Source: a virus (taxonomy: Duplodnaviria; Caudoviricetes). Taken from it: 64,000 nt of DNA. How positions within the stretch are numbered: the first letter of the stretch is position 1; each line of letters begins with the position of its first letter. The notes beneath the pieces were generated by a model. That model was not told the origin of the DNA, did no database searches, and saw only the letters and a list, made by a program, of their open reading frames with translations. The DNA is taken from the IMG/VR virus record IMGVR_UViG_3300030330_006019, positions 32,001 through 96,000 of that record; one strand, 5' to 3'. Both the position numbers and the translations under genes were made by a program. Positions 1 through 64,000 of the stretch are shown here, one piece after another.

Positions 1-22
1 AGTAATATAATTAGATTTTTCA

Positions 23-325
23 TTAACAACAAGTTCCTTCACCACCTTTACAAGGTTTACATTTACATGTTGCCCACCATGCCCAACCTACAGTTATTGC
101 TAATAGTCCTAGTGCTAGCCAATTATTAACGCCAAATAAACATCCAGCACCTAATGCTGTAACATATGCACCATAACAATTTACATAACATAAGATTAAA
201 TTATATAGACTTCTATTCTTGTCTATGTTTTCAATAATTTTTTCATCGATAGTTGTTGAATCTAAAACTTTTTTTACAACTTTCTTTGCTGTTTTCTTTA
301 CAGCCTTTTTTACTTTTTTTGCCAT
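23..325 (-). CDS. Small membrane protein with Lys-rich N-terminus and Cys-rich C-terminus
   Basis: Basic AKKVKK-type N-terminus, two hydrophobic segments, CKCKPC...CC tail; AGGA upstream. Confidence 0.6.
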   Translation of the reverse strand: MAKKVKKAVKKTAKKVVKKVLDSTTIDEKIIENIDKNRSLYNLILCYVNCYGAYVTALGAGCLFGVNNWLALGLLAITVGWAWWATCKCKPCKGGEGTCC

Positions 326-330
326 TTCTT

Positions 331-720
331 TTATCCTTTGAATACTTGTTTTTTGCCGCCGTGATACTCGTAAGCATGTCCTTCGGCTTTAAGTTGTTCA
401 TTTATATTATATTGCTTACCTTCACTATCCATTATAAAAATCTCACCAAGTACTCTACCATATTTACCAACACCGTAAGATTTTAATCTGAAATATCCAG
501 GCTTGCTGGATACTTCATTTAATAGTTGTTTATTTCTAGCCTTTGCAGCTAATCCTTTTTTCTTTTCATCCAGGTCTCGAGTTCTACTTTCCCAAGTATC
601 AATTCCCATATATCTGATTCTTTTCTTAACCCATATATCAAAACCTACATCGATAAGAGCATCAATAGTATCACCATCAACCACTCTATCTAATTTTGCC
701 CTGTAGATATACTTATCCAT
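331..720 (-). CDS. Thermonuclease (SNase-like) family protein
   Basis: RVVDGDT, RIRYMGIDTWESR and GKYGRVLG motifs of the staphylococcal nuclease fold. Confidence 0.85.
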   Translation of the reverse strand: MDKYIYRAKLDRVVDGDTIDALIDVGFDIWVKKRIRYMGIDTWESRTRDLDEKKKGLAAKARNKQLLNEVSSKPGYFRLKSYGVGKYGRVLGEIFIMDSEGKQYNINEQLKAEGHAYEYHGGKKQVFKG

Positions 721-1196
721 TAAAATGCAGCTCGTCTAATTCTATCCATTAAAAATTCTAGAATTTCATCATTTTCAAATCCTTCATCATACAAATCTTT
801 TTGTATAATTTTTGCACCAATAATGACTTGTTTCATTGCTTTCATATTATGAAGTCCGTCCATTCTTTTTGCAGTTGCAAGATTTAATCTTTCATCAACA
901 GATTCTCTTTTAGGTCCATGCTTTTTATATATATCTTTGAACTCCTTTTTAGCTTTAGGAGATAAATATCTTTCGATACCAAATGCATTAGCTGGTCCAA
1001 TCAATGAAGCTATTCTACCTCTTAAGATTTGCTTACTATATTTTCTACCATAGGGAGACCTCATAATAAAATCCATCATACCCTGAGCTAAATCTTTTGA
1101 CATCTTGATTCCTTCAATAGAAGTTGTTCTTCCTTTGATTACATCTGTCAATCCAGCCTTTGTAGATATTTCATTTATAATGTTTCTTAATTTCAT
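720..1196 (-). CDS. Hypothetical protein, possible internal head protein
   Basis: N-terminus MKLRNIINE shared in pattern with two neighbours; tightly packed ORF. Confidence 0.55.
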   Translation of the reverse strand: MKLRNIINEISTKAGLTDVIKGRTTSIEGIKMSKDLAQGMMDFIMRSPYGRKYSKQILRGRIASLIGPANAFGIERYLSPKAKKEFKDIYKKHGPKRESVDERLNLATAKRMDGLHNMKAMKQVIIGAKIIQKDLYDEGFENDEILEFLMDRIRRAAF

Positions 1197-1198
1197 GA

Positions 1199-1438
1199 TT
1201 ATCCTCCTATCTTTGCATATGTATGCATATCTGCTAGAGCTTTAAGTGCTTTCTTTTTAGCCTTTTCAAATTCTTTTCCATATCTTCCTGAACCACCACC
1301 TTTTTGAGCAAGGTTTGCCATTTGAAATATTTTTTTAATATTTTCAGCTTCTGGGTTCTTTCTCATTTTAGGTGCAGCTTCATTTGTTTCCTTTTCAGGT
1401 GAAAAAGCTTTTTGCGATATTATTGTTTTTAATTTCAT
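1199..1438 (-). CDS. Hypothetical basic protein, possible internal head protein
   Basis: N-terminus MKLKTII; coupled stop/start with neighbour. Confidence 0.55.
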   Translation of the reverse strand: MKLKTIISQKAFSPEKETNEAAPKMRKNPEAENIKKIFQMANLAQKGGGSGRYGKEFEKAKKKALKALADMHTYAKIGG

Positions 1439-1785
1439 TATTTCTCTCCTACGATTCTAGACATTAATTTTGGATAACCTGAAACTACTAGTAAATTCTT
1501 AAGCATTTTTTGTAATACTGTTTTATCAGAACCTTCAGCCGTTTTAAGTTCATGTTTTATATGATTGACAAATGCTTTACAGTTAGACTCAAATTCTTTT
1601 GCAAATTGTCTGTCCATTTCAGCTTCTGTTAGTTCTTCATTTTGTTTTCTAATTTTTTTACCAGCCTTTACAGCAGCTTTATAAGATTTAGACCGTGGGT
1701 CTGACTTTTCACCACGCTTCTTTTTAGCATGAATGTTTGCCCAAAGACCCTTGTTCTTTTCAGTAATTATGTCTTGTAGTTTCAT
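1438..1785 (-). CDS. Hypothetical basic protein, possible internal head protein
   Basis: N-terminus MKLQDIITE, GLWANIHAKKKRG segment, internal LTE. Confidence 0.55.
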   Translation of the reverse strand: MKLQDIITEKNKGLWANIHAKKKRGEKSDPRSKSYKAAVKAGKKIRKQNEELTEAEMDRQFAKEFESNCKAFVNHIKHELKTAEGSDKTVLQKMLKNLLVVSGYPKLMSRIVGEK

Positions 1786-2390
1786 TATACTATATCTTTT
1801 GATTCAATTAACGTATATGTAAAGTTATTACTCCACTTATCTCTAGCAACTCTACATATATCCAAAAATTCATGCCAATCATCATTAGCTGCAATTACTT
1901 GGCAACCTGCACTCCACTTGTCTACTTGGCTAGATTTTCTTCCTCCCCATTTTGTAGCTCTATGGATATTGATTCCAAATAAACCTGTTTGTGTATTGTT
2001 ATCATCTAGGTCATATTTATCATCACGATTGTTGTCACGATAAACTGTCACTGGTCTATGTTGACCTAATGCTTCATATCTTCCTTGATGTAATCTGATT
2101 TTATGAGAACCTTTATATTGGCCTGGCTTTAATACTGCCACGCCTTCTTTTCTCATTATATTTTCTACCCAGTGTGTTCCTGGGTCTGTTGTACAATCAT
2201 AACAATAAAATTCCCATTCACCTTCACACTTAAATGAAATTGTTATTTTGTCATCGAATTTATTTGTAACTTCGTTACCTGTTTCAGAATTTCTGATTCC
2301 AACAATGTTGACATTATAGTCACCATTTTCAAACCACTTATAGCCTTTTGATTTAACAGCCGCCTCTACCTGTTCTCTTGTGATATTCAT
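1785..2390 (-). CDS. Putative cell-wall enzyme/endolysin with L,D-transpeptidase (YkuD)-like catalytic motif
   Basis: GINIHRA...WSAGCQV gives the Hx(n)SxGC catalytic pair; AGGAG RBS upstream. Confidence 0.6.
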   Translation of the reverse strand: MNITREQVEAAVKSKGYKWFENGDYNVNIVGIRNSETGNEVTNKFDDKITISFKCEGEWEFYCYDCTTDPGTHWVENIMRKEGVAVLKPGQYKGSHKIRLHQGRYEALGQHRPVTVYRDNNRDDKYDLDDNNTQTGLFGINIHRATKWGGRKSSQVDKWSAGCQVIAANDDWHEFLDICRVARDKWSNNFTYTLIESKDIV

Positions 2391-2449
2391 TTGTTTGTTC
2401 TCCTAAAAACATATATTATTATACTAAAATAAATATCAATTCACTGGTA

Positions 2450-2641
2450 TTAAATAAGATTTACAAGGGTTTTATCTATCCAATGTTGCACACCTGATAG
2501 TGTAGAGACCAAAACTTTGTCATTTACAACATTTTCAACTTTCAATATATCTTTAGGATATAATGCACCTTTGTCTGTAGTAACAATTGCAGTGACCTTT
2601 ACACGTTTTCCTATATTATTTCCGCTTATTATACTTGTCAT
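2450..2641 (-). CDS. Small hypothetical protein (beta-rich, SH3/KOW-like)
   Basis: 63-aa ORF in gene-dense context. Confidence 0.5.
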   Translation of the reverse strand: MTSIISGNNIGKRVKVTAIVTTDKGALYPKDILKVENVVNDKVLVSTLSGVQHWIDKTLVNLI

Positions 2642-2885
2642 ATTTTACACCACTTTTTACTAATTCCAAAGCACGTTCTTCAGCATGCTTTTTACTTTTG
2701 AATTTTTCTTCAAGTACATGTTTTCCATGAAATATACAAATGTTAGTTGTTCCACCAACTGTAGATATTTCTCCAGTAGACCTGTTTTTTACCTTTTTAG
2801 GTAATGTAAACTTTTGCCTAATGTCTAAATATCCAATCTTACTTAAATAGCTACCGTATTTCATCTTATTCTTCTGTGTTGACAT
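2616..2885 (-). CDS. Hypothetical protein
   Basis: 89-aa ORF just downstream of an ATATTTAT motif. Confidence 0.55.
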   Translation of the reverse strand: MSTQKNKMKYGSYLSKIGYLDIRQKFTLPKKVKNRSTGEISTVGGTTNICIFHGKHVLEEKFKSKKHAEERALELVKSGVKYDKYNKRK

Positions 2886-2912
2886 ATCATATATAAATAT
2901 ATAAATTAATGG

Positions 2913-3137
2913 TTAAACTCTTACTTTAAGTTCAGCAATTGCCGATAAAAACTCCGAAACACTCATTTTTTTTCCCTTATCAGTTTTTATGACAACTTTA
3001 TGTAATTCATCTGGGTGCTTATCTACCATTTTCATTAAAGCCGTCATACCTTGCTCACCCCAAAAAACTCCAAAGCTATTATCAGTACCTAAACTAATTG
3101 GTTCATCACTATCATATATTAAAAAATACTCTGTCAT
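2913..3137 (-). CDS. Hypothetical protein
   Basis: 74-aa ORF with ATGA overlap to upstream gene. Confidence 0.6.
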   Translation of the reverse strand: MTEYFLIYDSDEPISLGTDNSFGVFWGEQGMTALMKMVDKHPDELHKVVIKTDKGKKMSVSEFLSAIAELKVRV

Positions 3138-3853
3138 TTTTTAGGTCTATACTTTTTTATTAAATCCAATGCTAATGAATCATTATCTTTACTTAAAATA
3201 TCAACATTTGATATTACACAATGTCCACCAATACCACTTTTTGATGGTGGGTATAATTGTGGTCTTACAACGTGAGGCATATCAAGATTCTTATAACCTT
3301 CATTGTATGTTTCTGTCCATTCATCTATAGTATCAAAACCAACACCATATTTTTCACACATCTTATTCATTTCACCATGCCAAGCAATACACAAACCATA
3401 ATAAGTTGTACTTAAAAGTTTTGCCAATTCAGTTGACCTTGAATCTGGCCAAAGAGAATAATTTATTCCTAAAGAATTATAATGTTTAGCAACTTGTTCA
3501 CCTAATGAATAATCATTATGACCTATAAATTTGTAAAATGTTTCAATACCTTGTTTAAGGTTTGGGTGTACACCTCTAACTGGAGAATGCACAGCATTTT
3601 TTATTTTTTCAGTTGTACCTACTGGTACTGTTGAATGAATAATTACAATCTTTGCATTATACTTTTCAACATAATTATTAACCACATCAACAAAATCTGG
3701 TAATTGTCCTGGTATACAAATATCTAAAATGTCTACATTACCAGTTATTTCTCCATCAATATCACGTGTCTGTGGTGTAATATCTTTGGCCCTATACACT
3801 TCATAAAGAGAAGAACCTATTTCACCTAATCCTATTATTGCTATGTTTTTCAT
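3134..3853 (-). CDS. UDP-glucose/GDP-mannose dehydrogenase family protein, short form lacking the C-terminal domain
   Basis: IGLGEIG Rossmann motif, IHSTVPVGTT, ELAKLLSTTY, GIGGHCV catalytic Cys motif; only 239 aa. Confidence 0.8.
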   Translation of the reverse strand: MKNIAIIGLGEIGSSLYEVYRAKDITPQTRDIDGEITGNVDILDICIPGQLPDFVDVVNNYVEKYNAKIVIIHSTVPVGTTEKIKNAVHSPVRGVHPNLKQGIETFYKFIGHNDYSLGEQVAKHYNSLGINYSLWPDSRSTELAKLLSTTYYGLCIAWHGEMNKMCEKYGVGFDTIDEWTETYNEGYKNLDMPHVVRPQLYPPSKSGIGGHCVISNVDILSKDNDSLALDLIKKYRPKK

Positions 3854-4752
3854 ATTCCTAATTCATTACGATAATTTTTTATCCAAGATGGTAAATCACC
3901 AGTTGGATTCCAACCTAAAACATTTCTTGCCTTTGTATTGTCTGCCAAAGTTTCAAATGGCTCAATTCTTTTTTCACCATACTTTACTGGCCTATCAAAC
4001 ATTTTTGCCAATTCATTAACCGAAAAGTTGTCTCCGTTTCCAATATTAAATACATTACCTTCTAACCTATCAGCGTGTAAACCTGCAAGTATATTGGCTT
4101 GGCATACATCACCAACATATGTAAAGTCTCTTCTTTGTTCTCCATCATTTACAATATTTAATTTTTCACCATTTAATGCTTGTTCAGTAAATACTGCAAC
4201 CACAGTTTTGTATGCTCCTTCAAAATTCATTCTTTCACCATATACATTAAAATATCTAAGTGAACATGTATCTAAACCATAAACTTCCGTAAACATTTTA
4301 CAATATTGTTCACCAACAAATTTTTGTAACCCATAAGGTGACAGTGGATTTGTAGGGTCAGTTTCTAGTTGAGGCATTCTTTCTGCATCTCCATAAGCTG
4401 AACTACTTGCACTATATACTACACGTTTTACACCCGCCTTATGTGCAGCAAACAATACATTTAATGTACCTGTAATATTTGCATCATTAAAAGGTAATGG
4501 ATTTTCAATTGATGGTTGTACTCTTGCCAATGCAGCTAAGTGAAAAACAACTTCCACACCTTTCATGGATTCTTCAAGTAATTTAATATCTGAAAACATA
4601 TCACAAAGCACAAACTTTGCTTTTTTATTTATATTTTTTTCATGGCCTGTTGACATATTGTCAATGATTGTTACATCATATCCTCTATCAATTAGTTTAT
4701 CAACTAAATTTGAACCAATGAATCCTGCACCACCCGTTACTAATACTTTCAT
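3850..4752 (-). CDS. NAD-dependent nucleotide-sugar epimerase/dehydratase
   Basis: TGGAGFIGS, HLAA, SSSAYG, YGLQK (YxxxK), LRYFNVYG, RDFTYV. Confidence 0.92.
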   Translation of the reverse strand: MKVLVTGGAGFIGSNLVDKLIDRGYDVTIIDNMSTGHEKNINKKAKFVLCDMFSDIKLLEESMKGVEVVFHLAALARVQPSIENPLPFNDANITGTLNVLFAAHKAGVKRVVYSASSSAYGDAERMPQLETDPTNPLSPYGLQKFVGEQYCKMFTEVYGLDTCSLRYFNVYGERMNFEGAYKTVVAVFTEQALNGEKLNIVNDGEQRRDFTYVGDVCQANILAGLHADRLEGNVFNIGNGDNFSVNELAKMFDRPVKYGEKRIEPFETLADNTKARNVLGWNPTGDLPSWIKNYRNELGI

Positions 4753-5429
4753 ATATTTGCTCCTAATTTTTTATCATACTTCTTTACTTCAGTAGTATTA
4801 TTTGTTCTATTATTTTCATGCATTCTATACTTATACAATGGAACTGGTAAATTGTAAATCTTATATGATTTATTAAATCTACTCAGTAAATCGTGACCTT
4901 CTCTCATCTTAAAGTTTTCATCATAGAAACCTATTTCACATAATGATTCATATGTAAACATTATTCCACAAGCAACAGGTTCTTTTTGAGATGAATGTCT
5001 ACTAAGTACTTCACCTGTTGGTCCAACCTTAAAATAGTCACATGCAACTCCTTGATAAAAAGTATCTTCACCAGATACCTTTGGACTTGCCGATAAATTA
5101 ATATCTAAAAATGTAGATAACATATACAAGAAATCACTTGATACATAATCATCACTATCAACTCTAACAAAATATTTTCCTAATGATGCTGACAATATTT
5201 TATTTAATGATTTAGGCAATCCTAAGTTTTCTTCATTATTGATTAACCTAATATTTATAAAATCCTTAAAGTTATTACAAATATAATCTAATCTTTCACA
5301 AGGGTCATCATTTACTATAACAACTTCAAAATCATCCTTTGGTATTGTTTGGGAAGATAAACTTCGTAAACACCTATGTAACCAATCTTTTTGCTTATAG
5401 CAGCAAATAGCAACTGTTATTTTATACAT
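4749..5429 (-). CDS. Glycosyltransferase family 2
   Basis: FEVVIVNDD, NLGLPKSLN, RVDSDD (DxD); start taken at MYKITV. Confidence 0.85.
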   Translation of the reverse strand: MYKITVAICCYKQKDWLHRCLRSLSSQTIPKDDFEVVIVNDDPCERLDYICNNFKDFINIRLINNEENLGLPKSLNKILSASLGKYFVRVDSDDYVSSDFLYMLSTFLDINLSASPKVSGEDTFYQGVACDYFKVGPTGEVLSRHSSQKEPVACGIMFTYESLCEIGFYDENFKMREGHDLLSRFNKSYKIYNLPVPLYKYRMHENNRTNNTTEVKKYDKKLGANI

Positions 5430-6727
5430 TTTGTTATCAATCCCTTTCTTTCTAATACTTTTGAACAACTTAAAATTTGAGTAAAACTAAAGTTACTTAA
5501 TTTTGCAATATCAAATAATGTATGATGTCCGTCTGAGTAATTCATTATCCACTTATATGCTTTAATATCATTTTCTAATGTTGTTGCACCAATTTTATTA
5601 TATAAACCTCTCTTTCCAAAATTAGGTTCACATCGTAGATTTGATGATAGATACCTATAATCTTTTTCTAATATAACTATAATTTTTGAATAAATGCTAT
5701 AAATTTCATTTAATTTCTTTTCTGATATAAAATCAATGTTATCATCAGAGTTATGATACTCTGAAAATTCACCAGGTGGTGTTCTCATAAGTGTACCTAT
5801 AGGCATATCAAAACCTGGAGAACTAAATTGTCTTTCATCACTACCTAATGGTGAATAATCTCTAATATATGAATAATCATAATCTTCTAAAACATGCTGT
5901 ACTATGTCATCTATAATTGAACCACTTCTTGTCTTTTTATATGTAACAGGTCCATTATCACCTGCACAAGTAGTAACAAAGCCACCAACATATTTACCTA
6001 AATGTTTTTGATTTTCATGTAACCAACATATTGCACCAATAGTTTCTGGAATAAAAATAAATCTATATGTATAGTAATTTTTTGTTTTTTCTAACTTTTT
6101 AATTAATTTAGTATGTATTGCTGGGCCACTTAAATTATCATTGCACATTGATGGGTGACACAAATATGTACTAAATAATATTTCTTCATTAGACTTTCCT
6201 GGAATTACAACTTCACCATAATTAAGATGTCCTGGCTCCAATGTTGAATCAATGTATGCATGGTATTTACAATCAGATTTTTTTATGTCTTTATATTTAC
6301 CAGCCTTTCCAACAATTCCAGCTTGTGTACTTTCATAATCTGCCATTTGTAGTCCTGAACAGAATCCCCAATCTCTCTTATAATATGAAGTTCTATATGG
6401 TATTCTTTTTGGCATAATTCCAACATAAAGTTTTTTATAAAGTTCTTCCCATGATAAGTGTTTATCAACAGGTTCACTATATCCCATAACATGTAAATTA
6501 CTATTATTAAAATCAATGAGTTTATTTCCAAACGGGTCTTTTACCCATGCATCACGAATATTCCATTCATTTGGAACAACCCAGTCAAATACTTTAGTAC
6601 CTGATGGCACTGAATGTATTTTCATTTTAGTATTAAATTTTGATGAAATAATTTTAAGAGACTTTCTCAAACCTTCACCAGTAATACTTCTACATATTGG
6701 ATATAATTCATTAATTAATTTTTTCAT
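5417..6727 (-). CDS. DUF4910-type polysaccharide-biosynthesis protein (M28 aminopeptidase-like domain plus winged HTH)
   Basis: PICRSITGEGLR, TYLCHPSMCNDNLSG, PETIG, GSDERQF, EYHNSDDN, EPNFGKRGLY. Confidence 0.85.
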   Translation of the reverse strand: MKKLINELYPICRSITGEGLRKSLKIISSKFNTKMKIHSVPSGTKVFDWVVPNEWNIRDAWVKDPFGNKLIDFNNSNLHVMGYSEPVDKHLSWEELYKKLYVGIMPKRIPYRTSYYKRDWGFCSGLQMADYESTQAGIVGKAGKYKDIKKSDCKYHAYIDSTLEPGHLNYGEVVIPGKSNEEILFSTYLCHPSMCNDNLSGPAIHTKLIKKLEKTKNYYTYRFIFIPETIGAICWLHENQKHLGKYVGGFVTTCAGDNGPVTYKKTRSGSIIDDIVQHVLEDYDYSYIRDYSPLGSDERQFSSPGFDMPIGTLMRTPPGEFSEYHNSDDNIDFISEKKLNEIYSIYSKIIVILEKDYRYLSSNLRCEPNFGKRGLYNKIGATTLENDIKAYKWIMNYSDGHHTLFDIAKLSNFSFTQILSCSKVLERKGLITKCIK

Positions 6728-6729
6728 TA

Positions 6730-7407
6730 CTACTTCTCAAATATTAAATCCATGCTATTTCTCCAAAATGGAAATTTAACATCAACACCAAAAAGCTTTA
6801 AGTAAAACTTTACATGGTCAACTACAGGATTTGAGTATGGAGAATCAATGTATGGGTATCTTTTTTCAACTAACTTAAATCCAAAGTTTTTCATTGCTTG
6901 CTCCAACCAAATATCAGATGGAATGTAATAATTTGTTTCTGGGTAATCAAGAAATGGAAGAGTTTTCCATAACTTAAAATATAAACTATTTGCATTTGGT
7001 GTTGCTAAGAAAACAACTTTTCCACCCTTCTTTAATGATTCATATGCCTTTTTCATATAAAGAAATGGCGTATCTACATGCTGAATAGTACCTCTAAAAA
7101 CTATAGTTGAAAAATAGTTTTTTGAATTAAAAAGATGTTTATTGAATTTTATACCATTCTTTTTTGCAACACTTTTTGCATGGTCTGAAATCTCCATTCC
7201 ATAATATAACTTTTTTCCAAGTCCCATACCTTTCCAAAATTTAATCATTTCACCAGTTGAACATCCAACATCTAAAAATGCATCCGGGTTTCTATCAATA
7301 TGTTTGATTACAAAATTAAACTCTGATTCAAATGATGCCATTCTCTTATCATCATTTCCGTTTCTATTTTTGAAATAATCTTTATTAAATACTGTATTCA
7401 TTTTCAA
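6730..7407 (-). CDS. Class I SAM-dependent methyltransferase
   Basis: FLDVGCSTG motif I, GMEIS, TIQHV..P, LKKGG. Confidence 0.85.
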   Translation of the reverse strand: MKMNTVFNKDYFKNRNGNDDKRMASFESEFNFVIKHIDRNPDAFLDVGCSTGEMIKFWKGMGLGKKLYYGMEISDHAKSVAKKNGIKFNKHLFNSKNYFSTIVFRGTIQHVDTPFLYMKKAYESLKKGGKVVFLATPNANSLYFKLWKTLPFLDYPETNYYIPSDIWLEQAMKNFGFKLVEKRYPYIDSPYSNPVVDHVKFYLKLFGVDVKFPFWRNSMDLIFEK

Positions 7408-8017
7408 TTGTCTTTATTTGCCCAGTCTTTATTAATAGGTCAAGATAATGCTTTTCTTTTTCTGGGTCATGTTCTTTTCCATCAAATACTCTATCACTTT
7501 TTCTATTATCTTCAAAGTAATGCATATTTTCATGAGTAAAGTAACAATCAAATCCATGAATATAAACTTCATCATAATTATCAATTGCCCACTGAATAGT
7601 TAATAGTCCTGTAGTTGCCCAGGGTCCATTAGGTGACATTTCAATATCCAAAATTGAGTTAATTCTTTCTTCAACATTTTTTTTGATTACTACTGATGGT
7701 AATGATTTCTTAAATGCTTGAAAATCTAATTTAAGATTATCCACTATATGTTCATATTTGAAACCTGGAGTTGATATTACTAGTTTGCCAATATTATTAA
7801 TATCTCTTTGTGTTAAATTATATGGGTCATCCATGTATTCATATACCCATTCATCACTTAGTGACCAAGTATCAACACGCTCGCCAATAAATTCTTCAAA
7901 CCCATCTGTCTTAAATCTATTTACTCTTACAACTTCATCAAATTTAGTGTCTATTATTTTACCAAATTTTTGAGTTAATACTCTTGGTGAGTTTCCTATG
8001 ATAAGTATTTTTTGCAT
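7385..8017 (-). CDS. GT29 sialyltransferase-like glycosyltransferase
   Basis: Sialylmotif L-like IIGNS...IIDTKFDEVVRVN...IGERVD, S-like ATTGLL...VYIHGFD, motif III-like HYFE, VS-like HDPEKE. Confidence 0.8.
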   Translation of the reverse strand: MQKILIIGNSPRVLTQKFGKIIDTKFDEVVRVNRFKTDGFEEFIGERVDTWSLSDEWVYEYMDDPYNLTQRDINNIGKLVISTPGFKYEHIVDNLKLDFQAFKKSLPSVVIKKNVEERINSILDIEMSPNGPWATTGLLTIQWAIDNYDEVYIHGFDCYFTHENMHYFEDNRKSDRVFDGKEHDPEKEKHYLDLLIKTGQIKTIENEYSI

Positions 8018-8898
8018 AACTTTACAATCGACTTTAACGCTTTTGTTTGACTTTCTACAGTTGCACCAGCAACGTGTGGTGTTATAGTTAAATTATCATA
8101 TTGTCCATTTATATTAAATAGTTCAGATTGCTTTAAGTTTTCAATGTTTTGTTCATTACATAAAACATCACAACTATAGAAAATTTTTCCATTTTTAATA
8201 AGTGTACATATATCTTTTTCTTTAACAACTTCTCCTCTAGCAGTATTTACTACAACCACTTTATCTTTTGCTGTTGAAAGAATTCTCTTATCTATCATTC
8301 CTGTAGTCTCATCTGTTAAATAACAGTTTATTGATATTACATCATATTTTGATAAATCCCTTAATGATTCAATATGATTTTTTGATGTGACATCTATATA
8401 TGGGTCATACCAATCAACATTCATTTCAAATGCTTTAGCATACCTCTTTACTTTTCTACCAATTCTTCCTAGACCAATTATCAATATATTTTTACCACTT
8501 AATTCATTTGACCTTAAAAAGTGTTCATTTACAGAATCTCTCCAATCACCAACATATTCAATTGCAAGATTAAACTTTCTAAATGCATTCATTATATGTA
8601 ACCATGTAAATTCTGCTGATGCTGTTATTGATTCTAAACCAATTCTGTCATCTAGTAAACAAAATGTTTTTACATTTCTACTTTCTAAATATTTAGTGTC
8701 AATGTGATTTACTCCAGTTGATGGTGTACCAACAACCTTAAGATTTTCAAATTTACTAAAATAATCTTTACCTAGATATTGTTCAGTACCAGGATTTACT
8801 ATAAGACATTCTGGATTTTGAGATTCTCTTATATTGTTGTCTTTCATAAAATCTTTCAAATATAAAAAATCAGTAGGACAATCTATTCTTACTTTCAT
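7996..8898 (-). CDS. D-isomer-specific 2-hydroxyacid dehydrogenase
   Basis: STGVNHID, IIGLGRIG, VNTARGEVV, TPHVAGAT. Confidence 0.9.
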   Translation of the reverse strand: MKVRIDCPTDFLYLKDFMKDNNIRESQNPECLIVNPGTEQYLGKDYFSKFENLKVVGTPSTGVNHIDTKYLESRNVKTFCLLDDRIGLESITASAEFTWLHIMNAFRKFNLAIEYVGDWRDSVNEHFLRSNELSGKNILIIGLGRIGRKVKRYAKAFEMNVDWYDPYIDVTSKNHIESLRDLSKYDVISINCYLTDETTGMIDKRILSTAKDKVVVVNTARGEVVKEKDICTLIKNGKIFYSCDVLCNEQNIENLKQSELFNINGQYDNLTITPHVAGATVESQTKALKSIVKLCKKYLS

Positions 8899-9602
8899 TA
8901 TTTATTCCCTAAAATTATTTCTGCAAGTTTTAAGTCATGCATGGTATCAACATTTATTGATGAGTCATCATCCATAACAAAGGCATAACATTTTTTACCA
9001 TGTCTTGAAAAATCATTAACTATACAATCACGAGTCATTGCATATATTGCACCATTTCTTATATAGCATGGTTCTAAATCTTGTCGCCTACTACCTTCAC
9101 CTTCTGGAAACTCTTTACAAAAATCATGTAAAAGTCCGTCAACTATTCTTTTCATTCTAACTGGATGTTTGTCTTGCATTTGGGCAACAGATGTAACACT
9201 ATCATAATCATTTGAAACCAATATATTTACAGCATCAAAAATATGTTGACTATTTCTTAGTGGAGATACGCATGGTAGTTCAACAACCCAATCATATGTT
9301 GTATCATAAATTCTTTCACATTCTAATACAGCATGTTTTAACGCATCTCTTGACCAAACAGTATCTCCAGATAATTCTTCTGGCCTTAAAAACGGTATTT
9401 GTGCACCTGCTTTCTCAGCAACATCTGCAATTTCTTTTGAATCTGTACTTACGATATATGGACTAAATAATTTTGTTTTTAGTGCTGCTTCAATAGTATA
9501 TGATATAAGTGGTTTCCCATTTACTGGGTATATGTTCTTTTTTGGTATGCCTTTTGAACCACCACGTGCTAATGTTACACCTAATATATTTTTGTTATTC
9601 AT
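8898..9602 (-). CDS. neuA: CMP-nonulosonic acid synthetase (acylneuraminate cytidylyltransferase)
   Basis: ARGGSKGIPKKN, VSTDS, PFLRPEELSGD, SPLR, RRQDL, RNGAIY. Confidence 0.9.
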   Translation of the reverse strand: MNNKNILGVTLARGGSKGIPKKNIYPVNGKPLISYTIEAALKTKLFSPYIVSTDSKEIADVAEKAGAQIPFLRPEELSGDTVWSRDALKHAVLECERIYDTTYDWVVELPCVSPLRNSQHIFDAVNILVSNDYDSVTSVAQMQDKHPVRMKRIVDGLLHDFCKEFPEGEGSRRQDLEPCYIRNGAIYAMTRDCIVNDFSRHGKKCYAFVMDDDSSINVDTMHDLKLAEIILGNK

Positions 9603-10395
9603 TGTTAAATCTTCCGTGATAAATATTTCTTACTTCTTCTTCAACAGGTAAATAATCTCTTGCAACATACTGTTGAGCAATTGCTTTATTGTCAATCCAC
9701 GCCTTAAGACTTTTTAATTCAGGTGGTGTAATTGCAAATTGATTATCTCTTCCAGGTAAAGATGTATCTGTTGTAAAATGTTTTTCAATAACATTTATTC
9801 CATACTCCATTGCAAATTTTGCAACATCAGTACCTAAACAATGGTCGCTATAACCAACAGTTGGACATATCCCTTTCAATCCAAAAATTTTATTTAAGTT
9901 TGCATCTTCAATACTACAAGGATAAGATGATACACAATGCATTAAAAATAGTGGTTTATCAATTAAATCAACACTATTACAAACTTCTTTTAATGTTGTT
10001 GCACCTGTTGACATGTAAATAGATTCGAAGTGTTCATTGCAAAATTTAACAAGTTCAATATTTCTACACTCCATACTTGGAATCTTAACTGTCTTAATAC
10101 CTAAATCAACTAAAAGTTGTGCATCTGCAATACTAAATACTGATGACATAAATTCAATTTCAACTTCTTTACAATAAGATATTAACTCTTCATGATTTTC
10201 ACGAGTTAACTCTGCTTTTTTATATATTTCAATTCTTCCGTCCTCATTCCAAGGTCCTGGTTTTAATCTATCAACCGACCATGTTTGAAACTTTGCAAAA
10301 TCTGCACCTGATTCTTTTGCTGCTTTAATCATTTCTTTAGCAAGATTCATATCTCCCATATGATTCCAACCTATTTCAGCGATTATCTTTGTCAT
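9595..10395 (-). CDS. neuB: N-acetylneuraminate/nonulosonate synthase family, lacking the C-terminal SAF domain
   Basis: IAEIGWNHMGD, KFQTW, KIPS, HCVSSYP, GYSDH, IEKHFT. Confidence 0.9.
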   Translation of the reverse strand: MTKIIAEIGWNHMGDMNLAKEMIKAAKESGADFAKFQTWSVDRLKPGPWNEDGRIEIYKKAELTRENHEELISYCKEVEIEFMSSVFSIADAQLLVDLGIKTVKIPSMECRNIELVKFCNEHFESIYMSTGATTLKEVCNSVDLIDKPLFLMHCVSSYPCSIEDANLNKIFGLKGICPTVGYSDHCLGTDVAKFAMEYGINVIEKHFTTDTSLPGRDNQFAITPPELKSLKAWIDNKAIAQQYVARDYLPVEEEVRNIYHGRFNNE

Positions 10396-10546
10396 CAATT
10401 TTCTCCTGTATTTCTTTAAGTTCTGCTATTAACTTTTTTAGTTCACGCTTATGTCCTTCTAGTGTCCAACCATCTAATCTGTTTGCATGAACAATTTCAA
10501 GTTTAAGAAATTCTATTCTTTCTTGTATTTTATTAATTCTTGACAT
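10376..10546 (-). CDS. Small coiled-coil hypothetical protein (56 aa, absent from ORF track)
   Basis: Manual translation MSRINKIQERIEFLKLEIVHANRLDGWTLEGHKRELKKLIAELKEIQEKIDDKDNR fills the gap between neighbours. Confidence 0.65.
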   Translation of the reverse strand: MSRINKIQERIEFLKLEIVHANRLDGWTLEGHKRELKKLIAELKEIQEKIDDKDNR

Positions 10547-11717
10547 TTATTAACTCTCTTTCATATGTATCTAAAGATTTTATTTCAATATCAAATATGT
10601 CGTATTTCATATGACCAACCTGTCCACTGTCTGATAATATATTTGATAGCATTGTTAAAAAGTTAAATCTTTCTTGTGTACTTAAAGTTAATGCTGAAAA
10701 TTTTACAATGATATCTTCAGACGGTTTGGATGATATATCACTTAATTTTGAATTTAAGTCATATGATGTATTTTTGTCTTCAAGACTAATATATTTACTT
10801 ATAATTTTACTATCACAATATAATTTACTACACCAAGGTTCAATATGATACAATAATTGCACAGATGCATCATTACAATCATCAACCACAAATGCAATGT
10901 TATATTTTTTTGACACTATAGGTTTCATCATTTTATCATGTTGAACACCTGTTCCCCACTTTCTAATAAACTCCCTAGTTGAATTTGCCATCATTCTTTT
11001 CCAATCATTATGTCTATCCTCATCTCCGTCAAAACTACCTGCACCTCTACCTGTTAAATGATAAACAAAACTATTCCAACTCTGAATAAACTTATAACCT
11101 GCTAGATGCATTCTATTAAATACATCACTGTCTTCTCTACATGAATGTAATATTTTATCGTGGCCACCTATTTTTAGAAAATCTGATTTATACATCATCC
11201 AAGGAGCAAATATTCCTTCTGTAGTTTTGTCACCATATTTTTCTTTTGCCAACTTTACATAATTATCAAATTCTTTTGACTTAAAATCTTCAGGCCACAT
11301 ACCAAAATCAACTAATATTTTTTCACCAGCATTTGGATGAATAGGCGGTTCTATTCGTGTAGAACAAACAACATGATTTTCTTTAAGTTTTTTCCAAGCA
11401 ATTAAATCAGCATCTTTAGCTAACATCATATCTGCATGAAATATCATAAATACATCGGTTGTTGATTGCTTAATGCAATAATCATATGCCATTCCAATAC
11501 CGTACAAACTATTTCCTAAATCAGGATTTACATAGTATGATATATTGTAATCATCTTTAATATCCTTTAACCATTCTACTGTTCCATCTTCATCACTATC
11601 AACAAACACAATAATATCATGGTCTTTTCTATAAGCATTCTTTCTAATTGATGGAATACATTCTTTAAGATATCTTAAGTTACTTTTACTTGGTATGCAA
11701 AATGTTATCCTATCCAT
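10533..11717 (-). CDS. Glycosyltransferase family 2 with C-terminal extension
   Basis: ITFCIP, IFHADM, GGHD, REDSD, VYHLTGRG; start taken at MDRITF. Confidence 0.8.
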   Translation of the reverse strand: MDRITFCIPSKSNLRYLKECIPSIRKNAYRKDHDIIVFVDSDEDGTVEWLKDIKDDYNISYYVNPDLGNSLYGIGMAYDYCIKQSTTDVFMIFHADMMLAKDADLIAWKKLKENHVVCSTRIEPPIHPNAGEKILVDFGMWPEDFKSKEFDNYVKLAKEKYGDKTTEGIFAPWMMYKSDFLKIGGHDKILHSCREDSDVFNRMHLAGYKFIQSWNSFVYHLTGRGAGSFDGDEDRHNDWKRMMANSTREFIRKWGTGVQHDKMMKPIVSKKYNIAFVVDDCNDASVQLLYHIEPWCSKLYCDSKIISKYISLEDKNTSYDLNSKLSDISSKPSEDIIVKFSALTLSTQERFNFLTMLSNILSDSGQVGHMKYDIFDIEIKSLDTYERELINVKN

Positions 11718-12910
11718 TTCCAATCTCCTAACCATTCACAATCTTTTACAATTTGTGAAATTCTTTTTACATCATTTTTTGTTATTCCTAAATGTATTGG
11801 CAATGTAATTAATCTTTTTGAATATGAATGTGCATTTGGACATTTTCCATGACTATCACTATACATTGGATAATTTGTGTTATCAATATAATGTACACCT
11901 GGATATATTTCATTGTTATATAATAATTCAATTAGATTGTCACGACACTCAGCTGGTACTAATATCTGAAATAAATGTTTTGATGATGTTGCAACATACA
12001 AATCATCTTTTACAATTTCTATACATCTAGGGTCGTGTCTTCCCCAATCATCAGTTAAATATTCAGTGTACCAATCTGCAATCTGATTTCTATATTTATT
12101 GTCTTCATCTAATCTATCCAACTGAACTAAACCTATTGATGCCATTATAGAATTTCCATGATATTTGAATCCAATGTTTGGTACATCATATTTCCATTTA
12201 TACGAACCTTCAGTACTTCGTGAATATGTATCTTTGTCAATTCCTAACCATGAAAGTTGTCGTACTAACTTATCATCTTCTTCATCCCTAAAGCATATCA
12301 TTCCACTATCTGCCGTTGGTAAATTCTTTACAGCTTGGAAACTAAAAATAGTAACGTCTGCCTCTTTTCCAACATGTTCAGTTGTATAACCAACACCCAT
12401 AAATACATTTTTAATTTTAGTTCCTGACATATGAGCTGCATCTAAAATTAATCTTATATTATGCTTTTCACATATTCTCTTTACTTCTAATAATTCGCCT
12501 GTGTTTCCACCAATACCAACATATAAAACAGCTCGTGTTTTATCAGTAATATTTTCTTCAATTGACTTTGGGTCTAAACACATTGAGCTATCAACATCTG
12601 CAAATACTGGCTTTAATCTTTCGTACATTATTGCATGATTTGTTGATACAAATGTAAGAGGTGTGGTAATTATTTCATCACCATCTTTCCAACCATCTTT
12701 ATTTTTGAAAAGGTTTAGAGCCAAATGAAGTCCTACAGTATTTGACGCAATGAAGTGTGCATGTGGTAAATCAGTATATTCTTTCCACTTATCTTCAAAT
12801 TCAACAGTTTTGAAACCCATACCTGTCCAACCAGAATCCAAACACTCTCGCATTTGTTCTAATATTTTTTTAGTTTCAAATTTTGGCTTAAGTACATTTA
12901 TTTTTTTCAT
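11705..12910 (-). CDS. DegT/DnrJ/EryC1/StrS PLP-dependent sugar aminotransferase
   Basis: PLTFVST, ILDAAH, FSFQAVKNL (PLP Lys), GFKY, ITLPIH. Confidence 0.92.
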   Translation of the reverse strand: MKKINVLKPKFETKKILEQMRECLDSGWTGMGFKTVEFEDKWKEYTDLPHAHFIASNTVGLHLALNLFKNKDGWKDGDEIITTPLTFVSTNHAIMYERLKPVFADVDSSMCLDPKSIEENITDKTRAVLYVGIGGNTGELLEVKRICEKHNIRLILDAAHMSGTKIKNVFMGVGYTTEHVGKEADVTIFSFQAVKNLPTADSGMICFRDEEDDKLVRQLSWLGIDKDTYSRSTEGSYKWKYDVPNIGFKYHGNSIMASIGLVQLDRLDEDNKYRNQIADWYTEYLTDDWGRHDPRCIEIVKDDLYVATSSKHLFQILVPAECRDNLIELLYNNEIYPGVHYIDNTNYPMYSDSHGKCPNAHSYSKRLITLPIHLGITKNDVKRISQIVKDCEWLGDWKWIG

Positions 12911-12914
12911 AATA

Positions 12915-12945
12915 TAATATAACTAATTTTATTGACAATAAAAAA
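12915..12945 (-). promoter_or_regulatory. Class A promoter-like motif upstream of DegT gene
   Basis: Minus TTTTTTATTGTCAATAAAATTAGTTATATTA; one of about 11 copies. Confidence 0.65.
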
Positions 12946-13866
12946 TTATTTTGCTATAAAACTTTCATTAATTGGAATTCTAATTGTTCTTCCACCTTCT
13001 TGGGGTAATTCAACCATTCCATTTCCACACTCTGTCATATATGGAGATTTTCTATATGTATCTGACAAATACTTAAATTTATGTGCACCTAAAACTTTTG
13101 TAAACTTATATGCATTAAGATACATTGTAGTATTTCCAAAGCCATTTGTGAGTTGTAACTTCTCTATCACATTAATGTCAGTTGGTACTTTAGTTTTATC
13201 ATATACCATTAAATTGTGTTTATGGGCATCTGGTGAACCTTTTGAAACTGTTCTTAATGCATGGTTTGGAAGTGGAGTATCTACATAGTCAAATCCACCT
13301 ATAGCTGTCATTGATTCATGTGTTAAACAAACAAAACTTCCTCTAACAGATATTGACTGTAAAGGTCCTTGAATTAAATCATGGTTATCTTCCCTAATAT
13401 AGTCAATCCATCTCTTATTTGGGTCAATCCAGTTTTTACTTATTGGAGGAATATCAAGAGGGTTAAAATATAAAGGATAATTTGCACCATTACCAATAAC
13501 TTTTGCACCTGACTCAATTAAATCAATACATTTTTTTACAAATGACCAATCATGTATTAATATATCGTCTTGCATAAAAAATATAATATCATTATCATTA
13601 AAACTTTCCAATTCATTAGATTTTTGAATATGTCTCCACCCTTGGTCATATCCACCCCACTCTAACCCTAAGTTAGGAAATTCTTTCCAATTAAAATTAT
13701 CCTTGACTATACTGGGTGGTGTTTTATGACATGTCCAAAATACATCAACAAAATCATTCTTGTCACTAAATTCTTTTAATTCTTCAATAAAACTAGTTTG
13801 ACCTTTTTTATTATCAAATTCATCAAACCACCAACCACAAACTATAAATCTTAATTTTCTTTCCAT
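12946..13866 (-). CDS. Putative GT-A fold glycosyltransferase
   Basis: PNLGLEWGGY, FFMQDD, IGGFD; located in glycan island. Confidence 0.55.
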   Translation of the reverse strand: MERKLRFIVCGWWFDEFDNKKGQTSFIEELKEFSDKNDFVDVFWTCHKTPPSIVKDNFNWKEFPNLGLEWGGYDQGWRHIQKSNELESFNDNDIIFFMQDDILIHDWSFVKKCIDLIESGAKVIGNGANYPLYFNPLDIPPISKNWIDPNKRWIDYIREDNHDLIQGPLQSISVRGSFVCLTHESMTAIGGFDYVDTPLPNHALRTVSKGSPDAHKHNLMVYDKTKVPTDINVIEKLQLTNGFGNTTMYLNAYKFTKVLGAHKFKYLSDTYRKSPYMTECGNGMVELPQEGGRTIRIPINESFIAK

Positions 13867-13876
13867 AATATTTCCT

Positions 13877-14845
13877 CTAAATTGTACGATGTAACTCTAT
13901 ATCATTATCAACCATTTTTACAACCAATTCTGTAAAATTAGTTTTTGGAGTCCAGCCTAAATCATCTTTTGCTTTTTTATAATCACCTCTTAATACATCA
14001 ACTTCAGCCGGCCTCATAAATCTAGGGTCTTGCTTAATATAATTTGACCAATCTGATATTCCAATATGATTAAATGCTGCATCTAAAAAGTCACGAATTG
14101 AATGTTTTTTACCTGTTGCAATTACATAATCATTAGGCTGTTCTTGTTGTAACATTAGCCACATTGCTTCAACATAATCAGGTGCATATCCCCAATCTCT
14201 TTCAGCATCTAGGTTACCTAAAGTAATATAATCAGAAAGTCCTAAATGTATCTTTGCAACTCCATCTGAAATTTTTCTTGTTACAAATTCAATGCCTCTT
14301 CTTTCACTTTCATGATTAAAAAGAATACCACTACAAGCAAACATGTTATATGATTCTCTATAATTTTTTGTTATCCAATGTCCATATAGTTTTGAAACAC
14401 CATAAGGACTTCTTGGATAAAACGGAGTATTTTCATTTGCTGGATTTTCAACCATTCTACCAAACATTTCAGAGCTGCTTGCTTGGTAAAATTTAATCTT
14501 TGGATTGAATTCTCTTATTGCTTCAAGTATTCTTAATACTCCTAAACCTGTTACATTACTTGTTTGTTCAGGTGTATTCCAACTTTCACCAACAAATGAT
14601 TGTGCTGCAAGATTATATACTTCATCTGGATTTGATTCTTTAAGACATCTAAAAAGTGAATTTTGGTCTGTCATATCACCATTAAGTATTGTTATGTTTC
14701 CGTCCAAATGTGAAGTGTTAATATTATTAATATGAGATGAACGCCTTTCCATTCCATACACTATATAGTTTTTTGACAATAAAAAGTCAGCTAAGTGACT
14801 TCCGTCCATTCCACTAATGCCTGTAATTAATGCTATCTTTTTCAT
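13877..14845 (-). CDS. gmd: GDP-mannose 4,6-dehydratase
   Basis: ALITGISGMDGSHLA, YNLAAQSFV, FYQASSSEMFG, PRSPYGVSK, FNHES, RDWGYA. Confidence 0.95.
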   Translation of the reverse strand: MKKIALITGISGMDGSHLADFLLSKNYIVYGMERRSSHINNINTSHLDGNITILNGDMTDQNSLFRCLKESNPDEVYNLAAQSFVGESWNTPEQTSNVTGLGVLRILEAIREFNPKIKFYQASSSEMFGRMVENPANENTPFYPRSPYGVSKLYGHWITKNYRESYNMFACSGILFNHESERRGIEFVTRKISDGVAKIHLGLSDYITLGNLDAERDWGYAPDYVEAMWLMLQQEQPNDYVIATGKKHSIRDFLDAAFNHIGISDWSNYIKQDPRFMRPAEVDVLRGDYKKAKDDLGWTPKTNFTELVVKMVDNDIELHRTI

Positions 14846-15714
14846 TGATTTATCCTATTCTTTGAACCATCTATTGGTTGCATTGCTATGTAATGTTGAT
14901 TATTATCTAAGTCTGGTGTTTTTCCGTATTTTTCAACAAACCTTTGTAGACTTCTTTGTTCTATTTGTGCCAAATTAACTGGCCTTGCCTTTAAGTTATC
15001 ATCTGGAAATCTTGATGCTCTTGATGCAAAATGATAAACTAAAGATTTTGATGTCAATACAAACCTATAACCTTCATTCATCATTCTAATAAATAAGTCA
15101 GCATCTTCCCAGTATGCAGGGGCAAACCTATCATCATTTCCACCTATATAGTCCCAGTCACGTTTTCTTATCATTCCACTAACACCTTCAGTTTTAACAA
15201 TTTCAAAATCATTTATTGAAGTAAAAGACTCTGCCCATGTTAAAAAATGTTCTTCATCAAAGTTATGGTGATATTCACCAAATTCATTTAGTGGTACAAA
15301 GATTGTTCCTGGCCGTTGACTATCATTAAAAATATCTGGTTGTATTCTTTGGCTAAATACCATTAATTTATCATCTGGGTATTTTTCAAATTTATTTAAT
15401 AATTCAATATCCCAGTTTTTTGATACATAAAAATCAGCATGTAAAAAATTAATGAATTCAGTTTTTACCTTTGATGCACAAAAGTTCATTCCACCACCAA
15501 TACCAATTGGATTTTCATTTTGTTCAACATAATATTCAAAATTCCATTTTTTACTATTATCGGCTAACCATTCATTAGTACCATCTTGGCAATTTTCAGC
15601 ATGAATAATTAGTGGTGAATCTTTATAATATGAATTTTCACGAACTGACTTGACTGCCAATTTCAAATAATTCAAATTGTTAAATGACGATATACAATGT
15701 GTTATCTTATGCAT
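14842..15714 (-). CDS. Glycosyltransferase family 2
   Basis: DGTNEWL, FLHAD, IGGNDDRF, WEDADL, VYHF; paralogous pattern to 10533..11717. Confidence 0.8.
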   Translation of the reverse strand: MHKITHCISSFNNLNYLKLAVKSVRENSYYKDSPLIIHAENCQDGTNEWLADNSKKWNFEYYVEQNENPIGIGGGMNFCASKVKTEFINFLHADFYVSKNWDIELLNKFEKYPDDKLMVFSQRIQPDIFNDSQRPGTIFVPLNEFGEYHHNFDEEHFLTWAESFTSINDFEIVKTEGVSGMIRKRDWDYIGGNDDRFAPAYWEDADLFIRMMNEGYRFVLTSKSLVYHFASRASRFPDDNLKARPVNLAQIEQRSLQRFVEKYGKTPDLDNNQHYIAMQPIDGSKNRINQ

Positions 15715-16438
15715 TAGCTCTCTCCTTCAAAAGTTTTTCAACTATTTCAATATCACCTGGAACATCAACTGCATGTGAGTCTCCAGATACATTTATTATT
15801 TTTACTGGTATTCCCATCTCTAAAAATCTCAATATATCAACTTCTTCTACACCTTCTAAAGGAGTAGTTCCCTGGTCTAAAAACAATTTTAACTCTTCTT
15901 TGTTATAAACATAAATACATACTTGTTTTTTACAAATTGGAGCATTTCCTGACTTTTCAACTGGTATTGGATTTCTTGATGCACATACAAGATTATCGGT
16001 TAGTCCCATTGCCATTTTTATGATGTTTCTATTTTCAGGTTTTTCAAAATCTTGTAAATCTGCTGCACAATTTATTACATACCCTGGGTATTGTTGTTTT
16101 GCATTTATTGCCAAAGTTATCTCATTAGGATTTAACATTGGTTCATCTCCTTGTAAATTTACAATTATATCAGCATCTAAATGATAAGCTGCTTCAGCAA
16201 CTCTATCTGTACAACATGGATGTTTAGGAGATGTCATAATAACATTATAACCGCCATTTTCAACAACATTTTTAATTCTTAAATCATCAGTTGCAACATA
16301 AACATTTTGTTTACCAACAGCTTTTTCTGCTATTTCTGCAACTCTTATAACCATTGGCTTACCTAGAATATTTTCCAATGGTTTTCCAGGAAATCTTCCT
16401 GATTTATATCTTGCTGGTATAATAACCGCTACTTTCAT
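15707..16438 (-). CDS. kdsB: CMP-KDO synthetase-like cytidylyltransferase
   Basis: IIPARYKSGRFPGKPL, VATDD, TDRVAEA, VNLQGDEP, AVDVPGD; start taken at MKVAV. Confidence 0.88.
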   Translation of the reverse strand: MKVAVIIPARYKSGRFPGKPLENILGKPMVIRVAEIAEKAVGKQNVYVATDDLRIKNVVENGGYNVIMTSPKHPCCTDRVAEAAYHLDADIIVNLQGDEPMLNPNEITLAINAKQQYPGYVINCAADLQDFEKPENRNIIKMAMGLTDNLVCASRNPIPVEKSGNAPICKKQVCIYVYNKEELKLFLDQGTTPLEGVEEVDILRFLEMGIPVKIINVSGDSHAVDVPGDIEIVEKLLKERANA

Positions 16439-17091
16439 AATTGTCCTCCGTTTATATCTATACATGCACCATGAATATATGACGCATCTTCAGAGCATAA
16501 AAATAATATAGGCTTCACAACTTCATCAACTTCAGCAACACGTCTTAATGGAATTTTACTTTCTAAATTTGCCAATTCTTCTAAGGACATTGACCTTTCC
16601 AACATTGGTGTTAATGTCTGGCTTGGACATACACAATTAATGTTTATACCTCTTGGTCCTAGTTCTTGTGAAAGCTGTCTTGTTAAACCAATAATTCCTG
16701 CCTTTGATGAAGTGTAATGTACACCACTTACCAGGCTCTTATTTCTTCCAGCTATTGATGATACATTTACTATTTTACTTCCTCTTTTCATTAATGGAAT
16801 ACACTTTTTAATTATATAGAAATATGATGTAAGGTTTGTGTCTATTACACTTTTCCACTCATCTAAATGTATATCTTCAATAGGTTTACAGTAATTGATG
16901 GCTGCATTGTTAATAAGTATGTCTACCTCATGTATATCTGAAAAATAGAAATCAATATCTTCTTTTTTAGTTATATCACAATTTGACCTACTTATAGATT
17001 CAACCCTAGCACCAAGTTTTTTGAAAGAATCAACGATACCCTTTCCAATTCCTGTACTTCCACCAACAACAACTACTGTTTTATTTTTCAT
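16435..17091 (-). CDS. Short-chain dehydrogenase/reductase
   Basis: GGSTGIG, INNAA, NVSS, YTSSK. Confidence 0.92.
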   Translation of the reverse strand: MKNKTVVVVGGSTGIGKGIVDSFKKLGARVESISRSNCDITKKEDIDFYFSDIHEVDILINNAAINYCKPIEDIHLDEWKSVIDTNLTSYFYIIKKCIPLMKRGSKIVNVSSIAGRNKSLVSGVHYTSSKAGIIGLTRQLSQELGPRGININCVCPSQTLTPMLERSMSLEELANLESKIPLRRVAEVDEVVKPILFLCSEDASYIHGACIDINGGQL

Positions 17092-17503
17092 ATACATGCT
17101 CTACATCTGGTTGTGTTATTGCATACCTTATACCTGGACCTTTTATACATTTAATATGATGCCAAGTATTTACGGGTACAACAATAATATCATTTTTCTT
17201 TACTGTCTTTGTTCCTTGCCCATCAATCCACCATTCCCATTCTCCATCTATTATCACCCAGTTTTCATCTGCATGTGGATGATAATGTTTTCTATTTCCT
17301 TCCCCACTTTGTTGCTGTATTACAACTCCACCAAACCTATCATTGTATGCAATTCTTACAGCCCAGCTACCCATTCCTAATTCTTTTCTTAAATCATCAA
17401 TATTTACAGTGGTATTATTTTCATATGAATGAAATGTTTTTAATGATTCCTCTGGAAGTCCATCATCTGTTAATACATTTTTTACATCACTGTCTGATTT
17501 CAT
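17081..17503 (-). CDS. Cupin-domain protein (possible sugar isomerase/epimerase)
   Basis: HYHPHADE..W and PVNTWHH cupin metal motifs. Confidence 0.85.
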   Translation of the reverse strand: MKSDSDVKNVLTDDGLPEESLKTFHSYENNTTVNIDDLRKELGMGSWAVRIAYNDRFGGVVIQQQSGEGNRKHYHPHADENWVIIDGEWEWWIDGQGTKTVKKNDIIVVPVNTWHHIKCIKGPGIRYAITQPDVEHVYEK

Positions 17504-18300
17504 AACTTCACTCTTTTTATTGATTTGTGGGCAGAACTCTTATCAGAAACTATTTCTAACTCAATTCCTTTAGAGTTTAACCATTCCTTTAAGAATTTTG
17601 TTGAATCTATAACAACTTGCATTTCACGGTATGTCATTCCACATTTTGCTTCAGTTATTTCACCATATTTATTTTCTTCAGTTGAATAACAATGGTCATG
17701 AAATATAACTTCATTTGGGTCATCACCAGAGTATGGGCTTAAATCCCCAATATCCCAACCAACTACAACAATTTTTTTAACACCTAAGTATACGGCTAAA
17801 TGAAAAATTATTTCATACATCATTCCTGGACCAAATTGTCTATATATTGTTTTATCCAATGTCCAATCATCAAAACTCAATTTTCCAGCTTGTGATTCAT
17901 CCATTCTTTCTGGGTTAGGTATGTGATTACCAACAACAGGTAACATTAAATGACATGGCCATTTATTTTCCAATATTAAATTTGGATGGAATTGTTCAAA
18001 TACTTCCCATATATTTATAGTTTCATCACTTTCATAAGTATATGGCTGATAGTTTATAATATTAAGAATATGAAAATCTGCAACCTTTCCTAAACTATTA
18101 TATGCTTGTTTATTAGCAATTACTAACTTATCACTTAATTTTTCCTTTAGTTCATCTACAGGAATATCATTTAATGATGGACCACATGTTACTATATATG
18201 CAGTTTCATCTTTATAATAATCTCGCATTTCACGAAGTCTAAGTGGTATAAGTTCGTGTTTACCAATATTCTTTTTTAATTGTTTAGTTTTAGAGTGCAT
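17500..18300 (-). CDS. Maf/DUF115-like (ulosonic acid) glycosyltransferase
   Basis: AYIVTCGPSL, VIANKQAY, LAVYLGVKKIVVVGWD. Confidence 0.7.
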   Translation of the reverse strand: MHSKTKQLKKNIGKHELIPLRLREMRDYYKDETAYIVTCGPSLNDIPVDELKEKLSDKLVIANKQAYNSLGKVADFHILNIINYQPYTYESDETINIWEVFEQFHPNLILENKWPCHLMLPVVGNHIPNPERMDESQAGKLSFDDWTLDKTIYRQFGPGMMYEIIFHLAVYLGVKKIVVVGWDIGDLSPYSGDDPNEVIFHDHCYSTEENKYGEITEAKCGMTYREMQVVIDSTKFLKEWLNSKGIELEIVSDKSSAHKSIKRVKL

Positions 18301-19258
18301 CTACTTCTCCAAGAGTTTGTTCCCAATTCTTAAATGTTATACCTTTGTCATCAATGTATGCAACTGCTCTAGGTTTTTCTGATGTTACCTTTGTGACAAA
18401 TTTTGCCATATCATTATCTCTTAACCAATCCCATACTAACTGAATACCAGTTTTTCCGTTTATTAAACCTCTATCTGGTTTTGCCTTTGCAGTATAAATT
18501 ATTACATCATACTTTTTTGACAATTTTTCAAGAGCTTCATATGAACCTTCAATTGGTTCGTCATAAACAGTTCCATCATAAAATCCTTTACTGTTTTTAT
18601 GAATTACTCCATCAAAGTCTACACCTATATTTCTTGTTTCATCTGGAAAACTATGCTTTCTAATTTTATCACCTTGCCAATTTAATTTATCAAGTTCTTG
18701 TGGTGTATTTTTACCAATAGGCGGGCATTCTTTTCCAGAACCATGTGTAAGTTGATATTGTAATAATAGGCTTAAACATTCTGCCGTATGGTAATACTCT
18801 ACGCCTAATACTACTTGCGTAAGTCCTTTAATTTGTCCAGCTATAGGATTAGCTGTTACTAAGCATGTTTGCATTCCATTATCTGATGCCCACTGCAATG
18901 CTTTTAATACATCAATAGATTTACCAGAAGAAGAGATTCCATAAACTAATGATTTTTTCATTTGTGATTTTGTTCTTGTTGAAGTTCTTTGCTTTAACCA
19001 AGCAACCATCCATAAATCAAAACTTGTATCATTTATTAATGATGTTGCAACTACACAACTCCCAGGGCACATTGCATTTTTTGTACCATTAGAAAGTCTT
19101 GTCATATCAACTGCCGTATGGTCTGCTATTCCCATATTGCCACCATGTCCTAATACATAAATGTCATCACATTCATTATACTTTACTTGTAAATCATTCC
19201 ATTCAGGTGTACTTATAACCTCTGTAAATCTATGTCCTATGTTTTCGATATTCATCAT
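18290..19258 (-). CDS. SIS (GmhA-like phosphosugar isomerase) domain fused to HAD phosphatase
   Basis: LGHGGNMGIADH and GISSSGKS (SIS); IGVDFDGVIH, IIYTAK, YIDDK (HAD). Confidence 0.82.
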   Translation of the reverse strand: MMNIENIGHRFTEVISTPEWNDLQVKYNECDDIYVLGHGGNMGIADHTAVDMTRLSNGTKNAMCPGSCVVATSLINDTSFDLWMVAWLKQRTSTRTKSQMKKSLVYGISSSGKSIDVLKALQWASDNGMQTCLVTANPIAGQIKGLTQVVLGVEYYHTAECLSLLLQYQLTHGSGKECPPIGKNTPQELDKLNWQGDKIRKHSFPDETRNIGVDFDGVIHKNSKGFYDGTVYDEPIEGSYEALEKLSKKYDVIIYTAKAKPDRGLINGKTGIQLVWDWLRDNDMAKFVTKVTSEKPRAVAYIDDKGITFKNWEQTLGEVDAL

Positions 19259-19282
19259 AACTCTATTTCCTTTAATTTTATT

Positions 19283-19313
19283 TAATATAACAATTTTTCT
19301 TGAATAATAAAAA
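19283..19313 (-). promoter_or_regulatory. Class A promoter-like motif upstream of SIS-HAD gene
   Basis: Minus TTTTTATTATTCAAGAAAAATTGTTATATTA. Confidence 0.65.
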
Positions 19314-19318
19314 TTTTA

Positions 19319-20203
19319 TCATATCCTTTTTAGAAATTTTTCCATTTCCAAAGAATAATTTTTATGTGATTGTTGTCTCCAAAAATCTTTCATATCACTT
19401 TTTGTTTTTACATAATTATCATAAGGGTAATCTCTAAACATTCTATCTTCAATGACAATCATATCTGATAAAACATATTGTCGTATGTCATAACCCTTTC
19501 TTAACATGTGCATTGATGCTTCTGCAACAAATGTATCATCTAATCCATAAGGTCCTAGTGAATCTGGAATTGTAATAAATTTTAACAATTCAATATTAAA
19601 CAGATTAAACCATCCACCACCAAACTTAACCGTTGGTATCTGTTTTAATTTAGGTATGCATGGTTCTCTTCTATCAAAAACTCTATATGGATTTGTATGC
19701 CATAGCTTTTTACTTCTATCAGTATTTCGTGTTCTTTCATTTGAAATAACATCCCAACTAGAATCCCATAGCTGCAAAATTTCTGATGATATAATATGAT
19801 ACTTATTTTTTATTTGGCTTATTGCATCAAACATCATTGTAAGATTGTAATCAGAAAAGTATACATCAGTGTCTAAATATAAAATATGTGTTGCATCTGT
19901 ATCTGAATTAATTGCATTTCTTCTTTTATCATTACAACCTAAACATGTATCACTAACATCAAATCTATTTACAAATGGTGAAAGTGACTTAATGTAAGTA
20001 AATTTATCTATAAAATATTCTTTTGGTATTTTTGAGTTTTCCCAATCTGTTAACTTATCAGATACATTTAGAGTAAAGTCAAGTATTACATTATTAACAT
20101 CACTAATATAAAACTGTGACCTAGCTAATTGGTCAACTATTCTCTTTACTTCATCTATTTCTCTAGGAAGAGAATGTAAAACTATCTGTATTTTGTTTGT
20201 CAT
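19319..20203 (-). CDS. Putative GT-A fold glycosyltransferase
   Basis: YLDTD (DxD), YGLDDT; glycan island context. Confidence 0.55.
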   Translation of the reverse strand: MTNKIQIVLHSLPREIDEVKRIVDQLARSQFYISDVNNVILDFTLNVSDKLTDWENSKIPKEYFIDKFTYIKSLSPFVNRFDVSDTCLGCNDKRRNAINSDTDATHILYLDTDVYFSDYNLTMMFDAISQIKNKYHIISSEILQLWDSSWDVISNERTRNTDRSKKLWHTNPYRVFDRREPCIPKLKQIPTVKFGGGWFNLFNIELLKFITIPDSLGPYGLDDTFVAEASMHMLRKGYDIRQYVLSDMIVIEDRMFRDYPYDNYVKTKSDMKDFWRQQSHKNYSLEMEKFLKRI

Positions 20204-20205
20204 TT

Positions 20206-20847
20206 CTAAAACTCATAACCGAATGCATCAATATCTTCAAGGTATACTTCTGCAATTCTTTGTCTACTTTCATCTGAATAATATTCTCTATAACCAGAAT
20301 GATTTGTTTTATTAATCATTGGTAAGGGCTTGTTTATTATTCCAATTTGATCACATACAATTTGCATGTCTTCAGCAAGGTTTTCATATTTTCCAATAAA
20401 GTCAAAAATTTGTTCACCATTACGATACATTTTATTATAGTGTGATATAAAATGTCCCTTTTCTTTTTCATGGTGCATATGCCTATATATTGAATTACAA
20501 ACAAATCCTTCAATTAAATCAAAACTTTCTATTCCATGATATGCTTTGTAAATATATTCACAATACTTTTCAAAGGGCAGTGCACCTGACTTCATAGCAG
20601 GTTCATTCTTTACTTGTTCTTCCCATTTATACATACTAACAATTCTATCCCAAGGATTTCTAACAAATCCAAATGAAAAGAAATTATTTTCTTTCATATA
20701 TTTTATTTCATCATCTGAAAGTATTGTATGTCTATGCCCTAATGGACTATACCCTAGTTCATCACTTAAAAATTTTTCAATTGACGTTGTTGCTGTTTTT
20801 TGAGGTGCTAAATATACAACTTTATTTTTTACAAACCAAAGTGCCAT
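20206..20847 (-). CDS. Sulfotransferase (Sulfotransfer_2 family)
   Basis: PQKTATTS (5'-PSB), FVRNPWDRIVSMY (3'-PB), FIGKYENLAED, DIDAFGY. Confidence 0.88.
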   Translation of the reverse strand: MALWFVKNKVVYLAPQKTATTSIEKFLSDELGYSPLGHRHTILSDDEIKYMKENNFFSFGFVRNPWDRIVSMYKWEEQVKNEPAMKSGALPFEKYCEYIYKAYHGIESFDLIEGFVCNSIYRHMHHEKEKGHFISHYNKMYRNGEQIFDFIGKYENLAEDMQIVCDQIGIINKPLPMINKTNHSGYREYYSDESRQRIAEVYLEDIDAFGYEF

Positions 20848-20858
20848 AAAAACTTTCC

Positions 20859-21485
20859 TTATATTGTTTCATAAAAGGCATTTTGTTTTTCTTGTCTTCC
20901 AATATTTTTTGGATGATATAGTGCAAACTTTTCTTCTGCTGGTAAATTAGCAAATTTTGTATAACCTTTTAATTGTTCATGAACTGGTTTTATCCAGTAT
21001 ATTTCTTCTTTATTTTGATATATTCTCATTTGCCAATCAGGAAAGTTTACCCAACCATCTTCATTCATTTTCCATCCCCACTTGGCAATGTGTTCATCCG
21101 TAATTCCAGCAACTGTATTTACTCTTGGAACCCAGAATGCTTCTGTTTCTTCATTTGCTTCCAATATAAAAGGAAGTGCTTCTAACAAATATTCATTTGG
21201 CATTTCATCTGCATCTATTTGAAATATCCAATTTCCATTACAAGCTTTATTCAAATTATTTTTATATTGTGCAAAGTTTTTATTTAATGCAAATTGATTT
21301 AATGTATACTCATCATGTGGTTTTGATTCCCATTTTTCACATGCATTAATAACTTCTGGAGTTGCATTCATATCCATCTGAACTACAACTTGGTCTTCTC
21401 GTCTTTTATGTTCAAATAGAAAAGCTAATAATCTTTCTATTTCTTTGTGTTCATTACATACTGTAATTGCATAACTAATTTTCAT
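20859..21485 (-). CDS. Glycosyltransferase family 2
   Basis: ISYAITVCNE, WIFQIDADE, VPRVN, PDWQMR, VHE. Confidence 0.85.
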   Translation of the reverse strand: MKISYAITVCNEHKEIERLLAFLFEHKRREDQVVVQMDMNATPEVINACEKWESKPHDEYTLNQFALNKNFAQYKNNLNKACNGNWIFQIDADEMPNEYLLEALPFILEANEETEAFWVPRVNTVAGITDEHIAKWGWKMNEDGWVNFPDWQMRIYQNKEEIYWIKPVHEQLKGYTKFANLPAEEKFALYHPKNIGRQEKQNAFYETI

Positions 21486-21488
21486 AAC

Positions 21489-22019
21489 CTATTCTCCTTG
21501 TAAATTAATCTCATCTAAATTTTTTCCTGGTGGTTGTGTACCAATTGATGTATCAGTTTCTCCTGGCAAATATGCATCTAAAACATTTTTACTAAACTCA
21601 TAATTGACAACTCTAAGTGAATTAAAGTTGCCTATATTTAGTGTCCTATAACTATCACCTAATCTTGTTTTTGCAATTTTTCTAATTGCTGCTGCATAAA
21701 ACTGTTTAGGATTTTGTCCCACAATTAATTTTCTAAGCTTTACCTTTTTTGACTTATATGCTTCAGAATATTCTATTCCTTGTCCACCAGCAAATAAATT
21801 AAATGCATTTAATGGAATTAAGTCAAGTGACAATGCATGCATAACTCTTCTAAAATTTGGATTTAACACCAATAGTATATACTTTTTTGCACCACCCTTT
21901 TCCTTGCCTCTTGGTTGTTTTTTATAAACGGCTGAAATTATCATTCCAGGCTCCAACTGTGCAATTGATATTTGTTGTCCAGCTCCACATTTACTTAGAT
22001 GTTGTGAAAAGTATGACAT
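21489..22019 (-). CDS. Hypothetical basic phage protein
   Basis: 176-aa ORF, coupled to neighbours. Confidence 0.6.
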   Translation of the reverse strand: MSYFSQHLSKCGAGQQISIAQLEPGMIISAVYKKQPRGKEKGGAKKYILLVLNPNFRRVMHALSLDLIPLNAFNLFAGGQGIEYSEAYKSKKVKLRKLIVGQNPKQFYAAAIRKIAKTRLGDSYRTLNIGNFNSLRVVNYEFSKNVLDAYLPGETDTSIGTQPPGKNLDEINLQGE

Positions 22020-22474
22020 TACTTGGCTACACCCATTCTTTTACATGCGTCCATAAATTTATCACGTGGAAATCTTTCGGATAATTCTATTCCAAGTCTT
22101 GTTTTATAATACTCACCATCTCTTCCAGGAATTGGGTATTTTATTTGCTCACCTTTTTCAATCTGAACAACTGGTGAATATACCCATTCATAAGAATCTT
22201 TGGTTCCTTCTGGATATAGCATTGCATGCTCCATAACAATTGTTGTTAAATACCAGTATTGTCCTAAAAGCTTGTCTTCAAATCGTGTTGACGTAATTAT
22301 TTTAGGTGAACGAGATTCAAACTCTTCTACTTGTTTATTTCCAATTGTTAAATTACTATTTGTATTATACCCAGTGTCCATACACATTTTAGATATACCA
22401 GCTTTTTCATCTTTTTCAACTATAACTGATACTCTATTTGTAAAAGGACTTTTTTCTTTTAAGTCTGTACTCAT
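22019..22474 (-). CDS. Hypothetical phage protein
   Basis: 151-aa ORF, ATGA overlap with upstream GT. Confidence 0.6.
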   Translation of the reverse strand: MSTDLKEKSPFTNRVSVIVEKDEKAGISKMCMDTGYNTNSNLTIGNKQVEEFESRSPKIITSTRFEDKLLGQYWYLTTIVMEHAMLYPEGTKDSYEWVYSPVVQIEKGEQIKYPIPGRDGEYYKTRLGIELSERFPRDKFMDACKRMGVAK

Positions 22475-23745
22475 GATATTTTCTCCAATTTTGGTAATGT
22501 TATTTTAGGCATATTTAGTTGTACTTGCTGTGGTACATTAACATGCTTTTCCATTATTTCTGTAAATCTTTCTGTCATTTTATCTAGATTTAATTCTTCA
22601 CGAACAAGTCTTGCTTGTTTTCTTGCATCTGGAATATATTTTTTATATTTTTTATGTATATCCTTTAACACTTTTGATGCATATAGATGGTTTACATAGA
22701 ACCATTTAGAACCTTGAACAACTACATTTTCCCATTGTGCAGATTCATGTACTTCTTGCAATTCACCAGGTAAAAGAACTGAATGTTTTAGAAAATCTAT
22801 ATGTCCTGACCAGTTTGATGCTATTACTGGTTTTTGAGTTACACAAAATTCTGCAAGAGGTCTTCCATAACCTTCTCCATGTGTAAATGATAGCATGGCC
22901 TTTACCTTTGGATGATTGTATAAACTATTCATTTCTTCAGGTTCTAAATCTCCATGAAGTAAATATACATTAGGTAAACCTTCACCACACTGGTCTGCAA
23001 TAAGCTTAATTTTTCTAAGAATATTTTCTCTGTCTATTACACTAAATGTTGCTTGACTAGTTTTAAGTATCAATGCAGGTTTATTTGCTTTTCTCTTAAA
23101 TGTCTCAAAAAATGTTTTTAACATTCCAGCAACATCTTTTCTATCATGTCCAAAATTTCCATTTAGCCAATGTCCAACAAAAAGAAAACAAAAGTTTTCC
23201 TTAATATTTGATAATTCATCTGCAACTGTTTTTGAAATTTCAGATGTCTTATTCCATACTTTTGTATCAACACCTTCAAACAATACCTCCATTGGTACAG
23301 TTACTTTATGTTCACCTTCTTTTTTCTGAGTTTGATTGTTTATCTTGTCATAAACTGTTCTCAAAAATGATTCTTTTGAATGTTCAGATGTCACAATTAC
23401 TAAATTCATCCTATTCATTCCATCAACCCAAGGATGAGAAACATGTGTTGTTTCAATACCTGCAGTTATACCTATATTGTATTTACCAACTGGCTGAAAT
23501 TCATTAGGTACTGTAACCTGAATCCATATATCTGGTTGTTTTGGTAAATTTCCAAAGTGTAAAACATCTATAATATCCTGGTCATCTTTGCCAAGAGCAT
23601 TCATAGGGCATGAACCCCATCTTTGACTAAGTACTTTTATATCATACTTATCCATTGCTATCAAACTTCTCAATAAATCTCTAGCGTGGTCTCCATATCC
23701 TGAACGTGTCGCAACTGGTGCACTCATAACTAATAATGGTTTCAT
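22471..23745 (-). CDS. Glycosyltransferase family 4 (GT-B)
   Basis: SGYGDHAR, FLFVGHW, RKDV, GEGYGRPLAE, SGHIDFL. Confidence 0.88.
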   Translation of the reverse strand: MKPLLVMSAPVATRSGYGDHARDLLRSLIAMDKYDIKVLSQRWGSCPMNALGKDDQDIIDVLHFGNLPKQPDIWIQVTVPNEFQPVGKYNIGITAGIETTHVSHPWVDGMNRMNLVIVTSEHSKESFLRTVYDKINNQTQKKEGEHKVTVPMEVLFEGVDTKVWNKTSEISKTVADELSNIKENFCFLFVGHWLNGNFGHDRKDVAGMLKTFFETFKRKANKPALILKTSQATFSVIDRENILRKIKLIADQCGEGLPNVYLLHGDLEPEEMNSLYNHPKVKAMLSFTHGEGYGRPLAEFCVTQKPVIASNWSGHIDFLKHSVLLPGELQEVHESAQWENVVVQGSKWFYVNHLYASKVLKDIHKKYKKYIPDARKQARLVREELNLDKMTERFTEIMEKHVNVPQQVQLNMPKITLPKLEKIS

Positions 23746-23754
23746 TTTTTTCTC

Positions 23755-25212
23755 CTAAAAATTATGTCCTACTGGGTATTTTGGTTTTGGTTTTTGTGAG
23801 TCAATTAAAGTAAATCTTTTTCTAGGTTTCCAATGTTTCCAACAACTTTCAATTGAACGTTCAAATGCATTACACATTTCCTTTGCTGTAAATCCATTTT
23901 CAATTGCCCAGTCTCTTCCTTTCATACCTCTGGTTTTTAATTCATCTACTCCTAATCTATATGCTTTTTCAATTTGGTCTGTAACATCAGGTATATTACA
24001 TCTTGAATCATAAATGTATGGTGTAAGAGGTGAACCTTGTAAATTTATTTGTGGCCAAACAACAAATGACCATTCACCATGATTCTTATACCTACCATTA
24101 CTATTACTTGGCCAATCAGAATTATAATCTTCCAACTCTACATATTTTCCATCATCTTTAATAATACCTACTTGGTCTTGTAAACCTCCAATACAATTTA
24201 CTAAAACTGGTGTACCTGTCATAATTGATTCCATGCAACTTAAACCAAATCCTTCAGCAGAACTAATATTTGCACCTAAATCTGACATATTATACAAGTA
24301 GTTTAATTGTTTTGTTGTTAACTTAGCTTCACTAAATATCACATTATAATCTGGTAATAGTGCATCTTTTACAGCACCTAAATCAGTACCTGCATCATCT
24401 ACTTTATTTGTGTGTAATAACAAGTAACATTCATTTGCTTGTTCTTTTGTTAATCTATCACAAAATAGTTTATACGCTAACATTAAGTCAGATGTAGATT
24501 TTCTTCTAATATTTCTACTGTTATACATTACAACAAATCCTGGCGTAACACCTCCAAATATCTGATGTTCAAATTTAATCAATTCATTAAACTCTGGGTG
24601 ATCCTTTCCAATTGGATAGTATTCATCTGTTGGTATTCCGTGTTGTACATATGTTAAGTCTATACCTTTTCTTCTAGGATTCTTTTGGCAAACATTAAAA
24701 TTAATATTGTATGTTTGCTTTGATATTGCCATAAGTAAATCACATGAATCATAAAAAGGCTCATTCCAATGCGGATAAGGCAAATCATCCCAGATATTCA
24801 AATATCCTAATGGTATAGTTTGTCTTATTTCATGTTCCATTTGATAAAGCCACTGCCAGAACCTAGGGTCTGTAAAGTGAATAATTGCATCTGGTTTTTC
24901 TTGTGAAATTATATGTCTAACAATTTCTTGAGTACCATAACCTGAACATGGATATATTTTTACATCTGCATCATCTACTCCAGTTTCAGTTTTTACTTGG
25001 TCACTTATATCTAAAAGTTTTCCATTGTCTGGATGTTTTACTGCTCCTCCTAGTTGTACCCAGTCATATCTATCAACTGTTCCAAAAACTAAATTCTTTG
25101 ATACAGTTCCTACACCTGAATGCAATCTCATATCATCTGAAAGCAATAATATTTTTTTCTTTTTTGGCTTATTTGGGTCTACACTTCTTAATTTTGGTAA
25201 TTTGATTTCCAT
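23755..25212 (-). CDS. Glycosyltransferase family 4 (GT-B)
   Basis: HSGVG, RNIRRK, AEGFGLSCMES, GGLQDQ. Confidence 0.88.
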   Translation of the reverse strand: MEIKLPKLRSVDPNKPKKKKILLLSDDMRLHSGVGTVSKNLVFGTVDRYDWVQLGGAVKHPDNGKLLDISDQVKTETGVDDADVKIYPCSGYGTQEIVRHIISQEKPDAIIHFTDPRFWQWLYQMEHEIRQTIPLGYLNIWDDLPYPHWNEPFYDSCDLLMAISKQTYNINFNVCQKNPRRKGIDLTYVQHGIPTDEYYPIGKDHPEFNELIKFEHQIFGGVTPGFVVMYNSRNIRRKSTSDLMLAYKLFCDRLTKEQANECYLLLHTNKVDDAGTDLGAVKDALLPDYNVIFSEAKLTTKQLNYLYNMSDLGANISSAEGFGLSCMESIMTGTPVLVNCIGGLQDQVGIIKDDGKYVELEDYNSDWPSNSNGRYKNHGEWSFVVWPQINLQGSPLTPYIYDSRCNIPDVTDQIEKAYRLGVDELKTRGMKGRDWAIENGFTAKEMCNAFERSIESCWKHWKPRKRFTLIDSQKPKPKYPVGHNF

Positions 25213-25230
25213 AACCTCTTCCTTAATAAT

Positions 25231-25422
25231 CTATAAATTTTTGCCTAATAGTGTTGTTTCTAAAATCTTCTGTCTAAAATTTTTGTCTGTTAAATATAAA
25301 TGAATTGCCCTATTTGTGATTTTTTGAAAATTAAGGTTATCTTGTATTCCTTTAATCTTAAAATCCCTGTGCAACTCTTTAGAAATTTTGACAGATGTTA
25401 ATTTAAGTTTGTCCTGTGTCAT
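25231..25422 (-). CDS. Small DNA-binding protein (ribbon-helix-helix-like)
   Basis: LTSVKI beta strand followed by two basic helices; AGGAG RBS and upstream ATATTTAT motif. Confidence 0.55.
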   Translation of the reverse strand: MTQDKLKLTSVKISKELHRDFKIKGIQDNLNFQKITNRAIHLYLTDKNFRQKILETTLLGKNL

Positions 25423-25480
25423 CTTATTATCTCCTTTATATATGAATATACATATATAAATATAATCATAAAATTAAAAA

Positions 25481-25882
25481 CTAATGAATAATGACAACTT
25501 TTTTGCGAAATTTTCTTGCTTCAAAAATTGTATATTCAGTTCCTTTACTTTCTTCACCCTTTGGAATAAATGCTATTAAGTAATCAACATATCTTGCCAA
25601 AATAGTATTTCTTGTAAAATAATTTTTTGTTTTATATGGTTTATTGTACCAATTTTCTGACATAATTGAATACAATGTTTTTTGTGTATGAGCTGGGTTT
25701 ACTTCCCTATATTCACAACCTAACTCTAATGCATATTTTTTAACATACTTGTCGGCACCATGCTGTCCTCCTCCACTAACAACAATTAACCTATCACCAA
25801 ATCTTTTTGTTAAGTCAAATACTGTTTGCTTAATCTTTCTTTTATTTTCATATGTATTACTACCGACAATTCCTATTTTCAT
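25481..25882 (-). CDS. SLOG (YspA/DprA-like) family protein
   Basis: IGIVGS, VVSGG..HGAD, RNTIL, SKGT. Confidence 0.75.
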   Translation of the reverse strand: MKIGIVGSNTYENKRKIKQTVFDLTKRFGDRLIVVSGGGQHGADKYVKKYALELGCEYREVNPAHTQKTLYSIMSENWYNKPYKTKNYFTRNTILARYVDYLIAFIPKGEESKGTEYTIFEARKFRKKVVIIH

Positions 25883-26103
25883 TACTTTCTATTCCTATTT
25901 GGTCTATAACTATACCAAGCTCTTTCATGAAAATAATACAATACCATTTTTGTAATTAATTCTAGTGCACCTACCTTTAACCCAATCATAGGGTCTCCAC
26001 TAACAAGCCAACCTAATGCCATTGTATCTAATGTACCAACAACTCTCCATGTTATGGTTTTAATAATATGTCTACGCCTTGCAGCCCATTTATTTCTTGT
26101 CAC
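25882..26103 (-). CDS. DUF2061-like small membrane protein
   Basis: KTITWRVVGTLDT and KMVLYYFHERAW. Confidence 0.85.
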   Translation of the reverse strand: MTRNKWAARRRHIIKTITWRVVGTLDTMALGWLVSGDPMIGLKVGALELITKMVLYYFHERAWYSYRPNRNRK

Positions 26104-26453
26104 TTTAGCAACCCCTCTTTTCTCATTTGTTTTCTAATTTTAGTTGCTGATATCTTTTCAACTTGTGTTGGAGGTACATGTTCGATAATTTCATATCCAA
26201 CACCTCTGCCATAATTAACAGATTCTATGTCTGGTATAATTACTACCTTTATACTTCCATTTGCAATTTCTTTTGAAAATCTTTTATTTAAGTTTTGCTC
26301 AACTTCTTGTGGTGTCCAAGGTTGATTTTCATTTGGTTCAACATCCCTAATTGCTATACATATATTTTTGCCTTCTTTAATTCTTTGGTCTATTAACCAT
26401 TGATGGCCATCATGCCAAGGTTGCCACCTTCCTATAAACATTGAGTATTTCAT
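26100..26453 (-). CDS. HIGH-superfamily nucleotidyltransferase (cytidylyltransferase-like)
   Basis: FIGRWQPWHDGH, YGRGVGY, ISATKIR. Confidence 0.85.
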   Translation of the reverse strand: MKYSMFIGRWQPWHDGHQWLIDQRIKEGKNICIAIRDVEPNENQPWTPQEVEQNLNKRFSKEIANGSIKVVIIPDIESVNYGRGVGYEIIEHVPPTQVEKISATKIRKQMRKEGLLK

Positions 26454-27208
26454 ATTCCTTTATCTCTTTGTAAATTTAATGCTATTGCCCTTTCACCAGG
26501 CTTATCAGGATCCATATCATTAATAAGATATCTTGGACCTCGCTCAATCCCCATTATTAATCTATCAAATGGTATGTAATTATTTACCAATTCATTGATA
26601 GTATGTTCTCTCATATCTTCAGGTCTTGCTGTTGTTAAAATTATCATATGACCATCATCATACCACTCATTTAATTTATCAACAGTTGAAATTATAGGTT
26701 CTGCATCTGAAGTTGTATATGTTTCAAATTTTCTATACTTAAAAATTGTTCCATCAATGTCACAAAAATATGTATGCTTCTTTTTTACATTAAATGATAT
26801 TTTGTCTAAACACTTTTCAATAGAAATATTTGTTGTGTCCATGTCAATAAAATTTTCTGTAGGCTTTTCATAATCTTTTGCAAAATAGTCTTCCCTACCT
26901 CTAGTTTCAGTTGTATGAACATATATTTCAGTTACATCATTTGTTGCCTTTAGTGAATCTCTCATTTCCTTATATGGAGCAACAACTGAAACAACAACTG
27001 TCAATCCTTTATTATCTAAGAATCTACATAAATCCAATACTGACTGTATATTCTTTGTTCTCCCAGCTGGGCTATAGTCGAAATTTTGAAATAAATCTCG
27101 CAAACCATCACCATCAATATGAATGCAATTATCACTACATTTTTCTATCATTGCTTTAGCTAATGTTGTCTTACCAGCACCTGGCTGGCCTGTAAACCAA
27201 TATATCAT
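26450..27208 (-). CDS. cysC: Adenylyl-sulfate kinase fused to C-terminal HAD phosphatase
   Basis: WFTGQPGAGKTT P-loop, IDGDGLR, VVAPY, YEKP; then FCDIDGT, LTTAR, RYLIND. Confidence 0.85.
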   Translation of the reverse strand: MIYWFTGQPGAGKTTLAKAMIEKCSDNCIHIDGDGLRDLFQNFDYSPAGRTKNIQSVLDLCRFLDNKGLTVVVSVVAPYKEMRDSLKATNDVTEIYVHTTETRGREDYFAKDYEKPTENFIDMDTTNISIEKCLDKISFNVKKKHTYFCDIDGTIFKYRKFETYTTSDAEPIISTVDKLNEWYDDGHMIILTTARPEDMREHTINELVNNYIPFDRLIMGIERGPRYLINDMDPDKPGERAIALNLQRDKGI

Positions 27209-28134
27209 AAAGTAATCCTTTTATCTTTTGGGCATAATTCATAATTTGTCTTAAATGGGCACCACTTACAATTTTTATTTTTTTCACCCTTTGTTGCTGG
27301 GTATATACCTTGTAAGTTATGTTTACCATCGGCAGTAAATGCTTCTGATATGAATTTTGCCAAATTTTTGTTTGTTTTATTAATACTAGGTTTTCCTGAT
27401 GCTGGAGAATATGTTTGTATTCTTCTTTGTGGAAAATCTAAATTTTCATAAAGCTTTCTTTTAACAATAAAATATTCTATTTCAATATCACTAATATCTG
27501 TTTCATATTGTCTTGAAAAATATTCTTTATAAATTCTAAGTTGGTCACCATTCTCTTTCTTTTGAGAAGGTCTCCATCCCATTGTACTGGTTTTAATGTC
27601 TATGATTTTGATTTTATTGTGTTCACGTATAACTAAATCAATAAATCCTGTCATCATAATATTTGGGTTTACTTCAGTTTCATAAAAAATTGGCATTTCT
27701 ATTCCAACCAATTCACAATTCTTTTTACTAAAATATGCACCTCTTTTTCTTTTTAGATAATCTATAATTTCTACACCATCCCAATAAAACTCCATCATTT
27801 GATTTTGATTAGAAAAATGTTTTCCATCAAACTCAGCAAGTGTTTCTTTATAGTTGTGTTGCATTCTTTCTTTAAGCATTTTGTGAAGGTCTAAACTATC
27901 AGCTGACTTTATTGAATCGCTATACATTACTTCAAGATAATGCTGAATTACTTCGTGCATAGATGTACCAAATGTTAAATAGATAGATGGCTCAAAGTCT
28001 CTGTGCTTATCTATATAATTTAATTTCCATTGATGTGGGCAAGTTTTATACATATTGAACTGACTGTAAGAAATTGTTTTCTTACCCATCATTCTTGCTT
28101 TTATTGCCAAATCTCTAGGTGATTTTATTTTCAT
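27205..28134 (-). CDS. PD-(D/E)XK RecB/Cas4-like exonuclease
   Basis: ISYSQ...CP, FGTSMHE, GFIDLV...IIDIKT, QLRIY, CKWCPF...C. Confidence 0.88.
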   Translation of the reverse strand: MKIKSPRDLAIKARMMGKKTISYSQFNMYKTCPHQWKLNYIDKHRDFEPSIYLTFGTSMHEVIQHYLEVMYSDSIKSADSLDLHKMLKERMQHNYKETLAEFDGKHFSNQNQMMEFYWDGVEIIDYLKRKRGAYFSKKNCELVGIEMPIFYETEVNPNIMMTGFIDLVIREHNKIKIIDIKTSTMGWRPSQKKENGDQLRIYKEYFSRQYETDISDIEIEYFIVKRKLYENLDFPQRRIQTYSPASGKPSINKTNKNLAKFISEAFTADGKHNLQGIYPATKGEKNKNCKWCPFKTNYELCPKDKRITL

Positions 28135-28139
28135 CTATA

Positions 28140-28170
28140 TAATATAACCAATTTTTATGAATTATTAAAA
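28140..28170 (-). promoter_or_regulatory. Class A promoter-like motif upstream of exonuclease
   Basis: Minus TTTTAATAATTCATAAAAATTGGTTATATTA. Confidence 0.6.
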
Positions 28171-28171
28171 T

Positions 28172-28369
28172 TTATTTAGAGTTATTTTCAATAAGTTTAT
28201 CTAAATATTGTTTTGCTTTTAACAAATCTTCCATTCCATTTTTGTGTCGCCATCTTGTAATATACTTTACAATATTACCTTCAAAAAAGTCAAGGTTTTG
28301 AGAGTGAGCATATTCCCACATCTCTATTCCTTTAGTGTAATGCTTTGGATGTTTAACATTATCAGCCAA
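28172..28369 (-). CDS. DUF3310-like protein
   Basis: DNVKHPKHY...GNIVKYITRWRHKNGMEDLLKAKQYL; likely TTG start at 28369 instead of the longer track ORF. Confidence 0.8.
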   Translation of the reverse strand: MADNVKHPKHYTKGIEMWEYAHSQNLDFFEGNIVKYITRWRHKNGMEDLLKAKQYLDKLIENNSK

Positions 28370-28616
28370 GTTTAATTGTTCCTTTGCTATCTTTCTTATC
28401 TGCTTGTTGAGGAATAAGCTCGTCATTAACATGGCCACAGCTACTACACTCAAATACAGGCATTGGTAAAAAACTTTTCTTTCCACTTGGCGACATTACA
28501 GCTGAAACACGTTTTAATAATACTACTTGAATAAATGTAGGATTTCCACATTCTTCACAAACAACATCATCCATGTCGTTTAGATTTATATTTATCTTTT
28601 GTTTATTATCTTTCAT
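28362..28616 (-). CDS. Zinc-ribbon hypothetical protein
   Basis: CEEC and CSSC pairs. Confidence 0.7.
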   Translation of the reverse strand: MKDNKQKININLNDMDDVVCEECGNPTFIQVVLLKRVSAVMSPSGKKSFLPMPVFECSSCGHVNDELIPQQADKKDSKGTIKLG

Positions 28617-30265
28617 TATCCTATTCCAAATCCTCCTCCCATCATTGGTGGCTCTTTGCCTTCTTCCTCTGGGAGTTTATTAATTACACATTCAGTTGTT
28701 AAAATTGTACCTGAAACTGATACTGCTTTTTCAAGAGCAACACGTGTTACTTTATTAGGGTCAACAATTCCTTCTTCATACATATCTACAACTTTTTCAT
28801 TTCTTGCATCAAATCCTGGTACTTTCAAACCATCTGATGTATTAACTTTATTCCATATTACATCAGAATTTAGACCTGCATTTTCCATTATTGCATTAAA
28901 TGGTGCCTTGCATGCATCTAAAACAATTTCATATCCAATTAGTTGGTCAGGATTTGAAACAAATGGACCTTCTTCTTCAGCCTCTGTGCTTGCAATTCTT
29001 AGTGCTATTCCACCACCAGGTACAATACCTTCATCAATTGCTGCTCGTGTTGCTGCAAGTGCATCTTCAACTCTATATTTTTTTTCCTTAAGCTCTATTT
29101 CAGATTGTGCACCTATATTTAATATTGCAACACCGCCTGTCATTTTACCAAGCCTTTCTTGAAGACTTTCTATTTCATAACTAGAGTCTGAACTATCAAT
29201 TAAGTCTTTTATATCATTTGCCCTGGCTAAAACATCATCAGAATTTCCACCACCATCAACAATTGTTGTATTTTTACCAGTTATACTAATTAACTTTGCT
29301 GTACCAAACATATCAGGTGTAACTTTGTCAAGTTTCATTCCCTTTGTTGTTGAAATTACAGTACCTCCAGTCAAAACAGCAATGTCTTGTAACATATCAT
29401 TTCTTTTATCACCAAATCCTGGTGCCTTTACAGCTGCTACTTTACACGTACCTCTTGCTTTATTAACAATAAGTCCTGCCAATGCTTCACCATCAACATC
29501 TTCGGCAATAATAACTAAAGGCTTATCTGCTTGGATTGCCATTTCAAGTGGCTTAACTATTGATTTTAGACTAGATATTCGTTTATCATATAGTAGAATC
29601 CATGCATTTTCCAATTGGCACATCATCTTTTCATTTGAATTTACAAAGTATGGAGATAAGTAACCTCTATCAAACTGTAAACCTTCAACAACTTCTAAAT
29701 TTGTTTCTGATGACTTTCCTTCCTCAACTGTTATTACACCTTCACGACCTACTTTGTCCATAGCTTCAGAAATAAGGTTTCCAATTTCAGTATCATTATT
29801 TGCAGATATTCTTGCAACTTGTTGAATTTCAGTTTCAGATTCTATTTGTTTACTCATAGAACTTAATTTTTCTCTAATAACACCAACAGCCTTTTCCATA
29901 CCTCTTTTTATTTCAACAGGGTTTGCTGAACTTCTTGAAATTGTATTCAACCCATTCTCAATAATACTGTGAGCCAATACTGTAGCCGTTGTTGTTCCAT
30001 CACCAGCTTCATCATTTACTTGCTTGGCAACTTCTTTAACCATTTGTGCACCAGCATTTTGAACTGAATCTGTTAGTTCTACTTCTTCAGCAACTGTTAC
30101 ACCATCCTTTGTTGAAACATATTCACCAAAATCTTTTTCAATGACAACATTTCTACCTTTAGGACCTAATGTAGTTTTTACTGCATCACATAATGTATTT
30201 ATTCCAGCATACAATCCATCTTTTGCTTTTTTGTCAAATGATATTTTTTTTGGACCTGATTTCAT
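28616..30265 (-). CDS. groEL: Chaperonin GroEL
   Basis: [58 protein letters not shown]-rich tail. Confidence 0.98.
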
Positions 30266-30266
30266 T

Positions 30267-30563
30267 TTATTTCTCCTTAATAATAACTAATAATTCTTTT
30301 TCACGAATGACCAAATAGTCTTCTCCGTCAACTTCAATCTTTTTTGCACCATACTTTGGGTACATAACTTTATCACCTACTTTGCACTGCATATAACCAA
30401 CTTGGCCAGAAGATAATACTTCGCCTGGACCAACTGAACATACTGTACCTAACATAGTTTCTTCTTGTGCAATATCTGGAAGGATAACTCCTCCTGATGT
30501 CATTTCATCTGGGTCAATTGCTTTTAATACGACTCTATCGCCTATTGGATTTAATTTTTCCAT
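30267..30563 (-). CDS. groES: Co-chaperonin GroES
   Basis: PIGDRV, TSGGVILP, VGPG, KVGDKV; GGAGG RBS before MEKLNP. Confidence 0.96.
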   Translation of the reverse strand: MEKLNPIGDRVVLKAIDPDEMTSGGVILPDIAQEETMLGTVCSVGPGEVLSSGQVGYMQCKVGDKVMYPKYGAKKIEVDGEDYLVIREKELLVIIKEK

Positions 30564-30622
30564 TATAACCTCCATTTATTATGTATATATTAATAACCTT
30601 TTTGTATATATAAATATACTTC

Positions 30623-33061
30623 TTAACTAACTAAACTCTCATATTGCTGCAATAAATTATCAACATTTCCAATTAATTTGAACTCTTCTAATTGTTCTAA
30701 AACTTGCTTTGAAAAATATGTTTCGTAATCTATTTCAAATATTTCTTTTCTATCATCTATTAAGTGTAAATCTTCTTCATTCAAACATATTGCAGTTTGT
30801 CGTTCTCTAATCTTAATATCATCTTCACATTTACTCTTTATATAAAATAAATAAGGTGCATCTAGGTTTGTAATTGTTGTACCTAGTTTTTCATTTGCCC
30901 ATAATGCAGCCTTTAAGTGTTGTGGTTTATTTTTTAAGTATTGGTTAAATCGTTTAGTAAACTTTTTAGATATTCCAATATCTTTATAATTGATTGTCTC
31001 TATCTTTTTTCTTAACTGGGTTAAATGCTCTATTTTCAAATTGTCACGTATTGCCATTTCAGTAACAACATTTAATGCCTTCTTAAGAAACTCTGGTGCA
31101 TCTTTTCTAATAATATTCATACCTCTAATATATTTTTTACCAGTATCTCTTATTATTGCATAGTACCTTTTCTTTGATTCACCAAAATAAATGTATTCTA
31201 AATCATATTCAAATTTAAGGTCCATCATCATATACTCATCTGAAACCTTAGGATTGTATTTTGCAACATATTCGTTTCTTAAGTCATCATTAAATTTAAC
31301 CAATTTGTCTTTCATTTGTGTTTCTGTACAACCATTTGACTTTACAAATATACTATCAGTATCACCATATAAAACTTTATGTTCTTGATTAAATTTTAAT
31401 GTTGCAAACTTTAATGCTTGTCTTGCAAAAAATGTAATTGCATCTGCACACTCTGGTTTATATAATCTAAAAAAGTTGAATCCCATAGCACCATAGGCTG
31501 AATTAAGAACTAACTTATATGCCCATTGTCTTTTGTCCATTGCAACTTTTTCATCACCTTTGTATTTTCCTTGACCAAGACCTTTATTTATTTCTACTCT
31601 TTGTAAAAATAACTTCTTTAGAATTTTAGGTAATAGTCCTACCTTATATGAATGGCCATAAAATAAATATCTTCCACCAAATAGAGTTTCATCTTCACCT
31701 GTATCAATAAAATCAGTATCTTCTTCCTTTAGCTTGTCAACTATTTCTTGTATATTCATACCCATATTGTCACATTGTTCCTTTGAACAAATAAATGTTT
31801 CTGGGCTAATATTGAATGACATAATACTTGTAGGATATAGTGATGTATAGTCCATAACAGTAACATCTTTATGTCTACCAGGTTCAGTAGGGTTAAATAC
31901 GATTGCACCTGCATAGTTTTTTCTAGGACGTGTTATCCTATTAGGAAATATAATTTTATTGTGATTATCTTTTAAGATATAACTATCAACAACAACGGAT
32001 TTGAAAAAACACATTGGCATTTGTTCTACACCACTAATTGATTGTAGAGTACAATATAAATCAAACAATTGTATCTTTTCATCTATTTCTTTTAGTATTT
32101 GTACATCACGTATACCATATTTTATAAATCCGTCAAAGTTATTTAACCAATCCTTCCAAGTAACCTCAGTGAGCTTTTCCATTTCACCTTCACCAAGTAT
32201 TTCTTTTGATGCAGTTGCAAGTTTCCAATTAGGAAGGTTGTAGTTCATATCTTGTAATGCTTCCATCATATCAACATGGTCTAATCCTCGTATATTGATT
32301 CTCCAATAATCTCCCTTTTTTCTCATGTAAATATCTTTAACTGGAGATATATCTTCATAAGGCAATCCTAATTTTTTACACCTATTGATAATGTATGGCA
32401 TATCAAATCCAGAACAGAACCAACCTGTTAGTACATCACAGTGACTGACATTTATAAGGTTTATGAAACCCATAATTACATCTTCTTCTGTTTTACACAT
32501 AACATATGTTGTACCATTTTCAGTATACATTTTTGGCTGTTCATATTGCTCAGTTAATTCTGGATGCCATGCAAATACAAAATACGATTTCTTTTCTGTT
32601 GAGTAACACTGAATTGATGTAATTGGTTGTTCAGCCCGTTCTGGCTTATTACTATCTGGGTTTTCCAAATCAACATGACACTCAATATCATAATACATTT
32701 TATGTCTTTTGTCTGACCATTCTAGGTTTTTATCTAACATAAACTTAAACTCTGGAGAAACATCTGCTTCATATGTTTTCATACCAAACTTTCTAGATAT
32801 TTCATTACGATTTTTTATTGAATTGTAATAAACTCTATTAACCTTTTCTCCATAAAAGCTATCATAAAATTGAGTGTCACTAAAGTCTAATCCATTGACT
32901 CCCATAATGTCTTCAATGTTATCGGCTGAATAATAGAAGTAGTCTCTTACCTTGTCAACCTTTGTGACAAACTTTCCATCTTCATCATAACCAAATTGAT
33001 AAATGTTCCACATTCCTTTGTCGAACCTTGATGTAATACGTGATATTTTGAATTTATTCAT
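30623..33061 (-). CDS. Family B DNA polymerase
   Basis: Exo motifs YYDIEC and FDMPY; Pol motifs DYTSLYP, KLVLNSAYG, YGDTDS, KKRY; start moved to MNKFKISR because the longer ORF overlaps the tRNA. Confidence 0.96.
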   Translation of the reverse strand: MNKFKISRITSRFDKGMWNIYQFGYDEDGKFVTKVDKVRDYFYYSADNIEDIMGVNGLDFSDTQFYDSFYGEKVNRVYYNSIKNRNEISRKFGMKTYEADVSPEFKFMLDKNLEWSDKRHKMYYDIECHVDLENPDSNKPERAEQPITSIQCYSTEKKSYFVFAWHPELTEQYEQPKMYTENGTTYVMCKTEEDVIMGFINLINVSHCDVLTGWFCSGFDMPYIINRCKKLGLPYEDISPVKDIYMRKKGDYWRINIRGLDHVDMMEALQDMNYNLPNWKLATASKEILGEGEMEKLTEVTWKDWLNNFDGFIKYGIRDVQILKEIDEKIQLFDLYCTLQSISGVEQMPMCFFKSVVVDSYILKDNHNKIIFPNRITRPRKNYAGAIVFNPTEPGRHKDVTVMDYTSLYPTSIMSFNISPETFICSKEQCDNMGMNIQEIVDKLKEEDTDFIDTGEDETLFGGRYLFYGHSYKVGLLPKILKKLFLQRVEINKGLGQGKYKGDEKVAMDKRQWAYKLVLNSAYGAMGFNFFRLYKPECADAITFFARQALKFATLKFNQEHKVLYGDTDSIFVKSNGCTETQMKDKLVKFNDDLRNEYVAKYNPKVSDEYMMMDLKFEYDLEYIYFGESKKRYYAIIRDTGKKYIRGMNIIRKDAPEFLKKALNVVTEMAIRDNLKIEHLTQLRKKIETINYKDIGISKKFTKRFNQYLKNKPQHLKAALWANEKLGTTITNLDAPYLFYIKSKCEDDIKIRERQTAICLNEEDLHLIDDRKEIFEIDYETYFSKQVLEQLEEFKLIGNVDNLLQQYESLVS

Positions 33062-33067
33062 ATAGTA

Positions 33068-33098
33068 TAATATAACTAATTTTTTTGATATATAAAAA
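33068..33098 (-). promoter_or_regulatory. Class A promoter-like motif upstream of polB
   Basis: Minus TTTTTATATATCAAAAAAATTAGTTATATTA. Confidence 0.65.
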
Positions 33099-33103
33099 TT
33101 ATT

Positions 33104-33180
33104 TGGGTGGTAAATGAGAATCGAACTCACAACCTTTGGAACCACAATCCAGTGCTCTAACCTATTGAGCTATTACCACC
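33104..33180 (-). tRNA. tRNA-His (GUG)
   Basis: Minus strand GGTGGTAATAGCTCAATAGGTTAGAGCACTGGATTGTGGTTCCAAAGGTTGTGAGTTCGATTCTCATTTACCACCCA folds as a cloverleaf with anticodon GTG and the G-1:C73 identity pair. Confidence 0.93.
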
Positions 33181-33182
33181 AT

Positions 33183-33371
33183 TTATTTTGCAAATCCACA
33201 ATAAACTAAACCACCACCCATTGATGTAAGACACATAAAGAATCCTATTTCGTTTAGTGGGTCTGCAAAGTTTATGTAATTTAATATTTCACCTGTACCT
33301 GTAATGTATGCAAGGTATAGACAAAATATTCCACTTAAAACTAATAATGCATTGTTGATAAAATTTTTCAT
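33183..33371 (-). CDS. Small membrane protein
   Basis: Two hydrophobic segments; promoter-like motif upstream. Confidence 0.6.
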   Translation of the reverse strand: MKNFINNALLVLSGIFCLYLAYITGTGEILNYINFADPLNEIGFFMCLTSMGGGLVYCGFAK

Positions 33372-33459
33372 ATTGTAACCATTTTGATTTATATAATAAA
33401 TATAACTATTTTTTCCTAATTAATGCTATGTTTTTTATAAAGTTATTAACAACTTAATG

Positions 33460-33825
33460 TTAAATACTTATTTCATTATCCAATTTAATTCCTGGAAATA
33501 CAACCGACCAAATCTTTCTAATAATTGGTCTTCCACCATAATCATCTCCATCATCATCTTCATAAAGGTCCAATTCTGCAACGATGTCTTCACCACTAAA
33601 CAGTTCAACCATAGCTTCACCATGAGCTTGCATTGCAACTCTTATGTAAGGTTCATATGTTCTATTTCCTTCAATATCAGTGCAAGATGTAAATCTCATA
33701 TCATATTGAAATCCAGGTATTAATGTATTGGCTACACTCTTTACATGTTGAAGCCATTCAACTACATCTACATAATGTCCCATTTCTTTGGAATAAACCA
33801 TTCCATCTGTCATTTCATTTTTCAT
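33460..33825 (-). CDS. Acidic hypothetical protein
   Basis: 121-aa ORF with promoter-like motif upstream. Confidence 0.6.
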   Translation of the reverse strand: MKNEMTDGMVYSKEMGHYVDVVEWLQHVKSVANTLIPGFQYDMRFTSCTDIEGNRTYEPYIRVAMQAHGEAMVELFSGEDIVAELDLYEDDDGDDYGGRPIIRKIWSVVFPGIKLDNEISI

Positions 33826-33919
33826 AGTATTATCAATTATTTATATATAAATATAACTAGAATTGTTGGGAAAAAAAAATATTTTCACAGTTATTTTTAC
33901 TAAAATATGAAAAAAGTTA

Positions 33920-34147
33920 TTAACAAGGATTGTTTACATAGTATTCTATGAGATTTATTATCTTTTCTGCATCAGAATCATCACATTGTTTATAACTTTT
34001 TCCCATTTTACTTTTAATTCTTTCAAAAATATGTGCATATGAATTTCTTCCTTTTGGGTGGAAGCGGTGAGGAGGTAATTTACCTTTTAGTTCATCACCT
34101 GCCTTTATAGCTGCTTCATATATTATCTTTTGAACCTCTGGTGACAT
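33920..34147 (-). CDS. Hypothetical protein
   Basis: 75-aa ORF (HPKGRNSYAH) directly after the methyltransferase. Confidence 0.65.
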   Translation of the reverse strand: MSPEVQKIIYEAAIKAGDELKGKLPPHRFHPKGRNSYAHIFERIKSKMGKSYKQCDDSDAEKIINLIEYYVNNPC

Positions 34148-34148
34148 A

Positions 34149-35372
34149 TTAAAATAACGATGTCTGTAATGATTCTTGAATAATCTTTTGATTTGTATTG
34201 TCTTGTTTTACAAAGAAACCATCAGCAGTTGGTAATTCACCATTTATATATTTTACAACTTGTTCAGTCATATCTCTTGCAGTACATGTAGGTACATTTT
34301 GTGCAATATGATTTACTTGCTTTACGTCTTCAATTACAAAGTCATGTGGTAGTCCCATTAGGTGTAAAAATTCTCTAACATTCAAATACCTATTTTCTGT
34401 TGGATGTACACCATTAAACATGTTCCTACCAATTAGTGCATTAAACGATTTACTAAAAATATGAGGTGAACTATCCCAATATCCTAGTCCCATTGACCTC
34501 TTTTTTAATACATGTTCTAACATACTAATAAATGTATTTGTTCCATTCTTTTTACTAAACCCTTCAGTTGGATAATATTTTTTTAACCAATCAATACATT
34601 CATGTACAAGGTCATATTTTTCAAGGTATTGATATAATGTTCCATGATTCCACCATTCAACAAATTCTTTATGAGTTTTACCTTCTCGTTCAAGAATAAA
34701 TTGGTATGGCTTAAAGTGTTCAGTTACAGAACCTGGTACCATAAACATATCTTGACAACTTGCATTTTTTGGTACCTCTAATAAATAATCTGCTAGTGAT
34801 TTACAATCTCTCTTATACCAATCAAATATAGGAGGCTTAGTACCTTTCCAAAAAAAGTAAAATGTTCTCATTCTTCTTTGTGGTATACCATGTAACTCTG
34901 TATTTGTCTTAATCATTGAAAAACTATAATCATATTCTTTTCCAATTGTCTTTAGTTTTTCTACAACACCTTCACCAAGTTTAGTAAATAGTCCAGGTGC
35001 ATTTTCTCCCCATAAAACTTTTGGCTTATAGTTTTCTAAAATTACCCTTGTAGATTTATACATCCATTCATTTTGTGCTGCATCACTACCTCTCTTATTT
35101 ATACTTCCTTCAATAGCAGATGAATTCAACATTGACAATCCTGCACAAGGACATACACTATTTACAAAATCAAGCTTACCTAAATCAGGAGTATTTCCTT
35201 CATCCAAAACATGATAAGGTACATCTGGCCAATGTCTTCTAATGTGACTTTCATTGGATGCAAATGGACTATATGTTAAATGTCCTACTGGTTGATTTTT
35301 TGTTGTCATACTGCAACCTACTGCACTACCACCAATAAGTGGTATTATTGTTGCCCATTTTATTTCGCTCAT
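34149..35372 (-). CDS. DNA cytosine-C5 methyltransferase-like protein with atypical motif I
   Basis: Motif I IIPLIGG, IV CPCAGLS, VI GENAPGL, VIII PQRRMR, IX RYLNVRE..LMGLP, X IAQNVP. Confidence 0.85.
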   Translation of the reverse strand: MSEIKWATIIPLIGGSAVGCSMTTKNQPVGHLTYSPFASNESHIRRHWPDVPYHVLDEGNTPDLGKLDFVNSVCPCAGLSMLNSSAIEGSINKRGSDAAQNEWMYKSTRVILENYKPKVLWGENAPGLFTKLGEGVVEKLKTIGKEYDYSFSMIKTNTELHGIPQRRMRTFYFFWKGTKPPIFDWYKRDCKSLADYLLEVPKNASCQDMFMVPGSVTEHFKPYQFILEREGKTHKEFVEWWNHGTLYQYLEKYDLVHECIDWLKKYYPTEGFSKKNGTNTFISMLEHVLKKRSMGLGYWDSSPHIFSKSFNALIGRNMFNGVHPTENRYLNVREFLHLMGLPHDFVIEDVKQVNHIAQNVPTCTARDMTEQVVKYINGELPTADGFFVKQDNTNQKIIQESLQTSLF

Positions 35373-36640
35373 ATTCTAACTCCTATATTTGTGTTTGCTA
35401 ACGATGTATTTACAATGTCATATACAAATGAACCATCTGTAACATTTTTAATTAAATTTTGTTGTAATAGATTAACCAATTGTATTCTCTTTTCAGGAAC
35501 TTCATCTAAAAATTTCATTTTGTCATAAAAATCTTGAGGACTTGAAACCCTACAGAAATGATTAAGAGGTAAAACATTTCCTTGAGTGTCGTATGTTGGA
35601 TGGAAAAAAGGTACAACACCCATCATAAGTACTTCAGCATATTTACTTGTTACCCAGTCAGGTCCTATTGGAATTACAAGAGTATATCGTGTATCCTTAA
35701 ACTTTTCATCTATTTCAGCTGGTGTAACATATCCCTTAAATTGTGGGTAACCATCTGTAAAGTGTTCTTTCCATTTACCATATATTTCAACTTCTTGGTC
35801 TGTATCACGGTCAAGAATCCATTCTTTTATTGCATCAAATCTTTTATCCTTTGTTGCTTGACCTGTTACACTCTGCATTGCTACAATTGTAAACTTTGTA
35901 TTTCTAGTTATACTAGGTTTTATAATTTTTTCATCTACAAGATTAAGCTTTTCAATTCCACTATATCTTACATTAATTGTTTTGTCCTCAAATTCAGCAT
36001 CATTTCTGTATTCCTTTAAGCTATGCCAAATACTTGTTGTATTATACTGTGCAATTATTTCTTTTGGATAATTTACAGTATCTTTTGCCTTAAATATTGG
36101 TTTAGTATATCTAGGGTCTGTACATATCATATACCAAGGAAGGTCTGATTTATTTAGATAGTGAACAATTGGTGAAGAATAATTATATGTCATACCTAGA
36201 AGTTTTACCTTTGAACTAGGGTCTCTTACACCATCTAAGAAATTAGGTATAACATTGTTTGTCATATATCCTGGTCCAATAAATCCTAAACCAAAATCTG
36301 GTTTTGTTTCATCATGATTTAGATATTCATCAAGTCTTTGGTAATTTAGAGTCAATTGCATATCCTGGCCCTTATCTGGTCTTATATCTTTTGGGTCAAG
36401 TTCATCATAGATATATCTTAAAACTCCACGTGGGTCATATTCTTGCTTTTCAAACATATCAAGTTTTCCCCAATCACTCTTTTGTATAATAAGTACCTCC
36501 CCAATTTTTGGATTAGAACATAGTGATTTTATAAGTTTATAATACTCATTAGTACCATCGGCACGTTTAAGATTCTTTTTTACAAATTTAATTGCACCAC
36601 CTAATACAAAGATAGCGACTTTAATGTTGTCAGTTTTCAT
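35369..36640 (-). CDS. GT-B glycosyltransferase resembling T4 DNA beta-glucosyltransferase
   Basis: CTDPR, IYGKW, FKGYV...EK...WVTSKYAE...YDTQ...FCRVSSPQDF recalls the BGT C-terminal pattern; lies in dCMP-modification cluster; start at MKTDNI. Confidence 0.7.
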   Translation of the reverse strand: MKTDNIKVAIFVLGGAIKFVKKNLKRADGTNEYYKLIKSLCSNPKIGEVLIIQKSDWGKLDMFEKQEYDPRGVLRYIYDELDPKDIRPDKGQDMQLTLNYQRLDEYLNHDETKPDFGLGFIGPGYMTNNVIPNFLDGVRDPSSKVKLLGMTYNYSSPIVHYLNKSDLPWYMICTDPRYTKPIFKAKDTVNYPKEIIAQYNTTSIWHSLKEYRNDAEFEDKTINVRYSGIEKLNLVDEKIIKPSITRNTKFTIVAMQSVTGQATKDKRFDAIKEWILDRDTDQEVEIYGKWKEHFTDGYPQFKGYVTPAEIDEKFKDTRYTLVIPIGPDWVTSKYAEVLMMGVVPFFHPTYDTQGNVLPLNHFCRVSSPQDFYDKMKFLDEVPEKRIQLVNLLQQNLIKNVTDGSFVYDIVNTSLANTNIGVRI

Positions 36641-38213
36641 ATGTAAATTCCTCATATATTAAATTCATGGCTCTTAACCAAAATGCTTTACATCTTTCTG
36701 GGTTATCTTGGTGAAAAGGTATACAAGTTAAAAATAACATTATTGCAAGTCTCTTAACATTTCCTATATCATAACCATACTCGTTCATTTTAATTAACAT
36801 ATTAACCAATATCTTGTTTTGCTTTTCCTCATCCCAATGAAGTATTACCTTTGAACCTTCAATGTGATATCTTCCAGAAACTATCATCATGTATCCACAA
36901 TACCAATCATGTAAAAGTTTACCCATATCATACTGTGCGTCACCAGAAAACTTTGACATTCCAAAATATCCCCTAGGGTCTAGTAACTTAATTCTACCAT
37001 TGTGACTATTAAATAACATATTTCCTAAATGTAAATCACCATGAATTCTTTCACTCCACTTTGATGTCTGTAATAACTTTAGGCCTGATTGTTTTATAAA
37101 TTTCTTTGCAGTGTCTATACCTATAAAGTCATTATACATTTCACTATCCAGCCTGTCCATGTTTTTTTGAATATACATTTCATAGCAGTCTGAAAGTTTT
37201 TCCTTTCCTAGTTTATAAAACACTTTGTGATATATATCAAGTATTGAATTTGTAACACCTATCCATGTATCAGCATTCATTCTTTCATATAGCCAAACTT
37301 CATTTAGTGGAGTACCGGCTTCCCATGACATTTTCATTTCGCCATGTTGTGAATCCAAAATTTGTGGTACAAATAATCGCTGAGTATCATTTAATGTATT
37401 AAACCAATTCTTTTCTTTCTCTATCTTAAGTGCTTTATCACCAGTTGCCTTTTTGGTAATTGTACCTAAAAATGTATCTATCTCAAGTGTATTAAACTCT
37501 CTAGATGAACCTTGCATTAGACGGGCTGTTGATTCATAATATGTTTTTAATTCACCACAATCATACCATTCCGTAGTATCTAATAATTCAAAATTAGGTA
37601 TGTAATTAAGATATTCTGATAGTAATGCTGCTATTTGGTGTTCACCTTTATGTTGAGGTTGATTCATTCCTTTCTTAATAGAATCATTAAACCATTTTCT
37701 ATTGTTAAAATAATATAGACCTATAAGTGCAGAATCTGTAGGTACATCATTATCAGGTTTGTCATAAAATGTTTTACCATTACTATCAACTAAGCACCAT
37801 CTAGATTTTTGTTCAACCTTTGATACTCCTAAAAATCCTGGACTATTAAAGTTTAATTCGTCACGGCAAATTGTATCACCTAACCAAATCAATACAGAAT
37901 TGTCTTTTTTTGTTGATTTTTTCCATCCAACCTCAATTGCATGTAGTGGCCCTTTTGGATTTTTTTGTTCAACAAACTTAAATGTATTTTCAATAAATGA
38001 ATATGTAGATTTAACAAATTCACTAATATCATGTAATTTATTTTCAACAATGATTATTTCATTTACATTATGATATTGTAATAATTCATCTAAGATATAT
38101 GAAATAATAGGTTTACCACAAACAGGTATCATTGCCTTTGACATGTTACTTGAAAGTGGCCTCATTCTTGTTGCCAAACCGGCTGCTGGTATTATTACTG
38201 ATATATTAGTCAT
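36630..38213 (-). CDS. Sugar-phosphate nucleotidyltransferase fused to APH/choline-kinase-like phosphotransferase
   Basis: IIPAAGLATRMRP...K, WLGD, WYDCG (NTP transferase); IHGDLHLGN, LLDPRG, YDMGKL (kinase). Confidence 0.85.
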   Translation of the reverse strand: MTNISVIIPAAGLATRMRPLSSNMSKAMIPVCGKPIISYILDELLQYHNVNEIIIVENKLHDISEFVKSTYSFIENTFKFVEQKNPKGPLHAIEVGWKKSTKKDNSVLIWLGDTICRDELNFNSPGFLGVSKVEQKSRWCLVDSNGKTFYDKPDNDVPTDSALIGLYYFNNRKWFNDSIKKGMNQPQHKGEHQIAALLSEYLNYIPNFELLDTTEWYDCGELKTYYESTARLMQGSSREFNTLEIDTFLGTITKKATGDKALKIEKEKNWFNTLNDTQRLFVPQILDSQHGEMKMSWEAGTPLNEVWLYERMNADTWIGVTNSILDIYHKVFYKLGKEKLSDCYEMYIQKNMDRLDSEMYNDFIGIDTAKKFIKQSGLKLLQTSKWSERIHGDLHLGNMLFNSHNGRIKLLDPRGYFGMSKFSGDAQYDMGKLLHDWYCGYMMIVSGRYHIEGSKVILHWDEEKQNKILVNMLIKMNEYGYDIGNVKRLAIMLFLTCIPFHQDNPERCKAFWLRAMNLIYEEFTYEN

Positions 38214-38430
38214 CTGTTGTCATCCATACTTCTCTACTATCAGGGTCACTACCTATAACAACTTCTTCGCAATCTGACTTACAGACTGCAACAACTGTTC
38301 CAAAATCACTACCTGATATAAACTTTGCTGTATAATATTCTCCAAAGTCATTTATTACTTCAAATACATCACCAACTTTATATTTGGAATACTGATATTT
38401 ATCGTTTGTACTATTTGTTCTTATTATCAT
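38206..38430 (-). CDS. Small hypothetical protein
   Basis: 74-aa ORF within cluster. Confidence 0.55.
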   Translation of the reverse strand: MIIRTNSTNDKYQYSKYKVGDVFEVINDFGEYYTAKFISGSDFGTVVAVCKSDCEEVVIGSDPDSREVWMTTDD

Positions 38431-38443
38431 AACTATTATTCAA

Positions 38444-38821
38444 TTAGTATGGAAGGTCTAAATTTATGTTACCTATTCCTTCAGTATCTCGTTTAAGATT
38501 TATTGCAAAGGCAGTTGCCTCCCTTCCATTTTTTTTCATATCATTTATTAAGTATCTTGGGCCACCACCAAATCCCATTATCAATTGGTCATAAACTATT
38601 CCAGCCTCAGCAAGTTGACGCTCTGTTTGGTTTTTCATACACAATCTTCTACCAGTTGTTAAAATTATATTGTAGCCTTTTCTTTCCCACTCCAATAATT
38701 TTTCAATCGTTCCTGGCAATACCTCCATTTTATTATATGGAGATGTTGCTTCTGATGGTGACATGTGCTTTACTAGCGTACCATCTATATCACAAAATAT
38801 TGTTTTAGGTCTATTATCCAT
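38444..38821 (-). CDS. Minimal HAD-family phosphatase
   Basis: IFCDIDGTL, ILTTGR, PRYLIND. Confidence 0.85.
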   Translation of the reverse strand: MDNRPKTIFCDIDGTLVKHMSPSEATSPYNKMEVLPGTIEKLLEWERKGYNIILTTGRRLCMKNQTERQLAEAGIVYDQLIMGFGGGPRYLINDMKKNGREATAFAINLKRDTEGIGNINLDLPY

Positions 38822-39258
38822 TATTGTATCCCAGTACTACCAAATCCACCTGTTCCTCTGGTTGAATCAGAGTTATACAAGTTAGATTCGTCTACTTCTT
38901 CTAAATTAGGTGGTCCTAATGGCAATAAAACAAACTGAACTATTTTATCACCTGGATTGATATACACAGTATTCTTTCCATAATTAAATAAGTGTATATG
39001 TACCTCTCCTTGATAACCACAATCAACAACACAAGCTCCAACTTGCAATTCACGAATAGTTGCAATTCCAGATTTATTAAATGCTATTAAAGCATAACCC
39101 TCAGGTACATCAACTTTAATACCAGATGGAATTAGACACTTTTCATTTGACCTTAATTCGGTTACAACCATATCATTTGGTACAAAAAAGTCAATACCAG
39201 CATCTGTTGGATTTGCCCGTGTTGGTGTTTTTACATCTCTTACTTTTGAAAACTTCAT
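38821..39258 (-). CDS. dut: Trimeric dUTPase
   Basis: DAGIDF, KSG, VVDCGYQGE, KIVQ, RGTGGFGSTG; start moved to MKFSKV with GGAG RBS. Confidence 0.93.
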   Translation of the reverse strand: MKFSKVRDVKTPTRANPTDAGIDFFVPNDMVVTELRSNEKCLIPSGIKVDVPEGYALIAFNKSGIATIRELQVGACVVDCGYQGEVHIHLFNYGKNTVYINPGDKIVQFVLLPLGPPNLEEVDESNLYNSDSTRGTGGFGSTGIQ

Positions 39259-39440
39259 TTTACAATCTCCTCTTTTTCTCTTGCCTTTATATCGCATTCA
39301 GCCAACACATCACCAATCACTTTTTTACTTGATGGAGAAAGTTCGCCATACTCCAATTTACTCAATGCGTTTTGTAAAGCAACCTTAACCCAAGCTTTTT
39401 TATAAGTTGGATTCCATTTACGTACTAATTTTTTAGCCAT
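39255..39440 (-). CDS. Small hypothetical protein
   Basis: 61-aa ORF coupled to neighbours. Confidence 0.55.
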   Translation of the reverse strand: MAKKLVRKWNPTYKKAWVKVALQNALSKLEYGELSPSSKKVIGDVLAECDIKAREKEEIVK

Positions 39441-39717
39441 TATCTTTTTCCTTTATATAGTTATCTAATCCTCCTAAATATGCAACTGCATCTAATAAAT
39501 TATCTTCTCTATAATTATATGAGTGTCTAGATAATTTTAGTGCAATTAATGCAGCATACATATCTTCTGCTACAAAATCCTTTCCAGTCATGCCACTTGC
39601 GATTTTAGCCGCACGTTCCATTCCTTCACTAAAAGGTCCATACTGTCTTTCCTTTTCTTCAGAGCGATTGTTTATTATACCATCTGCCCTTTTAAGTATT
39701 GATTCTTTCTTTTTCAT
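39433..39717 (-). CDS. DUF6378-like protein
   Basis: SILKRA..I...RQYG...LKLSR...DNLLDAVAY pattern. Confidence 0.75.
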   Translation of the reverse strand: MKKKESILKRADGIINNRSEEKERQYGPFSEGMERAAKIASGMTGKDFVAEDMYAALIALKLSRHSYNYREDNLLDAVAYLGGLDNYIKEKDNG

Positions 39718-40583
39718 ATAAATAATTTTTTACTAATATCATTTGCATATTCACCAATCTGTTCTTTTGTCATATCTTTTTCTGGTAAATACATCTTGTT
39801 TTGTTGTATATAATCTAATGTTACATGGTCATTTAACTTATAATACTTTCCATAGTATTCTGTGTCTTCACTATCAATTGATAAAATATTATGTGCCATT
39901 TCATTATGCATTTCATATAGGTGTAAACTTCCTGCATGGTGATAATATGAACCAAGTTCTAAATCTGGGTATACAGTTTTTAATTCATTATACATTAATT
40001 GTTGAAATAAACAAAATATGAAAATATCATTTGACATTCCAAAAATAATATCATTACTTCTCATACTTACACCCATATGAAGTTTATTATTTCTTATAAA
40101 AAACTGCAAGTATTGTGTACATGGTATATCGTTTGGATTTTTTGTTTTATGATATGGTTGTCCTATAACAAATGTTGCACGTCGACTATCTTTATCTTTT
40201 GTCAATTCATTTACAGACCAGTTCCATTGATTTCCAAAAACATAACAGCCATAATTTGATTCTACATTATCTTCACCATCCTTTATGTTTAACCAAATTC
40301 TTGCAAATTTACCAATATTTGTTGCATTAGGATTTCTTGACAAATACCAAAGAAATTCTGCTAACGTATATGTTTCATTAAATTTTCTACTTGGCCACCA
40401 AATACCTAAATCTGTCGGGTTGTCTATAACAAAACTTCTAAATAAAACTTCTTTTTGGTTTGTTCCACGACTTTGTACAGTGTTTGTTTGATTTACAATA
40501 TTTTGTAATTCCCAGTAAAATGCTTCATGTAAATTTGTATATCTACCTGTTTCTATTTTTGGTACTGACCAGTATTTTCTCAT
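39714..40583 (-). CDS. Thymidylate-synthase-superfamily dCMP hydroxymethylase-like enzyme (T4 gp42-like)
   Basis: EFLWY, VESNYG, DSRRA, PCT, MRSNDIIFGMSND (Asp at the dCMP-specificity position), GSLHLY. Confidence 0.8.
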   Translation of the reverse strand: MRKYWSVPKIETGRYTNLHEAFYWELQNIVNQTNTVQSRGTNQKEVLFRSFVIDNPTDLGIWWPSRKFNETYTLAEFLWYLSRNPNATNIGKFARIWLNIKDGEDNVESNYGCYVFGNQWNWSVNELTKDKDSRRATFVIGQPYHKTKNPNDIPCTQYLQFFIRNNKLHMGVSMRSNDIIFGMSNDIFIFCLFQQLMYNELKTVYPDLELGSYYHHAGSLHLYEMHNEMAHNILSIDSEDTEYYGKYYKLNDHVTLDYIQQNKMYLPEKDMTKEQIGEYANDISKKLFI

Positions 40584-40613
40584 AATGTGTAACCTGTTTT
40601 AATTTATTTAATC

Positions 40614-40645
40614 TAATATAACAAAAATTATTGGGATAAAAAAAT
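40614..40645 (-). promoter_or_regulatory. Class A promoter-like motif upstream of dCMP-hydroxymethylase-like gene
   Basis: Minus TTTTTTTATCCCAATAATTTTTGTTATATTA. Confidence 0.65.
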
Positions 40646-41482
40646 ATTTTTAGAGATTTTTTTGTCATCAATGTAATATTCTCTAAGTTCATTACAACGA
40701 ATCAAAACCTTGCCTAAACTCATACCTAGATTCCATTGTGAATGTATACCTAATAAATCAAACTTTCTAAATGAATTTAATCTTAAATTATCCAATATTT
40801 GTATTGTATTATTTGAATCTATGACTTTATTTTCATCTATTGATTTTTCATGTATTTTTCTCATTGCATAATATATAACATTTTCACCAGAATATATCTT
40901 TTTGTAATATGGTTTTCCAATACTATATACAACATCAAAAATTTGGTTCATTCCACCAACTTCTGAATTTTTACAAATGTATTGATAGCCTTCAACAAAT
41001 TCACTAACATCTGGTTTAATGTCTCTTAAATTGTGACACCACAATACCCTATCATAATTTTCTAAATCATCTAAATTTTCTAATGTTGATTTTATATTTA
41101 CATGTTTCAATAAAACATCTTTTAGAAATTGTAAACTCTCAAATGCTGACAAATCATTTATAGATATATAATTTACCTCATGTGACAAATTATCAATATA
41201 GCTTTTTTCTACTACTGACTTTCCTCTTGTATGTATACACCATATATTTACAAATGTATCATCAAATTTTGCTGAAAGCTTTCCACGATTATCAAAACAA
41301 CACTTAAATGATTTAATTGAAAAATCTAACTTTAATTCTTTAAGAATATCAATAACCGATACTGTTGTTGGTATATGCGTATAGTCTTCAATGATTTTTG
41401 AGTTATAATTATATAAATCTAAATCCTTAAATATATACGATGCAAAAAGTGCTGTTAAATTATTTCCAACTATACACTTCAT
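40628..41482 (-). CDS. Hypothetical protein, possibly a degenerate FAD-dependent oxidoreductase
   Basis: N-terminal CIVGNNLTAL resembles an eroded GxGxxG; C-terminal LLGIHSQW resembles LLGRxAxW. Confidence 0.45.
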   Translation of the reverse strand: MKCIVGNNLTALFASYIFKDLDLYNYNSKIIEDYTHIPTTVSVIDILKELKLDFSIKSFKCCFDNRGKLSAKFDDTFVNIWCIHTRGKSVVEKSYIDNLSHEVNYISINDLSAFESLQFLKDVLLKHVNIKSTLENLDDLENYDRVLWCHNLRDIKPDVSEFVEGYQYICKNSEVGGMNQIFDVVYSIGKPYYKKIYSGENVIYYAMRKIHEKSIDENKVIDSNNTIQILDNLRLNSFRKFDLLGIHSQWNLGMSLGKVLIRCNELREYYIDDKKISKNIFLSQ

Positions 41483-41484
41483 AA

Positions 41485-41673
41485 CTAATCTATGATTTTA
41501 ACTGTAAAGGATTTTAGGCCTTTATATTTCATATCACTCATTGCATTACATAATACGTACTGTACATTTCTTTCAATTGTATTATGTCCATCATTGTCCA
41601 CTATGACCTCTTTCATAGCAGGGCCTGAATTTAATTTAACAGGTTGAGAAAATTTTATCTTTACACTTTTCAT
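41485..41673 (-). CDS. Small hypothetical protein
   Basis: ORF coupled to cysteine synthase stop. Confidence 0.55.
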   Translation of the reverse strand: MKSVKIKFSQPVKLNSGPAMKEVIVDNDGHNTIERNVQYVLCNAMSDMKYKGLKSFTVKIID

Positions 41674-42566
41674 AAGCAACTAAAATACCTTTCACCTCTA
41701 TCACAAAGGATTGTTATTGCATGTTTACAATCATTGTCTCTTAACCATTCAAATGCTGCCTTAACATTTGCACCTGCACTTATTCCTACAAACAGTCCAA
41801 ACCTATGTGCTAAATGGCGTGCTACTTTTCTTGCACAATTTGTATGTACTGTTTTTATTTCAGTAATTTTTTGCAAATCAACTAGAAATTTACTACCATC
41901 TCCAATACCTTGTATTCCATGAAGTCCTGCTTCACCACCTGACATTACTGCTGACTCTTCTGGTTCAACTGCTACTAAATTCATTCCTGGATAATGTTCT
42001 CTAAGATATTTTCCACAACCCATTATTGTTCCGCCTGTACCTGTTCCTGCTACAAATGCTTGTGGCCAACCTATATTTTGATCAAGTTGTTGTCTAATTT
42101 GTTTTTCTATTTCTGGTCCAGTATTTTTATAGTGTGCTTCAATGTTCAAGGGGTTATGAAATTGATTACAATTGAACCAACCCATCTTTTCACACATTTC
42201 ATCTCTTACCCGTATTGCATTGTCAAAGTCACCTTCCTTAACTTCTATCAAATGAGCACCATAAAACTTCATCATTCGTTTTCTTTCTTCAGACATATTT
42301 GAAGGCATAATGATTGTCATTTGATAACCTCTCTCTGCTGCTAACATAGCAAAAGCAATTCCTGTATTTCCAGAAGTTGCTTCACAAAGTACATCACCTT
42401 TTCTTATTAGATTATTATTTTCTGCATGGTTCAGTATATGAGTTGCCATTCTGTCTTTAACAGAACCGCCAGGATTCATAAATTCACATTTACCCCAAAC
42501 TGTATAACCACCCATTGTAATTGGTATCAATGGTGTATTTCCTACATAACTACTTAACATTTTCAT
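41670..42566 (-). CDS. cysK: Cysteine synthase (O-acetylserine sulfhydrylase) family
   Basis: VGNTPL, NPGGSVKDR, EATSGNTG, NQFHNP, GTGTGGT, HGIQGIG, CDRGERY. Confidence 0.92.
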   Translation of the reverse strand: MKMLSSYVGNTPLIPITMGGYTVWGKCEFMNPGGSVKDRMATHILNHAENNNLIRKGDVLCEATSGNTGIAFAMLAAERGYQMTIIMPSNMSEERKRMMKFYGAHLIEVKEGDFDNAIRVRDEMCEKMGWFNCNQFHNPLNIEAHYKNTGPEIEKQIRQQLDQNIGWPQAFVAGTGTGGTIMGCGKYLREHYPGMNLVAVEPEESAVMSGGEAGLHGIQGIGDGSKFLVDLQKITEIKTVHTNCARKVARHLAHRFGLFVGISAGANVKAAFEWLRDNDCKHAITILCDRGERYFSCL

Positions 42567-42775
42567 TAACTATCAATCCATATATCCATCTCTGCTGGTG
42601 TAGGATATCTTAATCTCAATCCACATTCATTGCATTCCCACATAGCTGAATTTTTTTGGTCCATTTTTATTTGTTTATTTTTGTGTTTACACTCATTCTG
42701 TAATTCAGATAATTCTAATTTTTTTGCTTTAATTTCATCTTGTAAAATTTTAGCTTTATGAGTTATTGTTTTCAT
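42566..42775 (-). CDS. Small zinc-finger hypothetical protein
   Basis: CKH...CNECG. Confidence 0.6.
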   Translation of the reverse strand: MKTITHKAKILQDEIKAKKLELSELQNECKHKNKQIKMDQKNSAMWECNECGLRLRYPTPAEMDIWIDS

Positions 42776-42938
42776 ATGGGCAATGTCTACATCCGCTTTT
42801 ACAACAGTAACCTCGGTTTAGATGGTAATCTTCTGTCATTACCATTTTTCCATTTTCCCAATAATAATCTTTGGTTGATGATTTATTAATTGTTTCCCTA
42901 ATATATAACTCTTCTATCCAACCCCTAAGTAATTTCAC
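42756..42938 (-). CDS. DUF5522-like Cys-rich protein
   Basis: DYYWENGKMVMTEDYHLNRGYCCKSGCRHCPY; probable GTG start with GGAGG RBS inside the end of nrdJ. Confidence 0.75.
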   Translation of the reverse strand: MKLLRGWIEELYIRETINKSSTKDYYWENGKMVMTEDYHLNRGYCCKSGCRHCPYENNNS

Positions 42939-44784
42939 AGCTGCCTCCTGCACAAGCTAGCTCGCCAGATAAATTAGTATTGTCCTCTAACTCTACAACA
43001 TTAGATAAATCAACTTCAGTTAGTGATTTCATCATTTCATTGTATGTGTCTTCATCTATATCTTCAAATGGAGCTTGTGTATATGTTCCACCATCATACG
43101 GTAAAACTGATAGCCCATTGTAATGTTTTCTATTTTCCCACATCCATTCGCCTGCCAAAGTCCAATCATCTTCTTTCAAACTAACAGTTGCAGAAACATT
43201 ATGAGAATTTGAACCTTTTCTATGTCCTGATTTTACCCATTCAGTTGCAACTCTCTTAACTCTATCTAAAAGTTGAAAAGGTGATTCCGTTCTAAGTATA
43301 GAGCCTTCTGGAGCTTTTTGTGGTACCTGAATAACAGCTGTATCATGTGGTCTAAAATATTCATCTTCAACAAGTGCTGGGTGGTTTTCTTTTAGGTAAT
43401 TATATATTGATTCATTTTTACCTACACGTATTCTTCTAATATAATAATTGTTATGCCATGCATGAATACCACTGCTTGTGCCAAGAACAAGGGATGTTGT
43501 TCCAGCCGGTTTTACAGTTGTTGTTCTAGCCGATTGATTTATTTCTATAAGTTTTGCAATTCTTGTGTTTTCCCTTTTTACAACACTTGCAGCTTTTTTC
43601 ATATCATATCCAAGAACAGTGCCACTACCAATACCTGTCATAGATACTCCAATTAAAGCTTCCTTTTCTGTTGTTTCTTGCCAAACTGGTCTAAGATAAT
43701 GAAAATCAGTATACCCTGCTTGGAGTGTACCTATAAATGCTGCTGCTTTAACTCTTTCATTTAAGTCATCTTGTGATTCTATATTACTTACATTTACTTC
43801 ACATAAGTTACAAAATTGAAATGGCCTTAAAGCAATTTCACAACAAGGATTAGTTCCCCAATCTTTGTCATTGTTAAAGTAAATTCCAGGTTCACCTGCC
43901 CCGGATAATTCTACACGTTTCCAAAGATCCAAGAAAAATTCTTTTGTAATTTTATGTCTCATTAAGCAAGCTGAGTTATTTGCTCTACCACGTTGTGGAT
44001 TTAATTCCCACCATTGGCCTGATTTGCAAGCAATCATTTGGTCATCATCTGCACTAAACAAACTAATTAAAGCAGCTCTTCTAATACCACCAGCCAATAC
44101 CGCATCTGCAATATGGCATACAATATCATGTGCTTCTAATGTTGTAAGCTTATCACCAGATTCTTTCTGTTCTAAAATACCTTTTACCTTTAGTATACAC
44201 TCTTTTAGTGGTTGAGGTCCAGGTGCCTTTCCACCAGATGTAACAAGCATTGCACCTTTAGGTCTAATGTCAGAAAAGTCAAATTCTATTTTACTACCAC
44301 CACCATTCATATAAGACTTCATTAATACCTTTATTGCATCGGCCCAGCCTTCAATACTATCACCGATTAAAAATCTTTTCTTTCTTTTTGGATATGGTCT
44401 TTGAATCATTGGCAATTTTTCTACATGGTGTTTTTGTACTGAATAACCTACACCAGTTCCACCTAACAACAAAAACATAGTTTCACTAAAAGCATCAATA
44501 GAATCTATAGGAAGATATGCACAATTATATATTCTATTAGGTGATATTTCAATTGGCTTACCACCAAATTGTAAACTACGCATAGATGGAAGTACTTTTT
44601 TATCATATACTAAATTATATTTTTCCTCTATTTCATCCTTCAGTTGTGGATATTTTTTAATATGCATGTTCTTATTACGTGTAACCAATTCTTTCCACGT
44701 TTCTCTTCTTCCAAGTTCTGGAATAAATTTTGCGTACTTCATATGTACGGTTATATTCGATAAAATCTGATTAGATACTTCCAT
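42925..44784 (-). CDS. nrdJ: Class II (adenosylcobalamin-dependent) ribonucleotide reductase
   Basis: PSMR, YNCA, GTGVG, RRAA, TNPCCEI, TVKPAGT, C-terminal CAGGSCE; no beta subunit nearby. Confidence 0.92.
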   Translation of the reverse strand: MEVSNQILSNITVHMKYAKFIPELGRRETWKELVTRNKNMHIKKYPQLKDEIEEKYNLVYDKKVLPSMRSLQFGGKPIEISPNRIYNCAYLPIDSIDAFSETMFLLLGGTGVGYSVQKHHVEKLPMIQRPYPKRKKRFLIGDSIEGWADAIKVLMKSYMNGGGSKIEFDFSDIRPKGAMLVTSGGKAPGPQPLKECILKVKGILEQKESGDKLTTLEAHDIVCHIADAVLAGGIRRAALISLFSADDDQMIACKSGQWWELNPQRGRANNSACLMRHKITKEFFLDLWKRVELSGAGEPGIYFNNDKDWGTNPCCEIALRPFQFCNLCEVNVSNIESQDDLNERVKAAAFIGTLQAGYTDFHYLRPVWQETTEKEALIGVSMTGIGSGTVLGYDMKKAASVVKRENTRIAKLIEINQSARTTTVKPAGTTSLVLGTSSGIHAWHNNYYIRRIRVGKNESIYNYLKENHPALVEDEYFRPHDTAVIQVPQKAPEGSILRTESPFQLLDRVKRVATEWVKSGHRKGSNSHNVSATVSLKEDDWTLAGEWMWENRKHYNGLSVLPYDGGTYTQAPFEDIDEDTYNEMMKSLTEVDLSNVVELEDNTNLSGELACAGGSCEIT

Positions 44785-44823
44785 TTCTTCTTTCCTCTTT
44801 AATTTATAAAACTAACATTACTG

Positions 44824-44850
44824 AAAAAAATAACCGGCTAATTGCCAGTC
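44824..44850 (-). terminator. Rho-independent terminator-like hairpin after helicase
   Basis: Minus strand GACTGGC-AATTA-GCCGGTT followed by ATTTTTTT. Confidence 0.6.
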
Positions 44851-44882
44851 TGTAATAAATATCAAAATATATTTATATAAAG

Positions 44883-46244
44883 TCAACTTTTGTTATCTTT
44901 ATCAAGTTCTTTGTACTTATTTTTTAACATTTTTCTCAAGTATTCATTATGATTATTCATGTCCTTTTGAGTCTCTTGTCCTTGCACAGAATTAGACTCA
45001 TATATTTGCATTTGGCCGTTTGACATATTTGCTTTACTTGGAAAAGTAATTCCATCTGGTCCAAACCTATTTTTTATAACATGCCATCTTCCTGTGCCTG
45101 CCAACTTATCCTCTATTTTTCTACTTAATGAAACAACAAAATCTGCTGTCATTATTTTTGCATATGATTCTGCAATCTTTTCTGCTCCAATAACATCTTC
45201 TTCTAAAGCAGAACGATTTGCTTGAGATGCGGTCCAAACCGGAATTTCATGTTCACCAGCCAATCCTCTAAGGTCTTCATAAATGTTGCCTAGCATATGT
45301 CGTACTTCACGGCCTCCACTTATGTCTCTTAATAAATCAGCATAGTCAACTATTACTAAATCCGGCTTAAACCCTTGCACCCTACACTTTTCAATATGTG
45401 CACCAATTGTTGATACTGAAGCAGACTTTGTTGGGTATTGTTTTATTATCAAATCACCTTTCATATTTCCAACTGTCTTTTTAACTTCTTCAATATTGTA
45501 CTTCAAATCTTGTGCTGATATTCCAGTAAATACACTATCATATCTTAAACCTACATATGCCTCATTTAATTCCAATGTATAGTGTATAACATTTAACCCA
45601 GCCTTTGCAGCATTTGCACCAACATTAACCAATGCCCATGACTTACCAATACCTGCAGGTGCAACAAATACTCCTAATTCACCTTTCCCTAAACCACCAT
45701 CAGCTATATCATCTATAACATCCCAGCCAGTTGTTATTGTGTTTCTTACAGATTCTGAATATCTTTCATCAATTTCATCTTTATATTCATGACCTACATC
45801 CTTCTCTACACCAGCTTTCATAGCTGCATCAACGGTTGATTTTATTCCATCAAAATCATTTAGTTTCAACAATTCAACGGATTCCATAATTGCAGACTTA
45901 ATACATTGGTTTTTACAAAAATCAAGTGTTTGTTGTTTTACAAAATCCAAATCTGAAGATTCTAAATTTCTATATGCATCCTTTAATGTATCAACTACAG
46001 TTTGAGTTAGTAGTTCACTTTCTATTTCTGCAACCTTGACCTTCATTACTTCTAATGTTGGTGGAGATTTATACTCATTAAAATAGTTTTGTATTTCCTT
46101 TATGATAAAAAAGTTTGCTTCATTTTCAAACATTTTAGGGTCAAGAATGTCATTGATTTGTTGAAGGAAAGCCTTATCTGTAAACAGTGCGGCTATCAAT
46201 TTTATTTGAAATAAATTTCCGTAATCTGCTAGTCTACTTGTCAT
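44883..46244 (-). CDS. Replicative DnaB-like (T4 gp41-type) helicase
   Basis: APAGIGKS, YTLEL, IVDYADLL, WTASQANR, KNRFG. Confidence 0.93.
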   Translation of the reverse strand: MTSRLADYGNLFQIKLIAALFTDKAFLQQINDILDPKMFENEANFFIIKEIQNYFNEYKSPPTLEVMKVKVAEIESELLTQTVVDTLKDAYRNLESSDLDFVKQQTLDFCKNQCIKSAIMESVELLKLNDFDGIKSTVDAAMKAGVEKDVGHEYKDEIDERYSESVRNTITTGWDVIDDIADGGLGKGELGVFVAPAGIGKSWALVNVGANAAKAGLNVIHYTLELNEAYVGLRYDSVFTGISAQDLKYNIEEVKKTVGNMKGDLIIKQYPTKSASVSTIGAHIEKCRVQGFKPDLVIVDYADLLRDISGGREVRHMLGNIYEDLRGLAGEHEIPVWTASQANRSALEEDVIGAEKIAESYAKIMTADFVVSLSRKIEDKLAGTGRWHVIKNRFGPDGITFPSKANMSNGQMQIYESNSVQGQETQKDMNNHNEYLRKMLKNKYKELDKDNKS

Positions 46245-47283
46245 ATGTCATTCCTGCATAAGAGTCTAATGGTAAAAATACTTGTTTTAACCATAAGTCT
46301 GGGTTTTTAATTGAGCCATTTATTTTATCTTCTAATACCATTTTTTGGAATTCATATTTAACCAATCTCTGTATTGGTGACCTAACTGTGTCCATTATTT
46401 TTGTCTTTGCTGAACCAGATATATCAACTTCATTTAGCTGCATTAATTTATAATTCATATCTAACAATTCCTTAGACTCGGATATTGTTTTTAGTATTTT
46501 ATACTTTGAGTTTTTTTCTGTAAAGTCAATTATTTCATCAATAGTTATTGTTCTATCTTCAGTTATTATAGGTATTCTATTTGCAATTGTTTTTCTGCCT
46601 GCACCTCGTATTCCAGGTATATTATCTGATGCATCTCCTTCAATTGTCCTATATAGTAAAAAGTTATGTGATGGTATACCATACTCTTCCATTATAGTTT
46701 CCTTAAAATAAAATTTCTTTTTTGTTGGCGACCATATATGAACCTTATCAGATACAAGTTGAAGAAAATCCCTATCTGTTGACATAATAAATTTTTGACT
46801 ATTCGGATATACTTGTTGAGAAATATACGCCATACTATCATCTGCTTCAATATTTTCTACACTTAAAACTGTAAGTGGTAATTGTTGCATGTATTGTGCA
46901 CAACGCATTAATTGTTGTTTCATAGACAATGATTCATCTTCCAATGTATTGTGATTACCATGTCTTGTTAGTCTTGACCTAACTCTACGATTTGCTTTAT
47001 AATCTGGAAATATTTTTCTTCTTCTTTGGCTGCCACCTTTTCCATCAAAGCAAACAATAACTCGAGTTGGTTTAATATTTTTAATTGCATAGCCAATAGA
47101 CATTAATGTACCAGTTATTCCACCAACATGTATACCATCATCATTTGTTACTGGGTTTGCTGCAAAGGCTCTGATAAATGTGTTTAGTCCATCAACTATT
47201 AGTATCCTATCATTAGGATTTGAAGGGTTGTCTTTGTTTTCCTCCAATGTTTCTAGTATTGAAAAGTATCTGTTTTTTGACAT
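46234..47283 (-). CDS. 5'-3' exonuclease / RNase H (FEN-like)
   Basis: IVDGLN, FDG, YKANR, EADD, STDRDFLQL, GDASDNIPGIRGAG. Confidence 0.93.
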   Translation of the reverse strand: MSKNRYFSILETLEENKDNPSNPNDRILIVDGLNTFIRAFAANPVTNDDGIHVGGITGTLMSIGYAIKNIKPTRVIVCFDGKGGSQRRRKIFPDYKANRRVRSRLTRHGNHNTLEDESLSMKQQLMRCAQYMQQLPLTVLSVENIEADDSMAYISQQVYPNSQKFIMSTDRDFLQLVSDKVHIWSPTKKKFYFKETIMEEYGIPSHNFLLYRTIEGDASDNIPGIRGAGRKTIANRIPIITEDRTITIDEIIDFTEKNSKYKILKTISESKELLDMNYKLMQLNEVDISGSAKTKIMDTVRSPIQRLVKYEFQKMVLEDKINGSIKNPDLWLKQVFLPLDSYAGMTYDK

Positions 47284-47306
47284 ATGCTATTATCTTTTAT
47301 TTATTA

Positions 47307-47338
47307 TAATATAACTAAAATATTTGGGATAAAAAAAT
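47307..47338 (-). promoter_or_regulatory. Class A promoter-like motif upstream of 5'-3' exonuclease
   Basis: Minus TTTTTTTATCCCAAATATTTTAGTTATATTA. Confidence 0.65.
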
Positions 47339-47347
47339 ATTTTTGGT

Positions 47348-47385
47348 AAAAAAAGCCCCTTCATTGTGAAACAAATCCAGGGCTT
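47348..47385 (-). terminator. Rho-independent terminator closing the ssb-recA unit
   Basis: Minus strand AAGCCCT...AGGGGCTT followed by a T run. Confidence 0.65.
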
Positions 47386-47638
47386 CCAAGCTGATATAGT
47401 ATATGTTTATAGTATCTCCAACAGTGACGATTAGAGAACAATTGGTATCAGCCACATATACCTTAATCATTAATTTTCTTTGGGGTCACTTGGCCAAAGA
47501 TAAATCACTTGTTAACAACATTGGTCGGTTAAATAAATCATTCTATAAGTGCGGATTTTTAACCTTAACATCCTACGCCACGAGAAGGCTGTTGTTGTGT
47601 AGGACGAAGTAAAAGGTGGGGTTAACCACCAATTACTT
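47348..47638 (-). ncRNA. Candidate structured non-coding RNA
   Basis: Longest intergenic gap in the window, GC-richer than flanks, six or more stems in series plus loop-loop complementarity; family not recognised. Confidence 0.55.
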
Positions 47639-47650
47639 ATTCATAACCTA

Positions 47651-48778
47651 TTATCCTTCTGGTACTGGTTCACTGCTGATTTCAACATCATCAATTCCAA
47701 AATTATCAATCTTGTAATTCATAATAATTGTATCTGCAATTTTATCATAAATCTCTGTTCTTAGTTCTTCATTGTTTTCCAATAATGAATTCCAATCTTT
47801 TGACATAAATTTATGGTCCTTTCCAGTTGCGTCTGTATATGTGTACCAACTACCACCTTGTTTTACAAGTTTGTAATCTTTTAGAACATGTAACCATCCA
47901 CCAAAATCATCAATGCCACTTTCAAAATAAATTTCAAATTGTGACTTTCTTAATGGTGGTCCCATTCTATTTTTTACAACTTGTGCAACAGTTTTAATAC
48001 CCATAACTTGTTCTTGACCATCAACTCTTGCTTTGATTTGTCCCATTGGTTTAAGCCTTAGTCTACAACTGGAATGGAAAGCTACTGCCTTACCTCCAGA
48101 TGTAGTCCAAGGATCACCAAACATAACCCCCATCTTTTGTCTAAGTTGGTTTGTAAATACAAGACAAATTCTCTGTCTTCCTATCATTTGAGTAATCTTA
48201 CGCATAGCCTTTGATAAAATAATTGCTTTACTGGTTGCCCAGCCATCCTTTCCATAATCAGCTTCACTTTCAACTTTGGTTGTTGAACCAGCCAATGAAT
48301 CTACAACTATAGTAACAAGCCTATCCTTATCACTTTCTCTAACTTTAGTTATGATGTTTTCCATAACCTCAAAAATTTCCTCAACAGTTTCCAATTGAAT
48401 ATATAACATGTTTCCAACGTCGATTCCAATTGCCGTAGCAAATTCCTCATTCATTGCATTTTCTGTATCAATGTAAACTGCAAGTCCACCTTGTTTTTGT
48501 GTATTTGCAAGTAGGTGAGCAGCCATAAGACTTTTTCCACTACCTTCAAGACCAGTTATTTCAGTAATTCTACCAACTGGTATTCCACCATTTTTTCTGT
48601 TAGAGATTGCAAGGTCTAGCATAGATGACCCAGTACTAATCCACTCTGTCAAGTCAGTTGGTGTTTCTTCAGTACCGTCAAGAAAGTAAGCAACTTTATA
48701 GTCCTTAAATTTCTTATTAAGACTATCTGCTAACAAATTTGCTAAATCATCTCTCTTTGTAGTTACTTTCTTTGCCAT
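47651..48778 (-). CDS. recA: RecA/UvsX recombinase
   Basis: ISTGS, GRITEITGLEGSGKS, YIDTE, VVDS, FTNQLR, TTSGGKA, KNRMGPP. Confidence 0.95.
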   Translation of the reverse strand: MAKKVTTKRDDLANLLADSLNKKFKDYKVAYFLDGTEETPTDLTEWISTGSSMLDLAISNRKNGGIPVGRITEITGLEGSGKSLMAAHLLANTQKQGGLAVYIDTENAMNEEFATAIGIDVGNMLYIQLETVEEIFEVMENIITKVRESDKDRLVTIVVDSLAGSTTKVESEADYGKDGWATSKAIILSKAMRKITQMIGRQRICLVFTNQLRQKMGVMFGDPWTTSGGKAVAFHSSCRLRLKPMGQIKARVDGQEQVMGIKTVAQVVKNRMGPPLRKSQFEIYFESGIDDFGGWLHVLKDYKLVKQGGSWYTYTDATGKDHKFMSKDWNSLLENNEELRTEIYDKIADTIIMNYKIDNFGIDDVEISSEPVPEG

Positions 48779-48788
48779 ATACTATCTC

Positions 48789-49565
48789 CTAGCTAAATAA
48801 ATCGTCAAACGCTTTGTTAATATCATCAGATGATTTTACACCTTGACCTTCAACCTTTTGTGCAGTTGATTGTGCTGGTGTATCAACTTGTGGAGCACCA
48901 CCTGTATCACCATCTGGGTTTAACCATTCTTCTAAAGCTTGCTTTAAGTCACCATAAGAAACCTTTCTAAATATTTCAAAAATATCCTTTTGACCATTTA
49001 GAATTTTTTCAGCAACATTTTTATCCTCTGTTGCAGCAGTTTGGTTTGGCTTAACTCTGATAGTAGTTTTACCAAAGCTATTACCTGCTTCTTCAGGTGT
49101 ATGGTATTCAACAACAACGTCTCTACCTGAACCTAAGTCTGTAATATCACCATAGTCTGGGTCAGCTATAAAACTTAACAATTCTTGGTAAACTGTTTTT
49201 CCAAATCCCCAATATTTAACACCTTCTGATTCCTTACCTCTTACAAGAATAGGAACATAAGTTCTCATTTTTGGTTCTAACTTTCTTGACATTTGCCAAT
49301 CGTCTTTATTACCTGTAGCTTTTAACTTTTCAGCAAATTCAACTGCTGGGTCAGCTTCACCAAATGTTACAGGTGATAAATAATTTTTCTTACCTAAATC
49401 ATAATGAAAGTACATTTCCAAAAATGGATTGTCTTTATTGTGCTGATAAGGTACAATTCTAATTTGATTTTTTCCTGGTTCAGGCTTCCATAAATTGTCC
49501 TGTTTTCCAGTTTGTGTTTGAAGTTTATTTAACTTCTGTCTGATTGCTTCTAAATCTAGTGCCAT
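48789..49565 (-). CDS. Single-stranded DNA-binding protein (gp32-like)
   Basis: WKP...IRIVP, FGKTVY, DYGDITD..GRD, acidic tail DDINKAFDDLFS; adjacent to recA. Confidence 0.85.
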   Translation of the reverse strand: MALDLEAIRQKLNKLQTQTGKQDNLWKPEPGKNQIRIVPYQHNKDNPFLEMYFHYDLGKKNYLSPVTFGEADPAVEFAEKLKATGNKDDWQMSRKLEPKMRTYVPILVRGKESEGVKYWGFGKTVYQELLSFIADPDYGDITDLGSGRDVVVEYHTPEEAGNSFGKTTIRVKPNQTAATEDKNVAEKILNGQKDIFEIFRKVSYGDLKQALEEWLNPDGDTGGAPQVDTPAQSTAQKVEGQGVKSSDDINKAFDDLFS

Positions 49566-49584
49566 CTTTTTCTCCTTTTAATTA

Positions 49585-49758
49585 TTATTTGTCATTTTTA
49601 ATGTTTTGCACTTCTATTCTAACATCTTGTGCAATGTTTTTTACTTCTTGCATTGCCTTTCTAACTCGTGTACCTGCAGATTTATTTCCACTATTGAATT
49701 TATCAATATCTGCTTGTGTTGAGTTAACTAGGTCTTGTAATTTTTCAAAAAGTTCCAT
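49585..49758 (-). CDS. Histone H1-like Hc1 family protein (57 aa, absent from ORF track)
   Basis: Manual translation MELFEKLQDLVNSTQADIDKFNSGNKSAGTRVRKAMQEVKNIAQDVRIEVQNIKNDK with GNKSAGTRVRK signature; AGGAG RBS and promoter motif upstream. Confidence 0.85.
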   Translation of the reverse strand: MELFEKLQDLVNSTQADIDKFNSGNKSAGTRVRKAMQEVKNIAQDVRIEVQNIKNDK

Positions 49759-49789
49759 GTTTTTCTCCTTGTTATTTTTTAGTTAATAC

Positions 49790-49820
49790 TAATATAACAA
49801 ATTTTTTTGATATAAAAAAA
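49790..49820 (-). promoter_or_regulatory. Class A promoter-like motif upstream of hc1-ssb-recA
   Basis: Minus TTTTTTTATATCAAAAAAATTTGTTATATTA. Confidence 0.65.
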
Positions 49821-50165
49821 TTATTTCCAAAAAATTTGTACTGCTATAATCATTACTGCCAATATGAGAGATATGAATGTTTTTATTGTAATACCTTCTC
49901 CCATAAACCACCACGTTAATAACGCATATGAGCTAATACCTAAAGCAAATCCTAAAAATCTACCAGGCCATAGCAATCCATCAAAATACTCAAAAGAATA
50001 TTTAGTTGCTAAAATAAAGACATAGGATATAATACTTCCCATACCTATCGATAAAATTATTGGATTTTTGTCAAACCATTTCCAAATAAATTGGCCATTG
50101 GTTTGAAACCAGATGATTGATTGTCCTATTAGAAATAATAGAACCGCTAAGGTTAATTTACCCAT
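49821..50165 (-). CDS. Four-TM small membrane protein (SMR/EamA-like topology)
   Basis: Four hydrophobic helices in 114 aa. Confidence 0.65.
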   Translation of the reverse strand: MGKLTLAVLLFLIGQSIIWFQTNGQFIWKWFDKNPIILSIGMGSIISYVFILATKYSFEYFDGLLWPGRFLGFALGISSYALLTWWFMGEGITIKTFISLILAVMIIAVQIFWK

Positions 50166-50248
50166 AACACTTTAATTTTGTAGTTTTTAATTATTAATCT
50201 GTAATATACTAAATTTATTTGACAATAAAAAATTATTTACTATAAATA

Positions 50249-50650
50249 TCAATTTTTAATCTTTATATGCACAATATCAAGAACTTTTGTATCTATTCTT
50301 TTAAGTTCATTATCAGCTGTAGTTAATAATGAGTTTCTATAGTTATCCCATTCTACTTGATATGATGTATCTAATACACCATTATTTACTGATTGAATTA
50401 ATTTGTTTAATGCATTAATTGTGTATAAAGTATTTGTTTGTTTTTTTCTATGTAATGATATTGTGTTTTCCAATATTTGTGAATCTTCACCTTGTTCAAC
50501 ATTATATGTACACATTACTTCCCTGTCATCACCAACATTTTCTAAAACAAATATTTTGTTATATAGTACATCATATGTATCAACGATTACATCAATTGTT
50601 TTGTGGTATCCTTTTCTTACTGAAAATGTACATAGTAGTTGTGTTTTCAT
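50249..50650 (-). CDS. Hypothetical phage protein
   Basis: 133-aa ORF (LLCTF, TYNV, HRKKQTNTLYTINALN). Confidence 0.7.
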   Translation of the reverse strand: MKTQLLCTFSVRKGYHKTIDVIVDTYDVLYNKIFVLENVGDDREVMCTYNVEQGEDSQILENTISLHRKKQTNTLYTINALNKLIQSVNNGVLDTSYQVEWDNYRNSLLTTADNELKRIDTKVLDIVHIKIKN

Positions 50651-52704
50651 TATATCTTCCCTAATACCAATCTTCCTGGCTTTATACTTCCACCTGATAC
50701 TGAAAATGATAATGTGTCTTCGCTTCCAGAGCGTAAATCAACTTGAGTATATTGTGTACCACTTTCATTTATTGAATGTAGTATCCACATTTTAACTGAA
50801 GTATGTCCTTTTCCTTTTTGTACTTTTGAATCAACTACAACGCCTGGTATATATTGTCCGTCCTTTACAGCATCTTTCATATCCATAGCCTTTAGCCTAT
50901 CTTCCCTAAATTCCTTACCACTCTTTAGATATTCATATGCCTTTCCACTAGGTGGAACACCATATACCTTAAATAGTGGAAGTTCAGTTCTACCAAAATA
51001 CATTTCTTTTTCTAATTCAACAAATTCCTCCAATACAGTAGAAACTTGTTTGACACTTCCAGCTTTACTCTTTAGCATTGCCGATAAATGTTCGTATGCC
51101 ATAAAATTTATCATTAGCTTAAGTGCATATTTTGCACCATCACTTTCAGATTTAGGTACAGTTAATACTGGACCTGAAGATTGTTTTGTACCATCTATTC
51201 CATCATTTGGAACATCTAATAATTTTTTTAATGTTTGCCATTCACCATTTGCTTTAGAATGTAGGCTTTTTAATTCTGTCATATTTCCTTGCATTGCCAA
51301 TTGGCCACACAGGCTTGCATATCCAGAATAACTATATTTTTTTGGTGAAGACTTTGCTTCTTTAAGTTGTCTTGCAGCCGTCTTAAATCTTGACTTCATA
51401 AACTTATCTAGACTTGACGATGGTTTTGTTTTCTTTACAGATAAACTTTTAACCATAGTTTTACTAAACGATGACACCTTACTTTTTATCTTAGAAAATG
51501 CTGAAATAAATTTATCCTTAATAAATGTTAGTCCTTGTTTGAAATAATCTTTTAGACCTTCATTTAGTAAAAACTTGCTATTTCCATATTCTATCCAGTC
51601 TTTTGTTAACTGAAGTCTCCATGTATCATTTGGAGATTTAGTACCATACATATCCCTAAAGCTTTTTACTATTCTACCTAATTGTGCACCGCCATCTGAC
51701 TTTTTATTACTTATTTGATAGAACTCATCACCTGATTCTGTTTTACATTTACCTGAACTATCAAATGTAACTTTGTCTTTTGCAATGTTAGCAATTAACG
51801 TAGATGCTGGTGACTTTGTTATAATAGTATCTGCCGTGTTATCCTTAAACCCTTTCTTATCTAAATTATCATTCTTTTCACCAGCAGCATAATATTTACC
51901 TATACTCTTGTGAATAAAATTCCAACCTTTACAACCATGAACTGCTGCAAATTTTTGTACACCTATTGCCAATTCTAAAGCAGCAAGTAAATCTGGGAGT
52001 GCAACAAGTTTTCCTTTTAGTCCAGAAGCTCCACCTGATTCTGACCTAAGTGCACCTTCAAAGTCAGATATTGCAGCTTGTTGGTCAGCGTCAGTTGCTT
52101 TTCCTGATGTTAACCTATTGTAGTGTTTTATAGCATCAAAGTATAAACCTGTACATGCAGCAGATTCTAAAGTGTTTTCATTCCAAGTTACATCTCCACC
52201 ACTTTTTCCTTTTCCAACATTACCAAACATTTTTTTAAGTTTATTCTTTGAACCTGTTATGGCATATGTTATTCCTGTATCACTTGCCTTAATGTAAACA
52301 GTATGGTCAGCTGACCCCCCAATATTTAATTGTTTTGCATCTTTACTTTCTGGTTGTACAAAGAATGGACCTTTTGGTGGGGATTCGCCTGCAGCTGTAA
52401 ATAGTGCATCTGTATTTGTTACTGATATTAATTCTGTACCAACAGCTTTGTCCCAAACTGATGCTTCAGTTAGTAATTTTTCTTCTGAAATAATTTTTCC
52501 AATATTTACACAAAGTGTTTGAAATTCCTTTATAGGTTTATTTGGGTCTATAACATTTGACAAATAACTGGAAATAAATTCTTTAGGATAGTTATATGAC
52601 TTTAGTACATCTTCTAATATTTGAAAATGAGTCCTATTTTTAGGGTCTGGGCAACCATCATTTACTTTATATGCCCAATCTCTAACAATGCTATCTATGT
52701 TCAT
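50650..52704 (-). CDS. Large hypothetical protein with possible PD-(D/E)XK nuclease-like core
   Basis: NTADTII...YQISNKK motif; several LxE sites; ATATTTAT upstream. Confidence 0.55.
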   Translation of the reverse strand: MNIDSIVRDWAYKVNDGCPDPKNRTHFQILEDVLKSYNYPKEFISSYLSNVIDPNKPIKEFQTLCVNIGKIISEEKLLTEASVWDKAVGTELISVTNTDALFTAAGESPPKGPFFVQPESKDAKQLNIGGSADHTVYIKASDTGITYAITGSKNKLKKMFGNVGKGKSGGDVTWNENTLESAACTGLYFDAIKHYNRLTSGKATDADQQAAISDFEGALRSESGGASGLKGKLVALPDLLAALELAIGVQKFAAVHGCKGWNFIHKSIGKYYAAGEKNDNLDKKGFKDNTADTIITKSPASTLIANIAKDKVTFDSSGKCKTESGDEFYQISNKKSDGGAQLGRIVKSFRDMYGTKSPNDTWRLQLTKDWIEYGNSKFLLNEGLKDYFKQGLTFIKDKFISAFSKIKSKVSSFSKTMVKSLSVKKTKPSSSLDKFMKSRFKTAARQLKEAKSSPKKYSYSGYASLCGQLAMQGNMTELKSLHSKANGEWQTLKKLLDVPNDGIDGTKQSSGPVLTVPKSESDGAKYALKLMINFMAYEHLSAMLKSKAGSVKQVSTVLEEFVELEKEMYFGRTELPLFKVYGVPPSGKAYEYLKSGKEFREDRLKAMDMKDAVKDGQYIPGVVVDSKVQKGKGHTSVKMWILHSINESGTQYTQVDLRSGSEDTLSFSVSGGSIKPGRLVLGKI

Positions 52705-52729
52705 AAGCTATTCCTTTACAATATAAATA

Positions 52730-54082
52730 TCAACTTACAACCTTAGATAGGGTGTTTTTCATATCTTGGTATGTTTTACCATAATTTACACTAACTGGGT
52801 GGTTAAAGCATGACGTTATACTGTTAAGTATATCCTCATCTATATTTTCACAATCAAATAAAAAAGAGTCATATGTTGACAGTACAAGATTTATATTTTT
52901 AGTTTGTTGTATGTTTAACAATTTTGCAATTACTTTTGAATTATTTTCAGTTTCTGCTGCCTGTATATAGTAATTAAATAACTTGTTCTTATTTAAGTCT
53001 TCATAATTGCTTGCATACATTTTTCTACGAAATATTGGAGTTTCAACATATCCATTTTTTTGATAATCATTCCAAAGAATATTAATAAATTTTCTTATCA
53101 TATTAAAATATTCTATTCCACCTAAATTGTCAGGTACACCACCATATAATACTCTAAATGACATTTCCTTTGATTTTTTGTATTCATCTTCTGATATGTT
53201 TTCTTTGTTAAAATACTGTTTTGCTAGATATGTATGAACTGATGTTTTTGGAAAATCATATCCAATTATATCAGAAATTAACCGTAAGTGATATGCATCA
53301 AAGTCAAATTCCACCAAACTACCATTGTCATACCTACTTGTAAAAATACTTCTAGTGTTGTCGTCTTTATTTAATGCTGCAAAGTTTATACCTCCATGTC
53401 TGTTACTTGGCCTTCCTGTTGTTGTGTAAATATTATATTCTGTAAATATTTTGTCAACATTTACATTATATAATTGTCCACCCTTAAATGTTTCTTCAAA
53501 AAGAGATGAATTAATATGTAAACCATTTTTTTCTATTTTTGAAAAGTTATTTATTAAATTTGTATATTCAATATATTGTGGACTATTTGAAATATCTTCA
53601 TCTATTATTGGTATCATTAAGTTTTTTATGTTTCTACACATTTCATAATGCTTAAGTATAGGAATAAATTCATTTATGTTTCTATATTTCCAATACTTAC
53701 TTTCATAGTAAATATGAGCACTAGTGGCACATTTAGACACATCTAATGAAGAGTTATTAACAAAGTAATTAATCAAGTTAACATCCTTTATGTTTTTGCA
53801 CTGAAATAAATTATAGATGATTTTGCTATCAAAAACATAGGTTTTTGCATTTCCATTTAGTGTAAATAAATTTATATCAAAATTCATAAGAGAATCTTCA
53901 CCTGTAAACGGTATAACATAATCCTTTCCATCAAAAAGTGTATAGACATATATTAAATGTACTCTATTATTTAATGAATGCTTATTTATATCAGAAAGTA
54001 CAGGTATAATAATACTATCACGGGATTGTATAGTATTACAAATGTAAGAGAAGTCTTTTTGTGTTTCTATAATCATAACCAA
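52730..54082 (-). CDS. Compact family A DNA polymerase-like protein
   Basis: TTTGRPS, motif A DFDAYHLR, motif B KEMSFRVLYG, NYYIQA, motif C variant TYDSFLFD; 450 aa. Confidence 0.8.
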   Translation of the reverse strand: MVMIIETQKDFSYICNTIQSRDSIIIPVLSDINKHSLNNRVHLIYVYTLFDGKDYVIPFTGEDSLMNFDINLFTLNGNAKTYVFDSKIIYNLFQCKNIKDVNLINYFVNNSSLDVSKCATSAHIYYESKYWKYRNINEFIPILKHYEMCRNIKNLMIPIIDEDISNSPQYIEYTNLINNFSKIEKNGLHINSSLFEETFKGGQLYNVNVDKIFTEYNIYTTTGRPSNRHGGINFAALNKDDNTRSIFTSRYDNGSLVEFDFDAYHLRLISDIIGYDFPKTSVHTYLAKQYFNKENISEDEYKKSKEMSFRVLYGGVPDNLGGIEYFNMIRKFINILWNDYQKNGYVETPIFRRKMYASNYEDLNKNKLFNYYIQAAETENNSKVIAKLLNIQQTKNINLVLSTYDSFLFDCENIDEDILNSITSCFNHPVSVNYGKTYQDMKNTLSKVVS

Positions 54083-54090
54083 ATTTGTTT

Positions 54091-54121
54091 TAATATAACC
54101 AAAAATATTGACAAATAAAAA
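54091..54121 (-). promoter_or_regulatory. Class A promoter-like motif upstream of polA-like gene
   Basis: Minus TTTTTATTTGTCAATATTTTTGGTTATATTA. Confidence 0.65.
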
Positions 54122-54123
54122 TA

Positions 54124-54699
54124 TTATCGGCTAAACTGTGTCAAGTCACTTAAGTAATTTTTTAACGTTGGTATTATTTTACTAGCATCATCAACAACCT
54201 TTTTATTTTTAGACTCTGTAGTCATCATAAAAGCAATTGAAGATTCTTGTTCTAGATTTTTAGTTATATGCCAATCTAATTCCATCTCTGCATATAGTCC
54301 TTCAGGAAGTCCTGCAATTTTTCTAGGATATTCTTTTTCTGATGTTTCATACAGTTTATTATAATCATTTCTTTTTGCTATAAAATATCTTGTTATAAAT
54401 CCATTTTCAAAATCCTCATCACTAGGGTTAGGTATAAACGTAAATGGCAAAGCTGTATTTTGAGAAACTTGAATTATGTCACTTTCAGTGTATGCATTTT
54501 TATAACCAACAATTAATGGATTTTCTTCAATTGAAACCAGTCTTTTGTGTGGTTCAGGGACATGAACTTTTCCAACCATAGGACCTTTGTCTGGGTGTAC
54601 ATGATAAAATCCAACATAGTCTTCACCATCTAATAAGAATTCACCACCTTTAGTAAAAAGTGCCTTTTGTATTCCGTCTGAAGAAGCATATATACTCAT
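54124..54699 (-). CDS. Hypothetical protein of tail/baseplate module
   Basis: YVGFYH, P..DFENGFITRYF; last gene of structural run. Confidence 0.55.
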   Translation of the reverse strand: MSIYASSDGIQKALFTKGGEFLLDGEDYVGFYHVHPDKGPMVGKVHVPEPHKRLVSIEENPLIVGYKNAYTESDIIQVSQNTALPFTFIPNPSDEDFENGFITRYFIAKRNDYNKLYETSEKEYPRKIAGLPEGLYAEMELDWHITKNLEQESSIAFMMTTESKNKKVVDDASKIIPTLKNYLSDLTQFSR

Positions 54700-54701
54700 A
54701 G

Positions 54702-57596
54702 TTATTTTCCAGCCTGTTTAGATAATCTCATCATTCCATCAACGGTGGTTTCCCAATCACCACCTTGTATTGTATGTCCAACCTTTGTAACCATAAATAA
54801 TGCAGCTCGTGAATGTCTTCTTGGTAAAGCTGCTCTCATTGAAAATGCATTACCCATATATATTCCAGATATACCGTCTGTAGTAAATCCAACATTAAAT
54901 GGAAGAAGTGGCGAGTATTCATCCTCTTCAGTAGCAGCTTCTGAGTCTTCACCTTCAGCTTGTATATTCATTTGCTGAGATGCTTGTAAGTAACCTCCAC
55001 CAACAAATAACTGTGCTGACTTTTCCACTAAGTTATCTAGACCATCCTTTGCAATTTCAAATGCATCTGTTGTATACTCACCATACGCATTCCACATTGA
55101 AATCATAAATGTTTCATCAGCTGTTAATGTTGGGTTATCTGTGTCTGTTGACTTTACAGTTTCAGATGCATATAATCTATCTTGAATTCTAGCAGATTGT
55201 ACAGAAAATGCTCCACCTGAAGTTGCACCGGCTTTGTCATCATCATCTTTAAGTGCAGATGTTGCACCAATAAACATCATTGCTTGTAAACCAGTTGGTA
55301 TTTTTGATGTCATAGTAACATTTCTAACTAAAGAAAATTTAGTAAGTGCTCCGAAGTCATATGCAAATTGTAAGTCTGAACCTGACATATCGATATGTGC
55401 ATTTGTGTATTCATTTGAGTACATTTGCTTTTCGGCCTCTTCATCATATGTTGAAGGAGAATCTGCATCTGCACTAACAGTTTCCCACTTACCTTCTCCT
55501 CCACGACCAAATGCACTTAAGTTTGAATTCATTACATTCATGTCTTTCATTTCTATACCTGGAGTATTGGGGTTATCAACAATAACTGGGTCCCATTGAT
55601 TTCCAAAACAACTATTTACATTTTCACAAAGTGTCATTAAAAAATCTTTAATACTATTTCTACTAGGTTCAGTTGCAAGGGTTCTTAATACATCTTCAAT
55701 TAAATCAAAGTTTACATATACACCTCTTAATGGCATTGCAGTTGCTTTTACATCGTAGATACTACCTGTACCTTTTATTTTTTTATTACCTTTTTTTAGT
55801 ACTTCCACATTTATCTTACCAGCTTTAGTCCATACCTTTCTTCCATTTGTAACTTGTCCTGGGCAAACAACCCACCTTCTTCTATATTCATCGTCAAAAC
55901 TTAAAGCTTTATCTGAGTTTTCCTCACTAGCCTCTTGCTTTGATTTATGGTAGTCTTTTAACAAGTCTTTATATTTTTGCCATGTTTTGTATTGTCCTGG
56001 CCAGATACATAGTGTTGGGTCTGAACTAATTGGTTCTAATAACTCGTTTACTTCTTTTTCTTCTTCTGAATTATTTTCTTTTGCTTCTTTTACACATCTC
56101 CAATTAAACATATTCGGAATAAACCCACCATACTTAGCATCACGTGATCCACCTTTTTTTAATTTAACAGCACGCTTATATCTTTGAACTGCACTAAGTA
56201 CAAAAAAGTTATCTGCAAGTTCTCCACTTGCTAAGTCATTCATTTCCCAAGATAATACTCTACATAGTACGTCTTCAATAAATCTCCAACTTACATATGT
56301 AACTTTTGTATCTTGGTCCTTTCCTATAAGTGTTTGAAATGAATATATGTGATTTTGACCTTTATATGTTGCAAAGTATTCACCAACTTGGCCACCAAAC
56401 TTATTTGGCTGACCTGACCTTAATTTTATTTGAGGTATTGAATATTTTCCTTTTTCACCATCATCATGTGAAAAACATACTCTACAATTTATAACATCTT
56501 CCTTTTTTCCTTTAGTATTATATTTTAACCAAAGTTCTCTTTCACCTAAGTTTAGATTTTTTTTCATCCATGCCCTAGTTGAACTATCACTTAGTCCTTT
56601 TTTTAATGCATTACCTTGTATTGCTGGATTTGATATATCACCATCTTCTGTTAAACTTTCACCTTCAATAAATGCACGTATTGCTTTAATATCTGATAAT
56701 GGTTCAGCACTATCTTCATCTCCATTTTTTGGTGTAATTGTAAATCCTAAATTGTTTTTCTTTAATGGAGCATCAACAACAAATGAATTAGGACTCATTA
56801 AATCCACTTGGCAATCATAACCAGAATCTTGTCTAACTGTGTATTGAAAATTACTAATTACACCAAGCATTCCATCATATAGTCCTGCCTGGTTTGGTTC
56901 ATTACTCTCACCTGTTCCTAAACTTCTGTCACGAATTGCAGTAACATACTCATCTTGACTTCCTGCTTCTGGTAAAAAAGAACCTTTATAATGTGACCAA
57001 CCCCATTCCAATACTACACTAATACCAGGTGTCATATATAACATTTGGTAAATATGTAAATCAGTTTCTGTAAAAACTGTAAAATCTATTTTTGCTTTTC
57101 TAATGGAACCCATCATACCTGACTGGTCAATTGAAACCCTAGTTATACCAGGTGCTGGTGTATTTCTAAAATTACTTCCAGGTCTATACCAAAGATTCTT
57201 TGGAGAGTTTTGTGTAAACTTTTGAGGAGTATTTCCTGGTGCATCTGCATTTATTTGTCCACCAAAAAGTTGAAAGTTAAGTCTTAAGTTTTTAACAAAG
57301 TCACTATCAGAAGTATGTTTTTTACCATTATATATAATATCATCAGAAATTACTGCATTTGATAACATTTTTACCCATGCAGTTTTTCCTGCAGGTTCTT
57401 CCAATCCAGCATAAAATTGATTACCTGCTTTATTAGGAAGACCTATTGCAGTGAAGCCTTCTGCATTAGTAGAACGAATTCCACGTAGTTTACCAAACTC
57501 AGTATGTGTACCCTTTGACAATTGATACTGTCTTGCGTTTAACCTTTGTTGAATATTGGGGTCAATAGGGTCTAAAAATATTCCTCTCCATGACAT
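54702..57596 (-). CDS. Putative baseplate hub-like structural protein
   Basis: PGITRV..., YMTPGISVVLEWGWS, YDGMLGVISNF, C-terminal GISG..GNAF...FMVTKVGHTI...WETTV; follows LysM-like gene. Confidence 0.6.
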   Translation of the reverse strand: MSWRGIFLDPIDPNIQQRLNARQYQLSKGTHTEFGKLRGIRSTNAEGFTAIGLPNKAGNQFYAGLEEPAGKTAWVKMLSNAVISDDIIYNGKKHTSDSDFVKNLRLNFQLFGGQINADAPGNTPQKFTQNSPKNLWYRPGSNFRNTPAPGITRVSIDQSGMMGSIRKAKIDFTVFTETDLHIYQMLYMTPGISVVLEWGWSHYKGSFLPEAGSQDEYVTAIRDRSLGTGESNEPNQAGLYDGMLGVISNFQYTVRQDSGYDCQVDLMSPNSFVVDAPLKKNNLGFTITPKNGDEDSAEPLSDIKAIRAFIEGESLTEDGDISNPAIQGNALKKGLSDSSTRAWMKKNLNLGERELWLKYNTKGKKEDVINCRVCFSHDDGEKGKYSIPQIKLRSGQPNKFGGQVGEYFATYKGQNHIYSFQTLIGKDQDTKVTYVSWRFIEDVLCRVLSWEMNDLASGELADNFFVLSAVQRYKRAVKLKKGGSRDAKYGGFIPNMFNWRCVKEAKENNSEEEKEVNELLEPISSDPTLCIWPGQYKTWQKYKDLLKDYHKSKQEASEENSDKALSFDDEYRRRWVVCPGQVTNGRKVWTKAGKINVEVLKKGNKKIKGTGSIYDVKATAMPLRGVYVNFDLIEDVLRTLATEPSRNSIKDFLMTLCENVNSCFGNQWDPVIVDNPNTPGIEMKDMNVMNSNLSAFGRGGEGKWETVSADADSPSTYDEEAEKQMYSNEYTNAHIDMSGSDLQFAYDFGALTKFSLVRNVTMTSKIPTGLQAMMFIGATSALKDDDDKAGATSGGAFSVQSARIQDRLYASETVKSTDTDNPTLTADETFMISMWNAYGEYTTDAFEIAKDGLDNLVEKSAQLFVGGGYLQASQQMNIQAEGEDSEAATEEDEYSPLLPFNVGFTTDGISGIYMGNAFSMRAALPRRHSRAALFMVTKVGHTIQGGDWETTVDGMMRLSKQAGK

Positions 57597-57602
57597 AACT
57601 TA

Positions 57603-57902
57603 TTATCCTCTATTTTGTATTTGTTCATATAGTATTTCAACATCTTGTACATCACCAGGTATTCTAAGTTGAATTCCACTTTCCAAAGCTGTTGTTCCTA
57701 GTCCTACACTATTTGCAGATGCTATTATCCACCAAAATTCTGGTGAGCCATAGTACTGATTTGCTATTAAGTCTAGTCTATCACCAGTTACCGTTATGAC
57801 ATAAATATCATTTGGAGACTTTGGTATAGTTGGCATAATGGTTGTTTGATACCTATCCTTATTATCTATATTTTTTTGAAATGTAAATTGTCCTCTATTC
57901 AT
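57603..57902 (-). CDS. LysM-like baseplate wedge protein (gp53/tail X-like)
   Basis: GDRLDLIANQYYGSPEFWWIIASAN...QLRIP. Confidence 0.85.
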   Translation of the reverse strand: MNRGQFTFQKNIDNKDRYQTTIMPTIPKSPNDIYVITVTGDRLDLIANQYYGSPEFWWIIASANSVGLGTTALESGIQLRIPGDVQDVEILYEQIQNRG

Positions 57903-57913
57903 TACCTATCTCC

Positions 57914-60529
57914 TTATGGTCCAGCCAATCCACCAATTACACTATCATCATCTTGACCTGGATCTTCTGGTGCATCAAGTGGTGGTATTGTGTCTGGTAC
58001 TAGGTTCATATTAGGAACCGCAGGTTCTTTATGATATTCTGGTTTACCACCTTCTATATAATTGTTGTTAAGATATGGCAATCCTGTTTCTAAGTCAACA
58101 GAACCATCTTCTTGTACAGTTCTTGCAGGTCCAAATAGATTCATTCTACCTGCTTGTTCAAATTCATGATTTATAACTGCAAATGTAACATTAATATCAA
58201 CGTGTCTTGGCAACTGCCAGTAATCTGCATTTTGTAGTGGTTGGAGTTTTACACCTTTTCTGTTTTCATATTCTGGAATTACACCACCACCATATATGTC
58301 CCACATTGTGTTATCTGGGAACGTCATATTAAATGTTGTTAGTACTCCAGGTAAATCTACATATAAGTCACCAACTGTTAATGTCATAATTGGTGCACCC
58401 ATAAAACCAGCACCTAGTTGATGCGGATATGTATATGATGCTAATGTGTTTAATTTATTCCACATTGGTGCCATTTCATTTTTACTGTTTGCATATACAG
58501 AAAAATTAAAACCAATATTTCTAATAGTGTTTTGATATATCATTCCAGTACTTGACCGTCCTATATAATTTATAGGAACATATGTTGGTACAAATGAATC
58601 AGTTAAACCTGTAACAGTTTCACGAAAGTACATTGCATCTATTTGTTTTGACGCTGGTGCCGCTGTTCCATCATCTTTTTCAGTAGCAGCTACACCATGA
58701 AAATTAAATTTAATCAATTGACTGTTTAGACCATCTGCTGGTTGTTCACCTGTCATTAACATATTTATTTTATCATGTATACCTCCAACGTAGGTTTCAC
58801 TATGTAATGCAAAAGGTTTAGTCTTATCAAGATTAAATTGACCTGAGTTTGGATATCCAAGTCTTGCTTCTAAACTATTTTGCTGATAAAAGTTTTTACC
58901 TAAACCTGGGTCACGACCTCTAGCCTTTCCAAACAATCCTCTTATAGCTCTAAAGTCAATTGGATGTATAGACCTTCCACCTTTTCTCTTAATTCTTGCT
59001 TTAAGTATTTGAAAATATGTAAGTGTTTGGAAATTTGGAGTTCTATCTGCTGTTTGATTTGCCTTTTGTTTTGCAACAATATCATCAATCATATTAGGGT
59101 TTCCTGTAGCTATTGCTGTGTCAACATCAGCATTGAGTTCAGAATTAGATAGTTGATTATTTTCTTTTCTATCTATTCTGGAACCTAAAGACCTTGATAG
59201 TAACAAACTTTGTATTCCAAATAATTTATCTAACCAAAATATACCATTAGGACTTATTGCAAATTTACCAACTCTTATAACATCAAATACAAATCTTTCA
59301 ACAAGTGCAGCTACATCACCAAGGCCTGCAGGAACTTTGTCTGCATCAGCCAAACCAAATCCCCAAGTTTGTGGTTCAGGTTCACCATCTGGAAATTTTC
59401 CTCCACTTCTTTGTATACCTCTAAGAATAAACGGTTGGTCTGTTATTGCTCCCCAAGAAAACTTATTTGGTGAATCTTTTCTTAAATTAAACTTTAAGTA
59501 TTGTGATTTTAATATTGAACCATTTGCCTCTTCTGACATTGCATATCTTGCAAGAGGGCTATTATCTGGGTCATTGCTACCAAGTAAAACTTTTTGGTCA
59601 TATCTATTTCCACCAGATGCACCAAACAATTCATTACTATATGTTGCTATTGGATTTGTACCTTGATAGTAATTTACATGGTCCATTTGTGATAGAGCAT
59701 TATCAGTGCCTGGATTTGTCAAGAATAGTGTTCCACCTTCTGTTGATGATTGTTGTGACTTCACTGCTAATGGTGATGAATCGTTTCCAGCACGAATTGG
59801 TACTGTCTGAGTATACTGTGAAGTTTGAATAAATGGTGGTGTAAAGTTAAAAAATTGAGATAGATTTTCTGAAACAATATTTGTTAATGTTAAATTACCA
59901 GTTATAGGGTCATTGGGTCCACTAGAAAGAATACTATCACCTGGAGCCGGTGCATCACCAAATGTTCCATTGACTGAGCTATATGTTGTTACGTTATCCC
60001 ATATTGTATTTGGCTGCTGGGCTGCTGGGATTCCAGAAACATTTGTTCCAGTACTACCTATTCCAGCATTTGCACCAAGTAGTGCACTTTCTTGTATACC
60101 TTCATCAGGACTAATATCTATGTATTGTCCATGTAAGTCTCTATATGCATCACCACCTATTTGGTAAATTTGGGTAAACCCGTAATCAGTACCATCCTGG
60201 TTTGTTGTTGTTACACCTTGGCCATGAGCCTCAATACCAGACCCTGGGTCAATATCCATAAATTCACCATTAACTATTGAATATTTTAATTGCTGAGTAA
60301 AAATTGGTAAAAATTCACTAGTTATTACATTGGTTGCTGTATTGTCAACATTTGTTATTTCAACACCAACACCTACAGCATTATCACCTTTTTCACCATG
60401 AATATCGCTATATGTTACACCATCTAACTGATATACATTTGGTGCAGTTGGTGTACCTGAAACATTATGTAATGCTGTTCCATTAGTTTCATACCAATCT
60501 TTAAGATTTGTGTTAGTAGGTACTGGCAT
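57914..60529 (-). CDS. Baseplate/tail-tube initiator-like structural protein with long N-terminal extension
   Basis: C-terminal FR..VTGLTDSF..NYIGR...Y.NTIRNIGFNF...KLNTLAS..YP...LTVGDLY...LPRHVDINVTF; between TMP and LysM genes. Confidence 0.65.
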   Translation of the reverse strand: MPVPTNTNLKDWYETNGTALHNVSGTPTAPNVYQLDGVTYSDIHGEKGDNAVGVGVEITNVDNTATNVITSEFLPIFTQQLKYSIVNGEFMDIDPGSGIEAHGQGVTTTNQDGTDYGFTQIYQIGGDAYRDLHGQYIDISPDEGIQESALLGANAGIGSTGTNVSGIPAAQQPNTIWDNVTTYSSVNGTFGDAPAPGDSILSSGPNDPITGNLTLTNIVSENLSQFFNFTPPFIQTSQYTQTVPIRAGNDSSPLAVKSQQSSTEGGTLFLTNPGTDNALSQMDHVNYYQGTNPIATYSNELFGASGGNRYDQKVLLGSNDPDNSPLARYAMSEEANGSILKSQYLKFNLRKDSPNKFSWGAITDQPFILRGIQRSGGKFPDGEPEPQTWGFGLADADKVPAGLGDVAALVERFVFDVIRVGKFAISPNGIFWLDKLFGIQSLLLSRSLGSRIDRKENNQLSNSELNADVDTAIATGNPNMIDDIVAKQKANQTADRTPNFQTLTYFQILKARIKRKGGRSIHPIDFRAIRGLFGKARGRDPGLGKNFYQQNSLEARLGYPNSGQFNLDKTKPFALHSETYVGGIHDKINMLMTGEQPADGLNSQLIKFNFHGVAATEKDDGTAAPASKQIDAMYFRETVTGLTDSFVPTYVPINYIGRSSTGMIYQNTIRNIGFNFSVYANSKNEMAPMWNKLNTLASYTYPHQLGAGFMGAPIMTLTVGDLYVDLPGVLTTFNMTFPDNTMWDIYGGGVIPEYENRKGVKLQPLQNADYWQLPRHVDINVTFAVINHEFEQAGRMNLFGPARTVQEDGSVDLETGLPYLNNNYIEGGKPEYHKEPAVPNMNLVPDTIPPLDAPEDPGQDDDSVIGGLAGP

Positions 60530-63500
60530 TACATTACTCCTCTAGGTGCCATTGATGCATGAACAGTTTCACCAACCTTTTTACCGTCCATATTTAATGT
60601 TATTGTTCCTTCTTTAGTTACTCGTATAAGATGATGTAATGCATCCATTAGTTCTTTATGTTGTCTATTTCTGTCTTTTTCTCTTTCATCTTCTTTATCT
60701 GACTCATCACTAAATAAACTACCGACTGTATCAAATACCTTTCCAGCTCCACCAGCAACACCTTGTGCAAAACTCTTAAATGGATTTTTAGTTGCCAAGA
60801 TATAATCAGCAGGGTCTGTTTGTATCATAGTACCATCACTTGTGATAATACCATCATCCCAGAATGTTACAGCATCCCATATTTGACCACCAACATCTTT
60901 TGCACCTTCCCATGCACTACTAACTAAACTCTTAGCTTTATCAAATGCACCTGATGCAAATCCTTTTATACTATCCCAAACACCACTTGCTCTTTCCTTT
61001 ATACTATCCCAATATGCAAGTCCTTTTTCTTTAAGTGATGACATTGTACTCTTCCAAGATTCAGGTAACTTGTCATACATTCCTTTTGCATAACCCTTTG
61101 CACTTTCCCAAACTTCACTAGCCTTTCCTTTTACACCATCCCAAACTTCAGTTGCCTTTCCAGTTATTCCGTCCCATACTTCAGTTGCCTTTCCTTTTAC
61201 GCCGTCCCATACTTCAGTTGCTTTACCTGTTATACTATTCCATGCACTTGAAGCAAGACCAGTTATACCACTCCATACATTACTTGCAAACCCTTTTATA
61301 CCTTCCCATGCTTTTGATGCAAATTGTTTTGTAGCTTCCCACTTTTCTTTTGCAAAGTCACCCATTCTACTCCACCATGTTTTACCATAATCTTCTTCCA
61401 TTTCAAGTTTTGTTGCATTTAACTTTGCCTCTTCATCCAGTCTAAATTGTTTCATTTCCTCTTCAACTTTTGCCTGGATGTCTTTCTTTTGTTGTGCAGT
61501 TGCATTTTCATATCCACCTATTTCATCATATAGGTCAGCCTGTAATTCAATTGCTTTATTTTTTATACGTTCATCAGATGCCATTACCTCCATTATCCAT
61601 GCTTGTGAAAAACTACCAACGTCTGAACTTATATCTTGAAGACGATTACCAAACTGTCTCATACTAGAAAAATCTTCTTGCATTTGGTCATCCAACTTGT
61701 TGATTATGCTTTGTTTCATTTCAGCATCTTCAACACCTGAAGTATACAAGTCGTACATTTGTTTTTTGTAGTGAGGGAACTCATCAAAGAATTCTGCCAT
61801 TGTTCCACCACCATCATCAATAAAGTTTTGTGCTTGCCTTTCTACACGTTCAGCTATTTCCGGTGGAAACATTGCTCCAATAATTTCGGATTCATTATCG
61901 TTAAAAAATCCAGAGGCTTCTTCAATAGCAGCTTGTTGTTGTGATAGTGCATTGTCTTGGGCATAAACTGCTTCCAAATTTGCATTGGATTGCTCATCCA
62001 AACTATTCATTAATTCCTGTACGTGTGCAGGTATTTCTCCATATTTTCCAACTAGTCTATCTTCTATATCGGTTCTTGCTTTATATGCATCATTTAATCT
62101 TTCTGATGCTTTATCAAAACTGTTTGCAAATGCATCACTACTACCTATAACTTTTCCAGTAAAGTATCCTATACCAGCACCAATACCAGCACCAAGTAAT
62201 GTACCAACACCTGGAATTACACTACCAATAGCAGCTCCTAGTGCAGCACCTGTTGCGGCTCCGGCAGCACCTGTATTTGCAGCACCTCTTTCACGACCAC
62301 TTCTTGATGTTGATGCGTCACTTAAATCTTTTGCAACCATTACACCAGTTGTTATAAGACCTGCTGCTCCACTTAATGCCTTTATTGCACTACCACCACC
62401 TAACTTAGCTAATGTTTTGAATCCACTTTTACCAAACCCTTTTATAATACCACGATTAAGAGTTCTTGTAATATTTTTTGGACTAAATCCTTTTTTAAGA
62501 TATTTGAATATGTCACCTTTCTTTGCACCTCTTATCATATCAGTGAAGCCATCTCCACCACCGCCACCGCCAATTGGTGAAGTAACCATTGGATTCATCA
62601 TAGTACCTTTTTCAAAGAAGTTACTCTTTCCTCCAAATAATGTCTTTAATGCATTAAATGCTTTCTTTAATATGTATGCACCAGTAATAACACCTGCTAT
62701 CTTAAGAAGTGTTCCACCATTTTTCTCTAAAAAATCAATAACTGTTGGTAAATGTTTAAGAACAAAATTTTGAATGTTCTTTTTAATATTTTCAATCTTT
62801 TCTGCTATACCTGAGAATTGACTTGCAATTGCATCTTCTCTCATTTCTTTAGCTTCAGCTGCACTTACATTTCCTGCACCTTGTGCTAATGTACCAGTAT
62901 CTCCAGCCATTTGGTCGCCAGCTGCTATTTTTTCTCGTGTCTCTAGTGATTTTTCAAGTTCACCAACTTCTAATCCTGCAGCTTTAGCAATTGCTTCTTT
63001 CTGTAGAATATTCATTTTGTTGAATTCTGCTACACCACCTACTTGGTCAAGTATTGCTTTACTTGCACCGGCAGTATCACCTTCTAATGCCAACTGTCTT
63101 GCTTTATCAAAATTAAGTTGTTTACCAGTCAACATTTGAGCTTCCATTTGAGCCTCAAGTGAAGATTCAATATCAAGTAAACCTCTAGCCATTTTAGCTT
63201 GCTGAGATAAGTTAAGACCAATCTTTTTACCAAGCATTACTTGTTTTTCAAGTTCACCGTTTTCTTTTTGATACATTGCAAGTACATCATCACCAGCTTT
63301 AGCAATCTCTTCTTGTATCTCTGCAATTGTAAAGTTAGTGCCCATTTGTTCATTGAGCATTTTGGTTGTTCTATCAACATGGTCAGCATACTTGTCAAAT
63401 GACATATTCATTCTGCTGGCATTTTTATACATAGATGCTATTGTGTCAGCACCAAGACCCATGTTTTTATTTAACCTAGCCATTAGGTTGGCTTCTTTAG

Positions 63501-64000
63501 CTGTAAGTTGTGGAAGGAATCCCATTGACTCTTGTACAGCCGTCATTGATGAAGCAAATGCATCACCATAATATTTTACACCACTTAAACCTCTTGTTAA
63601 ATTAGCAACACCTTTTCCACTTAACTTTAGACTTCGCTGAACACCAGTTGCTGCTGAGTCTATTTCATACATTAAGTCACGTGCACGTTGAATTTGTTGA
63701 AAGATAAATGAAAAGATTCCACCTATAGCGGCCATTATTAAACCACCAAATACCATCTTAACAACACTACCCATTCCCTTAAAACCTTTTTTCATTCTCT
63801 CCTGTTGTGTCATTGATTTATCAAAGAATGCTCCCATTGCTTTTTTAGCATCTTCGGCACCATCCTCAATACTCTGTGCAAGGTTATCACCAATGAACGG
63901 AACATTTCTTGCCATATCTGCAAATTTTCCAGATACTTTGTCAATATTCATATTCATTTTATTTTGTGCACGCTCAACCTTTTTTAAGGTCTTTTCATAT
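60529..64000 (-). CDS. Tape measure protein (5' end beyond window)
   Basis: Long helical Ala/Gly-rich protein with 11-residue Trp repeats and terminal LNMDGKKVG; frame stays open from 63957 to the window edge. Confidence 0.88.
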   Translation of the reverse strand, partial: YEKTLKKVERAQNKMNMNIDKVSGKFADMARNVPFIGDNLAQSIEDGAEDAKKAMGAFFDKSMTQQERMKKGFKGMGSVVKMVFGGLIMAAIGGIFSFIFQQIQRARDLMYEIDSAATGVQRSLKLSGKGVANLTRGLSGVKYYGDAFASSMTAVQESMGFLPQLTAKEANLMARLNKNMGLGADTIASMYKNASRMNMSFDKYADHVDRTTKMLNEQMGTNFTIAEIQEEIAKAGDDVLAMYQKENGELEKQVMLGKKIGLNLSQQAKMARGLLDIESSLEAQMEAQMLTGKQLNFDKARQLALEGDTAGASKAILDQVGGVAEFNKMNILQKEAIAKAAGLEVGELEKSLETREKIAAGDQMAGDTGTLAQGAGNVSAAEAKEMREDAIASQFSGIAEKIENIKKNIQNFVLKHLPTVIDFLEKNGGTLLKIAGVITGAYILKKAFNALKTLFGGKSNFFEKGTMMNPMVTSPIGGGGGGDGFTDMIRGAKKGDIFKYLKKGFSPKNITRTLNRGIIKGFGKSGFKTLAKLGGGSAIKALSGAAGLITTGVMVAKDLSDASTSRSGRERGAANTGAAGAATGAALGAAIGSVIPGVGTLLGAGIGAGIGYFTGKVIGSSDAFANSFDKASERLNDAYKARTDIEDRLVGKYGEIPAHVQELMNSLDEQSNANLEAVYAQDNALSQQQAAIEEASGFFNDNESEIIGAMFPPEIAERVERQAQNFIDDGGGTMAEFFDEFPHYKKQMYDLYTSGVEDAEMKQSIINKLDDQMQEDFSSMRQFGNRLQDISSDVGSFSQAWIMEVMASDERIKNKAIELQADLYDEIGGYENATAQQKKDIQAKVEEEMKQFRLDEEAKLNATKLEMEEDYGKTWWSRMGDFAKEKWEATKQFASKAWEGIKGFASNVWSGITGLASSAWNSITGKATEVWDGVKGKATEVWDGITGKATEVWDGVKGKASEVWESAKGYAKGMYDKLPESWKSTMSSLKEKGLAYWDSIKERASGVWDSIKGFASGAFDKAKSLVSSAWEGAKDVGGQIWDAVTFWDDGIITSDGTMIQTDPADYILATKNPFKSFAQGVAGGAGKVFDTVGSLFSDESDKEDEREKDRNRQHKELMDALHHLIRVTKEGTITLNMDGKKVGETVHASMAPRGVM
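61095..61335 (-). repeat. 33-nt (11-aa) tandem repeats in tape measure gene
   Basis: KATEVWDGVKG / KATEVWDGITG / KATEVWDGVKG / KASEVWESAKG; plus-strand cccatacttcagttgc recurs at 33-nt spacing. Confidence 0.85.

Follow-up and report, generated by a model that had tools for sequence, protein, structure and literature searches.

A phage operon predicted to make hydroxymethylcytosine and to glycosylate it with a phage-made nucleotide sugar

Which modified base would be made by an operon that combines a thymidylate synthase (TS) homolog, enzymes of sugar activation, a glycosyltransferase (GT) and a C5-cytosine DNA methyltransferase (C5-MTase)? Such an operon lies close to polB in the 64,000-nt stretch of DNA from an uncultured, low-GC phage (Caudoviricetes) that was analysed here (the window). 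DNA hypermodifications govern the cutting of phage genomes by restriction enzymes, CRISPR nucleases and type IV systems, and they have repeatedly been a source of epigenetic sequencing tools. The original prediction held that this phage replaces cytosine with a C5-modified cytosine and glycosylates it with a non-glucose sugar that it activates itself.

Organization of the operon

Every gene named in the original prediction was found at its place on the minus strand. Nine genes in one orientation, mostly overlapping, run from 40583 to 33920, and they are listed here from the upstream element to the polymerase gene.

40611..40650, minus strand: promoter-like element, an extended -10-like TGTTATATT with an upstream T-rich/CCCAA box; the TS start lies 30 nt downstream
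39714..40583, minus strand: TS-superfamily enzyme, predicted dCMP hydroxymethylase (5hmdCMP synthase) (Pfam Thymidylat_synt, 1.3e-14)
39433..39717, minus strand: four-helix DUF6378 protein (Pfam DUF6378, 2.3e-9)
38821..39297, minus strand: trimeric dUTPase-family pyrophosphatase (Pfam dUTPase, 5.4e-22; NCBIfam dut, 5.3e-28)
38444..38821, minus strand: small HAD phosphatase of 125 aa, candidate AfhF-like sugar-bisphosphate phosphatase (DxDGT motif; weak HAD Pfam matches)
38206..38430, minus strand: 74-aa ORF with no Pfam or PHROG match and an ortholog in contigs L021/L002
36630..38213, minus strand: 527-aa NTP_transferase and APH-kinase fusion, AfhE-like (Pfam NTP_transferase, 3.1e-21, and APH)
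35369..36655, minus strand: GT-B glycosyltransferase, T4 BGT-like by predicted fold, predicted DNA hmC glycosyltransferase
34149..35372, minus strand: C5-MTase-family enzyme (Pfam DNA_methylase, 3.4e-14)
33920..34147, minus strand: 75-aa ORF with no match in Pfam or PHROG searches, kept in L002/L021; it closes the run, ahead of the next promoter-like motifs
Beyond the 75-aa ORF: tRNA-His, then PolB (30623-33145)

Neighbouring genes overlap or are spaced by 1-13 nt, the sole exception being a gap of ~135 nt ahead of the dUTPase gene. The true start of this gene is probably Met14, at 39258; its ortholog in L002, a near-identical contig that is collinear with the operon, is 145 aa long.

The motif upstream of the TS gene is a recurring, promoter-like element. 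TGTTATATT with a preceding T-rich/CAA box occurs in at least eight short intergenic gaps, each directly upstream of a gene block, and GTTATATT was counted 15 times in the window (8.0 +/- 2.8 in shuffles), with 13 of the 15 copies on the coding strand. A generic sigma-70 scan gave no enrichment. The interval 33857-40615 is free of GTTATATT, in keeping with a single transcription unit, and promoter-like motifs reappear downstream of the operon at 33850 and 33399. The single promoter motif that had been proposed to head the run was thus confirmed as a recurring element that sits upstream of the run and is absent inside it.

The TS homolog and the nucleotide pool

The TS homolog is most likely a cytosine-specific enzyme of the gp42 type, which would convert dCMP to 5hmdCMP. 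Its best PDB matches were MilA (5e-21) and T4 gp42 (2.5e-18), two cytosine hydroxymethylases that outscore ThyA (~1e-8) by at least 10 orders of magnitude; identity to gp42 is about 27-29%. The protein contains both peptides quoted in the original prediction, MRSNDIIFGMSND and VESNYG, and T4 gp42 reads MRSNDVVFGFRND, as had been stated. An alignment and a 25-sequence panel gave the signature DIPC / MRSND / GMSND. Within it, DIPC, which aligns with DFMC of T4, keeps the catalytic Cys (ThyA C146) and places Asp at the ThyA L143 position (Cys-3); GMSND, compared with GFRND in T4, has Asp at the N177 position; and RSND keeps Asp at the D169 position, where the Mosigvirus homolog reads RSQN. In TS homologs, N177D denotes dCMP as the substrate and L143D/E a non-methyl product, and D169N is the diagnostic change of 5hoC synthases, the last rule having a single-paper basis and having been tested there on positives (PMC13326640). 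The dCMP specificity that had been predicted is therefore supported by the Asp at the N177 site and by the MilA/gp42 matches. Assignment to the 5hodCMP synthase type of RB69 gp48 and DLP3 gp80 is unlikely, the D169N of these enzymes being absent.

A DUF6378 protein recurs between TS and dUTPase genes, and the TS-DUF6378-dUTPase triad was present in 11 of 80 related loci; the AF2 model of the DUF6378 protein (pLDDT 78.5) gave no meaningful fold match. All five dUTPase motifs are visible in the dUTPase-family enzyme, which may supply dCMP/dUMP and keep out dCTP/dUTP, and this trimeric enzyme stands in the place of gp56, the dCTPase of T4. A MazG-type dCTPase and a dedicated dNMP kinase were sought and neither was found, so that C might not be replaced completely; likewise, no kinase of the T4 gp1 type was identified. 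A dCMP deaminase is encoded elsewhere in the genome.

Sugar activation, glycosyl transfer and methylation

Alignments identify the fusion and the HAD protein as distant relatives of AfhE and AfhF, which make UDP-arabinose in RB69, HY126 and DLP3 by way of Ara5P, Ara1,5P2 and Ara1P (PMC13326640). The fusion, in which a sugar-1-phosphate nucleotidylyltransferase domain (N-terminal) precedes an APH/choline-kinase-like kinase domain (C-terminal), aligns over 98% of its length with Mosigvirus AfhE-type proteins at ~22% identity, a value so low that donor specificity is not transferable, and shares 28.7% identity (2e-53) with the homolog of Pseudoalteromonas phage vB_Psh_XG4 (XG4). PDB matches of its N-terminal domain were LicC, UGPases, RmlA and MurU. 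The HAD family profile matched the 128-aa Mosigvirus gp51/AfhF-type protein with an hhalign probability of 97.9% (E 3.3e-13), and the HAD protein also has a weak match to PDB 1xpj. These homologies support the proposal that the phage encodes a kinase, a nucleotidyltransferase and a phosphatase leading to an NDP-sugar; the description of the operon as self-contained is unsupported, since none of its genes was identified as coding for a sugar-phosphate isomerase, a dNMP kinase or a dCTPase. A search for arabinose-5-phosphate isomerase (PF01380) gave no match in the phage's own record (42% complete), in a relative (80% complete) or in XG4; a weak GmhA-like SIS domain is present, but in another operon, and Ara5P could be supplied by a Gram-negative host. 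On grounds of homology only, our leading guess for the activated sugar is a pentose such as arabinose; the non-glucose sugar and the undescribed final base of the original prediction are conjectural.

T4 BGT was the top structural match of the predicted GT fold by both methods used, in agreement with the BGT-like GT of the original prediction, with a lead of only 2-3 Z units and an identity of about 16%. GT-B folds look alike, and enzymes with this fold use NDP-sugars as donors and acceptors of many kinds. For the present GT, fold and gene linkage point to hmC in DNA as the acceptor.

The C5-MTase has intact motifs IV (PC), VI (ENx), VIII (QxRxR), IX and X, including PQRRMRTF and REFLHLMGLP, and the acidic residue of motif II (NE) is present; motif I reads IPLIGG as against the canonical FxGxG, a variant kept subfamily-wide. 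Invariant throughout the subfamily are PLxGG, PCAGLS, GENAPGL, QxRxR (PQRRMRTF), REFLHLMGLP and QNVP, and in dozens of viral contigs the subfamily goes together with this GT and with synthases of the gp42 type. The GT lies just upstream of the MTase in 52 of 80 MTase loci, and all TS homologs detected in records with the MTase carry the gp42 signature. Full C5 substitution is not easily squared with a catalytically intact C5-MTase, and the constant pairing of an apparently active C5-methylase with hmC synthases calls for an explanation. Our best guess is that the enzyme methylates cytosines escaping replacement, which is the weakest step of the explanation.

Proposed pathway, alternatives and distribution

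We propose, with a probability of about two in three, that the operon substitutes hmC for cytosine and then glycosylates it with a phage-made NDP-sugar in a two-stage pathway, each activity of which is predicted from homologies, signature residues, fold and gene linkage. In the first stage, at the nucleotide level and before replication, the TS homolog would turn dCMP into 5-hydroxymethyl-dCMP, with a pool probably fed and cleaned by the adjacent dUTPase-family enzyme; kinases from elsewhere would raise the product to the triphosphate, and PolB would put the hm-nucleotide into DNA. In the second stage, on replicated DNA, the AfhE-like fusion would phosphorylate a sugar phosphate at C1, the AfhF-like HAD would take off the distal phosphate, the nucleotidyltransferase domain of the fusion would then form the NDP-sugar, and the BGT-like GT-B enzyme would move the sugar onto the hydroxymethyl group of hmC. 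Through methylation of the escapees, the C5-MTase would leave no unmodified C in a phage without a recognisable dCTPase. It is a tentative and rather doubtful extension that the final base is a chemically undescribed glycosyl-hmC (for example, a pentosyl-hmC made by an Afh-like route) and that the C5-MTase is an obligatory third component of hypermodification, which would either methylate all escaping C in phages without dCTPase or act on hmC in a new kind of reaction at the replication fork.

The operon resembles T4 in the gp42 signature of its TS homolog, the BGT-like fold of its GT and its location in the replication region, and differs from it in the additional C5-MTase and DUF6378 protein and in a sugar that is apparently phage-made, whereas the T4 donor is host UDP-glucose. 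With the Afh system of RB69, HY126 and DLP3 it shares AfhE-type and AfhF-type genes, a TS homolog, a GT-B enzyme and a polymerase-adjoining position; unlike that system, it is without arabinose-5-phosphate isomerase, TMK-like kinase and gp50-like protein, has an added C5-MTase, and encodes a BGT-like rather than a GT4-like enzyme, with no BLAST similarity to the Mosigvirus GT. A straight Afh system of the RB69/HY126 type, in which a flavin-dependent 5-hydroxy-dCMP synthase would lead to arabinosyl-5-hydroxycytosine, agrees with the AfhE-like and AfhF-like genes and with a TS homolog that has N177D and an acidic L143 position, as in 5hoC synthases. However, the Afh TS homologs, including the flavin-type enzyme that makes the arabinosyl-5-hydroxycytosine of RB69 (PMC13326640), are D169N, whereas Asp169 is kept here, predicting hmC, and we regard a straight Afh system as very improbable. 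The parallel originally drawn with RB69 arabinosylation consequently stands for sugar activation and fails for the base: because Asp169 is kept, the operon appears to be a hybrid of T4-type base and RB69-type sugar logic and not an RB69 copy. The joining of a T4-type base, RB69-type sugar activation and a BGT-like transferase suggests three exchangeable cassettes. Very improbable too, in our estimate, is a post-replicative order in which the C5-MTase makes 5mC, an oxidase converts it to 5hmC and the GT follows, the TS serving only nucleotide supply. The MTase and GT genes are indeed adjacent and translationally coupled, the largest group of related loci has the pair with no TS close by, and MT-5mYOX-GT pathways, whose clusters also have a C5-MTase adjoining a DNA-type GT, are known (bioRxiv 10.1101/2023.12.21.572611). 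Yet a TET/JBP dioxygenase (PF12851, Tet_JBP) gave no match at E<=0.1 in the phage's own record (G000), its 80%-complete relative (G001) or XG4, so that the operon differs from those clusters in having a pre-replicative TS route in place of a detected 5mYOX/TET gene; moreover, a gp42-signature TS was present elsewhere on the contig in 4/4 tested loci without a nearby TS, and the cytosine-hydroxymethylase residues would be superfluous for dTMP supply.

Two further alternatives concern the sugar. Genes for glycosylation are otherwise plentiful in the window (GT2 and GT4 enzymes, a sulfotransferase, a KdsB-like enzyme, nonulosonate genes), and ~65% of phage GT contigs are not beside a base-modification gene (bioRxiv 10.1101/2023.12.21.572611); given also the range of GT-B acceptors, the sugar genes and GT might decorate a virion protein, a polymer of the host envelope or a small molecule, with the TS and MTase alone giving hmC and 5mC. 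We consider this unlikely, because the top structural match of the GT is a DNA hmC transferase, its gene lies within a nucleotide-metabolism operon beside PolB and in many lineages keeps company with genes for a DNA methyltransferase and a gp42-type TS, and many GT homologs share C-terminal ..K.LF tails with the DNA methylase. The appended group might also not be a pentose, if the fusion activates a non-sugar or a hexose (CDP-choline/ethanolamine as LicC/LicA, or an amino sugar as MurU/AmgK). LicC, a CTP:phosphocholine cytidylyltransferase, is the best PDB match of the N-terminal domain (1.7e-8), and the C-terminal one resembles APH/choline kinases; a Choline_kinase domain is attached to one GT homolog (P0173), and quite different sugar kits occupy the slot beside the methylase in related phages. 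Nevertheless, the AfhE-type proteins of RB69 and DLP3 match LicC/MurU/APH too, although the AfhE of HY126 is reported to make UDP-arabinose (PMC13326640), the co-conserved AfhF-like phosphatase suits a bisphosphate route and GT-B enzymes use NDP-sugars; this possibility likewise seems unlikely, if anything slightly more so.

The module is not peculiar to this phage: many IMG/VR contigs have it, as do XG4 and the Enterococcus Denvervirus phages Planchet, 9183 and TJE4, so that XG4, Planchet and 9183 provide cultured carriers. For XG4 and the Enterococcus Denvervirus phages, a literature search gave no publication about DNA chemistry. Both XG4 and the Denvervirus phages have homologs of the TS (with the gp42 signature), the HAD, the fusion and the GT, arranged as in the operon. 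XG4 (TS-HAD-fusion-GT-GT-MTase; MTase identity 35%) differs in its second GT and in a weak PRA-PH-like pyrophosphatase where the operon has the dUTPase, and the Denvervirus phages differ in the absence of the MTase and the presence of an upstream kinase (kinase-TS-dUTPase-HAD-fusion-GT in Planchet). The survey of Pyle et al. (bioRxiv 10.1101/2023.12.21.572611) also lists GT-B contigs that are associated with ThyS and have a methyltransferase and an APH phosphotransferase nearby. In L019 and the P0235 contig, the order is HAD-fusion-x-GT-GT25-MTase-x-x-TS.

Layout of the nine-gene run

Nine co-oriented minus-strand genes, assigned by Pfam, PHROGs and NCBIfam, occupy positions 33920-40650, with overlaps of 1-26 nt at most gene junctions, and are followed by tRNA-His and then by a family-B polymerase. 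The gene calls and family matches confirmed the original prediction of a tightly coupled run ending near polB.

Genes of the nine-gene run, in order of transcription
39714-40583, minus strand, thymidylate-synthase-family protein (TS homolog), 289 aa
39433-39717, minus strand, DUF6378 protein, 94 aa
38821-39297, minus strand, trimeric dUTPase, 158 aa
38444-38821, minus strand, HAD phosphatase, 125 aa
38206-38430, minus strand, ORF without assignment, 74 aa
36630-38213, minus strand, NTP_transferase and APH-kinase fusion, 527 aa
35369-36655, minus strand, glycosyltransferase (GT) with a weak Glyco_trans_1_2 match, 428 aa
34149-35372, minus strand, C5 DNA methylase, 407 aa
33920-34147, minus strand, ORF without assignment, 75 aa

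Most minus-strand gene blocks are preceded by a phage-specific, promoter-like motif, in which a T-rich stretch and a TTGTCAA/CCCAA box are followed by TGTTATATT. Inspection of the gaps placed TGTTATATT and the upstream T-rich/CAA box directly 5' of gene blocks in at least eight short gaps, and about 10 sites were found in the window (for example, at 54092, 49791, 40615, 33850, 33399, 28141, 19284 and 12916). GTTATATT was enriched (15 copies versus 8.0 ± 2.8) and lay on the coding strand in 13 of the 15 cases; a generic sigma-70 promoter scan gave no enrichment above chance. The motif originally proposed as the promoter of the run is thus confirmed as a recurring, promoter-like element: copies at 40615 and 33850 flank the nine genes and none lies inside the run.

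Just upstream of the putative operon promoter are genes for a 284-aa protein without a family match (40628-41482, minus strand) and for a full-length CysK/CysM-like cysteine synthase (41670-42566, minus strand; 1.6e-89), and both adjoin a class II ribonucleotide reductase. At the other end, the tRNA-His (GTG anticodon; 33105-33179) extends across the GTG codon at which mechanical gene calling began the PolB ORF (30623-33145), and the true start is probably further downstream. The source viral record is 105 kb long and rated 42% complete; its gene order is shared, at about 88-96% protein identity, by an IMG/VR contig of 170.8 kb with a completeness rating of 80%. When the operon DNA was searched against isolate phages, the sole match was a short dUTPase stretch.

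Predicted base and candidate glycosyltransferase

The TS homolog matched two cytosine hydroxymethylases, MilA (5e-21) and T4 gp42 (2.5e-18), whereas its match to any ThyA was much weaker (about 1e-8). According to published residue rules in E. coli ThyA numbering, N177D leads to the choice of dCMP, L143D/E accompanies a non-methyl product and D169N is the signature of a 5-hydroxylase (PMC13326640). In our alignment A1, the window enzyme reads DIPC, MRSND and GMSND, similar to T4 gp42 (DFMC, MRSND, GFRND) and unlike the enzyme of the RB69-type Mosigvirus phages (EYPC, MRSQN, MQLD). Because these signature residues resemble those of gp42, the window enzyme is predicted to be a 5hmdCMP synthase, and neither a 5hodCMP synthase nor a dCMP methylase. 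The gp42 relationship proposed earlier is supported by both the match strengths and the residues. No second TS-family gene was found in the 80%-complete relative, and a dCMP deaminase gene is present elsewhere in the genome. Among isolate phages, the TS homolog was matched best by Lactobacillus phage ATCCB, in which the gene order is TS-'beta-glucosyltransferase'-UDP-galactopyranose mutase.

The GT was modelled with AlphaFold2 from 26 homologs (pLDDT 89, pTM 0.89), and the predicted structure was that of a GT-B enzyme. In a Foldseek search of the PDB, T4 beta-glucosyltransferase (BGT) took all of ranks 1-6, a comparison originally suggested for positions 35369-36640; the lead of BGT in this model-based comparison was modest but consistent. 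BGT was found by structure comparison only; a GT-family profile gave nothing significant against PDB sequences. BLASTP of the GT against Mosigvirus proteins gave no match. The family comprises 264 proteins, all viral or metagenomic and none named; one homolog, P0173, carries a fused Choline_kinase domain.

Proposed sugar activation and other pathway components

Mosigvirus 'hypothetical' proteins, which are the AfhE-type nucleotidyltransferase-kinases of the RB69 cluster, could be aligned to 98% of the fusion and share about 22% identity with it. The solved relatives of the fusion's N-terminal domain (LicC, MurU and RmlA/UGPases) are identical to the set reported for RB69 gp52:53. For the 125-aa HAD phosphatase, BLASTP against the Mosigvirus 128-aa protein was silent, and the link was recovered only by profile comparison, in which a five-sequence profile gave an hhalign probability of 97.9% (E 3.3e-13). 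AfhE phosphorylates arabinose-5-P at C1, AfhF takes off the 5-phosphate and AfhE then forms UDP-arabinose (PMC13326640). By analogy, such a bisphosphate route is the most economical reading of the window genes, in which the fusion and the HAD phosphatase would convert a sugar-phosphate to a bisphosphate, then to a sugar-1-phosphate and finally to an NDP-sugar. At 22% identity, which sugar is activated cannot be read from the fusion sequence. No PF01380 isomerase (A5P isomerase) was found in the 42%-complete record, the 80%-complete relative or the Pseudoalteromonas phage vB_Psh_XG4 (XG4), and a weak GmhA-like SIS domain is located at 18290-19258, in a separate operon.

The observation behind the original prediction is confirmed, and its interpretation, a modified cytosine glycosylated with a sugar activated by the phage itself, is supported with two corrections. 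The TS signature is gp42-like and the predicted GT fold is BGT-like, as in T4. The parallel drawn with RB69 stands for the sugar-activation genes, as AfhE-like and AfhF-like genes occur both in the window and in RB69/DLP3, but it is limited to them because the residues predict a base of the T4 type, hmC, for this phage; RB69 and DLP3 make 5-hydroxycytosine, not hmC, via a flavin-binding TS homolog (Lee et al. 2026, PMC13326640). The second correction is that the cluster is not a one-off but a widespread module, found in XG4, in the Enterococcus Denvervirus phages Planchet, 9183 and TJE4, and in metagenomic contigs.

Neither the 42%-complete record nor the 80%-complete relative yielded a TET/JBP dioxygenase, a MazG, MazG-like or PRA-PH pyrophosphatase, or a thymidylate-kinase-type kinase. 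The sole P-loop kinase candidate within the window (26450-27208, minus strand) combines a P-loop kinase with a HAD phosphatase, as in T4 Pnk. An earlier reading took it for an APS kinase-HAD fusion, but along its full length it matches a polynucleotide kinase family (phrog_505, residues 2-220, 5.6e-13), which, with the T4 Pnk layout, makes the proposed PAPS pathway doubtful. A long minus-strand glycosylation gene run (14842-25212) encodes a GT2, a KdsB-like cytidylyltransferase, an SDR, a cupin, an MptE/Maf-like protein, the weak GmhA-like SIS protein, a sulfotransferase, a second GT2 and two GT4 enzymes, which could either extend a DNA glycan or decorate virion proteins.

The methylase and the module in other phages

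In XG4, the order is TS(234)-HAD(131)-fusion(559)-GT(414)-GT(368)-MTase(405), with 26-35% identity to the window proteins. This cluster is without a dUTPase gene, and ORFs with weak, sub-threshold matches lie immediately upstream of its TS (P-loop kinase-like) and immediately downstream of its methylase (PRA-PH-like). Planchet, like 9183 and TJE4, has kinase-TS-dUTPase-HAD-fusion-GT without the methylase, and two metagenomic contigs have HAD-fusion-x-GT-GT25-MTase-x-x-TS. A 2023 survey listed, but did not characterise, ThyS-associated GT-B contigs in which methyltransferase, epimerase and APH phosphotransferase genes lie nearby (Pyle et al., bioRxiv 10.1101/2023.12.21.572611); literature searches on XG4, Planchet and 9183 turned up no publication about their DNA chemistry.

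The methylase holds C5-MTase motifs IV, VI, VIII, IX and X and a variant motif I (IPLIGG), all invariant across a large, mostly marine subfamily (3191 matches). Among 80 IMG/VR loci of this subfamily searched with the window proteins, 52 had the BGT-like GT at a distance of 1-3 kb upstream of the methylase and in the same orientation, and 10 of the remaining 28 end within 1.1 kb upstream of the methylase. A TS homolog was present in 24/80 loci, the TS-DUF6378-dUTPase triad in 11 and an AfhE-like fusion in 8. The largest locus group had no nearby TS, with a divergent TS 30-60 kb away in all four searchable contigs, and every TS examined from methylase-bearing records had the gp42 signature. Depending on the lineage, the neighbours were bacillosamine-like genes (dehydratase, aminotransferase and acetyltransferase), LicD with a nucleotidyltransferase, or inositol-1-phosphate synthase with an HMUDK-like protein. 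The methylase thus stays in place beside a sugar slot whose genes change between lineages. Our best guess for its co-occurrence with the module is that dCTP exclusion would be incomplete in these phages and the methylase would turn leftover cytosines into 5mC, leaving zero unmodified C in the phage DNA; alternatively, it may perform hmC-directed chemistry.

The C-terminal ends of the methylase (QTSLF) and the TS homolog (KKLFI) resemble sliding-clamp-binding tails, which would put both enzymes at the replication fork. Methylase homologs in the 80 loci terminate in ..K.LF, ..KSII or ..NSTF beyond a variable linker, and many GT homologs in ..K(S/K)LF. A different cassette with the same methylase subfamily, found in L014 (JGI 3300012952, a 242-kb contig), L068-L072 and L076, comprises PolIII-alpha, TS-DUF6378-dUTPase, inositol-1-phosphate synthase, a Methyltransf_21 protein, a 484-aa protein (weak HMUDK_hel match), the methylase, an epimerase, TK and dCMP deaminase. 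It is without a BGT-like GT and may install a different group on a hydroxymethyl pyrimidine. Two homologs of 600-670 aa from eukaryotic transcriptome data, P0040 and P0079, share about 46-52% identity with the methylase, and P0079 has a zf-CXXC domain. In L005 (Cyanophage S-TIM61/S-TIM5 group), a 30%-identical methylase has a ThyA gene in its vicinity. This ThyA has RSND, carries Asp at the N177 position (GVPLD) and has Cys where an acidic residue would occupy the L143 position, which under the published residue rules suggests a dCMP methylase, not a hydroxymethylase.

What the first reader, a model, noticed from the sequence alone, without database searches (positions are those of the whole stretch)
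34149..35372. C5-methyltransferase with altered SAM motif inside a cluster that should already occupy C5
Seen: catalytic motifs IV (PC), VI (EN) and VIII (QxRxR) are intact, but motif I is IIPLIGG instead of FxGxGG and motif X is AQNV instead of GN(S/A)V. The gene overlaps the BGT-like gene (ATGA-type coupling). Established: C5-MTases cannot methylate a cytosine already substituted at C5, and in vitro without SAM they can remove the hydroxymethyl group from hmC or couple thiols to it. Inference: the enzyme may protect residual unmodified C, use a SAM analogue such as carboxy-SAM, or act on hmC itself. The cysteine synthase about 1 kb upstream of the operon could be a thiol source, which is speculative.
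Basis: partly seen in the sequence, partly recalled or inferred. Interest (0 to 1): 0.72.

Follow-up and report, generated by a model that had tools for sequence, protein, structure and literature searches.

The report
Odd cytosine methylase in hmC-sugar operon
A large uncultured phage carries an intact relative of DNA cytosine-5 methylases whose cofactor pocket is conserved but altered. Across many phage lineages this clade sits with the genes that replace cytosine by sugar-coated hydroxymethylcytosine, so it probably modifies leftover cytosines, but its chemistry is untested.

Summary
The minus-strand ORF 34149-35372 encodes a 407-aa protein with a C5-MTase fold (Z 24.6 to M.HaeIII). Catalytic PC, EN and QxRxR are intact. 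Motif I reads IIPLIGG and motif X reads AQNV. The start overlaps the stop of the BGT-like gene (ATGA).

These changes are the invariant signature of a large, almost entirely viral clade, so the pocket is re-specified, not decayed.

The clade co-occurs with a T4 gp42-type dCMP hydroxymethylase:
- all 14 searched contigs of 100 kb or more;
- phage G and Pseudoalteromonas phage XG4; S-TIM5 has a dCMP-type homologue with a TS-like PCH motif.

It usually lies next to DNA glycosyltransferases and NDP-sugar enzymes, and shares a C-terminal K-x-K-x-LF tail with those glycosyltransferases.

One sub-clade sits in eukaryote-like contigs with Zn-finger/CXXC tails and keeps the same pocket. The chemistry is therefore probably not tied to hmC.

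Best reading (0.45): an active post-replicative C5 transferase, most likely still SAM-type, covering cytosines not replaced by hmC. Action on hmC (0.18) or a non-SAM donor (0.17) stays open. The cysteine-synthase link is not supported. No CmoA or TET was found.

The scan had flagged this clade before on other DNA. I found no paper describing it.

The parts
34149..35372 (-). C5-MTase-fold gene (407 aa, P0001), the finding
   Evidence: ORF and translation. PF00145 at 3.4e-14. AF2 model pLDDT 90. VIA Z 24.6 to M.HaeIII, 24.3 to CmoX, about 23 to M.HhaI.
35328..35348 (-). Motif I variant IIPLIGG (residues 9-15)
   Evidence: hhalign maps canonical F-x-G-x-G-G onto I10-P11-L12-I13-G14-G15. P11, L12 and G14 are invariant in A1.
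35250..35276 (-). Remodelled motif II region (T33-Y34 ... F37 ... N40-E41)
   Evidence: hhalign places the canonical Glu-Trp on S/T33-Y34. S/T33, Y34, F37, N40 and E/D41 are near-invariant in 120 sequences.
35145..35150 (-). Motif IV Pro75-Cys76 (catalytic cysteine)
   Evidence: The A1 profile aligns it to the PC of M.HaeIII and DIM2. C76 is present in 120/120.
35001..35006 (-). Motif VI Glu123-Asn124 (GENAPG; Ala replaces the usual Val)
34866..34880 (-). Motif VIII QRRMR (Q165, R167, R169)
34293..34304 (-). Motif X variant AQNV (Gln358 in place of the canonical Asn)
   Evidence: HMMER and hhalign alignments to GNAVP/GNSV. Q358 is present in 119/120.
34152..34172 (-). Unstructured C-terminal tail SLQTSLF
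   Evidence: pLDDT is below 50 at residues 404-407. The tail type K-x-K-x-LF is shared with the DNA glycosyltransferases of related clusters.
35369..36655 (-). GT-B glycosyltransferase, distant BGT-like, translationally coupled to the finding
   Evidence: PF13524 at 4.4e-5 and phrog_7922 beta-glucosyltransferase at 5e-4. ATGA overlap. A homologue lies within 10 kb in 50 of 80 loci.
36630..38213 (-). Sugar-1-phosphate nucleotidyltransferase fused to an APH-like kinase domain
   Evidence: PF00483 at 3e-21 and PF01636 at 6.5e-4. RmlA/GalU/MurU-type NCBIfam hits.
38444..38821 (-). Small HAD phosphatase
38821..39297 (-). dUTPase-family enzyme
   Evidence: PF00692 at 5e-22.
39433..39717 (-). DUF6378 protein, always between the TS-like gene and dUTPase in five lineages
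   Evidence: PF19905 at 2e-9. Synteny.
39714..40583 (-). T4 gp42-type dCMP hydroxymethylase
   Evidence: Best PDB hits are MilA CMP hydroxymethylase (5e-21) and T4 dCMP hydroxymethylase (2.5e-18). It has Asp at the ThyA N177 position, Asp three residues before the Cys, and keeps D169, so it is not the 5hoC type of PMC13326640.
33920..34147 (-). 75-aa ORF starting 1 nt after the finding's stop codon, function unknown
   Evidence: No Pfam or PHROG hit. Conserved only in L002.

Best explanation
The gene encodes a catalytically competent DNA cytosine-C5 transferase from a distinct clade that is viral apart from one eukaryote-like sub-clade and a few copies in cellular assemblies. It is a standing part of phage modules that replace cytosine by glycosylated 5-hydroxymethylcytosine.

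Proposed mechanism:
1. It works on newly made phage DNA, recruited by the same kind of C-terminal tail as the DNA glycosyltransferases.
2. It flips out a cytosine.
3. Cys76 attacks C6.
4. A one-carbon group is put on C5. The donor sits in a remodelled but strictly conserved pocket and is most likely S-adenosylmethionine.

Its substrates would be cytosines that escaped replacement by hmC. These could arise from residual dCTP, from early rounds of replication, or at particular short motifs. The finished DNA would then carry no bare cytosine.

Shown here: the fold, the intact catalytic residues, the conserved altered pocket, the genomic linkage and the shared tail.

Inferred: the donor, the substrate and the timing.
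For: - Fold and catalytic motifs: AF2 pLDDT 90. VIA Z is 23-24.6 to M.HaeIII, CmoX and M.HhaI, with the model's residue 2 aligned to HhaI residue 10. C76, E123, R167 and R169 are in 120/120 homologues.
- The pocket is re-specified, not decayed: IPLIGG, S33-Y34, F37, N40-E/D41, D57 and Q358-N359 are all near-invariant. A hydrophobic residue, an aromatic residue, an acidic residue and an Asp remain roughly where adenosine-binding residues sit in canonical enzymes.
- The chemistry is probably not tied to hmC: the 520-713 aa forms make one clade (SH-aLRT 99) nested inside the viral radiation. They sit in contigs with SH3, RhoGEF and EF-hand genes. They carry Zn-finger or CXXC tails and keep every pocket residue.
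- Tandem paralogues, both with intact motifs, occur in L056 and L057. This is the pattern of site-specific DNA methylases.
- It acts on DNA alongside the glycosyltransferases. A C-terminal hydrophobic dipeptide (the K-x-K-x-LF-type tail) is found in MT-like 13/22 lineages, BGT-like 7/11, AGT-like 2/4 and the GT-A-like family 4/4. It is absent from 0/11 epimerases, 0/9 nucleotidyltransferases and 0/6 dNMP kinases. Background is 16%.
- The gene's GC equals the window's (31.5% against 31.4%), so it is native to this genome.
Against: - A methylase has no substrate if hmC replacement is complete. The operon carries dUTPase-family and DUF6378 genes that could exclude dCTP.
- This clade travels with gp42-type genes almost without exception, yet T-even phages manage without it. 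An ordinary protective methylase would not need that linkage.
- The acidic motif II residue, the first Gly of motif I and the Asn of motif X are all replaced family-wide. From memory, I know no characterised C5-MTase with this combination. In CmoX the same motif X position switches the cofactor.
- SAM binding was not tested. No model coordinates were available for a pocket analysis.
Confidence: 0.45

Rival explanations
1. The enzyme acts on 5-hydroxymethylcytosine already in the DNA and needs no methyl donor. Cys76 adds to C6. The 5-CH2-OH group, or a phosphorylated or glycosylated form of it, leaves to give an exocyclic methylene. A nucleophile held in the remodelled pocket then adds, giving a new 5-(X-methyl)cytosine. 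Alternatively formaldehyde is released.
For: - It directly explains the near-obligate linkage to gp42-type genes in 22 lineages.
- The gene is translationally coupled to enzymes that act on the hm group: BGT-like here, AGT-like (PF11440) in L067, and a protein with the helical domain of 5-hmdU DNA kinase (PF18723, 6e-7) in L055.
- Established knowledge, from memory: C5-MTases without SAM can remove the hydroxymethyl group from hmC or couple thiols to it in vitro (Liutkeviciute et al.).
Against: - The eukaryote-context clade keeps the same pocket without any sign of a phage hmC pathway.
- No conserved candidate enzyme that would make a nucleophile or co-substrate travels with the family. The cysteine synthase occurs in one lineage only.
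- T4-type glycosylation needs no such helper.
- Tandem paralogues fit site specificity better than a general hmC chemistry.
Confidence: 0.18
2. The enzyme modifies unsubstituted cytosine at C5 with a donor other than SAM's methyl group. The donor could be a SAM derivative, or SAM bound so that another group is transferred. The product would be a C5 adduct that is not 5mC. The published parallel is CmoX with carboxy-SAM.
For: - CmoX shows that one change at the motif X Asn (to Arg350) re-aims a C5-MTase to carboxy-SAM. Here the same position is an invariant Gln.
- The first Gly of motif I, which lies near the methionine part of SAM, is an invariant bulky Leu.
- CmoX is among the closest structures (Z 24.3).
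Against: - The protein has no Arg at that position and no SPPC motif. No CmoA (TIGR00740) was found in the 105-kb record.
- No conserved cofactor-making enzyme travels with the family.
- The donor would have to exist in bacteria and in eukaryotes, which favours plain SAM.
Confidence: 0.17
3. The protein targets unmodified host DNA rather than phage DNA. It would act as a roadblock, a mutator or a marker on bare cytosines, and so help the phage tell host DNA from its own hmC DNA.
For: - Host DNA is the only place where bare cytosine is certainly plentiful in an hmC phage.
- Established knowledge, from memory: C5-MTases starved of SAM bind flipped cytosine tightly and promote its deamination.
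Against: - The C-terminal tail is shared with the DNA glycosyltransferases, whose substrate is phage DNA.
- The strict conservation of the cofactor pocket argues for a bound cofactor.
- The eukaryotic clade does not fit this role.
Confidence: 0.07

Closest known systems
Canonical bacterial and phage DNA C5-cytosine methyltransferases (M.HaeIII, M.HhaI, Dcm; Pfam PF00145)
   Same: The two-domain fold is the same (Z 23-24.6). It keeps the catalytic Pro-Cys, the Glu of motif VI, the Arg-x-Arg of motif VIII and the Arg-Glu of motif IX.
   Different: - Motif I is I-P-L-I-G-G instead of F-x-G-x-G-G.
- The motif II Glu maps to Ser/Thr.
- Motif VI is ENA, not ENV.
- Motif X is A-Q-N-V, not G-N-(S/A)-V.
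- The target-recognition domain is mostly helical and alignable across the whole clade.
- It scores below the NCBIfam dcm cut-off.
- It is linked to hmC genes, not to restriction enzymes.
CmoX, the phage DNA cytosine C5-carboxymethyltransferase (PDB 8YF3; PMC12783734)
   Same: It is a phage C5-MTase homologue whose motif X Asn is replaced, and it serves DNA hypermodification. It is among the closest structures (Z 24.3).
   Different: CmoX keeps Phe25, Glu47 and Asp69 for adenosine. It has SPPC and Arg350, and it travels with CmoA and an amide ligase. The window protein has Ile, Ser/Thr, VCPC and Gln. No CmoA was found. Its neighbours are hmC and sugar genes.
Phage C5-MT + TET/5mYOX + glycosyltransferase clusters (PMC8256090; bioRxiv 10.1101/2023.12.21.572611)
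   Same: A C5-MTase-type gene lies next to DNA glycosyltransferases in a cytosine hypermodification cluster.
   Different: In those clusters the methylase supplies 5mC, which TET oxidises to hmC at GpC sites. Here hmC comes from a thymidylate-synthase homologue before replication. No Tet_JBP match was found in five records, one of them 97% complete (no positive control).
T-even glucosyl-hmC pathway (gp42, gp1, gp56, alpha- and beta-glucosyltransferase)
   Same: It has a gp42-type hydroxymethylase signature, dNMP kinase and dUTPase-family genes in related clusters, and BGT-like and AGT-like transferases.
   Different: T-even phages have no member of this methylase-like clade: tblastn finds it in only 8 of 50,697 phage records. 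The window operon also makes its own NDP-sugar.

Membership tests
DNA C5-cytosine methyltransferases (PF00145) | Two-domain C5-MTase fold | tested here: met
   AF2 pLDDT 90. VIA Z 24.6, rmsd 2.9 A over 268 residues to 1dct. Foldseek E 1e-13.
DNA C5-cytosine methyltransferases (PF00145) | Pfam gathering score | tested here: met
   53.4 bits against a cut-off of 22, but the match starts at profile position 50.
DNA C5-cytosine methyltransferases (PF00145) | Motif IV Pro-Cys nucleophile, motif VI Glu, motif VIII Arg-x-Arg | tested here: met
   P75-C76, E123, R167 and R169 are invariant in 120 homologues and aligned to HaeIII and DIM2.
DNA C5-cytosine methyltransferases (PF00145) | Motif I F-x-G-x-G-G | tested here: not met
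   It reads I-P-L-I-G-G. Phe is replaced by Ile and the first Gly by Leu.
DNA C5-cytosine methyltransferases (PF00145) | Motif II acidic residue at the end of strand 2 (binds the ribose hydroxyls) | tested here: inconclusive
   hhalign puts Ser/Thr33 there with low column confidence. An invariant Asn40-Glu/Asp41 lies seven residues later.
DNA C5-cytosine methyltransferases (PF00145) | Motif X G-N-(S/A)-V | tested here: not met
   It reads A-Q-N-V, with Gln358 at the Asn position.
DNA C5-cytosine methyltransferases (PF00145) | NCBIfam dcm (TIGR00675) curated cut-off | tested here: not met
   37 bits against 100.65.
DNA C5-cytosine methyltransferases (PF00145) | Binds SAM and makes 5-methylcytosine | not testable with these tools
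   This needs binding and activity assays.
CmoX carboxymethyltransferases | SPPC motif and Arg at the HhaI Asn304 position | tested here: not met
   VCPC and Gln358.
CmoX carboxymethyltransferases | Co-occurrence with the carboxy-SAM synthase CmoA | tested here: inconclusive
   TIGR00740 has no match in the 105-kb record, which is only about 42% of the genome.
MT + TET/5mYOX + GT post-replicative hmC systems | A TET/JBP dioxygenase in the cluster or genome | tested here: inconclusive
   PF12851 has no match in G000 or four related records, one 97% complete, but the search had no positive control. The neighbouring unknown ORFs have no Pfam hit.
T4-type pre-replicative hmC pathway (as a module member) | A gp42-type dCMP hydroxymethylase in the same genome | tested here: met
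   Window gene 39714-40583. The same signature is in 33 related contigs and in phage G and XG4; S-TIM5 has a dCMP-type homologue with a TS-like PCH motif.

The most novel reading that the evidence does not exclude
The invariant, rewritten pocket (Leu for the first Gly of motif I, Ser/Thr for the motif II Glu, Gln for the motif X Asn) does not hold SAM in the usual way. The clade would then carry out a DNA base chemistry not yet described. One option is covalent C6 catalysis that exchanges the leaving group on 5-hydroxymethylcytosine. The other is transfer of a non-methyl group to C5. Either way it would be a second natural case, after CmoX, of a C5-methylase fold re-aimed to hypermodification.
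Probability: 0.3. Interest if true: 0.85.

Novelty: new variant of a known kind. Interest (0 to 1): 0.6.

Why it matters
C5-methylases are among the best-understood DNA enzymes. A large, conserved clade that rewrites the cofactor motifs yet keeps the catalytic ones is therefore unusual, and more so because it lives almost only in phages whose C5 position should already be filled.

Possible outcomes:
- If it is a plain methylase, hmC phages run a second, post-replicative layer that mops up bare cytosine. That changes how complete 'complete replacement' is assumed to be.
- If it uses another donor or acts on hmC, it is a new DNA modification enzyme. It could be useful as a tool, as the carboxymethylating enzymes and the glucosyltransferases have been in epigenome sequencing.

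The clade is abundant in marine viromes: 258 confirmed IMG/VR stretches and thousands of protein clusters. It also occurs in three cultured phages, S-TIM5, vB_Psh_XG4 and phage G, so the question can be answered at the bench now. The eukaryotic offshoot with CXXC/Zn-finger tails is a possible undescribed DNMT lineage of phage origin.

Tried and rejected
- **Carboxy-SAM route:** no CmoA in the record, no Arg or SPPC. Set aside, not excluded for the missing 58% of the genome.
- **TET route:** no Tet_JBP in five records (no positive control). The unknown neighbours turned out to be more glycosyltransferases. f51 is related to the BGT-like family (hhalign 94%). f10 has an invariant DDD motif as in GT-A enzymes.
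- **Cysteine synthase as thiol source:** present only in the window and in L002. Rejected.
- **Sliding-clamp docking of the tail:** no gp45-type clamp was found in the 105-kb record. The window's PolB does not end in a similar tail. The shared tail is real, but its partner is unknown.
- **Complex prediction (methylase relative with the glycosyltransferase):** No result.
- **Cellular genomes:** the scan of 185,579 species gave 6 loci. Four carry a gp42-type gene nearby, one of them the IMG/VR contig of L073, and a fifth (9 kb) a dNMP kinase; these look like phage contigs binned into MAGs. The one copy in an isolate sits among lambda-type phage genes in Victivallis vadensis, a genome with no ThyA-family gene. 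Its motif I is degenerate compared with its closest relatives. It is therefore weak evidence either way.
- **dCTP exclusion as a test of residual C:** DUF6378 and MazG searches in five genomes gave mixed results. Inconclusive.
- **Promoter and terminator scan:** no more sites than in shuffled sequence.
- **Literature:** searches on S-TIM5, hypermodification terms, carboxymethylcytosine, C5-methyltransferase with 5hmdCMP, and the motif strings found no description of this clade.
- **ESM Atlas:** gave only 'viral DNA methylase' clusters.
- **HMMER pairwise alignment to HhaI:** it shifts the PC motif by five residues. The profile alignments overrule it.
Full report
**What is there.** The window is bases 32001-96000 of a 105-kb IMG/VR virus record that CheckV rates about 42% complete, so it is a fragment of a large phage. 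The finding is the minus-strand ORF 34149-35372, 407 aa.

It closes a tightly packed minus-strand run of genes:
- a thymidylate-synthase homologue (39714-40583)
- DUF6378
- a dUTPase-family gene
- a small HAD phosphatase
- a sugar-1-phosphate nucleotidyltransferase fused to an APH-like kinase
- a distant BGT-like GT-B glycosyltransferase (35369-36655)
- the methylase relative
- then a 75-aa ORF, other short ORFs and a family-B DNA polymerase

The methylase start ATG overlaps the glycosyltransferase stop (ATGA), with AGGAG 7 nt upstream. The gene's GC equals that of the window.

**The observation.**
- Pfam PF00145 matches at 3.4e-14, but only from profile position 50.
- The curated NCBIfam dcm model scores 37 bits against a cut-off of 100.65.
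- An AlphaFold2 model from 29 homologues has mean pLDDT 90. The low-confidence stretch (residues 77-86) follows the catalytic Cys76.
- By VIA-align the model matches M.HaeIII (Z 24.6, rmsd 2.9 A over 268 residues), CmoX (24.3), the Cp-933R methylase (24.2), and DNMT1 and M.HhaI (about 23-24). The alignments start at model residues 1-4.
- A profile of the family aligns P75-C76 with the catalytic PC of HaeIII and DIM2, and AQNVP with GNAVP.

**Where the family differs from canonical enzymes.** I compared the family with seven canonical enzymes by profile-profile alignment: Dcm and six phage methylases fetched. The comparison gives 95-97% probability over residues 2-395.
- The canonical Phe of motif I maps to Ile10.
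- The first Gly of motif I maps to Leu12.
- The Gly-Gly of motif I is kept.
- The motif II Glu-Trp maps to Ser/Thr33-Tyr34, with modest column confidence.
- The motif X Gly-Asn-Ser maps to Ala357-Gln358-Asn359.

In 120 homologues these altered positions are as conserved as the catalytic ones. Four further residues that canonical enzymes lack are also near-invariant: Phe37, Asn40, Glu/Asp41 and Asp57. The pocket has been re-specified, not lost. It still offers a hydrophobic residue, an aromatic residue, an acidic residue and an Asp roughly where adenosine is held in known enzymes.

**The neighbour that matters.**
- The TS homologue best matches MilA CMP hydroxymethylase and T4 dCMP hydroxymethylase.
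- It has Asp at the ThyA Asn177 position and Asp three residues before the catalytic Cys.
- It keeps the Asp169 equivalent. By the signature published for 5-hydroxycytosine synthases (Asp169 to Asn; PMC13326640) it is therefore a hydroxymethylase, not a hydroxylase.

**Is the linkage general?**
- A scan of IMG/VR confirmed 258 stretches encoding a relative, and I kept 80 loci.
- Within 10 kb of the methylase relative, 50 loci have a homologue of the window's glycosyltransferase and 23 have the TS homologue.
- In the large marine group with RecA and DnaB nearby, the TS homologue lies about 50-60 kb away. It is found in every contig of that group of 78 kb or more that was searched.
- All 14 searched contigs of 100 kb or more have it. 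Every copy recovered carries the gp42-type signature.
- Two complete cultured genomes agree: Bacillus phage G, about 13 kb away and beside two annotated alpha-glucosyltransferases, a HAD hydrolase and a glucose-1-phosphate thymidylyltransferase; and Pseudoalteromonas phage vB_Psh_XG4, 5 kb away with the same gene order as the window. Cyanophage S-TIM5 has a homologue 2.4 kb away with Asp at the base-specificity position but a TS-like PCH motif.
- In cultured phages a close gp42 homologue occurs in 594 of 50,697 records, mostly T-even types. Those lack the methylase relative.
- So the methylase relative implies a gp42-type gene, but not the reverse.

**What else travels with it.** I grouped the 84 loci into 22 lineages, with under 75% identity between methylase relatives of different lineages. 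Within 7 kb the commonest neighbours are:

| Neighbour | Lineages (of 22) |
|---|---|
| TS homologue | 13 |
| NAD-dependent sugar epimerase/dehydratase | 11 |
| BGT-like transferase | 10 |
| Nucleotidyltransferase | 9 |
| HAD phosphatase | 7 |

The gene immediately upstream varies by lineage. It is BGT-like, AGT-like (PF11440), a third GT-B family, an epimerase, or a 484-aa protein with the helical domain of 5-hmdU DNA kinase. Two lineages, and a third related contig, carry two tandem paralogues with all motifs intact.

**A shared tail.** Many members end in an unstructured tail of the type K-x-K-x-L-F.

| Protein family | Lineages ending in a hydrophobic dipeptide (the tail proxy) |
|---|---|
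| Methylase relative | 13 of 22 |
| BGT-like transferase | 7 of 11 |
| AGT-like transferase | 2 of 4 |
| GT-A-like family | 4 of 4 |
| Epimerase | 0 of 11 |
| Nucleotidyltransferase | 0 of 9 |
| dNMP kinase | 0 of 6 |
| Background (other proteins) | 16% |

The enzymes that must touch DNA thus share a docking tail that the small-molecule enzymes lack. This places the methylase relative on the same DNA as the glycosyltransferases. I could not test that.

**Evidence that the chemistry does not depend on hmC.**
- Twenty-nine of the 120 closest homologues are 520-713 aa long. They have K/E-rich linkers and C-terminal Zn fingers, and one has a CXXC domain.
- They fall within a single clade of 36 sequences (SH-aLRT 99) nested deep inside the viral radiation when phage G, S-TIM5 and XG4 are the outer branches.
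- The two I looked up lie in contigs with sparse, fragmentary gene calls carrying SH3, RhoGEF, EF-hand and Ctr domains, which look like eukaryotic DNA.
- They keep every pocket and catalytic residue.
- An enzyme that works in a eukaryotic nucleus with the same pocket most simply uses a universal donor on ordinary cytosine.

In cellular genomes the family is almost absent. Of six loci in 185,579 species, four carry a gp42-type gene nearby, one of them the IMG/VR contig of L073, and a fifth carries a dNMP kinase. The sixth, among lambda-type phage genes in Victivallis vadensis, has a degenerate motif I.

**Published precedent.** CmoX of Synechococcus phage S-B43 is a C5-methylase homologue in which the motif X Asn is Arg350. 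It uses carboxy-SAM made by a phage CmoA (PMC12783734). This shows that the position changed here can re-aim the cofactor. The window protein, however, lacks the Arg, the SPPC motif and a CmoA gene. The MT-TET-GT clusters of Burke et al. and the 2023 NEB preprint differ in making hmC after replication. No Tet_JBP match was found in five records.

**Verdict.** The enzyme is real, active-looking, and part of the hmC-glycosylation module.
- I put 0.45 on a SAM-type methyl transfer to cytosines that hmC replacement leaves bare.
- I put 0.18 on chemistry on hmC itself.
- I put 0.17 on a non-methyl donor.
- I put 0.07 on a host-directed role.
- The remainder is unassigned.

The cysteine-synthase idea is not supported. 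The same clade had been flagged on other DNA earlier in this scan with the same open question. New here are the residue mapping, the lineage-level synteny, the shared tail, the eukaryotic offshoot, the cultured-phage test cases and the CmoX comparison. I found no paper describing the clade.

Noticed in passing
L055:8547-10001 (+), also L050, L052, L060, L069: A 481-601 aa protein with the helical domain of 5-hmdU DNA kinase (PF18723, 6e-7; phrog_17781). It is translationally coupled to the methylase relative in clusters whose TS homologue is cytosine-type. It is a candidate 5-hydroxymethylcytosine DNA kinase, which to my knowledge has not been described.
   Followed up: partly
C-termini of genes in L002-L081; window 34152-34172: A K-x-K-x-LF-type C-terminal tail is shared by the methylase relatives and three families of DNA glycosyltransferases. 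The small-molecule enzymes of the same clusters lack it. The docking partner is unknown.
   Followed up: partly
P0036-P0118 long forms; L106:421-2235, L108:314-1930: One clade of 520-713 aa homologues with Zn-finger/CXXC tails sits in eukaryote-like contigs and is nested within the phage radiation. It may be a phage-derived DNMT lineage in marine protists.
   Followed up: partly
L056:9977-12413, L057:6843-9253, L065:11188-12384: In L056 and L057, two tandem paralogues of the methylase relative both keep intact catalytic motifs. The second belongs to a distinct subtype (LCPCAGLSA, I[ST]QNVP), of which L065 carries a copy at 11188-12384.
   Followed up: partly
L092:5781-6617 (S-TIM5 gp076): The gene is annotated as thymidylate synthase. 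It has Asp at the ThyA Asn177 position together with a TS-like PCH motif. It is probably a dCMP methylase or hydroxymethylase rather than a dUMP enzyme.
   Followed up: partly
L094 and L098 (Bacillus phage G, 211-234 kb of the record): Phage G carries a gp42-type hydroxymethylase about 13 kb from a cluster of two AGT-like genes, a HAD hydrolase, a thymidylyltransferase and gp301. This implies glycosylated hmC in this giant phage.
   Followed up: no
window 36630-38213 (-): A nucleotidyltransferase fused to an APH-like kinase domain resembles a MurU/AmgK-type sugar salvage pair in one protein. The same fusion stands in XG4 and four other lineages.
   Followed up: no
L097 (XG4, record 271-816): The gp42-type gene of phage XG4 has an in-frame TAA in the deposited, unannotated record. 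This may be a sequencing error or a real break.
   Followed up: no
L120:170-240: In one metagenome contig the ATG and the IIPLIGG motif of a homologue lie in different frames, about 1 nt out. This explains gene calls that start after motif I (P0123, P0126, P0128, P0131). Whether it is an error or a real frameshift is unknown.
   Followed up: partly
window 41670-42566 and 26100-27208 (-): A cysteine-synthase-like PLP enzyme, an APS-kinase/HAD fusion and a small cytidylyltransferase-like gene lie in the same window. These sulfur-related genes are not linked to the methylase clade in other lineages.
   Followed up: no

Follow-up and report, generated by a model that had tools for sequence, protein, structure and literature searches.

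The window analysed here is a stretch of 64,000 nt which forms part of a 105-kb virus record, and 69 of its 70 open reading frames (ORFs) are carried by the minus strand. Read 5' to 3' along this strand, the genes of a gp32-like SSB and of RecA are followed by a gap of 367 nt, and then by the genes of an exonuclease, a DnaB-like helicase and ribonucleotide reductase. The two genes which border the gap are:

47651..48778, minus strand: recA/UvsX-like recombinase gene (Pfam RecA, 7.8e-59; phrog_97, UvsX-like), stop codon at 47653..47651
46234..47283, minus strand: 5'-3' FEN / T4 RNase H-like exonuclease gene (Pfam 5_3_exonuc_N, 7.1e-33; phrog_107)

Judged by RecA, the nearest isolate is Microcystis phage Mel-JY01, with an identity of only 54%. 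Since RecA is at most 54% identical to that of any cultured phage, the window belongs to an uncultured lineage. The relatives used for comparison were drawn from IMG/VR contigs, and part of the metagenome matches are labelled marine.

The original prediction had described the gap between recA and the exonuclease gene as the only long non-coding one of the window and as GC-richer than its flanks. The GC content is indeed higher, but only slightly (0.355-0.37 vs about 0.28-0.33), and other gaps of 187-358 nt do exist on the map of ORFs of at least 70 aa. Two of these other gaps, when inspected, were found to hold ORFs of 63-69 aa (42566-42953 and 25231-25422, minus strand) and one gap holds a tRNA-His, so that the recA-exonuclease gap is essentially the sole long non-coding one. 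One of the small ORFs (42756..42953, minus strand) has a cysteine-rich C-terminus, CCKSGCRHCP. The tRNA-His(GUG) gene, at 33105-33179 on the minus strand, is the only Rfam or ARAGORN match in the window.

Several hairpins had been listed for this gap, and all the listed stems are found at their plus-strand coordinates: the AAGTAA..TTACTT hairpin at 47607-47638 (hairpin 1 below), TCCTAC/GTAGGA enclosing GCC/GGC at 47571-47604 (the P1/P3 hairpin), the GGTTAAA..TTTAACC hairpin at 47527-47564 (P4), TCTTTGG/CCAAAGA at 47477-47500 (hairpin A), TCTCCAA/TTAGAGA at 47415-47437 (hairpin B), and, at 47345-47385, a terminator hairpin whose GC stem is followed by U7. Both loop hexamers, which are complementary to each other, are likewise present, at 47485-47490 and 47423-47428. 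It turned out that the structured RNA is the minus-strand reading, which is the sense strand of recA and of the exonuclease gene, and the minimum free energy (MFE) fold of this strand recovers hairpin 1, the P1/P3 and P4 hairpins, hairpins A and B and the terminator. Compared with shuffled sequences, the folding energy is modestly unusual: z is -2.48 (1 of 100 shuffles) when the whole stretch is folded, -2.74 when hairpin 1 is folded together with the ribozyme described below, and -1.58 for the module M2 which follows it. As these z-scores are only moderate (-1.6 to -2.7), folding energy alone is not decisive, and the support for the structure comes from covariation in relatives. The P1/P3 and P4 hairpins are real, but the pseudoknot P2 (47590-47596 with 47514-47520) had been overlooked, and it is P2 which makes a ribozyme of these two hairpins. 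The ribozyme and the hairpin before it are arranged as follows:

47607..47638, minus strand: hairpin 1, from the MFE fold, flagged as terminator-like, with a U-rich tail; its 3' end lies 1 nt before the predicted cut
47514..47605, minus strand: predicted HDV-like self-cleaving ribozyme, from covariation in 43 sequences; predicted cut between 47606 and 47605
47605-47599 with 47576-47570, minus strand: P1, 7 bp, in which G47605.U47570 is the G1.U pair
47596-47590 with 47520-47514, minus strand: P2 pseudoknot, two perfectly complementary 7-nt strands
47589-47587 with 47579-47577, minus strand: P3, 3 bp
47586-47580, minus strand: L3, 7 nt
47569-47565, minus strand: J1/4
47564-47527, minus strand: P4, 38 nt, long and bulged
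47526-47521, minus strand: J4/2, with an invariant C at 47524

The order of these helices, P1, P2, P3, L3, P3', P1', J1/4, P4, J4/2 and P2', is the HDV order. When the region was compared with 80 recA loci by blastn, exactly the ribozyme unit was conserved on its own. A pattern scan of viral contigs gave 43 distinct sequences with the complete layout, all from marine phage contigs, while P1 was missing in the pattern matches without the full layout, which serve as a control for chance matches. The covariance model of the ribozyme (R1) scores 90 bits in the window and finds a single copy both there and in the whole 105-kb record. The unit is intergenic and runs in the sense of its neighbours; the overlapping ORFs are only chance frames of 60 aa, in two copies of one contig. 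Other searches returned nothing: the gap and one ribozyme had no blastn match among 50,697 phage records, exact 35-mers were not found in viral contigs, and the marine ribozyme family was not found in a scan of species-representative genomes (genome_contigs).

Covariation was measured on a MAFFT alignment of the 43 distinct sequences, in which P2 was entered as a pseudoknot. Nearly all pair cells (98.8%) are paired, compared with 31-45% when the partners are slid. Changes on both sides are found in 17 of 28 pairs, against a shuffle mean of 6.4, and this number was reached by none of 500 shuffles. By helix, both sides have changed in 5 of 7 pairs of P1, 8 of 11 of P4 and 1 of 3 of P3, and compensatory changes are seen in P1, P2, P3 and P4. 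For P2, the window lineage has AACAACA/UGUUGUU, complementary 7-mers which are wholly unlike those of the majority.

The nucleotides expected at the catalytic core are conserved as well. The cytosine C47524 lies three nt before the 3' strand of P2, and the C at this place in J4/2 is invariant in 51 of 51 distinct contexts; as it was absent from the search pattern, its invariance is independent of the search. Since two purines stand between this C and the final Watson-Crick pair of P4, it may or may not count as the first nucleotide of J4/2, according to where P4 is taken to end. The first pair of P1 is G1.U in 40 of the 43 homologues and G1-C in the other 3. A G1.U wobble closing P1 at the cleavage site is a defining feature of the HDV family. 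The consensus of L3 is UUC[ACU]CG[UC], with UUCACGU as the commonest form. Its C and the first G of J1/4 are invariant and could pair as P1.1, an invariance which leaves no covariation to read; P1.1 would be weak, with one G-C pair plus U.U, and that of CPEB3 is likewise drawn as one G-C plus U.U. The start of the P4 loop, UCC[U/G]CAC (47555-47549 in the window, minus strand), is near-invariant in all 43 homologues. In HDV-like ribozymes, no other part usually varies as much as P4.

At the Rfam gathering score, the window and 19 loci gave tRNAs only, and none of RF02682, RF00094 and RF00622. A relaxed scan did return RF02682, the F. prausnitzii HDV ribozyme, at 47605..47558 of the window, with sub-threshold scores of 18.2 bits there and 25.1 bits in another locus (L098), the gathering score being 44. 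At gathering level the element thus matches no catalogued family, but the ribozyme belongs to a known class regardless. From its sequence, 47605..47514 is a predicted HDV-like self-cleaving ribozyme of that known class, in a long-P4 subfamily that is new.

A separate observation concerns a Falsigemmobacter faecalis contig (L431; NZ_RRAZ01000021.1, minus strand, about 6443-6467), in which a chance match to the L3 pattern stands in HDV order, with P1 strands that are complementary, a P2 pair rich in GC and a perfect P4 hairpin, yet a C1-G start. It is possibly an unrelated bacterial HDV-like fold.

To both sides of the ribozyme, the neighbouring sequence also follows a pattern. Upstream, in 32 of 51 distinct homologous contexts, only 0-3 nt lie between the end of the MFE structure and G1; in the window this structure is hairpin 1, which together with the U-rich tail could stop some of the transcripts ahead of the ribozyme. 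Downstream, a U run directly follows the 3' strand of P2 in about 40 of 51 contexts (for example L043:5158-5330, L098:2392-2520 and L082:3145-3260). A tRNA-Ala(UGC) lies about 4 nt 3' of the ribozyme at L046:3250-3324, L082:3250-3324, L116:8965-9039 and L124:13643-13717. The window lineage has neither U run nor tRNA after P2, and its ribozyme runs straight into M2. In the group of L082, the ribozyme plus U run holds the slot which an ordinary terminator takes after M2 elsewhere, and the ribozyme fold may double as a terminator-like 3'-end device.

The stretch after the ribozyme, when aligned with relatives, has conserved loops, covarying stems and an invariant 11-mer, GCUGAUACCAA. Its parts in the window are:

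47387..47511, minus strand: module M2, an uncatalogued structured RNA by prediction (covariance model R2, 122 bits)
47511-47507 with 47391-47387, minus strand: outer stem of M2, 5 bp in the window
47500-47477, minus strand: hairpin A, with the kissing hexamer 47490-47485
47452-47442, minus strand: invariant 11-mer GCUGAUACCAA, from the alignment with relatives
47437-47415, minus strand: hairpin B, with the kissing hexamer 47428-47423

A search with the core of M2 placed it directly after recA in 27 of 75 recA loci. At least 33 distinct M2 sequences are known from these relatives, in three subfamilies and all directly after recA; a metagenome scan added few further variants among the matches listed. 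With 33 true members aligned by a covariance model which held only the two hairpin stems, both sides have changed in 6 of 6 pairs of hairpin A and 5 of 7 of hairpin B. In most lineages the outer stem is 13 bp or longer and rich in compensatory changes, whereas the 5-bp stem of the window, taken alone, is not above chance. Within M2, the original prediction had also drawn a helix GCTGATA/TATCAGC. The two strands are present in the window, but the full helix is specific to the window lineage and only GCU/AGC is conserved; in other lineages the GC of the conserved AGC pairs in the outer stem instead. As a helix of the family it was rejected, since it is not kept across relatives. A further candidate, stem C, was rejected too, being not above chance in AT-rich sequence.

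The loop-loop pair which had been proposed from the two complementary hexamers proved real. It was absent from the model by which the 20 sequences of subfamily I were aligned, and the helix is fully paired in 20 of 20 of them, with compensatory changes. At pair 1, 13 sequences have A-U and the other 7 G-C; at pair 2, 19 have G-C and one has A-U. Pairs 1 and 2 thus differ on both sides, while pair 5 is A-U in 16 sequences and the wobble G.U in 4. The hexamers are swapped for others elsewhere. Subfamily II has UAUAGC/GCUAUA at the same positions of its 10-nt loops, as compared with AGUGAC/GUCACU, and 4 of the 6 pairs differ on both sides. The kissing helix of subfamily III has only 2+2 Watson-Crick pairs around an A.G. 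An automated test of complementarity between loop and upstream sequence was too noisy to use, as the MFE folds of short pieces over-pair the loops.

M2 has no counterpart in the catalogues searched. Rfam 15 gave only scattered chance matches to snoRNA, miRNA and lncRNA families in the window and L082, nothing was returned at E up to 1 for four loci of subfamilies I, II and III, and a relaxed M2 pattern found only chance matches in coding sequence among viral contigs. By its covariation, M2 is a well-supported structured RNA, predicted as a separate module outside every catalogued family.

Between M2 and the exonuclease gene there are two further features:

47345..47385, minus strand: intrinsic-terminator-like hairpin, with the stem AAGCCC/GGGCUU, an inner hairpin and then U7
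47305..47333, minus strand: phage promoter-like motif before the exonuclease gene (two copies in the window vs 0 by chance)

The terminator-like hairpin was missed by a simple terminator scanner because its loop is longer than 8 nt. Relatives have an equivalent GC stem plus U run after M2, with different stem sequences, and wherever M2 is not followed by a ribozyme, a GC hairpin with a U run always comes within a few nucleotides. The promoter-like motif consists of TTTATCCCAA, a spacer and GTTATATTA, and its copies in the window lie at 40612-40640 and 47305-47333 (minus strand). Similar motifs occur several times per related locus, also before the exonuclease gene, and probably represent a phage-specific promoter class. 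In the window and in L002, this motif is next after the terminator. For subfamilies II and III, by comparison, 12 loci were examined and the distance from the terminator to the start codon of the exonuclease gene is about 10-30 nt, which leaves no room for a promoter, so the exonuclease gene would need read-through there. Loci of these subfamilies include L014:5250-5306, L016, L018, L019, L008, L009, L045, L049, L012 and L051; in subfamily III, the ribosome-binding site AAGGAAG precedes the start codon. No alternative pairing of the riboswitch type between M2 and the terminator was found.

The distribution of the two modules among relatives shows how far they belong together. Among the 75 recA loci, 14 contain only the ribozyme, 22 only M2, 5 both and 34 neither; where both occur, the ribozyme precedes M2 in three loci (as in the window) and follows it in two. 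In several related loci, recA and the exonuclease gene are just 13-24 nt apart. Because the modules are found apart, together and in either order, with both missing in so many loci and some gaps this short, they are accessory cassettes, not one RNA. Sequence and covariation establish that there are two folds, that each is independent of the other and that both have a constant place after recA.

This result divides the original prediction of one new element of about 290 nt. A folded non-coding RNA with tertiary pairings, in recA sense and ended by a terminator, is borne out by covariation in both modules, and related phages do have compensatory changes, including in the loop-loop pair. The unity of the element is not upheld, for its 5' third is an HDV-like ribozyme by prediction and the rest an independent module. 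That the whole stretch is a single integrated RNA, with its hairpins in one tertiary fold, is very improbable. The modules are only 2 nt apart, and once it had cut itself the ribozyme would still be joined to M2 and the terminator in a single molecule; against this, the parts are separate and in either order in relatives, a distribution which largely refutes the idea, the 5' part shows every sequence hallmark of an autonomous HDV-like ribozyme, and conserved pairing between the modules was not seen. Even less credible is a DNA-level element, such as a replication origin or a protein-binding repeat, or a gene of a small protein. The gap does sit among replication genes, and the DNA-level role had been ranked from the start as an alternative only; it is unlikely, since many G.U pairs fit the sense strand only. 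Read on the opposite strand, the conserved ones (G1.U, in 40 of 43 homologues; U.G in hairpin B) would turn into C.A mismatches, U.G pairs are also found at the inner end of the M2 outer stem, and conserved G.U pairs in both modules thus point to a sense-strand RNA only, and not to DNA cruciforms or antisense. A 51-aa ORF (47470..47315, minus strand) and a 69-aa ORF on the plus strand exist, but the substitutions are compensatory and not codon-like, the indels in close relatives are non-triplet, and the 51-aa ORF extends across both the terminator and the promoter motif.

Very probably, then, the gap holds three separable RNA units, an HDV-like ribozyme, M2 and a terminator, transcribed with recA. 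Cleavage by the ribozyme and co-transcription with recA are what we infer from this arrangement, and the events would be as follows. Transcription of recA would run through hairpin 1 into the ribozyme, which would fold and cut the chain immediately 5' of G47605. Hairpin 1, with a 2',3'-cyclic phosphate, would then form the end of the recA mRNA, and the downstream product would begin with a 5'-hydroxyl inside the compact ribozyme fold and continue into M2, a closed multi-helix RNA with kissing loops and a single-stranded 11-mer. The intrinsic terminator would end the transcript, so that the freed RNA of about 260 nt would consist of ribozyme, M2 and terminator, and in the window the exonuclease gene would start from its own promoter. 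As M2 lies nearly always just before a 3'-end-forming element (a terminator, or ribozyme plus U run), the preferred reading is that M2 is a 3'-terminal domain of the recA transcript. Such a domain may bind a factor, or may adjust how the 3' end is formed and how far transcription reads on into the exonuclease gene.

For the function of M2 we favour a protein-binding or stability domain, or else control of termination, both held tentatively. The former, in which M2 acts as a stable non-coding RNA, or as the domain at the 3' end of recA mRNA, and binds a phage or host protein or blocks 3' exonucleases, is a plausible candidate: M2 is always at the 3' end of the recA transcript beside a 3'-end-forming element, its closing stem is long, and in the window lineage the ribozyme would free it from the mRNA. 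A mere block to exonucleases would make the invariant loops and the 11-mer superfluous, and for a stable RNA with a target in trans, complementary sites in the window are no commoner than by chance, with 5 matches to GCUGAUACCAA (at most 3 mismatches) vs 6.9 expected, one of the 5 being the element's own reverse strand. It is possible, too, that M2 is a cis regulator of termination (an attenuator, riboswitch-like, or a processive antiterminator) which controls read-through from recA into the exonuclease and helicase genes. An intrinsic terminator after M2 wherever the ribozyme does not follow, the need of read-through in the 12 loci of subfamilies II and III, and the invariant unpaired 11-mer in a closed junction with kissing arms are consistent with it; however, a mutually exclusive pairing of M2 and terminator was not found, read-through would be unneeded in the window and L002 with their promoter motif after the terminator, and it is a ribozyme which follows M2 in the L082 group. 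A more specific idea is rather doubtful, namely that M2 is a new class of cis-acting RNA which governs how the recA transcript ends, and with it the read-through into the exonuclease and helicase genes, according to a protein or small molecule, with ribozyme plus U run interchangeable with a terminator. In that case a self-cleaving ribozyme would serve this phage clade as a 3'-end-forming device.

For the ribozyme, it is unlikely that the HDV-like fold is purely structural and does not cleave in vivo, serving as a 3'-end or terminator structure, a 5' stabiliser or a translation enhancer. The frequent U run directly after the 3' strand of P2, the place of ribozyme plus U run in the terminator slot of other lineages in the L082 group, and the conserved P4 loop, which catalysis does not explain, would agree with such a role, and HDV-like ribozymes have been proposed as translation aids in retrotransposons (PMC6765202). 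But the catalytic C, G1.U and the L3 core are conserved beyond what a scaffold of helices needs, and the window copy is without a U run after P2.

What HDV-like ribozymes do in phages is only beginning to be understood, and the one role tested so far, in gut phages, is the maturation of tRNA 3' ends. In the marine phage clade studied here, which is uncultured and abundant, a distinct long-P4 subfamily has a constant position within the operon for replication and recombination. With a hairpin before the predicted cut and a U run, a tRNA or another RNA after it, this arrangement would allow the making of mRNA ends by a ribozyme to be tested in a DNA phage. With 33 variants and a covarying kissing loop, M2 makes a good candidate for a new RNA with a regulatory or a protein-binding role. 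Routine Rfam annotation overlooks both. The marine long-P4 family and M2 are undescribed in the searchable literature, which leaves most subscription journals outside, and the only phage HDV-like ribozymes in this literature are the minimal, tRNA-linked theta ribozymes of gut phages.

Compared with known systems, M2 is similar to the purine riboswitch aptamer in its closing helix, its two arms with pairing loops and the conserved unpaired nucleotides between. The purine riboswitch aptamer is a three-way junction with kissing arms. M2 differs in that it has no sequence or Rfam similarity to it, no evident ligand or switch, a loop-loop helix of 6-7 bp, a location in the 3' UTR, and its 11-mer between the poorly supported stem C and hairpin B. 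As for the place after a coding region, twister and hammerhead ribozymes have been reported in bacterial 3' UTRs (Felletti et al. 2017, as cited in PMC6765202); from the account given there, cleavage would likewise define the 3' end of the mRNA, and the ribozyme class differs.

The theta ribozymes are minimal HDV-like ribozymes of gut Caudoviricetes (Kienbeck et al. 2024, PMC10879173), found through a minimal-drz motif with a shortened L4 loop, minimal drzs being without the P4 domain. They cut at the 3' end of tRNAs, and more than 80% are from gut phages, with few elsewhere (PMC10879173). Like them, the ribozymes described here are HDV-like ribozymes of tailed phages which lie in non-coding regions in the sense of neighbouring genes. 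Unlike them, P4 is long, the phages are marine, and there is no upstream tRNA; any adjacent tRNA sits 3', so that the arrangement with tRNA-Ala is the reverse of that of theta ribozymes, which sit 3' of tRNAs. Identity with theta or other minimal HDV-like ribozymes was rejected, as P4 has 38 nt in the window and an upstream tRNA is missing.

The closest likeness is to HDV, mammalian CPEB3 and F. prausnitzii drz (RF00094, RF00622 and RF02682), which have the same helix order in a nested double pseudoknot, a 7-bp P1 with a G1.U start, a 3-bp P3 closing a 7-nt L3, a C three nt before the 3' strand of P2 and two adenines in J1/4. The commonest phage L3, UUCACGU, is that of the mouse CPEB3 ribozyme, as read off a published primer (PMC10274809). 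The Rfam models of HDV reach only 18-25 bits vs 44 on the phage ribozyme, and their alignment puts J4/2 wrongly. What sets the phage ribozymes apart from these three is the long P4 (38 nt in the window) with its bulge and conserved loop, their fixed place after recA in an uncultured marine phage clade, and their surroundings, with a hairpin abutting the cleavage site and a U run or tRNA usually following.
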